In this document: positions 1-36,413 of the stretch, piece by piece
How positions within the stretch are numbered: the first letter of the stretch is position 1
Layout: every line of letters begins with the position of its first letter
Origin: a virus
DNA length: 36,413 bases
Strand: one strand, 5' to 3'
Virus record (IMG/VR): IMGVR_UViG_3300010327_000704
Location: 1-36,413 of that record
Position numbers and translations under genes: made by a program
The notes under the pieces: generated by a model
What the model was told of the DNA's origin: nothing
The model's database searches: none
What the model saw: only the letters and a program-made list of their open reading frames with translations

Positions 1-2
1 GG

Positions 3-1526
3 ACGGGAGACCATACTTCGGTTGCGGGGCCCCCAAAGCACCTTGAAACCCTTATGAACCATGCAGGGGAGATAATGCTAGCAGCCCAACAAAACATGTC
101 CGGCGGCCAGGCAATGAGCCTCTGGAATGTTTTCGTCGCACCATTCGCCGCGGGGCGGTCGTATGATGAGATTAAACAGGCTGTGCAAATGTTCATATTC
201 AACCTTAACATGGCATACGCTGCTAGGGGGAGCCAAGTCCCATTCACAAGCATAAACTTGGAATTCGCAGTACCAGATTTCCTATCTGATGTGCTGGCTT
301 ACGGGCCCCGGGGCGAACGCGTGGGAGTATATGGGGACTTCTATGATGAGGCCAGGCAAGTTACAAGGGCATTTACAGAAGTGCTCCTGGAGGGTGACGC
401 TGATGGCAAACCCCATTTATTCCCAAATACAATATATGTCATCCGCAAAGAAACCCTAAAGGGCGAATTCGATGATGACCTGCACCTTGCACATGAATTA
501 GCCGCCAAATACGGGACAGCATATTTCGTTAACATGTTAGCAGATTACAGGGGTGAAATGTCCAATTATATGGGTTGCCGAACACTTCTCTCAGATAATT
601 GGACGGGGAACTGGGAACAAGACTGTCTTAGAACAGGGAACCTAGCATATGTAACGTTAAATCTTCCAAGGATCGCATACCAGGCAAAGGATGACGATGA
701 GATATTCGAGTATATTGACGAATACCTTGACCTTGCAATTAACATACTAGAATTAAGAAGAGAACAAGCACTCAAATGCCTAAACGACTATAATCTATTA
801 CCATTCCTCACACAAGAAATCGAGGGCGAAAACTATTACAGGATAGAAAATGCAACCCTAAGTTTCGGATACGTTGGTCTGAACGAGATGCTAGAATACC
901 ACACTGGAGACGACATCACAAACCCGGATGCCAACAAATTCGGACTCAAGGTAATAAGATACTTGTACGAACGCGCCCAGGAACTCAAAAAGGAAACTGG
1001 CTTGCGCTGGAGCGTACTGCAAACACCCGCTGAGAGCACAGCTCACAGATTCGCGATGCTAGACAAAAAATCCTATAAGGAGGCTATAGTACAAGGAAGG
1101 GAAAACTCATACTATTACACGAACTCTAGTCACGTGCCAGTAGACGCTGAAATAGACATGATAGAAAAGATAAAAATAGAAGAGGAGTATCATCCAATAA
1201 CACCCGGAGGGCATATATTCCATGCATGGCTTGGGGAAGCCCAACCAGACACACAAGCACTCACAAGATTCACAAAAAACATCTGCAAAAACACAAAGAT
1301 AGGATTCTGGGATTACAGCAGCGCACTAAGTTTCTGCCTCAAATGCAAAACCCTCATGAGAGGATTGCAAGAAACCTGCGCCAACTGCGGCGAAAAAGAA
1401 GAAGTAGAATGGTACGATCGTATAACAGGATACGTCCAGCAGGTTGGAAGGGCTAAATCATCCAGTGGAGGCTGGAACCCGGGTAAAAGACAAGAATTAC
1501 TCGACAGAAAGCGCTACAACTTATAG
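3..1526 (+). CDS. nrdD: Anaerobic (class III) ribonucleoside-triphosphate reductase, 5'-truncated by the window; probably a host gene
   Basis: Frame is open back to the window edge (TGDHTSVAGPPKHLETLMNH...). Has finger-loop YMGCRT, LRTGNLAYVTLNLPRIA, QTPAESTAHRFA, YYTNSSHVP, zinc ribbon CLKC...CANC and glycyl-radical motif RITGY. Confidence 0.96.
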   Translation, partial: TGDHTSVAGPPKHLETLMNHAGEIMLAAQQNMSGGQAMSLWNVFVAPFAAGRSYDEIKQAVQMFIFNLNMAYAARGSQVPFTSINLEFAVPDFLSDVLAYGPRGERVGVYGDFYDEARQVTRAFTEVLLEGDADGKPHLFPNTIYVIRKETLKGEFDDDLHLAHELAAKYGTAYFVNMLADYRGEMSNYMGCRTLLSDNWTGNWEQDCLRTGNLAYVTLNLPRIAYQAKDDDEIFEYIDEYLDLAINILELRREQALKCLNDYNLLPFLTQEIEGENYYRIENATLSFGYVGLNEMLEYHTGDDITNPDANKFGLKVIRYLYERAQELKKETGLRWSVLQTPAESTAHRFAMLDKKSYKEAIVQGRENSYYYTNSSHVPVDAEIDMIEKIKIEEEYHPITPGGHIFHAWLGEAQPDTQALTRFTKNICKNTKIGFWDYSSALSFCLKCKTLMRGLQETCANCGEKEEVEWYDRITGYVQQVGRAKSSSGGWNPGKRQELLDRKRYNL

Positions 1527-1540
1527 TTTCCTACAAGGCC

Positions 1541-1609
1541 ATGATAATTATACAACCCATTGGAAATGTTGAGGAAGAAATACTTAAAAAAAAAGAAGGG
1601 AGGTGGTGA
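1541..1609 (+). pseudogene. Truncated N-terminus of a probable host archaemetzincin (AmzA/M54)-like gene, MIIIQPIGNVEEEILKKKEGRW*
   Basis: ATG 14 nt after the nrdD stop, with host-like A-rich codons. The first 17 aa resemble the archaemetzincin start as I recall it (M-x-I-x-I-Q-P-[IL]-G-x-V-x-x-E-[IV]-L). The reading runs into virus-like sequence at the A9 run and stops. Confidence 0.55.
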
Positions 1610-1612
1610 AAA

Positions 1613-1951
1613 ATGAAATGGATCGTAACAAGACATCACGACACAGTGAGATGGATACAAACAGCAACAAACGACAACAGCTACAAGCAGATCGAACATT
1701 TGAATCAGAAGATCGTGAACTTGATGCGGCCGGGGGATCGGGTATACGGCGTCCTGCCGATCCATCTGATCAGAGAGCTCCTCGACAGGGGGATCAAATA
1801 CTACCAGATCGTGCTTCCGAATATTCCGCCGGAGAAGCGAGGGAAGGAATTGAACCTATCAGAGCTCAGAGAAGCCGGAATACGGATCTACCACGTCAAA
1901 GGCCTCGAGATGGAGGAGGTCAGACTCGGGGGGAATCACGATGATGGCTGA
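1613..1951 (+). CDS. csx16: Csx16 (Cas_VVA1548)-like protein, putative cyclic-oligoadenylate ring nuclease
   Basis: Matches the Csx16 pattern: N-terminal IVTRH, PGDRVYGVLPIHL, YYQIVL, RGKELNLSELREAGIRI; 112 aa. Strong SD GGAGGTGGTG before ATG 1613. Confidence 0.8.
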   Translation: MKWIVTRHHDTVRWIQTATNDNSYKQIEHLNQKIVNLMRPGDRVYGVLPIHLIRELLDRGIKYYQIVLPNIPPEKRGKELNLSELREAGIRIYHVKGLEMEEVRLGGNHDDG

Positions 1952-2228
1952 CGCCGTCATCACCGACATCTCAGTGAAGACGAAAGGAGAAATCTTCAGA
2001 GATAAGCTCAAATATGGAGAGCCATTCGAGAGGGTTCTCCGCATCAGAATGGTCGTCTTCGATGGGCGAGGACGCCAGATAGGCTACGCTAGCGACATAC
2101 TACCACTCTCGTATTCCCCGCGGTCAAAATACGGGAAGATGCTACGCCATTACGGCGAACTGACCACGGGGATGACCGTAAAAGTCCAAAACGACAAGGG
2201 GTGGTGGAAACTATGGATCCCAAAGTAG
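1941..2228 (+). CDS. Hypothetical protein (95 aa, beta-rich)
   Basis: Overlaps the upstream stop, has a GGGGGA SD-like site and virus-like codon usage; part of a tightly packed operon. Confidence 0.75.
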   Translation: MMADAVITDISVKTKGEIFRDKLKYGEPFERVLRIRMVVFDGRGRQIGYASDILPLSYSPRSKYGKMLRHYGELTTGMTVKVQNDKGWWKLWIPK

Positions 2229-2569
2229 ACAGGCTCGGAGACGTCGAAATCAAGGTTCTCGACGTCGCGACACCCCAAATCTACAGTCTGCACTTCAAGG
2301 AGGACGGAGAACATTTCTACGTGCTCCTCGAAACCATAGGAGGAGGCAATGTCCTCCTCAGGCAGATCCTTGTCCTTCATTCTGGGGAACTGATTCTGCT
2401 CGACCGGACGCTCGACGACGACACGATCAGACACGTCAGAGAAAGAATCGCCGGATTCTCAGCCGGCAGACAAGTCAAAACTTGGAAGGACGTTCTTGTG
2501 GATGCTGTGTTCGATGACGTGCTCTTCCCAGACCCCCGAGCACGGAGAACATCAAGATTAGAAAAGTGA
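2213..2569 (+). CDS. Hypothetical protein (~118 aa)
   Basis: ORF track start is 2201 (GTG). ATG 2213 with upstream GGGGTGGTGG is the likelier start. Operon packing supports a real gene. Confidence 0.72.
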   Translation: MDPKVDRLGDVEIKVLDVATPQIYSLHFKEDGEHFYVLLETIGGGNVLLRQILVLHSGELILLDRTLDDDTIRHVRERIAGFSAGRQVKTWKDVLVDAVFDDVLFPDPRARRTSRLEK

Positions 2570-2585
2570 GGAGGTGAATAGGAAG

Positions 2586-2732
2586 ATGGAGAAGAAAGAA
2601 CTATACATGACGCTGCCAAGAGATCTCTATAGGGCAGTGTCCCGAAGCGCGAAGGCAAACGAGCGTACCGTGAGCCAGGAAATCCGATACGCGCTCCGAA
2701 AATACCTACGAGAAAGAGGTGAAAGGATATGA
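2586..2732 (+). CDS. Ribbon-helix-helix (CopG/Arc-like) transcription regulator, 48 aa; not in the ORF track
   Basis: Hand translation gives MEKKELYMTLPRDLYRAVSRSAKANERTVSQEIRYALRKYLRERGERI*, with beta-strand LYMTLP, helix, turn, then SQEIRYAL. SD GGAGGTGA upstream; ATGA overlap with the next gene. Confidence 0.85.
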   Translation: MEKKELYMTLPRDLYRAVSRSAKANERTVSQEIRYALRKYLRERGERI

Positions 2733-3625
2733 AGAACGAAAGCCAATTTATAGACCGCTTGAGCCTTGTCGCTCAGCGGTTCAAGGAAATGCCCGAGGAA
2801 ACAGTCCAGCTCCTCAAAAAAACAGTCGCACCCGGCGCAACCGACGAAGAACTCGCACTATTCCTCTACATGGCCAAACAATACGACCTCGACCCCCTCC
2901 TCGGGGAAATATACTTCGTGAAAATGCCAGACAAGAAAAGAACTGACACCAAACCCACATTCATCGTCTCCCGCGACGGATACCTCAAAATAGCCATGAG
3001 ACACCCAGAATTTCATGGTCTCAACTCCTTCACAGTCAGGGAAGGCGACGAGTTCGAGATCAACGCTGAGAGTGGGCGGGTCAAGCATCGGTTCGGTGCC
3101 AAGCGCGGAAGAATCCTCGGGGCATGGGCCATCGCCTACCGGAAAGGATACAGTCCATCCGTCGCGTTTGTCGACTTCAACGAATACGTGCGGAGGAATA
3201 GCCAGTCTTGGCAGCGTCACCCATCTGCGATGATTCAGAAAGTCGCGGAGGTCTTCGTGCTGCGCCGACAGTTCAACCTCAGCGGTCTATATATCAAGGA
3301 AGAGTTTGACAGGCATGGAATCGAGGTGAAGGCCCCGGAGACGGAAAAAGCGAAGGCAACGATTGCCATAGCTCCAGAACAGGGAAGTCAGCCAATCACC
3401 CAGGTCGAAATTCAAACCCCTGAGAACAACATCAGAGAGTCAGAACCCGCCACCGAAAAGACTCCGAAGATCTACAAGGTGCTGATCAATGATATCAAGG
3501 AGTCAGGGAAAAGCATCACCAAGGGCAACATCATAGCGTTGGCCATGAAGAAGATGAAGGCCGGTGAGATCACCCCCGCCGAATTCAGAAAGCTCAAAGA
3601 ACACCTTGCCAAGGTATTCCCATGA
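2729..3625 (+). CDS. recT: RecT/Red-beta (Bet) family single-strand annealing protein
   Basis: ATDEELALFLYMAKQYDLDPLLGEIYFVK, IVSRDGYLKIA, GAWAIAYRKG, WQRHPSAMIQKVAE...LRRQF..SGLY..EE are the Bet/RecT core motifs. Confidence 0.9.
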   Translation: MKNESQFIDRLSLVAQRFKEMPEETVQLLKKTVAPGATDEELALFLYMAKQYDLDPLLGEIYFVKMPDKKRTDTKPTFIVSRDGYLKIAMRHPEFHGLNSFTVREGDEFEINAESGRVKHRFGAKRGRILGAWAIAYRKGYSPSVAFVDFNEYVRRNSQSWQRHPSAMIQKVAEVFVLRRQFNLSGLYIKEEFDRHGIEVKAPETEKAKATIAIAPEQGSQPITQVEIQTPENNIRESEPATEKTPKIYKVLINDIKESGKSITKGNIIALAMKKMKAGEITPAEFRKLKEHLAKVFP

Positions 3626-3682
3626 CTCTTCCTTCTTTCTTTTTCTTTTTTTTTTCTATTGGGGAAAAGGAACCCTTTTTTT
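3626..3682 (+). terminator. Oligo-T archaeal terminator region after recT
   Basis: Pyrimidine tract with T10 at 3646-3655, then a short AAAAGG-AAC-CCTTTT hairpin and a further T-run. Confidence 0.65.
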
Positions 3683-3710
3683 CTTCGAGAATGACGGAAG
3701 TTGATTCCAA

Positions 3711-6287
3711 ATGATGCCATTGCTCTTGAATGAAGCCCTCAATGACAAATTGAGGCGAAAACACGGCTTAAACATCGTTTTCACGAACAAGGAGAAGCGG
3801 CCGTTACTCAAGGGATGGAACGAGTTCATAGAAAAGCCCCAGACAGACCAAGACCTCAAGAAATCGTTCCGCAGCGGATCATCGGCGTACGGCTACGTCT
3901 GTGGATGGAATGATCTGATTTGCATCGATTTCGACAACCCACTACCCTATTTCTTGTGCCAAAAAGAATTTGGAGACCGTTTCGACACCTTCACAGTCGA
4001 AACCCCGAATAGGGGTTTCCATGTCTATTTTTTTTCATCAGAATCAAATCAGAAAAAGAATATCAACACGTATAAGGACAATCTGCACGTTGAGATCATC
4101 CTGCGGGGCAATTCGCTGTGCCACGGCCGCATAGAAACCCGACGTGGCCTCGAAGAATACATCATCAAGGTGGATAAGGACATCCGCCGTGATAACACGA
4201 TAATCATGGACGTTCTTTCGTTTCTCGAGGAGACGATAGCTAAGCTCGAGTTCTTGGAGTACGAATGTGTTAAGGCGGCTCTCCGGGGAAAACCAGAGCT
4301 CAGCCACGAAGCCCGGCTAATATTCGCCAACTTCCTCGTCCGAGAACTAAAACCATCAATCGCCAGATACTTTTTCAGAAATCAGAGCGACTACAACAAG
4401 AAAACGACAGTATATCAGCTGCGATCTACGCTCTCAAAAATAGAAAAGGGCGAACTGAATCCGCCGACATGCAAGACTATGCGCAGCGTATTCAATGTAG
4501 ACGCCTCGATCTGCGAGAATTGCATACGACACGAACAGGACAAGGCCATACCAGAGAAGAAAGAGAAGCTGAGGACGATCTCAGTCGACGATCTCCTTGA
4601 GAATGTTGGATTGGCCCGGCCGAAGATCCAGACAGGCCAACACTGGGACGAGGCCGAGAAGAAACTCTATTATAGCTGGTACGACCCAAAGAAAGACGCT
4701 TTCCTCGTTCTGGGAGAGGACGGGCTTGGGGTCGGGATACACGACGACGACATCAAAGATTGGAAGAAAATGCCAGAGAACGTCCACCGAATGGAAGGAG
4801 CCAAAATTAAACCCCCAAAACGCGTCGAAGATGTTGTTCTCGGCTGCCTTGTGAAATGGGCCCATGAAGGCTTCCCAGCCGGAAAAAAGCTCACGCTCAG
4901 CAACCTATACGACCGAATCTACCAAGCCCTCAAAAAATACATCTATTTTCGATACGAAACAGAATATTCGCTTGTTTCAGCATGGATAATAGGCACATAC
5001 ATGCGCCAGGCCTTCATATGGTACCCATACCTCGTCTTTTTTGGTCTGAGGAATGTTGGAAAGTCCACAGCGATCACGGTACTCTCTCGGCTCTGCTTCC
5101 AGGGTGCGGGGGACAGCACGGGCGACAGAAGTGAAGCAGTGATATTCAGAAAGGCGTCCGGACTCAAAGGGCTCATGACAGTCGACCATTTCGAAGAAAT
5201 AATCAACAATCCCGTGAAAAACATCACATACCATCAGTTTCTCGAAAACGCCTGGTATCGGGACAACACAGTCGAAAGAATGAACGACAACTTCGACGTA
5301 GACTCATTCACGGCCAGTGTGAGCGTAGCGGTCTCAACAAGAGAGGAGAATGACGTTCTCGGAGAAAAGGGGATCGTGGTGATCATGGAGGAGGCACCTC
5401 GAAACAGCTCATATGCCGACAACTACCGAAAAATTCTCTCTGACCCCGAATTCGATGAAATCACCCGGCTAGCCCACCTCGTAGCCCTCAAATACGCCAA
5501 GGACGTCCACAACACTTATATCAACCTCAGCCAAGGCGACGGTTGGAAAATACAAGGCAGAGACTGGAACAAGATATCCCCGCTTCTGTCCATTGTCGCG
5601 GTCATCGATCAGGAAAAAGGAGAAGATTCCAAACTATTCGAAGAACTCTACGAGTACGCCGAAGAATATTCGAGAAGGAGAAAGGACGAAACCAGTGATA
5701 TCGAGGACTTGGCGCTCCAGTACATCATCGAAGAAGGCTATGACAGATACACGCTCAAGGAACTGCAAGAACACATCAAGGAGGAAATCGACCCATACAT
5801 AACGCCCCAAAAGGTCGGGCAGATCATGAAAAAACTCCTCATCACAAAACGAAAGTCGAAAAGAGGTGGTGAGACAATCTACTACATAGATCGGAAGCTC
5901 GCGACCAAAAAAGCCCTCGAGAGGGGCATACCACTCGCAAGCGACCACATATACACCCACGAAACCCAAGAAACAGAAGAAACCACTAAAAAAACCGAAG
6001 ATGGGGCCACAAGGCCTGAGGACGGTGAAGGGACGGTGGAATTCACCGACATCGAAGAGAAAGCCCTTAGGATCGTCTACGCCGAGATGGACAACCCCAA
6101 CCAAGCATGCGGATACCAAACGCTGCTATCCGGGCTGGCAGCACATGACGTCATCTTGGACGAAGCCCAGCTCGCAATAGAGCGTCTCAAAGCCCGAGGT
6201 TACCTCCGGGAGGAGGTAATAGGTCATATTCACATCCCAGAAGAAAAAATAGCCAAACTAATCGACATGGGGGTGATCAAGATATGA
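3711..6287 (+). CDS. Replication protein: AEP primase-polymerase + PriL-like Fe-S domain + P-loop helicase-like domain
   Basis: AEP motifs LICIDFD and ETPNRGFHVYF. Four-Cys region ECV...PPTC...ICENC. Walker A GLRNVGKST and Walker B-like MTVDHFEE. Probable winged-helix segments at the C-terminus. Confidence 0.82.
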   Translation: MMPLLLNEALNDKLRRKHGLNIVFTNKEKRPLLKGWNEFIEKPQTDQDLKKSFRSGSSAYGYVCGWNDLICIDFDNPLPYFLCQKEFGDRFDTFTVETPNRGFHVYFFSSESNQKKNINTYKDNLHVEIILRGNSLCHGRIETRRGLEEYIIKVDKDIRRDNTIIMDVLSFLEETIAKLEFLEYECVKAALRGKPELSHEARLIFANFLVRELKPSIARYFFRNQSDYNKKTTVYQLRSTLSKIEKGELNPPTCKTMRSVFNVDASICENCIRHEQDKAIPEKKEKLRTISVDDLLENVGLARPKIQTGQHWDEAEKKLYYSWYDPKKDAFLVLGEDGLGVGIHDDDIKDWKKMPENVHRMEGAKIKPPKRVEDVVLGCLVKWAHEGFPAGKKLTLSNLYDRIYQALKKYIYFRYETEYSLVSAWIIGTYMRQAFIWYPYLVFFGLRNVGKSTAITVLSRLCFQGAGDSTGDRSEAVIFRKASGLKGLMTVDHFEEIINNPVKNITYHQFLENAWYRDNTVERMNDNFDVDSFTASVSVAVSTREENDVLGEKGIVVIMEEAPRNSSYADNYRKILSDPEFDEITRLAHLVALKYAKDVHNTYINLSQGDGWKIQGRDWNKISPLLSIVAVIDQEKGEDSKLFEELYEYAEEYSRRRKDETSDIEDLALQYIIEEGYDRYTLKELQEHIKEEIDPYITPQKVGQIMKKLLITKRKSKRGGETIYYIDRKLATKKALERGIPLASDHIYTHETQETEETTKKTEDGATRPEDGEGTVEFTDIEEKALRIVYAEMDNPNQACGYQTLLSGLAAHDVILDEAQLAIERLKARGYLREEVIGHIHIPEEKIAKLIDMGVIKI

Positions 6288-6751
6288 GTTCGCGCCGAAC
6301 CTACACACTCAGGCGTTGCAGCCGATGTGGGGAGAGCCGCAGCATGCGAGAACTCGAAAACGGCTCATGGGTCTGCTACCGTTGTCTCAGAGGCGATGAC
6401 ATGGTTCTATGCGAGCTATGCGGCGAATACAAACCATACCAAGACTATCCGAGGAAGGGCCGTTGGCGGTTACGCTATTGCCAGACGTGCAAGGACACAT
6501 CGTACGAGATCAGGAAGACGTGGGGCGTGGAACTCACCACACTCGCCAGAAAAAAGCTACTCCAAAAAGAAGTCAGATCAGACAATGGGAGAATTATATT
6601 GTCTCTCGATAAGGCGGTGCAGTTGGCGATGAAAGGCCACGTACACCCGAAACGATTAAAACCCGACGAGCAGCACCTTTTTCTGATAATATGCTCCGGG
6701 GACTGGCAAATCCTCGAAAGGAGCCCACAAGGTGGCCAAGATGAAAAATAA
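6284..6751 (+). CDS. Multi-CxxC zinc-finger protein
   Basis: CSRC, CYRC, CELC, CQTC; ATGA overlap with the primase stop. Confidence 0.75.
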   Translation: MSSRRTYTLRRCSRCGESRSMRELENGSWVCYRCLRGDDMVLCELCGEYKPYQDYPRKGRWRLRYCQTCKDTSYEIRKTWGVELTTLARKKLLQKEVRSDNGRIILSLDKAVQLAMKGHVHPKRLKPDEQHLFLIICSGDWQILERSPQGGQDEK

Positions 6752-6914
6752 CGGCACGATCAGCATAAAAGTCAACAAAACAGCCATGGAACAATACCTC
6801 GAGCAGATGGAGCTCGTGAGACTTTCATTAACCAGGAAACGAGAATACGAGGCGGCCATAATCCTAGATGACTTCCTCGAACTCCTAAAATGCAAAATGA
6901 AGAAAAAGAGCTGA
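6741..6914 (+). CDS. Small hypothetical protein (57-60 aa)
   Basis: Track start is 6732 (GTG); ATG 6741 has AAGGTGG upstream. Last gene of the rightward arm. Confidence 0.6.
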   Translation: MKNNGTISIKVNKTAMEQYLEQMELVRLSLTRKREYEAAIILDDFLELLKCKMKKKS

Positions 6915-7134
6915 TAAAATGTAAAAAAAAAGAAGAACATAGGAGGCCCTAAGTCCACCCCGCAAAGGTCAAGATAACGCCTGAAAGATCCAAAAAAAAA
7001 AAGTTTTATACTGATTCCCTTTTCTCTCTCTTTTTTTTCATGTGCAGAGCATGTAATGGAACGTGATACAATATTCACCGCCTATGATCCGATACGACCG
7101 CCTATAATGATAAGCCATGCCGTTATATGCCCCT
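6915..7134. terminator. Convergent terminator/intergenic region between the early and late arms
   Basis: A9 (6923-6931) and A11 (6992-7002) act as T-runs for the minus-strand operon; T8 (7031-7038) serves the plus strand. Confidence 0.6.
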
Positions 7135-7434
7135 TTAGGGAGCCAAAGCCGGCGGATCCCCATCACCCCACCTCTCATAACTCCTTTTGAAAATTCGCAG
7201 AATCAACGGCAAGTACATGTAGTCATCATCATGAATTTGAATCTGAAGATGCTCCTCATCCGACGAGAAGTGGACCTGAGCCCCAACCAGGATCGCTGCA
7301 AAGTTAAGGATATCACAAATCTCTTGATTTGTTCGGAACACCCACGGCTTGCTCCGTATGAACCATCGGAGCATTCTTTCGAAGTATTGGACTGTGGCTT
7401 CGCCTTCTAGGTCGATGATCATCGCCATCTCCAT
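7135..7434 (-). CDS. Hypothetical protein (99 aa), last gene of the late operon
   Basis: AGGAGG SD upstream of ATG 7434; same orientation as the late operon. Confidence 0.7.
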   Translation of the reverse strand: MEMAMIIDLEGEATVQYFERMLRWFIRSKPWVFRTNQEICDILNFAAILVGAQVHFSSDEEHLQIQIHDDDYMYLPLILRIFKRSYERWGDGDPPALAP

Positions 7435-7488
7435 ACACTCTATCCTCCTGATTATAGTCTGTTTTTTTGGAATTCTGCTAAGGGGAGG

Positions 7489-8370
7489 CTAATCTTCGAA
7501 GTCAATCTCTGAAAACAGTGGGATATGCACAATACTCCAGAAATCCGACGCAAGATTTAGATCGAGATACCTATAGCTGAGATAACCATACCCGCCGTCC
7601 CCCCAATCCTCACCCCAACTATTCCGGATCACCAAGGCTTCTTTCCGGTCGTCGTAGCCCACAGCGAGCACTGCATGGCCGCCCGCAAGCACGTCGTCAG
7701 CCCCGGGCGGCTCGATAAAACCATTGTCAGCCGCTTGCTCAATAGCCTTCCGATAGACGAGGAAACCGAAGAGGATTGGTTGCCCGGCGGCCAGATGCTT
7801 CTTCAAGTCACCAAGCACCTTTCCTTGCTTTCTATATTGTTCTTCGTAGTTGTACCATGAATCTATCGAGAATTCATCGGCCAATCCGTAAACGTAGACG
7901 TCATAATCTCTGTCGAAGCGGTTGGGGTTGTATTCTGTCCCGAATTTGGGATCTTCCTCTGGGGCTCCGAAACGGTGCAGAGCCCGCATAGTATCCTTTA
8001 TCGATGATCCAACATCACCCTGGGGTGTTCCCATGAGAATGCGGCTATGTTTGTATATGAATAGCCGTGATGGCGTTCGAGACCATGAGGATCCGGTGTT
8101 CTGCTCGTACCATCGCCGCTGGTAGTATTCGAGGGCTGCTGCGGCCGTCTGAGCCGTGCAAGAACCAATATGTCCCTGATCATACACCGGCGGAAAATGT
8201 TCTCTGAGATCTACACGATCCGGCAATGTAGATGTGTCCTCTGGGACTTCTGTGTCCGTAGCATCGAAAAGAAAGCATCTGACGCTTTCTAGGGCCGTCT
8301 CATGCTTCTTGTATTTGGAGGGGATCCATCCTCTCAGGGAATAGGTTCGTCCTGCGTGTCGAATTTCCAC
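7489..8370 (-). CDS. Papain-family (C1A) cysteine peptidase, candidate endolysin
   Basis: DQGHIGSCTA (oxyanion Gln + catalytic Cys), GGHAVLAVGY (His), IRNSWGEDWGDGGYGY (Asn); prokaryotic xylellain-like layout; no signal peptide visible. Confidence 0.93.
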   Translation of the reverse strand: MEIRHAGRTYSLRGWIPSKYKKHETALESVRCFLFDATDTEVPEDTSTLPDRVDLREHFPPVYDQGHIGSCTAQTAAAALEYYQRRWYEQNTGSSWSRTPSRLFIYKHSRILMGTPQGDVGSSIKDTMRALHRFGAPEEDPKFGTEYNPNRFDRDYDVYVYGLADEFSIDSWYNYEEQYRKQGKVLGDLKKHLAAGQPILFGFLVYRKAIEQAADNGFIEPPGADDVLAGGHAVLAVGYDDRKEALVIRNSWGEDWGDGGYGYLSYRYLDLNLASDFWSIVHIPLFSEIDFED

Positions 8371-8448
8371 TCTCAGACACCCCTTCCCTCGGACCCTTTT
8401 TTTTTGCTATAAGCTTCTAGTGTGAGCCGTTTCACCATCTGGCGTATC

Positions 8449-8805
8449 CTATTGGATATAGTGGTTGTGGCCTTTTTCTTTGCGTTTGTTCCGCGCTCCG
8501 GGAAAGCAATTGAGCAGAAGGCGGAGCTGGGCGGCGTATGGTCGCAGTATTCTCTCATTCTCGAATAGTTTGTCCCCGACGTAGAAAGACCACGCCTTCA
8601 AGACCTCCAAACAGAAATAAAACTCCTGTAATTCTCTCGGGAGATCATTGGCGATATATATGCAAGTGTCATGGGGATCCCAGTATGCATATCGCCGTTC
8701 CCAGCCTTTCACGCCCAGACTCTTCAGGGCTTCCCGGAGGCGTTCGCTGTCCTCCATCTTCACATCGTAGATTATCCCTGCGATGTTCACCCGATCGGGG
8801 ATCAT
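8449..8805 (-). CDS. Phage metallopeptidase-like protein with a degenerate HExxH motif
   Basis: IPDRVNIAGIIYDV...IYIANDLPRELQEFYFCLEVLKA follows the small phage zincin pattern, but LEVLK replaces HExxH. Confidence 0.5.
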   Translation of the reverse strand: MIPDRVNIAGIIYDVKMEDSERLREALKSLGVKGWERRYAYWDPHDTCIYIANDLPRELQEFYFCLEVLKAWSFYVGDKLFENERILRPYAAQLRLLLNCFPGARNKRKEKGHNHYIQ

Positions 8806-9191
8806 TCTCTTCGCCTCTTCGCTCCCCGGAGCATCTGAGCCAGCCTATCCTGGAGTTCGGCGGTAATATGCTCTGTTATCGTGTCCTCGAGATCCTTGAT
8901 GATCCTTTCGTTAGATCGGCGAAGAGCATTATTTATAATGTCGACTTCTTCGCGTTTGGCCCGTACTTTGTGTTTGTCGCCGAGATAATTGACCGTGAAG
9001 CCGAGCGCAACCGCCAGAACGCCCGAAATCAAGAACTCGAACCTCGTAGGGCTGGATGTCAGACCGTTCTGGACGAGGATCAGGCCCGCGGCGATCAGAG
9101 CACTCGATGTGCTCGTCTTGGCCAGATTCGTTTTCAGAACCGTTCGAGTGTAATGTGTGATTATAAGGCGTTTGGTTTTTTCATCAATCAT
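8802..9191 (-). CDS. Holin-like two-TM membrane protein
   Basis: Hydrophobic segments SALIAAGLILVQNGL and FLISGVLAVALGFTVNYLG, followed by a charged coiled-coil with a basic end; sits after the tail genes and before the peptidase. Confidence 0.6.
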   Translation of the reverse strand: MIDEKTKRLIITHYTRTVLKTNLAKTSTSSALIAAGLILVQNGLTSSPTRFEFLISGVLAVALGFTVNYLGDKHKVRAKREEVDIINNALRRSNERIIKDLEDTITEHITAELQDRLAQMLRGAKRRRE

Positions 9192-9235
9192 GCTATCTGG
9201 TCTCCATTGTCCGTTTTGTCGTCATTGGCGGCTGA

Positions 9236-11728
9236 TTATGGTCTGTAGCTTATTCTTGTCTTGTAGATGTGGGCGTAGCCGTCTGTGGTGTTCCTCGCCG
9301 CCCGGATACCGACCCTGAGGGACTGGTCGCGGATATTCGGCGTGTAGATCACTTCGATTCTGCTGCCCTCAGCTGGCGTGCTCGTGAATGTGATCTCGCC
9401 GGTCGTATAGTCTACCGTGAAGTCCTCGTCTTCTGCGAGATCCATATCGTCGATTTGGACCATGGCTATTGGGTCGATTGGGACAAAAGGCAATGTGAAG
9501 GTGCTGGCAGAGCCATCAGCAGTCGTGGCCCATCTCTGGGCGTCTAGACGGGCTGGGAGAGTCCCATCCTCCAAGCTAAGGCCAGTCGCCACCAACGGGA
9601 TGTATTGGACGTGAACCACGCCATCCAGATCTTTATAGAGGGTGATGATGGCGTTTTCATAGTCGACTATGTAGTCATCGTATTCGTACAATGGAGCGAG
9701 GGTTTCGTCATCTTGGAGCGTTATGACCACCGATCCCTCGAGAACGCTTCGAACTGGCAGATCTATCTGGGAGACGCTGTATGAGATTTCGATCTTCGCG
9801 CCACCCGCTGGAGCCGTTGCGAATTCGACTTTCCCAGCATCATAGTCGATTGTGTAGTCTGTTCCGCGCGTCTTCGTGACATTGTCGATTTTGACGACCT
9901 CTGAGGCTGTGAAAACCGGCTTATGCGAAGTATAGAACGTCTTCTGGGACCCGTCGCCCGTATATTCGTCCACGTAGCTGACCGGCTCTTGGTAGATGAT
10001 CTTCTCGTGTTTGGCGATGTCAACGGTCACCGTAGTAGCCGGGTTCTTCTCATAGACGGCGTCAGCCTCAGACCAGACGTTAGCCGTGAGGATACCCACT
10101 AGGGGTGGTGTGAATTCCTCTGAGACGATGTACATTTCCATAGCGGGACTCATTCGCAATTCGAGGGACAATTTGGAGATGTACGGCGTATTTGAAGAGT
10201 TTGTCGTCGCCAACTTGGCTCTGAAGAGCAATATGGTCGTTGGTGTGGAGAAGGACGCCGTATAATTGTTCGATGACGTTAGATCGTACCATGTGATTCC
10301 GGACGCGCCGGGGACGCCAACCTGATAAGTTATATCCGTGCCAGACGGCTTGGAGTCCGTCGGCTTCAAAATCACCGTATGCACTGGGTTCGTTCGAATA
10401 GGCCGCAAGTACACGTACTTGTCTGAGGCGTAGCGCGTCACTGTGGTCGGCACGTCACGGAAATACCAATAGTCGTACGTGTATTCGATTTCCTTCGGCA
10501 CAAGAACCGTTCCAAGTGTCGGGTAGCCGACTTGCACCTCGTCATACACTGTTGCGTGCGTATATTCGATCCACTGCTTGATCACTTGCTTAGGTTGGGT
10601 TACGGTGGTGATGGCGTCGATTCTGAAGCAGATACTCCCTGTGACGGTCTTACCATCCCTCGTTCCGCTGAGGGCCTGCCAGCCGGCGTTCTGGTTCCAA
10701 TACATCCATGACCTGCCCTTGTTGAAGGCTTTGCGAACTCCAAGGGCTCTCCAAGCCTTCGGGTCTTGCTCTTCTTCAGTATATATGACAATGGCGTAAT
10801 ACTGATTCTTCTTGATAGGAACCGAGACCTCAAAGACCGCTACATCGTCCTTCAGAGTCATTTTAGAGGAATCGGTCAGAAAGAGGAACCCTTCAATTTT
10901 GAGGCCGGGACACTTGTGATCTTTGATCGTGATTTTGGGGCGGCCATTTGCGTCTACGGCAGCTATCCCAACGTATAGGGGCTTTCCACCCTTCGGCGGC
11001 TTCTTAATCCCAAGATAGAGACGTTTGATGGTTGCGTCGGCTGGCGCCTGAAATGTCTGGGCGAGAATCACCGTATTCTCACACCACGATTTGCAGCCAG
11101 GCCTCCACTCAACATCAGAGCCTTTGATCACGTTTTCGGAGTCTGGCCAAGCCATGATCGGCATCTCGACAGTCGTCGTCGTGTTTTCATAGTAAACTTC
11201 TTGATGTGTGATGGGGATTTCGACTTCACGGGGTATGCTTTGCGTTTGCCATTGCGTGCCGGTCCAGACTTGCGTCTCAACCATCACAACTTTCTTTTCT
11301 GTTCGCATTTCGTGTTCAAGGACTTGGACGATCTCTGTTTCCTCATAGTCAGGGAGTCTGAGCCGCTTGTCCTCTATTGCGATTTCCGCGTCTGTTCTTC
11401 GCATATCCACGTATCGTGATACGCTCGCAAAATCCCCGAAATCCACAACCACCGACGCAGACGTTGACTCGTCGAAAGAATAGGCCGGCTGGCCATCCAC
11501 TGTACCAGTGGAGTAGCCAAAGGAATATTGGTCGTCGTGGAAGGGTGGGGTGAGGGTGTTCCGGATCTTCGGGCCCGTACGGGCATCTATAAGCTCAATC
11601 TCCTCCTTGAGATAGCACAGACTGCGATGATAGGCCCGCAGCATCTCGTCGGTGACAAGCCGCTGATCTCCGTACTGGTCTTCCCAGTCGGGCAATTGGA
11701 AGTCTTTCTCTGGGCAATTGCTAGGCAA
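9236..11728 (-). CDS. Large tail/baseplate-associated structural protein (830 aa)
   Basis: Beta-rich and Thr-rich, with repeated DG...F...DY.[IV]DY..G.[IV].F...P..G..IE[IV].Y modules near the C-terminus. TTG start with GGAGTGAG SD; located in the tail-fibre region. Confidence 0.65.
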   Translation of the reverse strand: MPSNCPEKDFQLPDWEDQYGDQRLVTDEMLRAYHRSLCYLKEEIELIDARTGPKIRNTLTPPFHDDQYSFGYSTGTVDGQPAYSFDESTSASVVVDFGDFASVSRYVDMRRTDAEIAIEDKRLRLPDYEETEIVQVLEHEMRTEKKVVMVETQVWTGTQWQTQSIPREVEIPITHQEVYYENTTTTVEMPIMAWPDSENVIKGSDVEWRPGCKSWCENTVILAQTFQAPADATIKRLYLGIKKPPKGGKPLYVGIAAVDANGRPKITIKDHKCPGLKIEGFLFLTDSSKMTLKDDVAVFEVSVPIKKNQYYAIVIYTEEEQDPKAWRALGVRKAFNKGRSWMYWNQNAGWQALSGTRDGKTVTGSICFRIDAITTVTQPKQVIKQWIEYTHATVYDEVQVGYPTLGTVLVPKEIEYTYDYWYFRDVPTTVTRYASDKYVYLRPIRTNPVHTVILKPTDSKPSGTDITYQVGVPGASGITWYDLTSSNNYTASFSTPTTILLFRAKLATTNSSNTPYISKLSLELRMSPAMEMYIVSEEFTPPLVGILTANVWSEADAVYEKNPATTVTVDIAKHEKIIYQEPVSYVDEYTGDGSQKTFYTSHKPVFTASEVVKIDNVTKTRGTDYTIDYDAGKVEFATAPAGGAKIEISYSVSQIDLPVRSVLEGSVVITLQDDETLAPLYEYDDYIVDYENAIITLYKDLDGVVHVQYIPLVATGLSLEDGTLPARLDAQRWATTADGSASTFTLPFVPIDPIAMVQIDDMDLAEDEDFTVDYTTGEITFTSTPAEGSRIEVIYTPNIRDQSLRVGIRAARNTTDGYAHIYKTRISYRP

Positions 11729-11755
11729 TCAGCTCACTCCAAGTGTAAAATAGTC

Positions 11756-12244
11756 TTATGCTCGGCTCAAGGTAGCTTTGTGCGTCAGAGTCATGTTGAA
11801 ACCGCTTGGGATTTGGATTGCGGGGCTCACCACCTTCCTCGCGAACATCTTGCCCCCGGATGAGGCGTTGAAGACTCCTATTTCCTGCGTTCCGTTTATT
11901 TCGGTACTTGAGAACGTTGCCTGGGCCTGGATGAAGTAGCTGGAGGTGTTCACTGTGATGGTGGCTGATTTACGTGTTGTTTCGGCTCCGAGGGCTGTCT
12001 GGGTCGCTGATTCAGATGTGCTGCTTGTACCTATTGCCATGTGCGAAACCGGGTTCAGGGAAGCGTCTTTCAGGCGTGTTAGGGCCAGTTCGAGGCCCGT
12101 GTTCACTATCATGTTTTTCCCAAGTGGGATTTTGATTTCGCGGTCTATGAACATGTTCTGGATCCGGAGAGTCGCTGTGAACTCCCCAACAAGGGCGAGG
12201 CCCTCCCTAAGAGTCTCCCCTTTGGTTTTCTTCTTCTCATTCAT
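11756..12244 (-). CDS. Tail fibre collar/anchor-like protein (DUF3751-like)
   Basis: NMIVNTGLE...HMAIGT...TALGAE...EIGVFNASSGGKMFAR is the pattern typical of fibre N-terminal/collar proteins. Confidence 0.7.
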   Translation of the reverse strand: MNEKKKTKGETLREGLALVGEFTATLRIQNMFIDREIKIPLGKNMIVNTGLELALTRLKDASLNPVSHMAIGTSSTSESATQTALGAETTRKSATITVNTSSYFIQAQATFSSTEINGTQEIGVFNASSGGKMFARKVVSPAIQIPSGFNMTLTHKATLSRA

Positions 12245-12303
12245 TTTTTCTACCTCCAGAGATTGAGGGGCCTTCTCATTCTTTTTTTTTTTCGATTTGG
12301 TTT

Positions 12304-14649
12304 TCAGAATGTTCTTGAGATAGATATGTTATGCTGTATTTTGTCTATCTGGGGTGTGGCGGTGTCAGAGCTCTGGAAACTGAAAATGAACTTGAATTGG
12401 TCGCTCGAACTTGAAACGGTGACGTCAGTGAGACTGATGGTAGTGCCCCCAGTTATATTGGCTGTTTTTACGGTGGAACCGTTCTTCTTCGCCGTGAACG
12501 ACAATGTACAGCCAGATGGGACGGTCGCGTTCACAACCACCTGCCCAAGATTGTTCCCCACGCCAACGTTGGACCCGGTGAGCGTGTAGGATGCTGAACC
12601 GCTTGTAGGGACAGCATAGTAGACTTTCACCCACGCACAGTCAACATAGAACGTCGCATCCGCGCTAGGATAATTGTTCTTCGCAGAAATGTCCAGATAG
12701 AGCGTGTTTATGTTGGAGGGTGTGACATTGCTGAGGCCCCAGAGATCGGAGGATCCTCCGTACGTCTTTGTCGAATAGGACTGCGGCCAATACGTCGACG
12801 TGTCAGCTTTGTTATTCGAATTGATCCCTCCGACGTTGATTCGGATCAGCTGATCTACTCTGTTGACCGTGCCGCTTTGGCGCCGGGAGATCGCTGCCTC
12901 GATGCCCCTTATCGTTGCGTTGGATGGTACGCCGAAGGAGAAACCTGAAAGCCGCAAGATATCGGTGTAGCACGTTTGGGCAGGCGTGTCTGCCACCGCC
13001 CCGGTGCCATCGCAGGCGCCGAGGGCGTTGCTACGGTTATACCAGTATCCAATGTAGCTGCAGCTGCTATAGTCGATATTTGAGGCTGATGTTGGTCGTT
13101 TCGCCCCGGTATTGGACGTGGTGGGAGATGGGATCGTGATGTAGGCGCTGGTGCCGGATCCGACAATTTGGACGTTGCTCCGCGTCAGCTGCGAAAATTC
13201 GGTGTCTGTGTCGTATGTTCTGATTGCCCCGGATGATTCGGCGGTCGCAGAGTCCCCGATCCGGACTGTTTCCTCGTAGGCGCCGGCTGTCTCGGATTCC
13301 ACGCTGTCCGAAACGGTGAAATCGTCGCTTGGCTCCCCAGTGGCGGTTGCTTCGACTGATTCGGAGATTGATAGGGTTTCCTCGTAGGCGCCGCTGATTT
13401 CCTCAGGCACAAGCTCATCAGAGAACCCGAAGGAGTCCTCAGACTCCGCTGACAGCACAGTCTCAACCAAGTCATCGAATACCAGTCCATCACAGAGCTC
13501 CCCGCCAGGATCCCCACTGACCTCATCTACTACGTTCAGGAACTCTGATATAGTTCCCTCTCCGCTCATGTCGATTTCATCATCGCACACAAGGCCATCA
13601 GGAACTTCACCTGAACCCTCCCCTGCAAGGATCTCATATACTGCGATCCCATCATCGAGGAATCCGCCGCTATCTCCTTCGATAGCATCGGAGAATGATG
13701 TGTCGTCCGTGGCAGGGGACAGCAGGGAATCCCAGGATTCTGAGATTGTGAGACCGTCCTCGAAGGCTTCTCCGATAGCGGCTTGGAAATAGAACTTCTT
13801 CGACGCTGACATAGAATCTATGACTTGCTCGAATTCATCCGAGTCCCATCGGATGTTCATTGGCAAGGAGTCGATGTCTATGGTCACGAAAAATACAGAA
13901 GGGTTCCAATTTTTCGTCTTCATGTACTTCTCGGATTGTCGGCTCCTGTTCATTTCACATAGTTGCCGCCAGAACCCAGATATTGTGGGCTCGACGCCCA
14001 ATAGCCGGAAGATCGAAGCGAAGATCACGCCATGCTCGTCCAAGTATCTCAGGAATTGGTCGAGCCTCTTTTCGTAGTAGTAGTCCGGTTCTGTCCGCTG
14101 ATCATGAAATGGGGGATACGCACGATCCAAGTGGCGATAGTCGGGCTTGGTGAGGGCGTAGCGGGGGCATCCAAGCAGCCGGCCCTTCAAATCCAGTAAT
14201 AAATCCCTGTCATAAGCGTTCCCGACGAGCCCGTCGTTCTCAGGAATTCCCTTCATGTACACACCACTGTCGTAGTCCTTGACTCGAAGAAGAAATTTGG
14301 AGGTCGGGATCGTGTCGGGGAACGTGATATTGATTCGCTTCTTGAATTCATCGGTTCCCTGGGGCAGTCTACCCGAGTCGAGGATTCTCTCGCGGTCTTG
14401 GTACAATTCGACTCTCTTGATATTGGGCAATGCGACGTCAACCCAAATCGCAGCCTCTTTCGGCTTGTTCTGGTCCCTCCACAGCCTCAATGGTCTTCGG
14501 ATGCCGAATATGCTCTGGGCCAATTCCTTGGCCGTTTTGGCTTCTTGGATCGGGTCTCCGAGGGCTTTGATCAAAGCCCTTGTCCGTGTGGCCGGCGACC
14601 TCCCGAGAAACCATGGGATCCGATCTCTGAGTCTGTCCTTCACTGTCAT
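12304..14649 (-). CDS. Baseplate wedge/tail-fibre protein (gpI-like N-terminus, acidic repeat shaft, beta-sandwich tip)
   Basis: Follows baseplate J. N-terminal LLDLKGRLLGCPR...EPDYYYEKRL, central 18-aa repeats, Ser/Thr/Asn-rich C-terminal domains. Confidence 0.65.
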   Translation of the reverse strand: MTVKDRLRDRIPWFLGRSPATRTRALIKALGDPIQEAKTAKELAQSIFGIRRPLRLWRDQNKPKEAAIWVDVALPNIKRVELYQDRERILDSGRLPQGTDEFKKRINITFPDTIPTSKFLLRVKDYDSGVYMKGIPENDGLVGNAYDRDLLLDLKGRLLGCPRYALTKPDYRHLDRAYPPFHDQRTEPDYYYEKRLDQFLRYLDEHGVIFASIFRLLGVEPTISGFWRQLCEMNRSRQSEKYMKTKNWNPSVFFVTIDIDSLPMNIRWDSDEFEQVIDSMSASKKFYFQAAIGEAFEDGLTISESWDSLLSPATDDTSFSDAIEGDSGGFLDDGIAVYEILAGEGSGEVPDGLVCDDEIDMSGEGTISEFLNVVDEVSGDPGGELCDGLVFDDLVETVLSAESEDSFGFSDELVPEEISGAYEETLSISESVEATATGEPSDDFTVSDSVESETAGAYEETVRIGDSATAESSGAIRTYDTDTEFSQLTRSNVQIVGSGTSAYITIPSPTTSNTGAKRPTSASNIDYSSCSYIGYWYNRSNALGACDGTGAVADTPAQTCYTDILRLSGFSFGVPSNATIRGIEAAISRRQSGTVNRVDQLIRINVGGINSNNKADTSTYWPQSYSTKTYGGSSDLWGLSNVTPSNINTLYLDISAKNNYPSADATFYVDCAWVKVYYAVPTSGSASYTLTGSNVGVGNNLGQVVVNATVPSGCTLSFTAKKNGSTVKTANITGGTTISLTDVTVSSSSDQFKFIFSFQSSDTATPQIDKIQHNISISRTF
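13231..13773 (-). repeat. Ten degenerate 18-aa acidic repeats in the fibre protein
   Basis: Repeat starts at aa 293, 311, 329, 347, 365, 383, 401, 420, 438, 456 (e.g. GAYEETLSISESVEATAT, GEPSDDFTVSDSVESETA, GAYEETVRIGDSATAESS). The DNA word TTCCTCGTAGGCGCCG occurs twice. Confidence 0.75.
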
Positions 14650-14655
14650 ATCGCA

Positions 14656-15777
14656 TCACACCACCGTGACTTTGATCTGACCGGCCTTGGCCCGCTTAGA
14701 CTCCGGGATATTAACCTTCTTGGCTGGGTAGGTGATTTCGAGATCTGAGAGTTCCGAGTGGACCTCGGTGAGGAAGCTGCCCAGCCGGAACGGTGAAAAA
14801 TCCTCGCCGAGTCCGAGACCGCGGATAAAATCACCCCTTGAGGTTCTGCCACCGTCTATGAAGGCTCTGATGTCTTTTTCGACGTTGTAGGCGATCGTCT
14901 CGCGCCACATGAAGGTTTCGATTTTGACGCTGACGACGCATTCTATGTCGATTGTTTCGGTTTCCACGCCCACAACCTTGACATCTTCGTCGGCGGCCAT
15001 AGCATCACGCACGTAATCCTGAACCAGCTCCAAAACAGCCTTGTCAGGGGGATCCACAACGATCCTGACGGTTCCTGGGCCATCCCAGCGTGGCTCGATG
15101 ATGAAATCGTTCACGCCGGGCGTAGCCTGCAGCACACGGTAGTAGGCGGTCAATGTGCCCTTCTGGTGCTCGAAGGCCCATTGCTTGACCCGCATCCGCA
15201 ATGAAGCATCATCTTCGGGCGGGTTCCCGCCAGATGATGGCTCAGGATTGTAAACAGTGGCTCCGGGGACATCGTCCTCAATTATATTGAGTTCGCCGGC
15301 CCCTATACGCGTCCCAAGCCCGTAGTCTCGGGATATTGCGTAGGATCTGGCCTCGAGACTTCCTGATGGGATCGCAGCCTCATACAAGGTCTCGTAGGCC
15401 ACACCGGTCTTGGTGGTCAGTCCCGTGCCAGCCGGGATAAAAATATCATCATTGTATCCTTCCATCCTTTCGAAGACAACCGGTACGATCGACTTGGTAG
15501 CTCCGAGACGCTCCAAGCCCACTAACGCGGCCAAACGATCAAGATCATCGCCCACAGCCAGGTCAACGTTCAAGGAGTTGACGAGGCCCTCTAGGTCGGA
15601 GTAGAAACGCGCCAGTTCATCTGCAACAGCTGAAAGAAATAGCACGAGATTGTTTTCGATGCTTTCCCCTCGACTGATTCGCTCTATGAAACCTGTATCA
15701 TCCGAAAGGAGCCCGTATTCGTATGCTCTCGTGATCAGGTCAAATAGTATTTCTCTCTGTGATCGGAATGGAATCAT
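14656..15777 (-). CDS. Baseplate J/gp47-like wedge protein
   Basis: AVGDDLDRLAALVGLER, IPAGT, NPEPSSGG...EDDASLRMR, KGTLTAY, PRWDGPGTVRIVV. Confidence 0.92.
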   Translation of the reverse strand: MIPFRSQREILFDLITRAYEYGLLSDDTGFIERISRGESIENNLVLFLSAVADELARFYSDLEGLVNSLNVDLAVGDDLDRLAALVGLERLGATKSIVPVVFERMEGYNDDIFIPAGTGLTTKTGVAYETLYEAAIPSGSLEARSYAISRDYGLGTRIGAGELNIIEDDVPGATVYNPEPSSGGNPPEDDASLRMRVKQWAFEHQKGTLTAYYRVLQATPGVNDFIIEPRWDGPGTVRIVVDPPDKAVLELVQDYVRDAMAADEDVKVVGVETETIDIECVVSVKIETFMWRETIAYNVEKDIRAFIDGGRTSRGDFIRGLGLGEDFSPFRLGSFLTEVHSELSDLEITYPAKKVNIPESKRAKAGQIKVTVV

Positions 15778-16322
15778 ATGATGCCCTCCTGAGCCGAGAA
15801 GACCATAGTCGCCTCCTCGCCAGCGATTCGAACACCCAGCTCCACCACGACCGCCGTGCCGGGCTCAGCGGTGGCCTTCACATCTAAAACCTCATCAACT
15901 CTATCCATCTCCTCAACAGCTACCCGTATATCGTCCTCGAGGCGGCGTAGCCCCATACCGCTCCGCGGGTCATACAAACGCTTATACACGTCGCTTCCAA
16001 AGGACTGGAAGGGGTATTGGGGGAGTTCTCCAAGGATCGTGAGCAGCTTGAGCACGATACCAGCGTAGACCGATGGTACACCGTCCTCGATGGTAAGATC
16101 CCCGCCCTTGAACTGGAAATCCCATATGCGGCTAGATGCGTCAGCTGGATGGCCCGGGAAGCGAACATCGCCGTCAAAATCCGGATCATAGCCGACAAAA
16201 CCCTCCCCAACGACCATATCATCCGATATGCTTCCTTCTCCGTCGGCGGAGCCTTCACAGAGGATCTGAGTGTAGGAGAAAGTGCAGAATTGAACGTTCT
16301 TGTCCAATCTCTCATCTGTCAC
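15774..16322 (-). CDS. Baseplate gp25/W-like (sheath initiator) protein
   Basis: C-terminal LGELPQYPFQSFGSDVY...LEDDIRVAVEEMDRVDEV pattern; lies between the spike and J genes. Confidence 0.75.
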   Translation of the reverse strand: MTDERLDKNVQFCTFSYTQILCEGSADGEGSISDDMVVGEGFVGYDPDFDGDVRFPGHPADASSRIWDFQFKGGDLTIEDGVPSVYAGIVLKLLTILGELPQYPFQSFGSDVYKRLYDPRSGMGLRRLEDDIRVAVEEMDRVDEVLDVKATAEPGTAVVVELGVRIAGEEATMVFSAQEGII

Positions 16323-16340
16323 CTACTTCGCCTCCCCTTT

Positions 16341-16925
16341 CTATGGTGAGATCTCTTTTCCGTTCAGGACGAGCTTCCCTTCGATTTCAACCCTATCCGC
16401 GTGTACTATGATCCTGGTCTCGCCGTTCCGCAATTCTATGATGTTCTGCTCTGGGTCGAGACGTACACGGAGCCCCCCATACTCGATTGTCCACCCGGGC
16501 TCGAGATTTCCGGATTCGGCGATCAGCTGGTCGTCCATCTTCACGAAGCCAAGAATGTAGTCGCCTTTTCTGTCCCGGTCGCCTTCTACGGCCATTGCCA
16601 CGGCGAACACGTCCTCGGGCGGTATGATATATCGTCCGTAGCGGTCTATGCCGGCCTTCCCCTCTGGGATGCATGATAGGATCGCCTGCGAAGAAAAGAA
16701 TGGGAATGAAAGCCTAGAAGGGTACGCGTCGAAATCCCGGTTGGAAACGTGTTGTATGGGCTTTACATGGGCAACAGCCCGATCAGGATAGACCTTCTCG
16801 ATTTTGACAAGCCGTAGATAGAGGTCTCGTTTGTCAAGGGATGGCTTGCCAGGCAAATCGACCATACGGCCGCCGAGAAGTTTCCTCATATTCCTCGCAA
16901 CATCGCCAGGGGCCAGAACGGTCAA
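16341..16925 (-). CDS. Central spike (gpV/gp45-like) protein
   Basis: N-terminal OB-like VKIEKVYPDRAVAHVKP and short C-terminal beta-strand repeats; follows the hub gene. Confidence 0.68.
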   Translation of the reverse strand: MTVLAPGDVARNMRKLLGGRMVDLPGKPSLDKRDLYLRLVKIEKVYPDRAVAHVKPIQHVSNRDFDAYPSRLSFPFFSSQAILSCIPEGKAGIDRYGRYIIPPEDVFAVAMAVEGDRDRKGDYILGFVKMDDQLIAESGNLEPGWTIEYGGLRVRLDPEQNIIELRNGETRIIVHADRVEIEGKLVLNGKEISP

Positions 16926-16935
16926 ACGGGATCAC

Positions 16936-19020
16936 CTAACAGGTTTTTATCACGGTCAGACCAGGACGGGATGCAGTCGTTCGGAAACCGCGATCGAAGC
17001 CGTATTCACGATAGGGGACGTCTACCCATTGGCCGTTTTGCATATACTGGACCGTACGGTGGCGTGGGGACTCGGCTGTCGTGTACTGGATGATCCGCGC
17101 CTTGAAGCCGGCTTGGCACAGTTTTTGGAAGAGATATTCGCTCATGGCCCAGCAGTCACCCCAACCATTCTTCACAAGGCACTGTGCGTCCGAACAGCCG
17201 AAGGCGTGGCGGTATTTCGATGCTTCGGTGAGTATGGAGGCGAGCGTGCCCTGATCACCGCCCCCAGCCTGGCCTTCGCCCCCACCAGAGGATTTGGTCT
17301 CCGGTTTCCATAGGGCTAGCTCGAGGCTTGTATCGAAGCCATCCGGGCCGAGCTTGTGCGAAATGCCCTTCAAGTAGAGTTCATCCTTGTATTCGTCTGT
17401 TTGGTTGTTGATGTGCACCCAACGGCCGGGGAAAAACTCCGGGTCTCCCAGAACCTCGCACGTGACAGCCTCTGAGGAATCCACGCGCTGTAACGTCCTC
17501 AGAATCTTTTTTCCTTTTTTTCGGGCTTCACACGGGCTCAGATCCGGCCAGTTCAACTCGAGACGTCCCATCTCGCCATACTTTTCCCAGTCCTTGTCCA
17601 GCACTTCAACGACCTCTCCGCCCTTGCATGTGATCTTGAGGGCCGCTACGATCGGCGCTTTCCCCTCAGTCATCTCAAAAGACTCCTCCAACATATTCCA
17701 ATCAGATAAGGCGAAGAGGATCTTGGAATCGTCCTCAAAGGGCTCTTTGATCTCGTGAACGTAGCATGTGTCGCCCTTCACAAAGACGTGCGTATCTTCC
17801 TCAAATTCCTCCAAGGCCTTCAATATAATGTCCCAATACGTCATTTCCTGCGTGGAAGTGGTGGTTTCACCTCCGCTGCTCTCAGAGCCGGGCTCGCCGG
17901 TGACGGTTTCTCCACACGTCGTCTTCAGGACTCTTCTGTGAGATCCGTCGTGTATTGTCCCGCAGCCGCAGTAATCTCTGTCGCAGCTGCAGCAGAAGAA
18001 CGTCCCCTCCGGGAAAATGTTAGATCCGCCCTGGGCAGTGCTCCCCGAGCCAGGATGCCCCGCACACTTGTCCACATTACAATCTGGGGGACAACGGTTA
18101 TATTGGATGTCAGTGGAACCACATTCGCATGGCCCGGTGACAGTGCAGACCGTATACTTCCCAGATCCCGATTTCGGGAGTGGACAGTCGCTTCTCCCGC
18201 ACGAGTTTTGGCACGGCCCTGAGGCATACCCACCTCCTGTAGTTCCCCCGGCTGTTGTTTCCTCTTTGAACGAGACCTTGGCCTCGAGGATCTCTTTTCG
18301 CAGTTTGATATTGGGTTTGAGCCCAGCCTTTTTTATGACGTCTTCTAGGACTCCTTTGACTGTTTTATCGACGTAGGATTCTGTGGTGGCCTTTTGTTCG
18401 AGTAGGACGCCCGTGTCAGCGAATTGGACTGTTATGTCGCGTTTTCCTTTTTTGACCTCGGCGATGAAGGCGGAGAAGGCGTCTCGGAGGATCCTCGTGG
18501 TTTCTTTCCCAGTTTCAGGGTCTGGGACTGGGGAATCATATTCGTAGCCAATCCGAACGTTGAGTTCGTCCCCTTGCATCAGCCGTTGAAAGCGCTGTTT
18601 TGTGTACGGAACCACGAGGGATCCTGTTCCGGTCGATTCGGTGATGCTTTTGTTGAAATCGACTGATTGAATCGCTGTGAGCTTCCATTGTTCTTTTATT
18701 TTGCACTTATTGAGATATTTCATGAGAGCGACGCTGGAAATGTTGTTGAGAAGATATTGGGCGATCGTGGGCTTAGTTTGCTCTTCCGAAGCCTCCTCAG
18801 TGGCGGTTTCTTCGGTGGTAGTCTGAGTGGTTTGTTCCTCTTTTGATTTCTTTTTGTCATCCTTTTTCTGTTGAGATTCTTTCTGTTGTTTTTGTTCGGT
18901 GATATCGAGCTTGAATGGCTCTTTCACGCACCACTCACGCTTGATCAGCTCGATTTCGATGACTGGCCTCGCCCCAGCCCGTAGTGGGATGTTTCGAGGA
19001 GTGATATACGTCACAGCCAC
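16936..19020 (-). CDS. Baseplate hub (gpD/gp27/XkdQ-like) with a Cys-rich insertion and a C-terminal transglutaminase/papain-like domain
   Basis: Hub motifs ELNVRIGY, DKTVKGVLEDVIKKAGL, EVLGDPEFFPGRWVHI...YLKGISHKLGPDGFDTSLEL. 15 Cys in aa 270-369. C-terminal GDCWAMSEYL...ARIIQY...RHRTVQ...WVDVPY. Confidence 0.8.
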   Translation of the reverse strand: MAVTYITPRNIPLRAGARPVIEIELIKREWCVKEPFKLDITEQKQQKESQQKKDDKKKSKEEQTTQTTTEETATEEASEEQTKPTIAQYLLNNISSVALMKYLNKCKIKEQWKLTAIQSVDFNKSITESTGTGSLVVPYTKQRFQRLMQGDELNVRIGYEYDSPVPDPETGKETTRILRDAFSAFIAEVKKGKRDITVQFADTGVLLEQKATTESYVDKTVKGVLEDVIKKAGLKPNIKLRKEILEAKVSFKEETTAGGTTGGGYASGPCQNSCGRSDCPLPKSGSGKYTVCTVTGPCECGSTDIQYNRCPPDCNVDKCAGHPGSGSTAQGGSNIFPEGTFFCCSCDRDYCGCGTIHDGSHRRVLKTTCGETVTGEPGSESSGGETTTSTQEMTYWDIILKALEEFEEDTHVFVKGDTCYVHEIKEPFEDDSKILFALSDWNMLEESFEMTEGKAPIVAALKITCKGGEVVEVLDKDWEKYGEMGRLELNWPDLSPCEARKKGKKILRTLQRVDSSEAVTCEVLGDPEFFPGRWVHINNQTDEYKDELYLKGISHKLGPDGFDTSLELALWKPETKSSGGGEGQAGGGDQGTLASILTEASKYRHAFGCSDAQCLVKNGWGDCWAMSEYLFQKLCQAGFKARIIQYTTAESPRHRTVQYMQNGQWVDVPYREYGFDRGFRTTASRPGLTVIKTC

Positions 19021-19043
19021 CAGAAAACACCTCTCGTCCCTGT

Positions 19044-19808
19044 TTAGGCGGGTTTGGGTTTCTGAATATTCTTGATCCGGTATTTCTCGGCCCTCGTACG
19101 ATTCCAGACCTTCTCACGGCCACAGACGCCACAATAGTTCGCCCCGCACTTTGTGCAGTGCAGCTGGCCTTCGGGGACTCTCTTGTTTTCTTCTCGTGTG
19201 AGTTTGCCGCCACAGTGTTTGCAGATGAGCTCCCAGACGGCCGTGTACCACCGATACTTGTATCCGTCATATTTCATGCAGAACGCGCATGACGGCTTGA
19301 ACTTCATGGCTTCCCCGACCACTGCAGCGGCTGGTGTGGTCGCTTTCTTCTTTTCCTCCTCTTCGAGCGGAATCTTGACGTCATCAGGTAATTCGGCTGT
19401 TTCTTTGATCTCGACGGTGATTTCACCATACCCGAAATGGTCGCGGGCCCCGGCATCGAAATACCCAGCCTCGGATGGTGAAAACTTGATCTCAGCTTTC
19501 ATATGGCCCTTGATACATCCCCCGACATGTGGCGAGCATATCGTGACAATTTGACCGTCCAGGGCCTTCACATACTCATATGCCGCCTTGGAGAACTCGA
19601 TGAATTCGCACGTAAATTTGATGTCGCGGGATGTTGGGGGGCCTTTCATGATTACGCGGCCTAGATCGACGACTTTCTTCTCGATGGGCTCATATCCACC
19701 CCCAGCCGGGGAGACCTCGAAGTCCTTCACGAAGAAGGGGATTCCATTGATCGTGACAGTTGCTTTTGACTCGTCTCGCTTCCAGTGCCGTATAACCACG
19801 CGGATCAC
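19044..19808 (-). CDS. Tail tube initiator-like (XkdP/gpU-position) protein with a C-terminal 8-Cys domain
   Basis: Lies between TMP and hub; N-terminal beta domain; four CxxC pairs (C174/177, 196/199, 218/221, 226/229). Confidence 0.6.
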   Translation of the reverse strand: MIRVVIRHWKRDESKATVTINGIPFFVKDFEVSPAGGGYEPIEKKVVDLGRVIMKGPPTSRDIKFTCEFIEFSKAAYEYVKALDGQIVTICSPHVGGCIKGHMKAEIKFSPSEAGYFDAGARDHFGYGEITVEIKETAELPDDVKIPLEEEEKKKATTPAAAVVGEAMKFKPSCAFCMKYDGYKYRWYTAVWELICKHCGGKLTREENKRVPEGQLHCTKCGANYCGVCGREKVWNRTRAEKYRIKNIQKPKPA

Positions 19809-22375
19809 CCTGTTTTGAGCGACTCCTTCGCTACGAAGTACTCGAGACCCTTGGCCACGATTCTGGCGGCTTCTTCTTGGGTCTTGTCGCGAGCGTCGAT
19901 TTGGATCGCCCCCTTCCCAATGTAGACCACGTTTCCGCCGGTCTTTGACGAACCAGCCAATTCGAGGCTGCGTTTCATCGTCTCGAGATTGCGAGGATCG
20001 AGGTCTGGGAATTTCACAAGGGGGACACCCCCGGGAGCTCGGATCTCGAGAGGACTGCCGAACCCAATGCCAAAAATGGAGGATCCGCCGCCTCCTCCTC
20101 CCACCTTATACGGTCCCACGCCTACGCCCCATCCTGGGGCTGCTGCTCCTTTGCCCGTTGCTTCGTCGCTTTTAATGATGAAATTCTGTAGAGCGTTCAC
20201 AGCGTCCCAAATGGACTGTGTGAGCTTGTCCCACTGATCCTTGAGCCACTTGAGCCCCTCGATCAGCGGAGCGATCTTATCCGTTACTTGTTTGATCGCG
20301 TCCCGTATGGCGTTCCACGCCCCTAACAGGACGCTCATAATGAACGAACCAATCTGGGACAAAATGTCCCACAGTCTTTGGAGAATTGGCATAAGCACGG
20401 GGGATATGAAGTCCCAGATCTTCTTCAGACCGTCCAGAAACGCCTGGAACGCCTTCACAAGCATACCCCAAACAAAAAAGGCCACACCTTTCAGGACATT
20501 CCAAACATTCATCACAGCCTTCCGAAATCCCTCATTCGTGTTCCACAAGTAGAGAATAACCCCAATGAGGATTGCTATAGCCATTATCACGAGAAATATG
20601 GGGTTCATGGCCATCACAGCATTGAGCAGGGCCTGTCCGGCTGCCGCTATCTTGCTTGCGGCCCCAAGGAGGAAATTTTTGACGGCGGCGGCCGCTGTGG
20701 CAGCCGCGTTCTTAATCTGAGCCCATATGCCTCTCAGAGTCGCTTTGTTCAACCCTTCTTGGCTTACTGTTGCTGAGGCGATGCGATCGCGGAGGTTCTT
20801 GAATGATGTGGCCACGGCCCCTGGAACGCCCCGAATCCCGGAAATCTTGTCTTTTAGGGTTCCGGCTCTTGACGCGGCGCTGGAGAGGGCGTCTTTGAGC
20901 CCGGAGAGGCTTGGCATCGAGATCCTACCACGGAGAGCGGACATCAAGTCCTTGGCCTTCCGCGCGGCCTCAGAAAGGGAACTCCTGAGCCCAGAGAGCC
21001 TTGTTTTCAAGTCGTCGACTGATGGAAGGGCGCTGGCGATCTTGTCCTTGATTGTGCCAGCCGTGCTTGCAACGGAGCTAAATGCGCTTTTTAGCGAGCT
21101 GACGGATGGCAAAGCGTCCTTTATGGCGCTGCCGATATCCCATATTGGACTAAGAATGGCCCCTATTAGGGGAAGCGAACCGATAAACGCTATGATCATC
21201 CCAGCGGCTACCCCGAGCTTGGTAGACCATCCACCCGTCGTTTTATCCAGCCAACTGAAGAAGTCGAGAATCTTGTTTAAAACTGGGAGCAGATAGCCGC
21301 CGATCGTAATCAGAGCGGCCTGCACTCTTCCCTTGAACTCTTCCCACTTCTTAAGCGTCGTATCCTGCTGGCTGATGCCCTTGGCGTGTATCGCGGCTAA
21401 CGCCTCATTTAGAGCCTTAGTCCTTTCCTCGACAGTCTTGGCCTTTTCGAGCTTGTCGACATAATCTTTGAGAATAGAATCTCGTTTAAGTTGTTCCACG
21501 TTCCCCGTGCGTATATAGTCGATGAGGTCGTACTGTGCTTCCATCAGGGGCTTGCCGGACGCTGCGGTTGCCATCAGATAGTCGGAGGCCGCCGTTCCAA
21601 GCTCTTTGAGGGTTTTGGAGCTCACATTGGTCTGGTTTATAACGGCGCCGCTGAGTAGCTGAGAAATGAATGAGTCTGGGGCTGGGCTCTGTATATTCAC
21701 CTCTCGGATAGTATTCATGTATTCCTGGGCCTTCTTTTTCCCAACCACGGATTCCATCCAAACCTGCTGCAATTCTCGCTGCATAGCCCCTGTAAAGGCT
21801 TCTCCCATCATCTGCGAGACAGAATAGCCACCTGCGATTCCAGCTATCGCCCCGCCGAGCGAATCAAAAGATGCTGACAGAGAGGAAAGCCCAGATCTTA
21901 CTGATGATATCGCTGAGCTCGCAGCACCTCTCATACGACTGGAGGCGCTCTGGGCGGCTGAAGCGAGCCTAGAGAAGGCTGATGAGCCGACTGATGCGAT
22001 CTGTCTCAGGACATTGGTCACTGATCGAGTTGCGGACGTGTATCTGCTCATCGCTGAGGTTGTGGAGCTGATTTCTTTCCGTTCTGCGCTGTATCGTTGC
22101 ATGGCGGCTCTTTGGGCATCCCTGGTGGCTGCTGAGGTCTGCTTCAAAGCCCCTTGTAGCGTTGCTTCACCGGTCGCCAGAGAAGACCATACGCTGGCCC
22201 CGGTATCTGAAAGGGAGGATAATGAGGCCCTGGCTTGGCCTGTGCTCGATGTTAGGCTGTCGCCGAATTGTCTGACCTTTGCTACGGCGTCCCTCACGGC
22301 TGCGTTGACCCGCGACATCGCCGCCGACACATACTCGGTCGCTCGGATCCTCACAAGGACATCAGAGACTGGCAT
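19805..22375 (-). CDS. Tape measure protein
   Basis: 856 aa, Ala/Ser-rich helical, hydrophobic repeats such as MNPIFLVIMAIAILIGVILYLWNTNEGFRKAV; follows the chaperone gene. Confidence 0.93.
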   Translation of the reverse strand: MPVSDVLVRIRATEYVSAAMSRVNAAVRDAVAKVRQFGDSLTSSTGQARASLSSLSDTGASVWSSLATGEATLQGALKQTSAATRDAQRAAMQRYSAERKEISSTTSAMSRYTSATRSVTNVLRQIASVGSSAFSRLASAAQSASSRMRGAASSAISSVRSGLSSLSASFDSLGGAIAGIAGGYSVSQMMGEAFTGAMQRELQQVWMESVVGKKKAQEYMNTIREVNIQSPAPDSFISQLLSGAVINQTNVSSKTLKELGTAASDYLMATAASGKPLMEAQYDLIDYIRTGNVEQLKRDSILKDYVDKLEKAKTVEERTKALNEALAAIHAKGISQQDTTLKKWEEFKGRVQAALITIGGYLLPVLNKILDFFSWLDKTTGGWSTKLGVAAGMIIAFIGSLPLIGAILSPIWDIGSAIKDALPSVSSLKSAFSSVASTAGTIKDKIASALPSVDDLKTRLSGLRSSLSEAARKAKDLMSALRGRISMPSLSGLKDALSSAASRAGTLKDKISGIRGVPGAVATSFKNLRDRIASATVSQEGLNKATLRGIWAQIKNAAATAAAAVKNFLLGAASKIAAAGQALLNAVMAMNPIFLVIMAIAILIGVILYLWNTNEGFRKAVMNVWNVLKGVAFFVWGMLVKAFQAFLDGLKKIWDFISPVLMPILQRLWDILSQIGSFIMSVLLGAWNAIRDAIKQVTDKIAPLIEGLKWLKDQWDKLTQSIWDAVNALQNFIIKSDEATGKGAAAPGWGVGVGPYKVGGGGGGSSIFGIGFGSPLEIRAPGGVPLVKFPDLDPRNLETMKRSLELAGSSKTGGNVVYIGKGAIQIDARDKTQEEAARIVAKGLEYFVAKESLKTG

Positions 22376-22378
22376 GGC

Positions 22379-22585
22379 CTACCTCAGCTTCCGCGCAAGT
22401 TTTTCCCGTTCCTTCTCAAGTTTCTCATGCTCTCTGACCTCATTCATGATCTTGAAGTAATGATAGAAGTATAATGCGAGTATGTCCCGCTCGTACTTGT
22501 GCTTTATAACTTTGGCGGGTCTCCAGCCGAGATCTCGGCAAATGCGACGTATAACTTCAAATTCGAGCGATCTTGTTAACTTGAA
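22379..22585 (-). CDS. Frameshift extension (gpGT-like) of the tail assembly chaperone, +1 frame; not in the ORF track
   Basis: Fills the gap to the TMP start: FKLTRSLEFEVIRRICRDLGWRPAKVIKHKYERDILALYFYHYFKIMNEVREHEKLEKEREKLARKLR*. No usable own start near the 5' end; entered at TTT-C (22586-22583). Confidence 0.7.
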   Translation of the reverse strand, partial: FKLTRSLEFEVIRRICRDLGWRPAKVIKHKYERDILALYFYHYFKIMNEVREHEKLEKEREKLARKLR

Positions 22586-23342
22586 ATAAGCGCTCGACGC
22601 TTCGCCCGGCTAATCCGAGGGCTTCAAGTGTTCTGGTGAGTGCTATGGTTTGCATCGCGATGTTCTGGCGTTTCCAAAACTCCACAGCCTTCGCCTTGTC
22701 CTCAGGGGGTGATAGGAACGTTCCGAGGAAGTTCGCGGTTTTCTCGATTTCTTTTGCAAGGTTTGCGATCCTCTGCTGTTCCATCTTCGAAACGATTTCG
22801 AGATATTTCTCTTCTTCTTGCTCTGATTTGAGATTGCCGCTTGTCCCACGGGCCAGCAGGTTTCTTTCGTATGCTGAGAGCTCTGACATGATGTGCTCGT
22901 CCACGTTCATCACTGATAGGTCATCTCCGGGCTCAATGGGCTTCACTTTGAATTTGAGAAGATAGTCACCGGTGTCTATCTTGATCCATTTGTCCTCGTA
23001 GGGTTTGAGGACTTCGAGCAGCTCTCGTTCGGTTTCGATGATCGCCCGGAACTCTTTGATGTTCTCCATGAACTTTTCGAATTCTTTGCGTTGCTTCGCC
23101 GTTTTCAGATTCTCTGCGATCTGGTCATGGTATTTGACGTAGATCTGTCGTATTTGGCCGACTTTGACGCTGTCTGAGGCTTTGATTTTCCCATCTTCGA
23201 GTTCTTTGATGATTTCTTGTTCTTTTGGGGTTAGATTGAGAAGTTTTAGCCCGGGAAGGAACTGTTCCCGGGCCAGTTTGAGTAGAGCCTCCCCCACCAT
23301 TCTTTCTTCGGCTTTTGGGTCGCCCTTAGGGCCTTTCACCAT
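22557..23342 (-). CDS. Tail assembly chaperone (gpG-like)
   Basis: Canonical position between tube and TMP; helical and charged; overlapping frameshift ORF at its 3' end. Confidence 0.7.
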   Translation of the reverse strand: MVKGPKGDPKAEERMVGEALLKLAREQFLPGLKLLNLTPKEQEIIKELEDGKIKASDSVKVGQIRQIYVKYHDQIAENLKTAKQRKEFEKFMENIKEFRAIIETERELLEVLKPYEDKWIKIDTGDYLLKFKVKPIEPGDDLSVMNVDEHIMSELSAYERNLLARGTSGNLKSEQEEEKYLEIVSKMEQQRIANLAKEIEKTANFLGTFLSPPEDKAKAVEFWKRQNIAMQTIALTRTLEALGLAGRSVERLFQVNKIARI

Positions 23343-23376
23343 ACCACACGTCTCCTTGTGCTTTCTCTGATCTGGT

Positions 23377-23853
23377 CTAGTGGAATGCGGGTGATTCTTC
23401 GATTAGTTGGGGTGATATGATCTCGAATCCCCTGAAGGCCTTCAGTTTCCAGCTCTGCTCGGCTGGCTCGTTGATCGTGAACGTCGTATCGATATCGACG
23501 CTTGCACAGCCGTAGAATCGCATGGCTTCGAGGAACGTGCCCTTCTTCTCAGCGAAAGCCCATACAGAGATCGTCATATCGTAGTCGTCCTTCATCTGCT
23601 CGATTAGGCGCGCGTAGGGGATTTCGTGAACCATCATATCTGAGAATTCGAGTTCGATTTCAGTCTTTCCGTCGACTACGAGTGATGGGAGGCTGCCACT
23701 GGTATAGACGGCCTTCTGGTCTAGCTTCACGCTGATCTTGAGCTTAGAGGCTTCTATTTTCACGCTCTTTCCTTTGGCTTTGACGACGAAATAGGCGAGT
23801 CCTCCGCCGTATATTACTTTGGGGAGGCGTGATGGGGTCATCTTTTGGGCCAT
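23377..23853 (-). CDS. Tail tube protein (XkdM-like)
   Basis: 158 aa, beta-rich, immediately after the sheath gene; GKTEIELEF...FYGC...DIDTTFTINEPAEQSWKLKAF. Confidence 0.8.
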   Translation of the reverse strand: MAQKMTPSRLPKVIYGGGLAYFVVKAKGKSVKIEASKLKISVKLDQKAVYTSGSLPSLVVDGKTEIELEFSDMMVHEIPYARLIEQMKDDYDMTISVWAFAEKKGTFLEAMRFYGCASVDIDTTFTINEPAEQSWKLKAFRGFEIISPQLIEESPAFH

Positions 23854-23889
23854 ATTAGATCACCTGATCCCAAATGAGTCTAAGAAGTG

Positions 23890-25110
23890 TTATTCTTCGA
23901 TGTATGATCCTGCAGCCATTATAGAGGTTTGGATCACGACTTCCTCGACGCTTTCGGGTGGCGTGAGGGTCAGTTCGATGTCTATGACGTTCGGGGAGTC
24001 AGAGTTGATATATGCTTCGATTGTTCCGTTTCGGATTGTTCCTTGTGACTGGTTTTTGGCTATGATGGCTTGTCCGCTGCTCTTCACCATGTTGACAGCG
24101 TCTTGGGTGGCCATTTCGTAGATTTCGGATGCTGCCACCTCAATTATCTGTTTGAGCACATGGTCGATGGCCGCTCGGGCATAGATCGTCGAATCGACTG
24201 GCCTCTGGCCAGCGAGATCCTTTCTGTAACTCGTCATGACCGGCCATACTGGGCCGTATCGGGTTGCTGATCGGGGCTTAAACAGCCAATCGCAGTTTAT
24301 TCCAGCTTCTTTGAGTTGTACGAGCTCTGACCATGGCCTCTTTATGATGGTGTCGGCGGAAACTGTCTTATACGTGTATTTACCGGGGTTTTCCCATGGA
24401 TATGTGCCAGAGACAAGCCCAGCGAAACCAGCGAGGTTAACCGGGTTATCATAGAGCGCTACTCGGCTGCTGCGAATGTATCCGCCACTTCCCTCGGAGG
24501 GGTCGGTCAGTCGTTTGATGTCTTCGAGGCCGGCCTGCTTTGGTGTGGGCGCGATAGCTGTGATAGGCTGGGGGAAGTTGGAATAGCCCATAGCCGGGTC
24601 TCCATGCAGCGATTTGTACAGATGCTGGTCTACCTGTTGCATGAGGTATACGAACGCGTTAGGTCGCTGCTGTCCACCGTGCTCGACAGAATCAAGGCCC
24701 ACTAGATCGCCAGCGTCAACGTAGGCCTCGAGGTCGATGCTGGCATCTGAATCCTCGATTAGCTTTACGGCTTGTAAATAGCGGTCTATTATGTCCGGAA
24801 CGTCGAGATTGTCCGTTGCTCCGATGTCGATGACGTATAGGTGTTCGACTGGGCATCTCTCGATGTCATGACACAGTCTCGCCTCATAGAAAAACTGTGC
24901 AACCGCGCCAAGCAGCCTGCCGCCTTCTGCTAGGTCATCATAGTAGTCTAATAGTTCGTCGTAGAATTCTATGTGGCGTATGACCATATCTTCCCCAGAT
25001 TCGATTTCGACTCCTGATGGGCCGATGATAGCCGCTATCTTCCCCTCTCCCTGACAGCGGGGGATCAGTTCCACCCTCTCGGGCGTGACACGGACTCCGG
25101 GAAGTCCCAT
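23890..25110 (-). CDS. Contractile tail sheath protein (compact, 406 aa)
   Basis: N-terminal LPGVRVT...IAAIIG; C-terminal RAAIDHVLKQI...NVIDIELTLTPPESVEEVVI. Confidence 0.88.
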   Translation of the reverse strand: MGLPGVRVTPERVELIPRCQGEGKIAAIIGPSGVEIESGEDMVIRHIEFYDELLDYYDDLAEGGRLLGAVAQFFYEARLCHDIERCPVEHLYVIDIGATDNLDVPDIIDRYLQAVKLIEDSDASIDLEAYVDAGDLVGLDSVEHGGQQRPNAFVYLMQQVDQHLYKSLHGDPAMGYSNFPQPITAIAPTPKQAGLEDIKRLTDPSEGSGGYIRSSRVALYDNPVNLAGFAGLVSGTYPWENPGKYTYKTVSADTIIKRPWSELVQLKEAGINCDWLFKPRSATRYGPVWPVMTSYRKDLAGQRPVDSTIYARAAIDHVLKQIIEVAASEIYEMATQDAVNMVKSSGQAIIAKNQSQGTIRNGTIEAYINSDSPNVIDIELTLTPPESVEEVVIQTSIMAAGSYIEE

Positions 25111-25121
25111 ACCTTATCACC

Positions 25122-25763
25122 TTACTCTTTGAGTTTAAAGCCGGTGTAGACCGGCAGTTTGTCGGTTTTTTCATCTTCCACGATTAGATTGACCTCCTGC
25201 GTCGCAATGTGCACTGGAGGTTTGTGATCTGGTTCGATGTCATAGTCCCAGCGCCCCACTCCAACAGAGAAGACTCCATACTCCGTGAAAGGCGAAGTAG
25301 GCCCCCGATAGTTCGGGCTTTCCTCGTCGACACCCCAGTACGGGCAACGGGCATATGAAGAATCCTCGGAGTACAGTTGGATTGCATCGCATCTTTCATT
25401 TGACGTTTTGCAGATTTGACCGTCGAGATTCTTGCAGAACATGAAGTGGGCGATACGAGCGCGATTCACCAACTCTACAACCTGCGAAATGATCGAATCC
25501 CTCTCCAGGACGCTGGTAGCGTATATTATCACGTTCATCGTGTATTCTGCGAGTCGCAGCACCTTTCGAGACGCCTCGAGTCCTTCAACCTCCAAGGACG
25601 TGATATGATACGGCAGTTCTCTCGTATGGGATAAATGGAAGGTTACGAACGGAAGTTCTACAATTTCCTCGACGTTGGCGATCACTGGCACTATCTTCTC
25701 GCCCAGTTTGATCCGCCCTCTGAGGATGTCGATGAAAAACTTCATTGGGGTGAGTTCAGTCAT
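25122..25763 (-). CDS. Tail terminator/completion protein with a 4-Cys insertion
   Basis: Precedes the sheath; LPFVTF...YTMNVIIYATSVLERDSIISQV pattern; insert CKNLDGQICKTSNERC...RCPYW. Confidence 0.62.
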   Translation of the reverse strand: MTELTPMKFFIDILRGRIKLGEKIVPVIANVEEIVELPFVTFHLSHTRELPYHITSLEVEGLEASRKVLRLAEYTMNVIIYATSVLERDSIISQVVELVNRARIAHFMFCKNLDGQICKTSNERCDAIQLYSEDSSYARCPYWGVDEESPNYRGPTSPFTEYGVFSVGVGRWDYDIEPDHKPPVHIATQEVNLIVEDEKTDKLPVYTGFKLKE

Positions 25764-26227
25764 CCTCCGAGCCTCCTGCTCAGCACTCTGTTCACGATCG
25801 CTCTGACACGGCCCCTCATGGCGTAGTTTTGTGCGATCTGGCGGTGGTATGGTCTGCCGAGAACCACGCCGGGGCCCCCTGGCGCCCTACGCTTATACGA
25901 GCCGCCATAGACTCGTCTGAGCAGGAAGAACCAGTATCGTCGCTGACCCGGCGTGGCCAACGTACGATGGCCGAGAATCACAAGGCCAGCGTGCAGATAG
26001 GGGCCGAGACGCTTAATCGAGACGATCTGAACCTCCCCAGCCCCAGCCCTCCTCAGAGTATGCGACGACCGCAAACCGCCGGTCTTCCTGGGCACCAACG
26101 GGGAAGTCCTGAACTCCCGGATCATGTCACGGCCGATCTCCCATACCACATCCTCCGGTGTTTTCCGAGCCGCCTCTACGAGCTTGTTCAACCGTTCGAG
26201 ACCTCGGACTTCGACGCTGACATGCAC
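25760..26227 (-). CDS. HK97 gp10-like neck/tail-completion protein
   Basis: VEVRGLERLNKLVE...PLVPRKTGGLRSSH; basic protein in the expected position. Confidence 0.72.
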   Translation of the reverse strand: MHVSVEVRGLERLNKLVEAARKTPEDVVWEIGRDMIREFRTSPLVPRKTGGLRSSHTLRRAGAGEVQIVSIKRLGPYLHAGLVILGHRTLATPGQRRYWFFLLRRVYGGSYKRRAPGGPGVVLGRPYHRQIAQNYAMRGRVRAIVNRVLSRRLGG

Positions 26228-26230
26228 GGA

Positions 26231-26608
26231 TCATCCCTCAGGTTCTTCCTCTTCTTCTGCGATCTCTGGTGGCTGGGTTTGTTCTTGTTTTTGTAACGAG
26301 ACTCGCTTGTAGCTGAGGAGCGGGAAAGTGTGGGGTTCTGATGAAACCCTGAGCAGGAAGTCGTAGCCCTCCACTTTGACACGATCATCGTATCTTATGT
26401 CGGTCGTTAGGGGCAAGTAGAGGGTGTAGTGGCTTGATTCTTTGTCTCCGTATTCGAGGATGCGTTCGCGGTCTCCTGAACGCTGGAAGTCGGCCATAAC
26501 CTCCCCAACGAGTCGGAGGACTTTCTTCTTCTCGCCGTAGAACTCCTCTTCTGAATCCTCGAGTCGGTATATCCGGATTTTGTGGTTGGGGAAGTATATG
26601 GGGCTCAT
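26231..26608 (-). CDS. Head closure (SPP1 gp16-like) protein
   Basis: KIRIYR...EFYGE...ADFQ...YTLYLPLTTDIRYDDRVKVEG; position in the neck module. Confidence 0.72.
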   Translation of the reverse strand: MSPIYFPNHKIRIYRLEDSEEEFYGEKKKVLRLVGEVMADFQRSGDRERILEYGDKESSHYTLYLPLTTDIRYDDRVKVEGYDFLLRVSSEPHTFPLLSYKRVSLQKQEQTQPPEIAEEEEEPEG

Positions 26609-26609
26609 G

Positions 26610-26891
26610 TCATCGTCTGGGCACGTACTTTACTTCAATCAGTTCTTTGAAGGGTAGGGTCACTGGGAATCGGATTTCACCGTTCTCGAAGATGTAATCG
26701 GCGACTTCAAGGCCTTCTGGGCGTCTGCGAGGTATGACCTTAACGTGGATGATTTTTTCAGCGTCTACTTTGATGCTGGATCCGTCGCTTCGAACCTGAA
26801 GCGCTCTAATCTCTTGTTTCTTTGATTTTGAGGTTTTGGGCTTGCCTTCTGTCTTGGCCTTCTTCTCTTCCGCCTTTTTTGTCTTAGGCAT
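26610..26891 (-). CDS. Small virion protein with a Lys-rich N-terminus and a beta-module shared with the 830-aa tail protein
   Basis: GGAGG SD favours ATG 26891 (track start 26906). C-terminal DYIFENGEIRFPVTLPFKELIEVKY. Confidence 0.6.
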   Translation of the reverse strand: MPKTKKAEEKKAKTEGKPKTSKSKKQEIRALQVRSDGSSIKVDAEKIIHVKVIPRRRPEGLEVADYIFENGEIRFPVTLPFKELIEVKYVPRR

Positions 26892-26906
26892 CTTATATGC
26901 CTCCAA

Positions 26907-27362
26907 TTATCTGACGACCTCCTCTGAGAATTCCATCACCGAAATGGACACGGGGAGATCATCCATTTTGAAGTTGATCTGTTCAACGTTGATAAGGTGG
27001 AAAATGAACGTTGTGAATGTTGGGAGAGTCATAAAATTCGTTTGGTTGTCGAAATTGACTTGGAAGCTGTCTCCTTCGCCGAATGCCGCGAACATTACCT
27101 TGACGGGTTCGCCGGGTGATGACAGCTCATAGGAGTCTTCAGGTGTCTCGGTGGTGAGCTGTATGGTTTCTGGTTCTTGTGGGACGCTGTACGCTTGCCC
27201 AGCGTTGACTTTGAAGTTGCCTCCGGCGTCGATTGGGAATATGCCGAGTTGGTCGTCGAGTATGACGTATATTCGGCCCTCCGGGTCCACCTTGATCGGT
27301 ACGAAGGTTGCTTCGGGCGTCTGCCCGCCTAAGAGGGTCACAATTGCACGCCTCCATTTCAT
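26907..27362 (-). CDS. Hypothetical virion (neck/whisker-like) protein
   Basis: Overlaps the adaptor stop; acidic and beta-rich; VPIKVDPEGRIYV motif of the kind seen in fibre/collar proteins. Confidence 0.55.
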   Translation of the reverse strand: MKWRRAIVTLLGGQTPEATFVPIKVDPEGRIYVILDDQLGIFPIDAGGNFKVNAGQAYSVPQEPETIQLTTETPEDSYELSSPGEPVKVMFAAFGEGDSFQVNFDNQTNFMTLPTFTTFIFHLINVEQINFKMDDLPVSISVMEFSEEVVR

Positions 27363-27844
27363 TTGGTGTATTCAGTGAAGAATTCGGCCCAATTAAGGCC
27401 TGTTCTCTTTTTTTCGCCTTTCGCTGTCGTCCATGTTGTGCCGGCTGTGAACGCTCTGATTCCGATGATTCGGGCTAAGAGTCGCTTGTACATCGAACAA
27501 TAGTCATATTCTGTTTGCCTGCTTTGTCGGAGGCCTACCTCGGCTGGAGAAGCGTACGTAACTGTTATATCACCTTCCCTGATCGATTTGACCTCACCAC
27601 CTCCGATATGCCCTGGGCTCTCTTGTGAGGGTGCGAGATAGCCTCTGAGTTGTAGCCAGGCGAGCACCCCATAGACGACACATTTCCGGGCCGTGATATT
27701 GTCACGGGTGAGTGACGGTCTGATCTTGAGGAGTTTGGCGCTGATATCAGCTATCTTAACCCCGATCAGGCTCTCATGCTCCTCGATAAACTCATCGGAC
27801 AGATTTCCCTCCTTCTTTATGTCATCAATGGTGCATAAGTCCAT
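27359..27844 (-). CDS. Head-tail adaptor (SPP1 gp15/HK97 gp6-like)
   Basis: CTIDDIKK..., helical core, VKSIREGDITVTY, YCSMYKRLL. Confidence 0.75.
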   Translation of the reverse strand: MDLCTIDDIKKEGNLSDEFIEEHESLIGVKIADISAKLLKIRPSLTRDNITARKCVVYGVLAWLQLRGYLAPSQESPGHIGGGEVKSIREGDITVTYASPAEVGLRQSRQTEYDYCSMYKRLLARIIGIRAFTAGTTWTTAKGEKKRTGLNWAEFFTEYTK

Positions 27845-27876
27845 CTCGCGTCCTCCAGCCGCGTAGGCCCCTGGGT

Positions 27877-28332
27877 TTAGGCTGATCTGAGCAGTATGAC
27901 TGTATATGTGACGCTCTTGCCACCTCCGGGCGCTTCCCCGAGAGTCACGGTCACTTTCTTCTCCTGCGAGTTAATGCTCACTGATTTGGCGGGTATGGCG
28001 CCGGCCCCGCCAGACACGGCTGACTGGAACGCGCCGAGGATCTGGGAGTTGCCGTCTTGTATGTCTGCGGTTCCAGAGATGTCAGTTCCGGAGACTTGGA
28101 CGGTCACGACTTGCAATTTGATCTTGGGGAGCGTCACGGCTTCGTCGTCGAGTCTTGCGGTTGTGATGGCCTTCTCAGCGATCTTCGCGGTCGTCACCGC
28201 ATTGTTTTTGATGTGCCTGCCTTCTATGGAGTTGTCTGCGATTTCGCCGGCCTCGATGGTTCCGAGGTCCTCGATCAAAGCTCTGACTCGCCCTTTCCGG
28301 TTGAACAGCAGTCGCCTGAGTCTCTGATCCAA
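27877..28332 (-). CDS. Head fibre/decoration protein
   Basis: Directly after the capsid gene; 10-aa repeats IADNSIEGRH/IKNNAVTTAK/IAEKAITTAR/LDDEAVTLPK. Confidence 0.65.
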   Translation of the reverse strand: MDQRLRRLLFNRKGRVRALIEDLGTIEAGEIADNSIEGRHIKNNAVTTAKIAEKAITTARLDDEAVTLPKIKLQVVTVQVSGTDISGTADIQDGNSQILGAFQSAVSGGAGAIPAKSVSINSQEKKVTVTLGEAPGGGKSVTYTVILLRSA

Positions 28333-28374
28333 TATATTCGCCTCCTAAGAGTAGAAAATTTTAAATGGGGCGTT

Positions 28375-29382
28375 CTATGAAACCTCTGATATGAGCGCTG
28401 CGACGGCAGAATTCACATCAGAGTATGTACAGTCGCCCCTGAATGTGAGAACGTGCTCCACAACCCTCTCTCGGGGTCTGCGGTCTGACTCGACTGTGAT
28501 CTCCCTGAACACGCCCCACACCATGCTGGCAGGCCTTGCGAGGAGAGCCTGTTTCCCAGTGAGGCCAGTGGCGGTTTCATCGTCGAGTGATGGCACGTGT
28601 CTGACCGGTATGCCGTCGTAGCTGAGTTCACCGCGTCCGAGGAGGGCCTCGTCACCCAGTGAGGTTTCTCTGCCGGCTATGATGTCTCTATAGGCTGCAT
28701 AGGTCTCCCAGTCGACATAGAAACGCAGTTCTTCGCGTGGTGTGAGATATCTCTTTGGCATGGCCTCTTCCATGGCTGCGAACATGTCTATGGGGAAATC
28801 GCTGCCATTGGGGTCGAAATCAGGGCTGGCTCCGTCGTGGGTGTATCCGTAGACTTTATTCGCGGCTTTCTTGATCCAACCGTCCAGAGTTTTCAGTAGG
28901 GGGTTTCCTGATGGTATGGTTAGGCTCGTGTCGCCTCTGAGGAAGACTGTTTCGAGATCGAGGGATGCAGCGTTCGCCATGAGCTCGGTGACGGTCTGCT
29001 CGAAGTCCGGGCCCTCAATGGTGTCTTCGAGGGTGTTGAAATCGATCGAAACGACCATCACGAATTCCTGCGCGTTGAGGACGTTGCCTTGGGAAACTAC
29101 GGTGAATTCGTCGGTGCCCTCTTCGCCAGGGATTATCTTGTCCGCCCCTACTCTGCCGGGGTACAGATAGCCTCTCGGCGCGTCGATGGCGCTTATCTCG
29201 GTTTCGAAACTGTTCATCTTCCGTAGTGTGGCCTCCTCAAGGACGGGGCTTCTTTCTTCGATGACTCTGATGAATTTGTCGAGCTGCTCCATGGCCTTGA
29301 GGCCGCCGGAGAGAGAATCGTCGTCCACCAGCTTGAAGACGCCCTTTGAAGATATTATGTCCAGGTATTCGCGTAGATCCAT
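28375..29382 (-). CDS. Major capsid protein (HK97 fold)
   Basis: GGL..EQLDKFIR, DLETVFLRGD, LDGWIKKA, AMPKRY, YDGIPV, REITVESDR. SD GAGGTG favours ATG 29382 (track start 29397). Confidence 0.93.
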   Translation of the reverse strand: MDLREYLDIISSKGVFKLVDDDSLSGGLKAMEQLDKFIRVIEERSPVLEEATLRKMNSFETEISAIDAPRGYLYPGRVGADKIIPGEEGTDEFTVVSQGNVLNAQEFVMVVSIDFNTLEDTIEGPDFEQTVTELMANAASLDLETVFLRGDTSLTIPSGNPLLKTLDGWIKKAANKVYGYTHDGASPDFDPNGSDFPIDMFAAMEEAMPKRYLTPREELRFYVDWETYAAYRDIIAGRETSLGDEALLGRGELSYDGIPVRHVPSLDDETATGLTGKQALLARPASMVWGVFREITVESDRRPRERVVEHVLTFRGDCTYSDVNSAVAALISEVS

Positions 29383-29409
29383 CCTTATCCACCTCAAAAT
29401 GGAATTATA

Positions 29410-30030
29410 TTATCTTTTGATCTTTCTTCCGAATTTGTCTCGGCCCAGTCGGCTATAGAAGTCGTCTGGTTTGGGCTTTTTGGAGGATTCCTTCAGTTTC
29501 TTGGTTGTTTCGCCGCCAAACTTCTCCTCAACCTTTTCGAGGCGTTTGGCGAATTCTTCGATCTGTTCTCTGATTGTTTCGGTGGCTTCTTTTGTGACCT
29601 TGTCTGAGACGATCTCAGCGAGCTTCTTGAATGTGTCCGCGTCTTCGTGTCCCTTTTTGACTTTCTGCGTGTCTTCTTCCTTCTCTTCTTCGTCCTTTGG
29701 CTTCTCGTTGGCTTTCTCGGGCTCTGGGACAGGATATCTCTCCTCCTGAGCCCTGAGATATTCTATGATTTGGCGGGCTGCATCGCGAACCTCGGAGGGG
29801 AGGTTTTCATCGTCGACGATCGCTTGCAGCTGCTCAACGACTTTGGCGATGGCATTCTCCTTCTTCTCTGTCTCAGAAGGTGGTGCGTAGGAGTATCCCA
29901 TTACAGCGGCTTCAACGGCCGCTATGGCCTTGTCGATGGCTTGGCGGGCTGCGACGAGCAGATCGAGAACGTCCTCGGATCCGCCAGTCTCTTCGGCCTC
30001 CTCCTTCTCTTCTTTGATGTTTTTTGTCAT
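29410..30030 (-). CDS. Probable nested scaffold protein (206 aa) from an internal in-frame start
   Basis: GAGGTGA lies 5 nt before in-frame ATG 30030 (MTKNIKEE...), right after the protease domain. Confidence 0.55.
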   Translation of the reverse strand: MTKNIKEEKEEAEETGGSEDVLDLLVAARQAIDKAIAAVEAAVMGYSYAPPSETEKKENAIAKVVEQLQAIVDDENLPSEVRDAARQIIEYLRAQEERYPVPEPEKANEKPKDEEEKEEDTQKVKKGHEDADTFKKLAEIVSDKVTKEATETIREQIEEFAKRLEKVEEKFGGETTKKLKESSKKPKPDDFYSRLGRDKFGRKIKR

Positions 30031-33000
30031 GGGGTTCACCTCTTCGTCCATTTTGAGAATTACCCACCGTGCGTCTGGCACGGCAGGATTGGAAACGAGA
30101 CTGACCTCGAAAACCTCAAGATCTCTGAGTTCTTGGGGTTCTTGGTCTTGGGGCTCGTCATCGGCCGTCTTCATCCGATCAGGAGCTTGTGGGCAACTTT
30201 TGCATATTCCTCCGATTGAAACGCCTCTGATCTCTCCTTTTTTGATCATACGCCACAGTTCCGGGTTATGTATCTTGAAGCCGATCATCCACGTCCCCGG
30301 CGGCAACTCATCACCATCCGCGAGCTCGTAGGGCTGTCTGAGAATGTAGGATTCTACGATTGTGACGTCGCTGCGGGGAAGTGGTGCTTCGTGCATGAAA
30401 TGGACGCTCTGGTAGTTTGCCATGAAATTATGGGCTGTACGCTCGATTTCCTCGGCAGAGATAACGTCGCCGTGCTTATCCACGCGGTTAGGTACGAGGG
30501 CGGGGGCCAGGGCGAAACGCTCTTCATCATCGATTTTCACGATTCTAGCGTAGATCTCGGCTCGCTTCTCCTTGCCCTGCTCTTCGTCTTTTGGTTTCCA
30601 TTCGGTTACGTCGATTAGCTTGGGTTTCTCGCCGGGTTTGGCCCATACAAGCCATTTCTGTCCTTTCTGCTTCAATTCCTTGACAACGTCTTCTAGCCTG
30701 TTCTTTTCGGCGTAGGGCGTCTGATCTTCGGGCTTTTCAAGGAGCCAGATCCTACGGCCTGCCACTGGAGCGTATTCGATCAGATAACGCCCCGTCAGTT
30801 TTTCGCCGTGTAGGAAGATTTCGAAGAAATGCTCTCTCCAGACGCCGATTTCGTAGGTTCCAGAGTCTATCAGGAAGAATTTGCTCCATTTATGGGTTGT
30901 GGAGCCAACATCCCGCGGTGGGACGACTAATGGCTCGTCTTTTCCAACCTCGAGCCATTCCTTGGGTTGTGGGAGTTTGAACGCGCCTTGGAGTTTTCTA
31001 TTTCCGAGGTTGTAGAGTAGGCTGCCTCCCGCCTCTCTATTCTCCTTTGTATCGCCGAGAAAAGCCGTGAAACCCCATAAGTGGTCGTCCACCGAGAATC
31101 TGAGATCGGCATGCAAGCTATGATCAGTTTCAAGGAGCTCCTCATTCGATTTCTTGGTATCCTCTTCCGAGAGGCCTCTCCAGTGATGCTGAACGACGAA
31201 CTGGCCTTTCCCGGAGGGTGGGAACTCCTTGTACCAGTTTTCAGCCCAATACTCTGCCGCGGCCTCGCTTCTCGTGTCAATCTCTTCGCCGTCGTCTTCT
31301 TTGATCAGCTCCTCGATTCCCAATGGGCCGTGGAGAGCGTAGATCATCTTGAGCTCTTGGCTCATGTCTTCGAGGTCGCCTGGGGTTTGTTCGTAGAGAC
31401 TGGTGTATAGGGCTTTGTAGATTTTCATTTCCTTGGTTGTGGGCTCGTATTCTTTGAGGAAGTTGTATTTGGTCTTGTTTTTTGTCCAGTCGGAGTGGAG
31501 GAGGGTCTGTATGAGGTCATCGTCTACTATGGGGTCTTGTTTCTTGGTCTCGGCTGGTATTCTGGTGTCGTTGAGTATGCCAGCCCTTCTCGCGAGGTCG
31601 ACAGCCTGTCCAGCAGTGTATGGTTCTTTTCTTTCTTTGTCGATGTCTATTGGGACGGCGGCTGTCCAGCTCAGCTCATCCCCGTCCTTAGTTTGGCGGA
31701 TCATGATCTCCTGAGGCTGTACTGTGATGATGTCGCCGGGTTTGGCCTTGAACGGCGCGTTCATCGTATATTTCATATTCACGTACGTTTTGCCTCGGAA
31801 TTCGACGACATTCGCGAATGGGAGTTCACCTGGTAGGAGGCCGCAGTCGAAGGAGTACGTTCCGTTCTTGTTTTTCCGAGCCTCCAGTACGATGGCTTTC
31901 AGTTCGGCTACTTTCTTGATCTTGGCGGTGGAATCGTTTGGGCCCTCGTGGTAGGGTGCTGTTTCATCCTTGAGGACGATACCCTCGCTGAGCTGGTAAT
32001 TGCCAAGCTCTTGGAAGGCCTTAGCAAGATCTTCGAGGCTTCGGATTTTCATTTGGTGTGAGATGTCGAAATGTTTGCTGTTTTTGAGGTGTTGGTCGTG
32101 GAATCGTTCGAGGATTTGTCTGCGTTCGCGTAGCGGCTTCTTTCTGAGATCGCCGCCGGCTCTGTCCCAGTACAGGATGTCGAAGGCTGTGAAGACTGGA
32201 TAGACGTCCTTGGGGAGCTCTGGGTTGTCGGCTGTGAGGGACATGACGTTCAGGCGGGGTAGTCGTTCGTCGCCTCTGTATAGGCCTACGTCGCCGTCGA
32301 GGATGAAATCGGCGCCGATCTGTTGAATGGCCTTGATGAGTTCGGGTATCTGATCTTTCCGTTCTTTCTGAGCGTCCTCGAAGAAGATGCTCACCTTGTC
32401 GCCTTTCTTTTGGATGATGGCTCTGAATCCGTTGAGCTTGTTCTCTGCCACAGCCTCAGGATGCTTTTCAAGCCATGTTATGAGCTCTTCGGGTTTGAAG
32501 GCCTCGGTCCCGGCGTAGTAGAATCCCATTCTGGGTTTGGATGGTGTGAAGTGCGTGATCGGTCCCCATTCCTTTCTTAGGATTGGGATTTTTTCTTTGG
32601 CTTTGGATGCGAGTTCGGATAGGTTATCGAGGGCCTTCCAGAAAGGGTTCACGATCTTCACGTCCCTTTTGTCACTCCTGACGAGCGCGAGGTCGTATAT
32701 GGGCACGTAATTGGTAAAGGCGCCCTGAGGATTGTTTATCAAGTGTATGGGCTTTTCTTTGTCTGGTGTGAGAGTGAGGCGGATTGGAACATAGACGCTT
32801 TCAAATTTAATCTGATAAGAGTCGCCTTTTAGGTCGGCCCTCACCAGAATGTCGATGTCGTCGTAATTTGGCCTTCGAACGGCCGACCCAACCAGATCCA
32901 CGAATTCTGGGACGAGTATGATCTTTTCGGGGAGTTCGTCGAGGTCAACCGGCAAATTCGAGGCGTCTTTGAGCTTTTTATCGAGTTCATCACGTATATG

Positions 33001-33192
33001 ATGTTGGAGGCTTCTTCGGGCCATCTCCGCGACTATCAGATGGTGAGCGTTGACCACATCCTCCAAATTGATGTTTTCGCCGCCTTGCTCCCTGATCTTG
33101 GGATACAGTTGGTGGCAGCGGCGGTGGAGATTGAGAAGCTCATCATCAGGGGCTCTTTTCAGGTTTTGGGGGTTTACCTCACGTATTTTCAT
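29410..33192 (-). CDS. Multidomain head protein: helical N-domain + Pol-beta-type NTase + ATP-dependent ligase + LigD-type 3'-phosphoesterase + XkdF/S78-like prohead protease + scaffold
   Basis: Numbered on the track's 1316-aa ORF. NTase: LVGS...DDIDIL (aa 156-172). Ligase: ENKLNGFR, FILDGD, FTAFDIL, PLRERRQIL, EGIVLKD, KIKK (aa 305-483). Phosphoesterase: FVVQHH...LHADLR...IDSGTYE...FLHGEKLTGRY (aa 721-859). Protease: LVPNRVDKHGDVI...HFMH...GTWMIGFK...IKKGEIRGVSIGG...EVSLVSNPA (aa 950-1095). Charged helical tail. Likely start is ATG 33192 with a GAGGGG SD. Confidence 0.85.
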   Translation of the reverse strand: MKIREVNPQNLKRAPDDELLNLHRRCHQLYPKIREQGGENINLEDVVNAHHLIVAEMARRSLQHHIRDELDKKLKDASNLPVDLDELPEKIILVPEFVDLVGSAVRRPNYDDIDILVRADLKGDSYQIKFESVYVPIRLTLTPDKEKPIHLINNPQGAFTNYVPIYDLALVRSDKRDVKIVNPFWKALDNLSELASKAKEKIPILRKEWGPITHFTPSKPRMGFYYAGTEAFKPEELITWLEKHPEAVAENKLNGFRAIIQKKGDKVSIFFEDAQKERKDQIPELIKAIQQIGADFILDGDVGLYRGDERLPRLNVMSLTADNPELPKDVYPVFTAFDILYWDRAGGDLRKKPLRERRQILERFHDQHLKNSKHFDISHQMKIRSLEDLAKAFQELGNYQLSEGIVLKDETAPYHEGPNDSTAKIKKVAELKAIVLEARKNKNGTYSFDCGLLPGELPFANVVEFRGKTYVNMKYTMNAPFKAKPGDIITVQPQEIMIRQTKDGDELSWTAAVPIDIDKERKEPYTAGQAVDLARRAGILNDTRIPAETKKQDPIVDDDLIQTLLHSDWTKNKTKYNFLKEYEPTTKEMKIYKALYTSLYEQTPGDLEDMSQELKMIYALHGPLGIEELIKEDDGEEIDTRSEAAAEYWAENWYKEFPPSGKGQFVVQHHWRGLSEEDTKKSNEELLETDHSLHADLRFSVDDHLWGFTAFLGDTKENREAGGSLLYNLGNRKLQGAFKLPQPKEWLEVGKDEPLVVPPRDVGSTTHKWSKFFLIDSGTYEIGVWREHFFEIFLHGEKLTGRYLIEYAPVAGRRIWLLEKPEDQTPYAEKNRLEDVVKELKQKGQKWLVWAKPGEKPKLIDVTEWKPKDEEQGKEKRAEIYARIVKIDDEERFALAPALVPNRVDKHGDVISAEEIERTAHNFMANYQSVHFMHEAPLPRSDVTIVESYILRQPYELADGDELPPGTWMIGFKIHNPELWRMIKKGEIRGVSIGGICKSCPQAPDRMKTADDEPQDQEPQELRDLEVFEVSLVSNPAVPDARWVILKMDEEVNPMTKNIKEEKEEAEETGGSEDVLDLLVAARQAIDKAIAAVEAAVMGYSYAPPSETEKKENAIAKVVEQLQAIVDDENLPSEVRDAARQIIEYLRAQEERYPVPEPEKANEKPKDEEEKEEDTQKVKKGHEDADTFKKLAEIVSDKVTKEATETIREQIEEFAKRLEKVEEKFGGETTKKLKESSKKPKPDDFYSRLGRDKFGRKIKR

Positions 33193-33218
33193 ATTATCCC
33201 CTCGGGGGAGGGTTGGGG

Positions 33219-34154
33219 TCATATTGGTGTGATTTGGAGCCAATCTGATCCTGGTGGGGCCACAGGAACCCAAGTGCATCGGCAATTCGGGTGCTGCGGG
33301 ATCAGATCCTTCACTTTTGGGTCTGCGACCCTTAGAACGGCCCCATCCCATTTTCGGCATCGTCTACAGACTTTTGAGTCCCGGGCAGTGAGATACATGA
33401 CTTCCTGGACCCCAGCCGCCGTGCACGCCTCCAGTTTGGCTAATTTCGAAGCCGCGGATAATTCTGTTCGGAGAACTCGGGAGAAGAGATACCGGGTGCT
33501 CTTGTACGCTGAGTCGACTGGATTGAAGAGTTTCATGATGTTGGCAGCTATTTCGTCTGCTGTTGCACGTGTGGCGAGACCGTCAGCGATAAAAGAAGCA
33601 GCCAGACCACCCAAGCGTTTTGGGAGCGTTTCGAGGGCTGGGGATGCCATTTCAGCTATTCGGACGTTTAGGGCGGCTAATTCGGGCTCTGGAAGCCTAA
33701 GGCCCGATGGTGTCAGATTCACGTATCTCAGAATCTTCTCGAGTGTTTTCTCGTAGGTGGCGGCGTACTGGGTTTGCATTCTTCGAAGGACGAGTTCTCT
33801 GGGCTCTCTGAGGTGGTATGCGAGTAGTGCGATGATCGCACTGATCAGGAGGATGTCGTCGGTGTCGAGGCCTTGTTCTTCGAGTTCTCGACGGATTTCC
33901 TCGTCGATGGCGTACTCTTGTTTGGCCACAGCCTTCTTGTCCCTCCATTCATGGATTAGACGACTGAGGTCGTTCTGTGCTCTGGCTATTGCTTTGTCGA
34001 AGGCTTGTAGGAGTCTGTCAGTCTCTTGGATGATCTCTGAGCGCGTGGCATGGTATTCTACAGTGGTGTGTTCGATTGGTTGGGATTTGAGGCCGTCCCT
34101 GAGAAGAGTGATTTTTCGGATGACGTCGTCGAGCTCGTGTATGATTCCCTTCAT
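33219..34154 (-). CDS. MuF/SPP1 gp7-like minor head protein
   Basis: RVLRTE..., YLTARDSKVCRRCRKWDG, IPQHPNCRCTWVP; follows the portal. Confidence 0.92.
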   Translation of the reverse strand: MKGIIHELDDVIRKITLLRDGLKSQPIEHTTVEYHATRSEIIQETDRLLQAFDKAIARAQNDLSRLIHEWRDKKAVAKQEYAIDEEIRRELEEQGLDTDDILLISAIIALLAYHLREPRELVLRRMQTQYAATYEKTLEKILRYVNLTPSGLRLPEPELAALNVRIAEMASPALETLPKRLGGLAASFIADGLATRATADEIAANIMKLFNPVDSAYKSTRYLFSRVLRTELSAASKLAKLEACTAAGVQEVMYLTARDSKVCRRCRKWDGAVLRVADPKVKDLIPQHPNCRCTWVPVAPPGSDWLQITPI

Positions 34155-35659
34155 TGTTCGTCCTTCTCAATTTTCTCTATGATCCGTTCCTTGAGGGTTT
34201 CGAGAGTATCCACGACCTTGTCGATGATTTCAGCTTCCACGGGCGCTTCGACTGGCTTCCCGCTGATGTAGTGGGCGTCCATGAGTGGATGATCAGACTT
34301 TTGGATGTTGTACTTGTGTGAGAAGCGTTCTATGATCTCATTTGGCGTCATGGCCCCCACCTCGAAGAGCTTGAGGCAGTTCTGGAGGTCGTAGTCGTCT
34401 TCTTCGATGTCAGCATTCTCAAATCGTATCGCCCAATCATGAGTCGAGAAGCCCCTCTCATCCCGCATAACGCATTGGTTCAGAAGCTCTTCCCACATTC
34501 GTTGGCGTTGAGCGATGATGCCTTTCTTGTAGTTGATTCTTGCGATTCTGGCGGTGTTCCCGCCGAGGGAGCCGATCTGCATCACCGCCACACGATACGG
34601 GTCAACACCATGAGCCGAAATGATCTCATCACGGTTATCCTGGCCGTACATCCGAAACGAGGCTTCCTTCTCCTCCACAGCCAAACGCTCAAATTCAACC
34701 TTAATTTCGCCAGAGGACTCCCCAGGGATCGCAAGAATGAGGGGAGTGTGCGGATTCTTCACCAATTCCTTGAAATGGCGTTCTATAGCCTCCTGCAAGA
34801 CCGTGGTGCCAGTAGGATTCCCTTCCGCGTCAAGAATCTCCTCATCAACATAATTTCCTGAAATAAAGACCGCATAGGCTGGCACCCCAAAATTCTTGAA
34901 AAATGACAAGTTATACTCTTTCCGGGCTTCCTCGGCCGCGATCGCGTGAATAGCCGGAATATAGTCTGGGATGCCATAGTAGGAGGAGCGTGAGGAGTAA
35001 TTATGGAGGATGACGAGCTCGTTGGCTGCGATGTCACCTGGGAGACTTCCGAGAGCGTGCTCTTCGCCCGTGTCCATATGCACGTCCTTCTCATAGCCGA
35101 AACGCTTGAACCAGCGATACTTTATACCGTCCCAGCTCTGGGCGTACTTGTTTTCGCTCTTGTGGATCCGTACGGTGGCTGCCGGCACATGCTCCAACGC
35201 CTTGACCCTTCCATGGTGGACGCCGCCGTATCTGATGATCTCAAGGCAGGCCCAGCCCACCTCCTCGAAATCTTGTGCAGCACGGACGAGAACGCTCTCC
35301 AATGATGGATAGAGATTGGAAAAGAAGCCCTCTATTTCTTTCCGTTTGTCGTCGTCGGCCTCCGGCGTAGTGGGGACTAATTCCCAGCCCTGTCCGACTG
35401 TATCGATTGCCTTGGTGGCGCAGCAGCGAGCATGGAACGTATTCTTCTCCGATAAGCTTGCCAGGCCGAATGGGTTGTATGGTGGCTCTATTAGCCCGCG
35501 TCGCACGTACTTGCCGGCGAAGGCATCTCCTCGGAGTCGCTTGGACTCCCCTCGGATCTCGTACTGCTTCAAGACCGAGTTCGGGACGAACCTGCCGTTC
35601 TCGAGGACGACGCCGAACGGTATGCGCTTCTCCGCTTTCATCTTCACGGCCTCACTCAA
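34151..35659 (-). CDS. Portal protein (PBSX/HK97-like)
   Basis: IEPPYNP..L, CATKAIDTVGQGW, YYGIPDY...YNLSFFKNFGVP, GAMTPNEI. Confidence 0.94.
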   Translation of the reverse strand: MSEAVKMKAEKRIPFGVVLENGRFVPNSVLKQYEIRGESKRLRGDAFAGKYVRRGLIEPPYNPFGLASLSEKNTFHARCCATKAIDTVGQGWELVPTTPEADDDKRKEIEGFFSNLYPSLESVLVRAAQDFEEVGWACLEIIRYGGVHHGRVKALEHVPAATVRIHKSENKYAQSWDGIKYRWFKRFGYEKDVHMDTGEEHALGSLPGDIAANELVILHNYSSRSSYYGIPDYIPAIHAIAAEEARKEYNLSFFKNFGVPAYAVFISGNYVDEEILDAEGNPTGTTVLQEAIERHFKELVKNPHTPLILAIPGESSGEIKVEFERLAVEEKEASFRMYGQDNRDEIISAHGVDPYRVAVMQIGSLGGNTARIARINYKKGIIAQRQRMWEELLNQCVMRDERGFSTHDWAIRFENADIEEDDYDLQNCLKLFEVGAMTPNEIIERFSHKYNIQKSDHPLMDAHYISGKPVEAPVEAEIIDKVVDTLETLKERIIEKIEKDEQ

Positions 35660-36411
35660 AGCGTGATTGTTCCGCCGCCCCTGCGCCGGGGGATCTCAAC
35701 GAGCTCGTAGAGGAACCCAGTGCTGTTTTTGGCTTCGCATCGCACAGCAACGGGCACAACTTTGCCCGTATCGTTTTTCCATTTGAGTCTGAACTTCTTC
35801 CACTCATTCACGGATTCTCCGGGGAGTATGGCTTCGGCAAGCTTACCGTCGTCCCCCGCGAAGTAGGGATCTTGTGTGGCGTTGAATAGGTATGCGCGGG
35901 GCGCATATTCCATTGTAGTGCTTTTGCGAAGCCATACGTCAACCATAACCTTTTTCCCGGGCTCTATGGTGCCAAGATGGATGGTGCGGCGCACAGGAGA
36001 CATTGAATTGGTTAAAGTGTACTGGTAGGCCCTGGTTTTGCCTGGTGGGGTCACGTTGCTCTGGGATTGGACAGTGCCGCCGCGATACCAAGCCATGTAC
36101 GCTCCGGGGACTTGGTTGTGGTTGAAGGACTCCAGGGCACCCTCCAGTGTAGCCCCCCCATAATCGATGCTGATGGTGGGTGCAAGGCAATCATAGAGCC
36201 TATGATGATAATGCAGCCTATTAACTGGCGTGTATCCGCCGAAGTCCATATTATAACATGTTATACGATGCTGGAAGGAGCCATATGCTCCACTTTGAAG
36301 GTTACGGGCCTTGCAGCCCTTGTGCTGACTGAAACCACAACCCAAATCAGGGTATCTATATACGACTGCACGGGCGTTCTGGAACCAGCACCCATCAAAC
36401 AATGACCCCGC
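35656..36411 (-). CDS. C-terminal part of a beta-helix/CBM-like protein, 5'-truncated by the window
   Basis: Frame is open to the window edge (AGSLFDGCWFQN...). Short beta repeats are followed by a jelly-roll-like segment (VMVDVWLRK...EWKKFRLKW). Overlaps the portal start. Confidence 0.5.
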   Translation of the reverse strand, partial: AGSLFDGCWFQNARAVVYRYPDLGCGFSQHKGCKARNLQSGAYGSFQHRITCYNMDFGGYTPVNRLHYHHRLYDCLAPTISIDYGGATLEGALESFNHNQVPGAYMAWYRGGTVQSQSNVTPPGKTRAYQYTLTNSMSPVRRTIHLGTIEPGKKVMVDVWLRKSTTMEYAPRAYLFNATQDPYFAGDDGKLAEAILPGESVNEWKKFRLKWKNDTGKVVPVAVRCEAKNSTGFLYELVEIPRRRGGGTITL

Positions 36412-36413
36412 AG

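Follow-up and report, generated by a model that had tools for sequence, protein, structure and literature searches.

The window analysed in the present work is the whole stretch of 36,413 nucleotides, which is an entire linear IMG/VR record with an estimated completeness of 45%. On the plus strand, from 1613 to about 7400, it holds a gene of the Csx16 family followed by two orphan genes, a gene for a ribbon-helix-helix protein, a gene for the recombinase RecT and a gene for an 858-amino-acid primase-polymerase-like protein (Table 1). On the minus strand, from 36411 down to 7489, lie terminase-side genes and genes for a portal, a MuF protein, a protease fusion, a baseplate J protein, a tail fibre and a papain-like protease. 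The portal shares 37% identity with its counterpart in Methanobacterium virus Drs3 and 34-36% with those in psiM100 and psiM2. In a single minus-strand ORF of 1316 amino acids (29410-33360), situated between the MuF and capsid genes, an ATP-dependent DNA ligase domain is joined to XkdF/S78 prohead protease domains. The late block ends with the gene for the papain-family (C1) cysteine protease (7489-8370), which shows no sequence relationship to the Pei-type lysins found in PhiF3 and in the related virus contig L032; no pseudomurein-binding repeats were found in the window. A Pfam scan of the 36 ORFs of the window detected no cas genes, a repeat search detected no CRISPR-like repeat within the window, and a search for the Cas10 palm domain detected none in the record, in agreement with the statement in the initial annotation that neither cas genes nor an array lie near the Csx16 gene.

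Table 1. Features at the left end of the window, with the evidence on which each assignment is based.
Feature	Position	Strand	Evidence
Host nrdD, 3' part (anaerobic ribonucleotide reductase), not viral	3..1526	+	Pfam NRDD E 2.3e-142; 100% identity to G516:C1
Decapitated amzA', 22-codon leader ORF (14 host and 8 viral codons)	1541..1609	+	Translation, alignment
Host-provirus junction, attL side	1582..1583	.	Contig divergence; continuation of amzA in L081 and G516
Shine-Dalgarno motif GGAGGTG, 7 nt 5' of the Csx16 ATG	1599..1605	+	Sequence reading
Csx16-family gene, 112 aa, provirus gene 1	1613..1951	+	PF09652, TIGR02620, conserved residues, AlphaFold2, predicted homodimer
Orphan gene, 95 aa, sharing 11 nt with the 3' end of Csx16	1941..2228	+	44% identity to syntenic L032 gene
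Orphan gene, 122 aa	2201..2569	+	47% identity to syntenic L032 gene
Ribbon-helix-helix protein (CopG/Arc-like), 52 aa	2574..2732	+	RHH_5 E 3e-6, RHH_1, PHROG Arc-like repressor; conserved in L032
RecT recombinase	2729..3625	+	PF03837 E 1.4e-39
Primase-polymerase/helicase-like replication protein, 858 aa, module end	3711..6287	+	Weak Prim-Pol match; 46% identity over 874 aa to L032

The plus-strand genes form a module which is conserved in the related virus contig L032. This contig carries the closest homologue of the window Csx16 (63% identity), followed in matching order by the two orphan genes, the ribbon-helix-helix gene, recT and the primase-polymerase gene; it differs in having two additional ORFs between Csx16 and the first orphan, its RecT and primase-polymerase proteins are 47% and 46% identical to those of the window, and its Csx16 gene lies downstream of a lysin gene with pseudomurein-binding repeats. 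Neither orphan has a family match in Pfam, NCBIfam or PHROGs. The ribbon-helix-helix protein is a possible regulator of the module. The synteny kept between viruses, the portal, MuF, protease and baseplate J genes and the host-provirus junction described below together establish that the Csx16 gene has a viral location, as had been claimed from the sequence at the outset.

The assignment of the gene to the Csx16 family, for which a profile search had been proposed as a check, can be made with two curated profiles. The protein matches PF09652 (Cas_VVA1548) of Pfam with an E-value of 2.9e-22 and a score of 79.1 bits (cut-off 25), aligning with positions 1-87 of the 91 in the profile, and it matches TIGR02620 (Csx16) of NCBIfam with 50.9 bits against a cut-off of 46.35; no family matching it was found in PHROGs. 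When 1.84 billion representative proteins were searched exhaustively with phmmer, 471 relatives were obtained at E<=0.001, the most similar of them at 63% identity. A word-indexed protein search and a single-protein viral scan returned the query alone, so that relatives had to be sought by the exhaustive search and by a scan based on an alignment. In an alignment of 97 stand-alone homologues there are fourteen near-invariant positions (R7, H8, W14, H29, G41, D42, G46, L48, P49, G60, R76, G77, E79 and L80), each conserved in 80-100% of the homologues, and the window protein carries all of them. The initial annotation had recognised the gene by its TRH, PGD.V.G.LP and RG.EL motifs and by a strong Shine-Dalgarno sequence, which is indeed present; because the window protein has every near-invariant residue, the motifs are to be regarded as the signature of the Csx16 family and not as the product of chance. 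Many of the relatives, among them P0004, P0007, P0012, P0016 and P0018, are either tandem duplications of about 205-228 amino acids with two matched stretches or fusions to proteins of 400-690 amino acids; they are possible single-chain pseudo-dimers and fusions to effectors.

An AlphaFold2 model of the monomer, computed from a 60-row alignment, has an alpha/beta Rossmann-like fold with a pLDDT of 95.1 and a pTM of 0.82; this alignment-based model was used in place of a single-sequence model, which was poor (pLDDT 66). A CARF-like enzyme that binds cA4 requires a symmetric dimer. When the dimer was predicted, as had been suggested, although with two AMP molecules as the ligand, a symmetric homodimer was obtained with a score of 0.77, compared to 0.00 for the best of three controls, and the dimer runs had a contact agreement of at least 79% and a partner pLDDT of at least 87. 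In a benchmark of the dimer score, 20 of 30 proteins solved as one-chain pairs attained this mark, as did 1 of 23 solved as single chains, counts which apply roughly to the Csx16 dimer, given its custom alignment and the AMP ligand riding along with it. The predicted interface is composed of the C-terminal strands 91-103 together with the conserved H29, P49-H51 and R76. These predictions support the view that the window Csx16 would be a symmetric dimer. A sequence search of the PDB with the window protein returned nothing meaningful, Foldseek found no match in the PDB at E<=0.001 (best E-value 0.064), and a wide structural search returned generic Rossmann-like matches alone.

What is known of the activity of the family comes from one cellular Csx16, which in vitro degraded cA4, and not cA6 or cA3, as a metal-independent ring nuclease (Hoikkala et al. 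2025, PMC12409355); the cA4 ring-nuclease activity which the initial annotation attributed to the family is therefore published for this one protein. The same study counted Csx16 in 68 type III loci and in 2 of 28,114 phage genomes, as against 36 phage genomes with AcrIII-1, and its main text defines no catalytic residues for Csx16. Makarova et al. 2020, as summarised in PMC8284326, predicted that Csx16 is a ring nuclease with partial similarity to DUF1874. Later work from the laboratory of Hoikkala et al. assigns viral ring nucleases an anti-CRISPR role (PMC13148439). Our literature search found no paper which tests a viral Csx16 or discusses Csx16 in connection with methanogen viruses, and in the searchable literature no activity or anti-CRISPR effect has been demonstrated for any viral Csx16.

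We hold with moderate confidence that the window Csx16 is a viral cA4 ring nuclease which acts against type III immunity. According to this proposal, a temperate tailed virus that infects a digester methanogen with a small genome would carry a stand-alone dimeric ring nuclease of the Csx16 type; by analogy with the one cellular Csx16 that has been assayed, the dimer would bind the cA4 produced by the Cas10 subunit of type III complexes and would cut it to linear products, so that CARF effectors such as Csx1 and Csm6 would stay off and the virus would escape type III immunity. The protein would thus work like AcrIII-1, but from another family. We infer the cleavage of cA4 by the window copy, the timing of its expression and its use against type III immunity.

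The position of the gene relative to host DNA can be fixed to the base. Contigs from two DNA runs follow the window up to 1582 and then diverge into unlike sequence. The metagenome contig L081 contains the corresponding empty site, in which nrdD is followed directly by an intact gene for the 171-amino-acid archaemetzincin AmzA (PF07998), and window positions 1541-1582 are the first 14 codons of this amzA gene. The nrdD-amzA order is seen in the empty-site contigs L081, L087 and L088, an intact 171-amino-acid AmzA is found in both L081 and L085, and the same empty site is present in the host genome G516 (one contig, 1.47 Mb), whose NrdD is 100% identical to that of the window over 490 amino acids. 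From the divergence of the contigs at 1582 and the empty sites in L081 and G516 it follows that window positions 1-1582 are host DNA and that the provirus begins at 1583, which makes Csx16 its first gene, as the initial annotation had it. The integration site is the 5' end of amzA, past codon 14 and immediately 3' of nrdD, and the remaining codons of amzA are to be expected at the right end of the provirus, which is missing. The interpretation of NrdD as a viral gene was ruled out, because the empty-site contig and G516 identify it as host DNA; the clues in its sequence are misleading, since the NrdD of PhiF1 is 43% identical while the cellular NrdD proteins in the order and the phylum of a Methanobacteriota MAG reach only 38% and 50% identity. 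The depths of the contigs served as a lead to the empty site, and not as a measure.

An NCBI MAG to which its submitter gave the label Methanothermobacter sp. encodes a protein 99% identical to the intact AmzA. The order of the Methanobacteriota MAG was rejected as a proxy for the host, since the portal matched one of 151 genomes, weakly, and AmzA matched none of the 151; seven Csm1 and four Cmr2 proteins scored above the cut-off in these genomes, and these Cas10 tallies say little about the host because the order is probably wrong. The host family is represented in the species collection by five genomes of about 1.5 Mb each, all of which encode McrA. When runs with under a fifth of the sampled words were left uncounted, the viral module was found in runs from four studies outside the possible source samples, which came from anaerobic digesters, a biogas fermenter and wastewater. 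In two metatranscriptomic libraries from one study, contigs bridge nrdD, the junction and Csx16 (window positions 928-2555 and 928-3958).

The arrangement at the junction raises the question of whether Csx16 serves the virus during lysogeny. The leader ORF ends with a TGA stop 3 nt 5' of the Csx16 ATG and in the same frame, and this ATG lies 31 nt inside the provirus; being situated so close to attL, behind the amzA start and the leader ORF, the gene could use host expression signals. Csx16 expressed in this way would quench cA4 in the lysogen, shielding the transcribed prophage from self-targeting by type III systems or damping toxicity, and would not be an early anti-CRISPR. In favour of such a role, the junction is seen in the sequence, as are the in-frame leader and the host start region that has been kept, and the bridging contigs from RNA libraries would also fit; such contigs, however, cannot reveal a transcript, its strand or its start, and RNA libraries may contain carried-over DNA. 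In L032, moreover, the Csx16 gene follows other viral genes and not a host junction, and Cas10, which would supply the signal to be quenched, was not found in the host reference G516. We consider a role confined to lysogeny distinctly unlikely.

Instead of turning over cA4, the dimer might act as a sponge which sequesters the signal, as was once proposed for Csx15 before slow activity was found in that protein. The idea has been discussed for small CARF-like proteins (PMC12409355, PMC13148439). Against it, the tested cellular Csx16 turned over a 100-fold excess of cA4 (PMC12409355), and polar Arg, His and Asp/Glu residues of the kind regarded as compatible with ring-nuclease chemistry (PMC8284326) are all kept in the window protein. 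Sequestration without turnover is in our judgement quite improbable, and cleavage of cA4 is the mode of action retained in the favoured proposal.

Whether the target would be a type III system depends on the CRISPR systems which the virus is likely to meet. The host species reference G516 carries a type I-B locus composed of cas6, a large unassigned gene, cas7, cas5, cas3, cas4, cas1, cas2 and 46 repeats. Searches of this genome for Cas10 with three profiles, for the Csm6 HEPN domain, for Csx16 and for the provirus itself all gave negative results. Cas10 is present in one of the five species of the host family, namely G513, which has a type III-A system with csm1-5, a Csm6 of CARF-6H-HEPN architecture, Cas6b and Csa1; in the remaining four species, G516 included, neither Cas10 nor Csm6 was detected. 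The supposition that type III systems are common in the host's group, which had been made when the gene was first described, is not supported, in view of the type I-B locus of G516, which is without Cas10, and the occurrence of type III-A in one of five family species. The arrays that can be linked to cas genes are of type I-B. Type III complexes often borrow type I-B crRNAs.

CRISPR pressure on these viruses is plain. A 113-repeat array of G515 (L106, G515:C1:1042000-1061900, at about 1534-9061) contains 19 spacers that match L032 and 18 that match its near-copy L033, and the 17 G515 spacers found in the first pass are nearly all perfect matches to L032/L033; G517 holds one matching spacer. 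These spacers tie the L032/L033 virus to the host family. In G515 itself, Cas1 is present and Cas10 is absent. In the biogas-fermenter run X7, contigs with the 31-nt repeat of the G516 type flank window sequence at 2946 and 3345, within recT, from which it seems that host-type arrays in that fermenter carry spacers derived from recT. No spacers matching the window were found in the reference arrays of G513, G515, G516 and G517; a 34-nt match to the window in G515 was discarded because it is not within an array.

The failure to find Cas10 or Csm6 in G516 and in three other species of the family is also what would be expected if the target were not type III at all, in which case Csx16 would degrade or bind some other cyclic nucleotide, belonging to another defence system, or would have a different role. 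This finding is counterbalanced by two considerations: the experimental and context data for the Csx16 family all point to type III and cA4, and CRISPR-Cas content differs between strains. We accord a target outside type III a small chance, and the relationships among the known copies, which bear on the favoured type III reading, are considered in the following paragraphs.

Among 50,697 GenBank phage records, relatives of the window protein were found only as ORF3 of Drs3 and ORF30 of PhiF3, both of which are annotated as Csx16/Cas_VVA1548. A pattern scan of IMG/VR added 28 further viral contigs with Csx16, ten of which are at least 90% complete and several of which have terminal repeats; the Cas10 palm domain was found in none of the 28, and the TRH, G.LP and RG.EL motifs are kept in the Csx16 proteins of all these contigs. 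In a maximum-likelihood tree of 53 rows, from which three false positives, three fragments and duplicate sequences had been excluded, the window Csx16 pairs with its syntenic relative (support 98/90). Together with PhiF3 and three IMG/VR contigs, this pair makes up an all-virus clade of six rows (support 100/95), and the all-virus clade, which has long internal branches, is sister to a group formed by Drs3 and two cellular copies from Methanobacteriota, the nine rows together having support of 97/90. Twenty-three other viral contigs form a clade of their own, apart from the proteobacterial cellular copies. The proteins of this second clade (within L007-L031) have a shortened middle segment, of the form VYGVLPLHLAA...V..VD, with intact TRH and RG.EL motifs, and the clade, which consists of uncultivated viruses, has no member from an isolated phage.

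One of the two cellular copies in the sister group (G108) lies in a type III-B operon, cas6-cmr1-cmr2-cmr3-cmr4-cmr5-cmr6-csx16. A gene for an HD-domain protein follows this operon, and there is a CRISPR array on either side. A gene for a group II intron reverse transcriptase/maturase (L080, 16970-18397) adjoins one of these arrays. The comparison of viral with CRISPR contexts which had been recommended for the family thus gives a viral context for Drs3, PhiF3 and the 28 IMG/VR contigs, and a type III-B operon for the G108 copy. Since viral and cellular copies are intermixed in the Methanobacteriota clade, Csx16 has been exchanged within this archaeal group; the tree gives no direction to the exchange, and the initial proposal that the virus co-opted a host off-switch enzyme goes further than the tree does. 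It is very improbable that the gene is a mere passenger from a host type III locus, of no present benefit to the virus, because while the intermixing of viral and cellular copies would accommodate such an origin, the gene is intact with every conserved residue kept, its position is held across viruses which are 63% identical in Csx16 and 44-47% identical in the neighbouring genes, and the all-virus clade has long internal branches.

The reading of the window Csx16 as a viral cA4 ring nuclease directed against type III immunity is supported by the family residues, the fold, the location of the gene in a virus and its place as the first gene of the module, the type III-B relative in G108, the presence of a type III-A system in G513 and the CRISPR pressure to which these viruses are exposed. 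Its weak point is that no type III system was found in the host reference G516. In addition, the Csm6 of G513 may not fit a cA4 target, because Csm6 is classed as an effector which is activated by cA6 and has no ring-nuclease association (Hoikkala et al., PMC12409355), whereas the tested Csx16 is specific for cA4. On this evidence the window Csx16 is probably an anti-CRISPR, and one of a kind that has been recognised before.

A more far-reaching interpretation would be that Csx16 is a second widespread family of viral ring-nuclease anti-CRISPRs, wired in the present virus to host signals in such a way that lysogens constitutively quench cA4. We regard this as unlikely; if it were true, lysogeny itself would suppress the immune signal, even where type III systems are patchy. 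If the window protein is simply active, it would add to AcrIII-1 another family of virus-encoded cA4 ring nucleases, unrelated to it, and would do so in viruses of methanogens, for which we know of almost no counter-defence genes. The natural system is well defined, in that the host species has been identified, the integration site has been mapped to the base and the virus recurs in digesters from several studies; in a sister host, many CRISPR spacers are directed against a sister virus, and the system allows both a biochemical and a genetic test. The picture of type III regulation is unchanged by these results; the family, its activity and its presence in phages have already been published.

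Comparison with the known ring nucleases sets the window protein apart from two groups. The first is AcrIII-1/Crn2 (DUF1874, for example SIRV1 gp29 and AFV3-109), which had correctly been named in the initial annotation as a different family: the window protein has no DUF1874 match at E<=1, its motifs differ, and PF09652 is the sole Pfam family that it matches. The second consists of the CARF-like ring nucleases Csx20 and Crn1, to which it has no sequence-profile match and for which the structural matches are non-significant. With Csx16 proper (PF09652/TIGR02620), on the other hand, it shares both profiles, the near-invariant residues, a stand-alone form of about 100 amino acids, and the predicted Rossmann-like fold and dimer. 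It differs from the Csx16 copies of type III loci in being located at the end of a provirus, in a record without cas genes or an array.

The nearest published parallels are Drs3 ORF3 (AXN53384.1) and PhiF3 ORF30 (QGZ14607.1), from isolated viruses of Methanobacteriales, which are likewise stand-alone proteins, of 103-104 amino acids, and are 38% and 44% identical to the window Csx16, respectively. The PhiF3 protein shares the all-virus clade with the window copy, whereas the Drs3 protein groups with cellular copies. Both viruses belong to another lineage, with portals that are 37% (Drs3) and 29% (PhiF3) identical to that of the window, and the window copy differs from theirs in adjoining the host junction of an integrated provirus. 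In both records, as in the provirus, Csx16 lies at an end or close to one: it is the last gene of the PhiF3 record (32187-32501 of 32524) and the third gene of the Drs3 record (1477-1788 of 37129), positions which relate to the ends of the linear records and not to established genome termini. Drs3 and PhiF3 are presumably the two phage genomes in which Hoikkala et al. counted Csx16. Since both genes were already annotated as Csx16, and since Hoikkala et al. 2025 report the family in two phage genomes and regard ring nucleases of viruses as anti-CRISPRs, the novelty implied by the initial annotation does not stand: the idea of a viral Csx16 is not new, and the family, its activity and its occurrence in phages are already in print. 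What is new here is the exact junction together with the host species, the leader ORF at attL, the conserved module headed by Csx16, the division of the viral copies into two clades, and the types of CRISPR system found in the host family.

Follow-up and report, generated by a model that had tools for sequence, protein, structure and literature searches.

Only two types of enzyme are known to open the pseudomurein wall of methanogens, the C71 Pei endoisopeptidases and the C39-like PeiR, and they serve as laboratory tools for methanogen genetics and are candidate anti-methanogen agents in ruminants (PMC6189367, PMC8963448). PeiP and PeiW, from psiM2 and psiM100, combine a C71 domain of transglutaminase-like fold with four N-terminal pseudomurein-binding repeats (PMBR). 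Their activity is demonstrated, and the bond cleaved, Ala-epsilon-Lys in pseudomurein, is an epsilon-isopeptide (PMC4592898). PeiR, from the Methanobrevibacter ruminantium provirus phi-mru, carries a C39-type domain with PMBR repeats and shows that the lysins of methanogen viruses have already changed from one catalytic family to another inside clan CA (PMC6189367, PMC11375127). According to a review, it is unclear how the leaderless Pei enzymes cross the archaeal membrane, and no holin of an archaeal virus has been identified (PMC10791045).

The late genes analysed here encode, near their distal end, a papain-family (C1A) peptidase whose role is predicted. Like PeiP and PeiW it is a leaderless thiol enzyme of clan CA with a length of about 300 aa, its gene is distal in the late block, and an integrase gene follows just downstream, as for PeiP in psiM2, in one related lineage (L081; tyrosine integrase PF00589, E 4e-44, at most 1.2 kb from the papain gene). 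However, it has the C1A fold, a pro-segment in the place of the N-terminal repeats and no wall-binding repeat, and showed no sequence or family match to PeiP/PeiW (PF12386, PF09373). It also differs from PeiR in lacking PMBR, and the 50 best structural matches listed for its model do not include PeiR. The known lysins, C71 with PMBR or C39-like with PMBR, do belong to families other than C1A, as the original prediction had it.

The closest solved relative is xylellain of Xylella fastidiosa (3OIS), which has the same Gln/Cys/His/Asn residues, no signal peptide and an N-terminal segment aligning with residues 1-47 of the viral protein. Leite and co-workers reportedly described in 2013, in FEBS Lett, that this segment blocks the xylellain active site. 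Xylellain is a bacterial chromosomal enzyme, whereas the viral papain belongs to a virus late operon. The viral clade is further set apart by an insert of its own after EYYQRRWY, by GWIPSxIxKxDP in place of GWxxDxPDxRD, by an acidic FSEIDFE tail and by a long separate branch.

Papain-like domains are also found in bacteriophages. BFVD phage proteins labelled 'uncultured Caudovirales' have C1 domains joined to peptidoglycan-binding or muramidase parts, and the annotated endolysin of Alicyclobacillus phage MMB025 (CDS0095) is composed of Peptidase_C1, an Rv2525c glycosidase-like part and PG_binding_1, and matches our papain at E 8e-10. These endolysins are known by annotation; they are multidomain, directed at murein, equipped with anchors such as PG_binding_1 and only 25% identical to the viral papain, which is single-domain and comes from an archaeal virus. 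Xylellain-type C1A genes in tailed viruses have already been noted in print (PMC10380794). The proposal of a new class of archaeal endolysin has consequently to be softened.

As regards gene arrangement, the lambda S/R and PBSX xhlA-xhlB-xlyA cassettes also place a small membrane protein with a charged tail beside a leaderless wall enzyme (here a candidate one) where the late genes end. Some lineages also have a second, shorter paralogue with two transmembrane segments (2-TM), reminiscent of two-component holins or of holin/antiholin pairs. Unlike in those cassettes, there is no sequence kinship to any holin family, a gene for a putative pseudo-zincin lies in between, and the archaeal host has ether lipids and pseudomurein.

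The provirus and its late cassette

The window, that is the whole 36,413-nt stretch analysed, is a provirus adjoining nrdD of a Methanobacteriaceae archaeon. Its flank 1-1581 (nrdD) is 88% identical in nucleotides to the MAG Methanobacteriaceae archaeon 41_258, the match stops at the end of the flank, and the DNA runs contain an empty-site allele with a loose end at 1582. The genome of archaeon 41_258 gave 15 PMBR matches versus none in control genomes. The flank and these matches confirm the supposition of a host with a pseudomurein wall from the Methanobacteriaceae. The portal protein is closest to those of Drs3, psiM100 and psiM2, which supports kinship with these viruses, and the virus is a temperate tailed virus of a Methanothermobacter-like archaeon. 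Elsewhere the provirus encodes a prohead protease (PF14550) and a Csx16 anti-CRISPR candidate. Two cassette-bearing NCBI MAG contigs of 6.4 and 6.9 kb are labelled 'Synergistaceae', probably through a binning error; the window itself is joined to Methanobacteriaceae DNA.

Three ORFs follow the tail-fibre gene on the minus strand (Table 1). A 2-TM gene, a small gene and a papain gene had been predicted there, and all three were found on that strand and at those positions. The ATG of the 118-aa gene overlaps the TGA of the 129-aa gene (ATGA), which suggests translational coupling of the two. A near-identical DNA variant (run X2) has three indels, all of them within the spacer ahead of the papain gene and none elsewhere in the cassette. 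The papain gene had been taken for the distal end of the late operon. Its distal position stands, but it may be only the second-last gene on the strand, given the 99-aa ORF that follows. This ORF was found only in the near-identical contigs L077 and L078, and has no homologue in other lineages and no family match.

Table 1. Coordinates of the cassette and of the features bordering it in the window.
Feature	Position	Strand	Remarks
Tail-fibre gene, 830 aa	9236..11728	-	PF03906 Phage_T7_tail and DUF2460 matches; last structural gene, upstream border of the cassette
129-aa small membrane protein, holin candidate	8802..9191	-	hydropathy
118-aa soluble protein	8449..8805	-	predicted minimal zincin-like (M78/ImmA-IrrE-like) fold
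Non-coding spacer	8371..8448		78 nt; A9 run and G-rich SD-like stretch ahead of the papain GTG
Peptidase residues 1-47, short N-terminal pro-segment	8230..8370	-	beta-hairpin 2-11, helix 27-38, motif G14-W15-x-P17
C1A papain-family catalytic domain, residues 48-293	7489..8229	-	PF00112; whole peptidase ORF 7489-8370, 293 aa
Possible 99-aa gene, perhaps not real	7135..7434	-	AGGAGG 8 nt 5' of its ATG

The order of the three cassette genes is kept in five virus lineages at 50-65% amino acid identity, and therefore they are more than chance ORFs. In all five the arrangement is fibre, 129 aa, [phosphoesterase], 118 aa, [second 2-TM paralogue], papain, where brackets mark variable genes; a phosphoesterase and a 155-aa membrane protein are the variable extras of this region in other lineages. 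In L001, L080 and L081 the cassette is preceded by an 841-aa fibre homologue, to which the 830-aa protein is 58% identical. Scans of IMG/VR with the papain, 118-aa, 129-aa and baseplate-J proteins gave one related record each, and these four queries found no relative carrying a different lysin at the cassette position.

Contigs assembled from digester metatranscriptomes (study P3) span 7280-9193 at depth 17 (X3) and 7645-9193 at depth 11 (X7), similar to the contigs of the neighbouring tail genes (18-30 in X3, 8-13 in X7). Contigs over the gap from PrimPol to papain have depths of 1.5-7 in the RNA runs, whereas the DNA run X2 stays level at about 20. These depths are contig means from the assemblies of one study, which give no level, strand or transcript ends and were not used for ranking genes; uncovered stretches in run X4 are uninformative.

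The peptidase and its relatives

The 293-aa protein matches PF00112 (Peptidase_C1) at E 1.4e-13, with 51.9 bits against a cut-off of 20.7. Across 34 aligned homologues the oxyanion Gln (Q65), the catalytic residues C71, H232 and N250, and the Ser-Trp of the NSW motif (S251, W252) are invariant. The protein has no hydrophobic leader (maximum KD19 0.94). Together with the PF09373 search described below, this agrees with its earlier description as an intact papain with Q/C-H-N residues and neither signal peptide nor PMBR. A PF13529 (C39_2) match is below threshold, at 22.1 bits for a cut-off of 24, and the PF00112 match, which is stronger and belongs to the same clan, overlaps it.

The AF2 model (pLDDT 91.6) has the two-lobe papain fold, with Z scores of 21-32 to xylellain, cathepsins and papain. 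Xylellain (3OIS) matches at E 3.4e-37 by sequence and superimposes on the model with Z 31.9 and an rmsd of 2.0 A over 248 residues. By sequence and model the peptidase is a short C1A enzyme of the xylellain type, and all the traits of that type are present: 293 aa in a single domain, no leader, a short N-terminal GW..P segment and no long I29 propeptide. G14, W15 and P17 are invariant in both viral and cellular homologues. Against xylellain the alignment of the model begins at residue 1 (chain residue 28), and against procathepsins at residue 3, whereas with mature enzymes it begins only at residues 24-49. From these alignment ranges we infer that the N-terminal 47 residues or so form a built-in pro-segment that may plug the cleft. 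At the other end, the viral clade has largely kept an acidic tail, FSEIDFE[DE].

Homologues were found in at least 27 of 328 Methanobacteriales genomes, with a best identity of at most 43%. The cellular proteins are leaderless and in most of the loci examined they are encoded among metabolic genes in conserved synteny, and this leaderlessness and housekeeping context point to an intracellular role for the family. In ten loci examined for a proviral context, no other gene was shared with the window, and most of these loci share cellular synteny among themselves. In a quick tree, on which the stem length rests, the viral clade is monophyletic with a stem of 1.46 changes/site and lies outside the cellular Methanobacteriales clade. 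Such a long stem, together with the clade-specific motifs, fits a function changed from the cellular one.

The membrane protein and the 118-aa protein

The 129-aa protein has an N-terminal stretch of about 22 aa, two hydrophobic segments at about 23-47 (the weaker one, KD17 1.39) and 47-71 (KD17 2.04), and a 57-residue charged helical tail with 15 K/R and 11 D/E. Its small size, two hydrophobic segments, charged tail and stop/start overlap with the next gene make it a holin candidate. Searches of PHROG and Pfam gave no holin family match, the only matches being DUF202 (E 0.023) and phrog_3045, 'membrane protein' (E 0.013). The family is small, since a search of 1.84 billion proteins gave just 22 representatives at E<=1e-3, and is marked by the conserved motifs KTSTSS-LIAAGLI and VNYxGDxHKVxxKxEE.

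Synteny of the holin candidate with a lysin in other methanogen viruses, proposed as a check, gave a divided answer. The 129-aa gene lies one gene away from the papain gene, itself a candidate lysin only, in all five lineages. On the other hand, neither tblastn nor the family HMM found a homologue of the 2-TM protein in psiM2, Drs3, PhiF3 or MSTV1, and distant relatives occur just upstream of terS in ten low-GC viral contigs, none of them beside a Pei or papain gene. In G331, the one near-complete record checked, such a relative lies about 28 kb from a Pei-like gene with PMBR.

The 118-aa protein has no Pfam match, even at E 10, and over residues 1-80 its AF2 model reaches a pLDDT of about 88. 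Zincins make up nearly all of the top VIA matches, with Z <= 6.1 throughout: PprI (8sln, Z 5.9), YbeY, jannalysin, SprT and CapP, a CBASS-associated protease, at Z 4.0. The ESM Atlas score is 0.95 to viral clusters in which 10-15% of members have PF06114. However, HEXXH is replaced by C65-L-E67-V-[LF]-[KR], in which C65 and E67 are invariant, and both histidines are missing in seven of seven family members. The modelled fold makes it a candidate degenerate (pseudo-)zincin of the M78/ImmA-IrrE-like kind; that it regulates or chaperones the protease or the membrane protein is our guess. The family amounts to five clusters in 5.8 billion proteins, whose longest contigs match in size those of the papain and 129-aa clusters. 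Their co-occurrence in metagenomes, where homologues lie on contigs of 23-34 kb, is inferred only from these contig sizes.

Possible roles of the cassette

In psiM2, Drs3, MSTV1 and PhiF3, Pei is the last or near-last late gene, and the papain gene occupies the position where these viruses carry it. A six-frame search of the whole record with PF09373 (PMBR) and PF12386 (C71) found no match at E <= 1, nor was there a C71 or PMBR match in the syntenic 31-kb relative (G001). The positive controls were recovered: the C71 search found PeiP of psiM2 at 3e-98 and Drs3 gp35 at 2e-6, and the PMBR search gave four matches in PeiP and three in gp35. The original prediction had named a Pei gene in the same genome, with the papain variably present, as one finding that would speak against a lysin. 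What we see in the record, up to its end inside the large terminase gene (terL), is 36 kb free of C71 and PMBR matches and a papain kept in five of five lineages. The 31-kb relative ends inside terL as well, and therefore a Pei gene could lie upstream of terL in either.

Because the papain sits where related viruses carry Pei, in a late block ending with a 2-TM protein, a putative pseudo-zincin and the papain, we read the cassette as a lysis (egress) module in which a xylellain-type C1A peptidase has replaced the usual Pei. From sequence, models and analogy we regard this as a plausible variant of the holin-endolysin scheme, with chances slightly above even. The three genes would be made late, along with the tail genes. 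The leaderless peptidase would accumulate latent in the cytoplasm, its N-terminal 47 residues or so lying in the active-site cleft as in xylellain and cathepsin zymogens, while the 129-aa two-helix protein would accumulate in the membrane and later open it in the manner of a holin. On reaching the wall, the peptidase would shed or displace its plug and cut pseudomurein at its all-L peptide cross-links, and it might also attack surface proteins bound to the wall. Its thiol would stay active in the anoxic, reducing habitat, and the 118-aa protein would be a conserved third component. Against a lysin stands the lack of a wall-binding domain, whereas every characterised Pei has PMBR repeats. In addition, C1A enzymes normally cut alpha-peptide bonds, which counts against cleavage of the isopeptide bond cut by Pei.

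If the lysis reading is true, the toolbox for opening these walls would gain a third enzyme, unrelated to the other two, single-domain and probably thermostable, and methanogen viruses would swap the catalytic families of their lysins as freely as bacteriophages do. A shuttle-vector system exists for M. thermautotrophicus (PMC8609365) and, with a conserved two-helix protein apparently coupled into the cassette, makes the question of membrane crossing directly testable. A more ambitious joint reading, which we put forward tentatively and find doubtful as a whole, is that the self-inhibited C1A zymogen would be a third class of pseudomurein or methanogen-wall lysin without a binding repeat, released by the membrane protein; the 2-TM family, found also in late gene blocks on other virus contigs of Methanobacteriales type, would be the first identifiable holin family of archaeal viruses, and the pseudo-zincin a new regulatory component. 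Should the papain not be lytic, the cassette would still be a conserved, unexplained three-gene module of methanogen viruses.

Perhaps the papain is instead an accessory cytoplasmic protease, acting in host takeover, anti-defence or the processing of viral proteins, while the true lysin would be of the Pei type and encoded in the part of the provirus beyond the record. Its cellular homologues are indeed leaderless and mostly found in housekeeping contexts, it has no wall-binding repeat, and the record ends inside terL. The end of the late block is also a common place for morons, and the phosphoesterase and 155-aa membrane protein genes of other lineages enter the same region, as at moron hot spots. 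However, the papain is not variable as such extras are, keeping the same two partners in all five lineages, and none of the isolates examined has Pei ahead of the terminase genes, its place in all of them being distal in the tail module. A function changed from the cellular one is indicated by the long stem branch and the clade-specific motifs, PADLOC gave no match, and on balance we think an accessory protease unlikely. A lower probability still goes to an egress enzyme with a protein target. By stripping wall-bound surface proteins or destroying the receptor it would save the progeny from being trapped on debris, and the wall itself would be broken by another activity, such as a host autolysin or the transglutaminase-like end of the baseplate hub. 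C1A peptidases act as general endopeptidases on alpha-peptide bonds, and the nearest host genome encodes many PMBR-anchored surface proteins. PeiR itself has a low, unexplained activity on strains without pseudomurein, for which its authors' explanation is non-specific proteolysis (PMC6189367). At its C-terminus the hub matches Transglut_core weakly (E 0.16), with a transglutaminase-like Cys-His-Asp domain whose GDCW...H...D pattern aligns weakly, in register with the catalytic Cys of Drs3 Pei, and hence the virus may own another wall-active thiol enzyme. But this domain match is weak, BLASTP of the hub C-terminus against PeiP and Drs3 Pei gave nothing significant, wall enzymes borne by virions normally serve entry, and no lysin candidate besides the papain was found in the 36 kb.

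A defence or exclusion module of the provirus, in which a protease and a pseudo-protease sensor would govern a membrane effector directed against superinfecting viruses, seems to us very improbable. Pairs of a protease and a membrane protein, as well as M78-like parts, are known from defence systems, CapP is among the fold matches of the 118-aa protein, and the Csx16 candidate shows that the provirus invests in conflict genes. Yet PADLOC and NCBIfam gave no match for any cassette gene, and the genes are on the late strand right behind the tail fibre, with apparent translational coupling. The RNA-library contig depths over the cassette resemble those of the tail genes, and in other viruses the late block begins with distant relatives of the membrane protein. 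We give the least credence of all to a protease that matures the tail fibre or another virion part, with the 118-aa protein as a fibre assembly factor. Genes 3' of fibre genes do often encode fibre chaperones, and the cassette is directly downstream of the fibre gene in every lineage. To our knowledge, however, fibre-processing proteases are intramolecular S74 domains and not separate C1A enzymes, the virus already has its prohead protease, and the membrane protein gene lies between the fibre gene and the other two.

Host and gene order of the provirus

The first 1526 bases of the window code for the C-terminal 507 residues of NrdD. This protein shares 93% identity with NrdD from the MAG 'Methanobacteriaceae archaeon 41_258' and 77% with NrdD from a Methanothermobacter MAG. 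The DNA match to 41_258 (88%) stops at base 1581. Contigs in two DNA runs, X2 and X4, track host nrdD as far as 1582, beyond which they pass into unlike sequence, that is, an empty site, and therefore provirus-free host chromosomes co-exist with lysogens in those digesters. The pseudomurein-binding repeat (PMBR, PF09373) was matched 15 times in the 41_258 genome and in none of 14 control genomes, which indicates that the host is a pseudomurein-walled methanogen; with the NrdD junction, this bears out the methanogen host proposed in the original prediction. The nearest portal proteins are those of Drs3, psiM100 and psiM2 (34-37% identity). Two cassette-bearing NCBI MAG contigs of 6-7 kb carry the label Synergistaceae, which we took to be a binning error because the window itself contains a junction with Methanobacteriaceae DNA.

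The 36,413 bases of the window are the entire IMG/VR record. The late block lies on the minus strand and includes, from the right end leftwards, a truncated terL, portal, protease fusion, capsid, sheath/tube, tape measure, baseplate (PF04865) and tail fibre genes. The terL gene is cut off at nearly the same point in G001, a syntenic relative and the only one in IMG/VR (end of L097, about 19953), which points to assembly having broken off in a variable or repeated stretch. The cassette predicted for this locus was recovered as described, with a protein of two hydrophobic segments, a small gene, and a papain carrying its catalytic residues with neither hydrophobic leader nor PMBR. Its placement at the distal end of the late block, here after the fibre gene, also agreed, except that the papain gene is followed by one more ORF, of 99 aa and with a strong AGGAGG; this ORF is found in near-identical contigs only, and searches gave no family match and no homologue beyond those contigs.

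Coordinates of the features discussed (window positions unless a locus is named)
Feature	Position	Strand	Remark
99-aa ORF	7135-7434	-	directly past papain stop; AGGAGG 8 nt before ATG
293-aa peptidase	7489-8370	-	GTG start preceded by G-rich stretch
Spacer	between 118-aa and papain genes		78 nt, contains A9 run
118-aa protein	8449-8805	-	ATG overlaps TGA of upstream gene
129-aa protein	8802-9191	-	first cassette gene
Tail fibre gene	9236-11728	-	followed by the three cassette genes
Baseplate hub C-terminus	16939-17337	-	hub of 694 aa
1316-aa protein	29410-33360	-	ATP-dependent DNA ligase domain fused to XkdF-type prohead protease
Window end, inside terL	36402-36413	-	
Phosphoesterase / 83-aa paralogue	L001 8646-9353 / 9744-9995		such genes also in L079, L080, L081, L082

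The peptidase and its relatives

The 293-aa protein matched PF00112 in a profile search (E 1.4e-13). Residues Q65, C71, H232, N250 and W252 are kept and are invariant across 34 homologues, and hydropathy analysis gave no hydrophobic leader. The nearest solved relative is xylellain (3OIS; sequence E 3.4e-37), to which the predicted model (pLDDT 91.6) aligned over 248 residues (Z 31.9, rmsd 2.0 A), beginning at model residue 1. After xylellain, zymogens rank next by structure (procathepsins B, K and H, pro-Der p 1 and propapain), aligned from residue 3, whereas mature enzymes align only from residues 24-49. From these ranges, and from a G14-W15-x-P17 motif common to the viral peptidase and its cellular homologues, residues 1-47 are predicted to be a short built-in pro-segment, which the ranges would place in the active-site cleft.

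The family is large, with more than 6,000 matches, and the viral members are a small clade of seven clusters among 5.8 billion proteins searched. In a quick tree, to be read with the usual caution about long branches, this clade is monophyletic on a long stem outside the cellular Methanobacteriales clade. A leaderless chromosomal copy, about 40% identical, is present in at least 27 of the 328 Methanobacteriales genomes searched. This leaderless xylellain-type C1A gene is a stable part of the chromosome in many genomes of Methanobacterium type (L066-L074). In six of ten loci examined it adjoins an inositol-1-phosphate synthase gene, several of the six being flanked by molybdopterin-oxidoreductase and nitrogenase-like genes. 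Comparison of the ten loci with the window found no further gene in common.

Conservation of the cassette and its partner proteins

Five lineages from IMG/VR and JGI metagenome loci, 50-65% identical, share one gene order: fibre, 129 aa, 118 aa, papain. In 5.8 billion proteins the 118-aa protein formed five clusters and the 129-aa protein seven, and several longest contigs of the same size recur among the clusters of all three proteins. The three genes form one unit. Past the 129-aa gene, three of the five lineages have a calcineurin-like phosphoesterase (PF00149, 235 aa), and two of these three also carry, just ahead of the papain gene and overlapping its start, a gene for a second 2-TM paralogue of the 129-aa protein, 83 aa long. 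A tyrosine integrase lies at most 1.2 kb past the papain gene in lineage L081. In one contig, L083 (Ga0129303_100253), two head-to-head copies of the cassette flank an AbrB/MazE-like gene; this inverted duplication probably arose as an error of assembly.

In the 129-aa protein, two hydrophobic segments (23-47, weaker, and 47-71, strong) precede a charged tail of 57 residues. The family of this protein comprises 22 representatives at E <= 1e-3 in 1.84 billion proteins. Distant relatives occur in ten low-GC viral contigs of Methanobacteriales type (L086-L095); in eight of them the flank retrieved also contains a homologous portal gene, and the 129-aa homologue lies a few kb upstream of it. In L089 (5823-6390), the one contig read in detail, a small 2-TM ORF is followed by the 129-aa homologue and then directly by terS; psiM2 ORF7, just before terS, is also annotated with a transmembrane region. 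In the one near-complete record checked, 28 kb separate the relative from a PMBR-bearing gene. This placement indicates that the family belongs to late blocks of methanogen-type viruses with no general link to the lysin. The holin-like character originally proposed agrees with the two hydrophobic segments and the charged tail; judged from gene position a holin role is neither proven nor excluded.

The predicted fold of the 118-aa protein is beta-beta-alpha-beta-beta-long helix (pLDDT about 88 for residues 1-80). Zincins make up nearly all of its best matches by structure (an M. tuberculosis regulator, YbeY, PprI/IrrE, jannalysin, SprT and CapP; Z <= 6.1), and the ESM Atlas ties it to viral clusters in which some members are M78. 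The HEXXH histidines of zincins are absent from all family members. On its predicted fold, we call it a pseudo-zincin.

Relation to known lysins and expression

The interest of this cassette is that just two types of pseudomurein lysin have been described and that archaeal viruses still lack an identified holin (PMC10791045). PeiP of psiM2 combines four PMBR with a C71 domain (PF12386) and is encoded by the last late gene, followed by the integrase; Drs3 gp35, with PMBR and a transglutaminase/C71 domain, closes the late block, and in MSTV1 and PhiF3 the Pei gene is the last, or nearly the last, of the tail module. PeiR is C39-like with PMBR (PMC6189367, PMC11375127). Six-frame searches of the window and the fully syntenic G001 with PF12386 and PF09373 gave no match, while positive controls were detected. 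From its distal place in the late block and these searches, the papain gene stands at the Pei position in a virus with no visible Pei in the DNA covered. A Pei elsewhere in the genome, with the C1A gene variably present, was originally named as one finding that would count against a C1A lysin; C71 and PMBR matches are absent from both records, each of which stops inside terL with the region upstream of the packaging genes outside it.

The best-supported reading, which we consider somewhat better than an even chance, is a holin-endolysin-type egress module with a latent xylellain-type C1A peptidase in place of Pei. That the peptidase serves as a cytoplasmic accessory protease while the true lysin is encoded outside the sequence covered appears unlikely. 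After a Gly-rich linker the C-terminus of the baseplate hub reads GDCWAMS...RHRTVQY...WVDV, a transglutaminase-core-like Cys-His-Asp pattern that matches Transglut_core weakly (E 0.16) and gives a weak in-register alignment to the catalytic Cys of Drs3 Pei. This end may be a virion-borne wall enzyme, and, if it is real, entry is its more likely function. An egress enzyme aimed at protein and not at pseudomurein is a distinctly unlikely alternative for a papain-type peptidase at this position; a defence module is improbable for the conserved unit, and a fibre maturation enzyme, next to the fibre gene, very improbable.

Precedents for a C1 lysin come from other viruses. A survey of the papain family reports that tailed viruses acquired xylellain-type genes and proposes no function (PMC10380794). 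BFVD contains phage proteins fusing a C1 domain to peptidoglycan-binding or muramidase parts, and in Alicyclobacillus phage MMB025 the protein annotated as endolysin has Peptidase_C1, Big_1, Rv2525c glycosidase-like and PG_binding_1 domains. Our literature search found no description of a C1A lysin of an archaeal virus.

Two digester metatranscriptome assemblies of one study contain the cassette, in a contig covering 7280-9193 (X3) and a shorter one covering 7645-9193 (X7). Their depths, 17 and 11, resemble the 18-30 (X3) and 8-13 (X7) of tail-gene contigs; RNA-run contigs over 4003-7337 had depths of 1.5-7, and the DNA run X2 was flat at about 20. This pattern is in keeping with late co-expression and speaks against DNA carry-over as the sole source, contig depth being a measure that carries no strand, ends or true level. 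Loose contig ends occur at 9193 and 9198 in X3 and X7, with AT-rich unlike sequence continuing on both sides, and a co-existing variant appears to have extra sequence inserted after the fibre gene, ahead of the 129-aa gene.

Follow-up and report, generated by a model that had tools for sequence, protein, structure and literature searches.

In psiM100 and Drs3, members of the Methanobavirales, genes for XkdF proteases (ORF12, 406 aa, and gp24, 339 aa, respectively) occupy the position between the portal/MuF genes and an XkdG-like capsid gene; both proteases are without enzyme cargo, and that of psiM100 has ~120 unassigned residues ahead of its protease domain. Also pertinent are the polyvalent proteins of phages and conjugative elements; some of these end in an assemblin-like head peptidase that is believed to cleave them as the virion assembles (PMC5512222). 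Here we describe a gene at the psiM100 position in a 36,413-nucleotide stretch of viral DNA (the window), the product of which reads, from N- to C-terminus, as a minimal Pol-β-like nucleotidyltransferase (NTase), an ATP-dependent DNA ligase, a LigD-type 3'-phosphoesterase (PE), an XkdF serine protease and a scaffold tail. The head maturation protease of psiM100 aligns to residues 941–1105 of this polyprotein (37% identity, E = 5e-27) and its tail matches too; since these parts correspond to the psiM100 protease domain and C-terminal tail, the ~880 N-terminal residues represent added cargo. We put at about one in two the probability that this is a head-protease/scaffold gene whose repair cargo is loaded into the head and ejected with the genome.

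According to the ORF list and translation, the open frame is unbroken over positions 29410–33360 of the minus strand, on which all features below lie unless otherwise stated. Residues are numbered as in P0001, counting from an ATG at 33360; translation begins further downstream, with the ATG at 33192 (M57 of P0001), which every full-length homolog uses and which is preceded, at a distance of 5 nt, by a Shine-Dalgarno-like GAGGGG that is read in the sequence at 33198–33203. The polyprotein gene (29410–33192; delimited by the ORF list, translation, Shine-Dalgarno site and homolog N-termini) thus comprises 1260 codons and a stop. The same 1260-aa protein, with one residue changed, was assembled intact in three other samples, in which the neighbourhood (portal, MuF, polyprotein gene and a 335-aa capsid gene) is the same; this excludes a missed stop or frameshift, between ligase and protease in particular, and confirms the single-ORF fusion of protease with enzymes that had been proposed from the letters alone. 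That sequence-only reading had placed the feature at 30052–33192: its five domain calls were each borne out in position (with the NTase core at 32680–32925, as against 32656–32928), but its extent was not, as the scaffold tail continues beyond 30052 to 29413.

The gene was also correctly placed between MuF and capsid: directly upstream is a MuF-like minor head protein gene (33219–34154; PF04233, E = 6.6e-13), next to a portal gene (34151–35659; PF04860, E = 1.5e-13), and directly downstream is an XkdG-like major capsid protein gene (28375–29382; phrog_1623, E = 1.6e-64), called at 335 aa in other assemblies, the product of which has its best deposited relatives in psiM100 (38%), psiM2 and Drs3. 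The first 1582 bases of the window (plus strand) are host chromosome, comprising a 3' portion of nrdD and the opening bases of a gene for a peptidase M54, and the provirus junction lies at about 1582. As this flank is 99.8% identical to L011, a 525-kb Methanobacteriaceae contig, we are dealing with an integrated archaeal provirus; empty integration sites are found in other strains (L011–L015), and the NrdD fragment matches P0331 at 100% identity and a Methanothermobacter wolfeii protein at 78%. The identity of the host as a Methanobacteriaceae, Methanothermobacter-like archaeon is therefore settled, and the earlier supposition of an archaeal virus holds.

The ligase begins with an adenylation domain and its conserved N-terminal lead-in (31915–32562; residues 267–482), assigned by PF01068 (residues 297–482, E = 1.9e-21, against only 0.036 for the RNA_ligase model) and by a PDB profile search in which it matches 3gde at 2.8e-20 and in which all of the matches are DNA ligases. 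Motifs I (K308-L-N-G), III (D355-G-D357), IIIa (D394), IV (E459-G460) and V (K480/K482) are all in place; K308, E459 and G460 are each kept in 143/143 domains and K480 in 142/143. Two departures from the textbook ligase had been flagged as caveats, KLNG at motif I and DGD at motif III, and both are real and family-wide: of the 143 domains, 85 have KxNG and 54 have KxDG at motif I, and at motif III 62 have D and 58 have E as the second acid. The C-terminal ligase domain (31561–31914; residues 483–600) is a block conserved in all homologs; it yielded no match to a Pfam OB model, so that its OB-like assignment comes from position and conservation, and phrog_114 (‘ATP-dependent DNA ligase’) spans residues 291–551. 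A variable linker follows (31294–31560; residues 601–689; alignment A1, the homologs' Pfam domains and a BLAST coverage map), and it is at this slot that relatives insert uracil-DNA glycosylase (UDG) and other modules.

The PE (30586–31293; residues 690–925, with its barrel at 718–875) was assigned from an AF2 model (pLDDT 95.9), Foldseek, VIA and conservation. In Foldseek each of the top seven matches is a LigD-PE structure (E = 6.7e-7 to 9.4e-5, probability 1.0), and VIA aligns 123 residues to 3p43 with Z = 13.2 and an rmsd of 2.4 Å (Z = 12.8 for 3p4h), the next unrelated match having a Z of only 3.5. With the predicted fold and its matches in such agreement, we regard the domain assignment as solid. 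Near-invariant residues are His726, His750-x-Asp752-x-Arg754, Lys795, Trp802 and Glu847, and H750, D752 and R754 are kept in 147/148 domains. The third caveat raised earlier also proved real and family-wide, in that a K..QP..W segment stands for EDHPxxY and the canonical His84 and Tyr88 are replaced throughout the family. These two, both essential in the Pseudomonas aeruginosa PE, are among its six essential residues (PMC3300020), and without their equivalents the chemistry of this PE may differ from that of the LigD type.

At the N-terminus, a helical hairpin (32959–33192; residues 57–134; AF2 pLDDT 93–97) matches only generic helical hairpins (Z of about 7); it contains near-invariant Glu112 and Arg116 (in domain numbering, E56 and R60 are kept in 178/185 and 179/185 domains). 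The minimal Pol-β-fold NTase-like core (32680–32925; residues 146–227) displays Gly158-Ser159, Asp168-x-Asp170, Arg174 and His206. The NTase call rests on the near-invariance of the GS...DxD motifs (G 184/185, S 177/185, D 184/185 and D 183/185 domains) and on shape matches: in an ESM-Atlas search eight of ten matches are Pol-β NTase families, on residues 92–169, with an Atlas feature score of 0.94 to a viral ‘nucleotidyltransferase family protein’, and Foldseek gives weak matches to MNT antitoxins. Asp223, kept in 153/185 domains, is a possible third acid. There was no significant PDB or Pfam match for the NTase, and none to any polymerase.

The kit is widespread in metagenomes. Its family numbers at least 373; most representatives come from metagenomes of bacterial phages, and most are binned with bacteria. 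No member occurs in any of 50,697 deposited phages, apart from a protease-less NTase–ligase–PE trio in the archaeal virus ANMV-1. Judged by residue conservation, the active sites of ligase, PE, NTase and protease are under selection family-wide. The modules keep company with one another: using purpose-built HMMs on 210 collected proteins, we counted 57 with the order Ndom-Lig-PE-XkdF, a further 21 with scaffold in addition, and 33 with Ndom-Lig-PE; about 20 relatives are Ndom-PE-XkdF with ligase undetected, which indicates that sealing is not obligatory for the family. It is conceivable that the NTase stands outside repair, as an effector that modifies proteins or small molecules (for example, by AMPylating a host defence protein) and only shares the delivery vehicle. 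Structurally it is indeed related only to minimal NTases of the MNT type, which include enzymes that modify proteins, and a few relatives (P0137 and P0152) fuse it to XkdF with neither ligase nor PE; moreover, Iyer et al. class the Pol-β NTases of polyvalent proteins with protein-modifying domains (PMC5512222). We nevertheless think this unlikely, because by far the most collected members have the domain together with ligase, PE or both, always N-terminal to them and even in protease-less ANMV-1, a pattern of co-occurrence that suggests one pathway.

The protease (30046–30546; residues 939–1105) is of the XkdF/S78 type, with PF14550 at 939–1054 (E = 7e-27) and PF04586 at 3.9e-4; it has Asp961, His990 and Ser1048, the D being kept in 105/106 domains and H990 and S1048 each in 104/106. 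Catalytic motifs are accordingly intact in the protease, the ligase, the NTase signature and the metal site of the PE. An acidic coiled-coil scaffold follows (29413–30030; residues 1111–1316; phrog_3017, a ‘head maturation protease’ family that spans residues 931–1292), in a region shared by only the four closest homologs. An internal Shine-Dalgarno sequence, GAGGTGA (30036–30042), lies 5 nt ahead of an in-frame ATG at 30030, and a gene that is 58% identical (in L002) has GAGGTGA, 5 nt and a GTG at the homologous position; this predicted internal start suggests a nested, scaffold-only product of 206 aa. The C-terminal tail, LGRDKFGRKIKR (29413–29448), is a candidate capsid-docking motif: it is conserved in P0003, P0006 and P0011, and the psiM100 protease ends in 12 residues of which 8 are identical to it. 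A complex prediction for the last 96 residues with the capsid protein supports docking weakly, with a median score of 0.41 against 0.00 for the best control, which is in the weak range of a score whose mark is reached by 58/80 solved complexes and 2/110 mismatched pairs, and is reached at 0.60 or below by both mismatches but only seven of the 80 solved complexes. The runs share at least 39% of contacts, and partner pLDDT is at least 52.

We propose the following sequence of events. The scaffold tail would dock inside the assembling capsid shell, with the nested product supplying the bulk of the scaffold, so that only some copies would carry cargo. The XkdF protease would then cleave the polyprotein, and the freed enzymes would remain associated with the packaged DNA, to be delivered alongside it into the next Methanobacteriaceae cell. 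There, the PE would clean blocked 3' ends, the predicted NTase would add one to a few nucleotides, and the ligase would seal; if so, nicks and breaks from heat damage or host nucleases could be mended before viral gene expression. Encapsidation and cleavage sites are inferred, as are, from the fusion and the known precedents, retention of the enzymes in mature virions and their ejection. DNA, rather than RNA or protein, would be the substrate, since the modules that relatives add (Dam methylase, PF02086; UDG, PF03167) act on DNA.

Scaffold and protease fragments normally exit the head before or during DNA packaging, so that some 100 kDa of cargo would not necessarily be retained. The enzymes might instead act at the procapsid, or within it, in the producing cell, sealing nicks and cleaning ends of the DNA during packaging as a form of genome quality control, and be degraded or expelled thereafter as scaffold is, leaving mature virions without them. 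The fusion to protease and scaffold does put them where scaffold goes, the late-operon position between MuF and capsid fits, and a ligase that is already adenylated would need no free ATP to seal. We hold this to be distinctly unlikely: in-capsid repair is without known precedent, and protease-less members in head modules would lack such a route. In addition, Dam methylase and the like, which the relatives carry, are typical of proteins that are thought to be injected to protect incoming DNA (PMC5512222).

It could also be argued that the fusion merely couples synthesis, and that cytoplasmic cleavage frees soluble enzymes that stay outside the capsid throughout and serve late replication, recombination or the processing of concatemers. 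Soluble ligases are common among viruses, the 33 collected relatives that stop after the PE have no protease, and the window holds RecT and a primase-helicase-like gene, hence a programme of recombination and replication. However, the gene was never seen in a replication module; unfused forms, too, lie between portal/MuF and capsid genes (in L004 after the MuF gene, and in L006 directly before an 810-aa protein that ends in a capsid domain). The conserved docking tail favours co-assembly, and assembly is generally considered the trigger for prohead proteases of this type, as is established for HK97-like systems; soluble action is thus quite improbable. Finally, it is highly improbable that the kit mends RNA, that is, host or viral tRNAs or mRNAs cut by defence ribonucleases, as do T4 Pnkp/Rnl1 or bacterial Pnkp/Hen1, with the NTase rebuilding 3' ends and the relatives' class-I methyltransferases being Hen1-like: LigD PE does act on ribonucleotide 3' ends and 3'-phosphates (PMC3300020), many relatives carry generic SAM methyltransferase domains (PF08241, PF13489), a 2H phosphoesterase (PF13563) occurs in a few, and the RNA-ligase-annotated proteins of phrog_14859 are fused to the same protease, but the Pfam and PDB matches of the ligase and the relatives' Dam methylase and UDG all speak for DNA, and the polyprotein has no polynucleotide kinase module, so that the 5'-OH ends left by ribonucleases could not be healed.

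How, then, does the proposed delivery of repair enzymes through the head compare with known systems? Like the polyprotein, polyvalent proteins combine unrelated enzyme domains in one chain, are encoded next to MuF/portal and are predicted to be delivered with DNA; their Pol-β NTases are of the firmicute conjugative-element type fused to ArdC-N, and the passages searched of the survey contain no ATP-dependent DNA ligase, LigD-type PE, the term XkdF or an archaeal virus example (PMC5512222). The sequence-only reading had considered the architecture undescribed in an archaeal virus. This stands for the fusion itself, in that we found no literature description of this repair kit joined to a head protease; it does not stand for the broader design, as multi-enzyme polyvalent phage proteins ending in an assemblin-like head protease have been known since 2017 (PMC5512222), the family is large and the ANMV-1 trio was already deposited. 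The ANMV-1 protein (AJP62006.1; KP703175) has, by our family HMMs, an NTase core (5.4e-8), ligase (7.5e-33) and PE (1.6e-13) in the same order, and its gene is right after the portal gene; its record names only an ‘ATP-dependent DNA ligase’, not the NTase or PE. It is only about 25% identical and has no fused XkdF protease or scaffold.

The LigD unit of bacterial and archaeal NHEJ (POL-LIG-PE) likewise unites nucleotide addition, 3'-end cleaning and sealing, and its ligase is, as here, of the minimal adenylation-plus-OB type. The parallel that had been drawn with LigD is supported, and archaeal stand-alone PEs (3p43, 3p4h and 5dmp) superpose on the provirus barrel at Z = 10–13, with the HxDxR metal motif aligned. 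The provirus PE differs from that of LigD in lacking equivalents of His84 and Tyr88 and in having ~20 residues inserted after the first His and ahead of HxDxR, and where LigD has a polymerase of the archaeo-eukaryotic primase type, the provirus has a minimal Pol-β-fold NTase. Unlike LigD, moreover, the unit shares one chain with a capsid protease and its gene belongs to a head module, and no Ku was found within the window, itself a fragment. African swine fever virus, a eukaryotic virus, has a repair set of Pol X (a minimal Pol-β-family enzyme and proven polymerase), ATP-dependent ligase and AP endonuclease, encoded by separate genes; the resemblance is functional only. Its ligase shares motif I of the form KxNG (KRNG of 6imj aligns to KLNG). 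Precedents for delivery are the T4 internal proteins and Alt (with a capsid targeting sequence cut by gp21) and the P1 Dar system, in which enzymes or anti-restriction proteins enter the prohead by way of a head-assembly signal, are processed by the prohead protease and are injected with the DNA. That cargo travels by means of a short targeting peptide or by binding to head proteins, whereas in the provirus a repair set is fused to the protease-scaffold itself.

The polyprotein is encoded by a single open frame on the minus strand, which extends from an ATG at 33360 to 29410. The real start is the ATG at 33192 (M57 in the numbering used here, which counts from the upstream ATG): GAGGGG lies five bases ahead of it, the same first residues are present in all full-length homologs, and the product from this codon is 1260 residues long. 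The MuF gene (33219-34154, minus strand) ends at 33219, directly upstream of the polyprotein gene, and the portal gene (34151-35659, minus strand) is the next neighbour on that side; downstream is the gene for an XkdG-like major capsid protein (28375-29382, minus strand). For the capsid gene, an ATG at 29382 (335 residues) is a likelier start than the TTG at 29397 proposed by the ORF finder, because it is called so in other assemblies and agrees with the alignment with L002, a contig that carries a polyprotein relative. The intact protein, with one residue different and the same neighbours, recurs in three other runs, one of them from a biogas-fermenter metagenome. An assembly or frameshift artefact is ruled out: the frame is intact in three other assemblies, which bears out the sequence-only reading that ligase and protease share one ORF, and the product is collinear with 1260-residue homologs at 58% identity.

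The XkdF-type prohead serine protease domain (PF14550) occupies residues 939-1054 (94.4 bits against a cut-off of 24, E 7e-27). Among 106 domains, 104-105 retain the protease Asp, His and Ser (H990 and S1048 in 104/106), and the polyprotein domain is of the XkdF/S78 type in its profile, in its His and Ser, and in its position between portal/MuF and the capsid gene. Two methanogen viruses have plain protease genes at the equivalent position: that of Methanothermobacter virus psiM100 has 406 codons, and that of Methanobacterium virus Drs3 has 339. The psiM100 protease is 37% identical to polyprotein residues 941-1105, and the last twelve residues of the two proteins are identical at eight positions. 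On the strength of this alignment and tail match, we equate the last ~380 residues with the protease domain plus the C-terminal part of a usual head-maturation protease that has a scaffold tail; the polyprotein upstream of them reads as added sequence.

Also of interest is a perfect GAGGTGA just past the protease domain (window 30028-30042), five bases before an in-frame ATG at 30030 (M1111). The L002 gene (58% identical) has GAGGTGA at equal spacing from a GTG at the homologous codon (L002 about 6100-6140). These signals suggest an internal start that would yield a nested, scaffold-only product of 206 residues, an arrangement that resembles C/Nu3 of phage lambda. A cargo of 100 kDa on every scaffold copy would crowd the procapsid; a nested start would provide abundant scaffold and few cargo-bearing copies, the two co-assembling through their shared tail. 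When the capsid protein was modelled in complex with the last 96 residues, the median score came to 0.41 (best control 0.00), which is weak support: 58 of 80 solved complexes reach the score mark, as do 2 of 110 mismatches, and only 7 of the 80, together with both mismatches, lie at 0.60 or below. Contact agreement in this prediction was at least 39%, and partner pLDDT at least 52.

[quoted passage not shown] PDB matches are to DNA ligases only: the best for the family profile is that of A. fulgidus (3gde, 2.8e-20), and further matches are Lig1, Lig3, Lig4, LigD and the ligase of ASFV. Three residues, K308, E459 and G460, are invariant (143/143 domains each); K480 (142/143), D394 (138/143), R369 and R413 are nearly so. 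Motif I, KLNG rather than KxDG, had been flagged earlier as a caveat; the motif is real, and two findings meet the concern: KxNG outnumbers KxDG in the family (85 against 54 of 143), and the ASFV ligase 6imj carries KRNG at the aligned position. A conserved block of ~120 residues follows motif V, where no Pfam OB model matched, and an N-terminal DNA-binding domain is absent. We classify the predicted ligase as a minimal adenylation-plus-OB type, the OB assignment coming from conservation only.

The LigD_N profile (PF13298) scores 15.6 bits on the phosphoesterase (PE) domain against a cut-off of 31.1, with its C-terminal third alone aligned; the Pfam gathering score is not reached by this domain, and a relative (P0029) has a precomputed PF13298 match. 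The hhalign comparison of our PE alignment with a LigD (P0058) was too weak (probability 8.5%, C-terminal strands only), and the whole-family sequence profile matched PE in the PDB at no better than E 0.17; with a profile built from eight members, PE chains were the only PDB matches. An AlphaFold2 model of residues 690-925, made from an alignment of 56 homologs, has a mean pLDDT of 95.9 and displays the eight-strand beta-barrel of the PE fold in structure comparison. In a Foldseek search of the PDB with this model, the best seven rows are all LigD-type PEs (E 6.7e-7 to 9.4e-5) from Korarchaeum, Methanosarcina, Pseudomonas and Methanocella. VIA-align superposed the model on two archaeal enzymes, 3p43 with Z 13.2 (rmsd 2.4 Å, 123 of 124 residues) and 3p4h with Z 12.8 (1.9 Å, 117 of 118 residues), and on 3n9b with Z 11.4, the first unrelated chain following at Z 3.5. 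The LigD-type assignment of the sequence-only reading, for which an AlphaFold check had been proposed, thus holds up: pLDDT is 95.9, and Z is 13.2 against 3.5 for an unrelated chain.

In the P. aeruginosa PE, the Mn ion is liganded by His42, His48 and Asp50, and both activities require these residues together with Arg52, His84 and Tyr88 (PMC3300020). In a profile alignment, H750-x-D752-x-R754 of the polyprotein lines up with the HYDxR of 5dmp, 3p43 and 3n9b; H726, in the QHH strand that precedes it, is the putative equivalent of His42 by position. The metal triad and Arg are retained in 143-147 of 148 family domains. The segment that holds His84 and Tyr88 (EDHPxxY) is replaced by K795-L-P-Q-P-K-E-W802, as the earlier caveat about PQPKEW had it, and this replacement extends to the family: Lys is found in 147/148 domains, Gln in 119/148 and Trp in 148/148, and the His or Tyr of the segment in none of the 148. 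Another distinguishing feature is that ~20 residues are inserted after the first His, ahead of HxDxR. Because the metal triad and Arg are kept, His84/Tyr88 are replaced and the insert is present, we place the modelled domain in the PE fold superfamily and regard its active site as altered, though conserved. In all likelihood, by prediction from these residues, the domain is an active metal phosphoesterase; LigD gives no guide to its exact substrate.

An AlphaFold-type model of the N-terminal domain (Ndom; pLDDT 83) comprises a helical hairpin at domain residues 1-78 and a core at domain residues 90-171, with the order strand-helix-strand-helix-strand-strand. In this model G158-S159 follows strand 1 and D168-x-D170 lies on strand 2, which is the layout, and the signature, of a Pol-beta nucleotidyltransferase (NTase). 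Gly-Ser and Asp-x-Asp are kept in 177-184 of 185 family domains (G, D and D in at least 183/185), and the hairpin's Glu and Arg are conserved to the same degree, as is the Arg that follows DxD. Candidates for a third carboxylate are D223 (153/185) and E187 (E or D in 132/185), and His206 is present in 162/185. An ESM-Atlas shape search placed eight of ten rows in PF18765/PF01909 Pol-beta NTase clusters (residues 92-169, TM by query 0.23-0.26), and small viral proteins of the 'nucleotidyltransferase family' scored 0.94 in the Atlas feature search. PDB Foldseek rows to MNT have E 0.3 or worse, with nothing at E <=0.001 in either the PDB or BFVD; Pfam searches of residues 57-290 returned no NTase family even at E 10, and the PDB sequence profile of the whole family returned no NTase match. 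The wide and second-look VIA lists are full of L29-like helical hairpins at Z ~7, in the noise range, and reflect the hairpin, not the alpha/beta core on its own. The earlier Pol-beta call stands as regards the GS/DxD layout and its conservation, but gains no significant PDB, BFVD or Pfam match. We regard Ndom as probably a minimal Pol-beta-fold NTase that is active; a 'polymerase' role is no more than a proposal. Profile searches of the polyprotein brought up neither AEP nor LigD_Prim-Pol.

A word-indexed search yielded 57 relatives of 765-1655 residues, and an exhaustive HMMER search with Ndom alone yielded 373 cluster representatives at 50% identity, so the family has at least that many. 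To the collected proteins we applied HMMs cut from our own alignment: 57 have the order Ndom-Lig-PE-XkdF (Lig, ligase domain), 21 have a scaffold in addition, 33 are Ndom-Lig-PE, ~20 are Ndom-PE-XkdF with no detectable ligase, and a few are Ndom-XkdF. In relatives whose protease is unfused, the gene is still within the head module. Between the fixed modules, relatives carry inserts of SAM methyltransferases, Dam methylase, UDG, metallo-beta-lactamase-fold and 2H domains. Residues 601-689 of the polyprotein, at the slot where relatives have UDG, were considered as a decayed UDG, a candidate we rejected: the segment is too short, and helical.

Most of the named bins belong to bacteria (Synergistaceae, Bacillota, Chloroflexota, Dehalococcoides, Nitrospinaceae, Thermogutta and Leptospira), and one to Methanothrix. 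On a Chloroflexota-binned contig (L006, 10334-12766), an Ndom-Lig-PE gene is followed by that of an 810-residue protein, the last 300 residues of which match Phage_capsid_4 (E 1.9e-33); this suggests that ~500 unassigned residues are fused to a capsid protein. On a 175-kb Dehalococcoides-binned contig (L004, 3458-10109), a 1317-residue relative with an inserted Dam methylase comes after a MuF-Peptidase_M90-like fusion and a separate metallo-beta-lactamase-fold gene. The search of viral databases that the sequence-only reading had proposed gave a divided answer: relatives abound (373 clusters), but the protease-fused form is absent among 50,697 deposited phage genomes, which returned ligase-only matches and the archaeal virus ANMV-1 (KP703175). 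In the latter, the best match, an 866-residue 'ATP-dependent DNA ligase' is made up of NTase core, ligase and PE according to the family HMMs, and its gene directly follows a 'MutT-like phage hydrolase' that Pfam matches to the portal family Phage_portal_3 (E 3.2e-22; KP703175 1913-5800). This trio possibly has a second, degenerate PE at its C-terminus.

The window carries a provirus integrated in the chromosome of a Methanobacteriaceae archaeon, known from samples of the biogas type. A partial nrdD lies at the window start; a protein 100% identical to its product is encoded on 13 contigs, of which the longest has 525 kb; that match, from a near-length search, rules out nrdD as a viral gene. 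NrdD is 78% identical to that of Methanothermobacter wolfeii and 71-72% to those of Methanobrevibacter and Methanobacterium (a search among long proteins only had Methanocaldococcus, at ~50%, as its best named match). Positions 1-1582 match the 525-kb contig (L011 6833-8414) at 99.8%, a stretch that takes in the nrdD end and runs ~40 bases into a peptidase M54 gene. The left junction is at ~1582, where the host match ends inside the M54 gene and viral genes start; in five contigs from other strains (L011-L015) the site is empty, and the M54 gene comes directly after nrdD. The host flank carries archaeal genes such as TiaS, and the best deposited relatives of the capsid protein are psiM100, psiM2 and Drs3. 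The archaeal host proposed earlier is confirmed by the flank match and the empty sites. A bacterial host, raised by the closest homolog being in Synergistaceae MAGs, is ruled out for the window by the host flank. The right end of the provirus is beyond the window (CheckV 45%).

The Synergistaceae-binned contig L002 has both the closest polyprotein relative (58%) and the closest capsid relative (54%): either it is mis-binned or the head module crossed domains. The first provirus gene (1613-1951) matches Cas_VVA1548 (E 2.9e-22), with no cas genes nearby, and is followed by RecT (2729-3625, E 1.4e-39). A gene at 7489-8370, at the distal end of the late genes, matches papain-family Peptidase_C1 (E 1.4e-13). 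The hub protein (16936-19020) did not match the pseudomurein endoisopeptidase family and has only a weak YQBQ-like match. Ku (PF02735) was not found in the window, which holds an incomplete provirus.

We consider that the three enzyme modules probably form one pathway, since they regularly co-occur, and LigD logic can be fitted to them: trim a blocked 3' end, add one or more nucleotides, seal. Capsid loading of these enzymes is our best reading, favoured by the head-module position, the protease-scaffold fusion and the precedent of polyvalent proteins that end in an assemblin-like peptidase, a known class described in PMC5512222. Delivery into the next cell would be a further step, which we infer; one rival, that the enzymes act only during packaging in the producing cell, dispenses with that step. 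Simple co-expression, with release into the cytoplasm, would dispense with loading itself, for which the fusion and the head-module position argue. RNA repair is a further alternative; we favour DNA over RNA as the substrate, given a ligase of DNA type and the optional Dam and UDG modules of relatives. That the NTase is an independent protein-modifying effector is another rival, against which the regular co-occurrence of the modules speaks.

Taken as a whole, the chain from capsid loading through ejection and repair has, we estimate, a probability of about 0.5. The architecture and the predicted competence of the active sites are held with high confidence; ejection and repair in a new host, with less. 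More doubtful is a general proposal: that tailed archaeal and bacterial viruses carry a self-contained in-capsid machine for repair of breaks and nicks, converged on the LigD design with a minimal Pol-beta-type NTase and a PE variant whose active site differs in its second half, loaded by protease/scaffold fusion and ejected with the genome, which in this thermophile-related methanogen would mend heat or nuclease damage before viral expression. Were it true, the virions would bear a repair and anti-restriction system of a hitherto undescribed kind. If the cargo is truly virion-borne, the virus would supply the cell it enters with end-healing and sealing enzymes of its own, a new answer to surviving restriction, CRISPR cuts or extracellular damage, and an example in an archaeal virus (we found none described) with a defined host lineage, the Methanobacteriaceae of biogas reactors. 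Several parts merit attention: the very small ligase with KxNG motif I; the PE subfamily that keeps the Mn site and has a Lys...Trp pair for His84/Tyr88; and the minimal, uncharacterised NTase with its helical hairpin. Hundreds of metagenomic proteins (at least 373 clusters at 50% identity) would become annotatable from one member, and the protease-scaffold anchor may prove a useful natural tag with which to bring foreign proteins into capsids.

Our literature searches found nothing relevant on the fusion of a head protease with a ligase or a PE; the word 'protease' is absent from a review of ligase architecture (PMC7470946), and a cargo of ligase, PE and minimal NTase on an XkdF protease-scaffold anchor was not found in the open-access literature searched. 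The principle, capsid-targeted enzyme cargo and polyvalent proteins, is already known. What the window contributes is a host that is firmly archaeal, an architecture in minimal form with neither methylase nor UDG, a C-terminal part matched to the psiM100 protease and tail, a candidate nested scaffold start, and the protease-less trio of ANMV-1. Bacterial LigD proper has an AEP primase-polymerase domain, whereas the polyprotein has a Pol-beta-like N-terminal domain in its stead. The polyprotein resembles the polyvalent proteins (Iyer et al. 2017) in domains, context and peptidase: four catalytic domains are joined in one viral polypeptide, MuF and portal lie directly upstream, and the assemblin-like protease is C-terminal.
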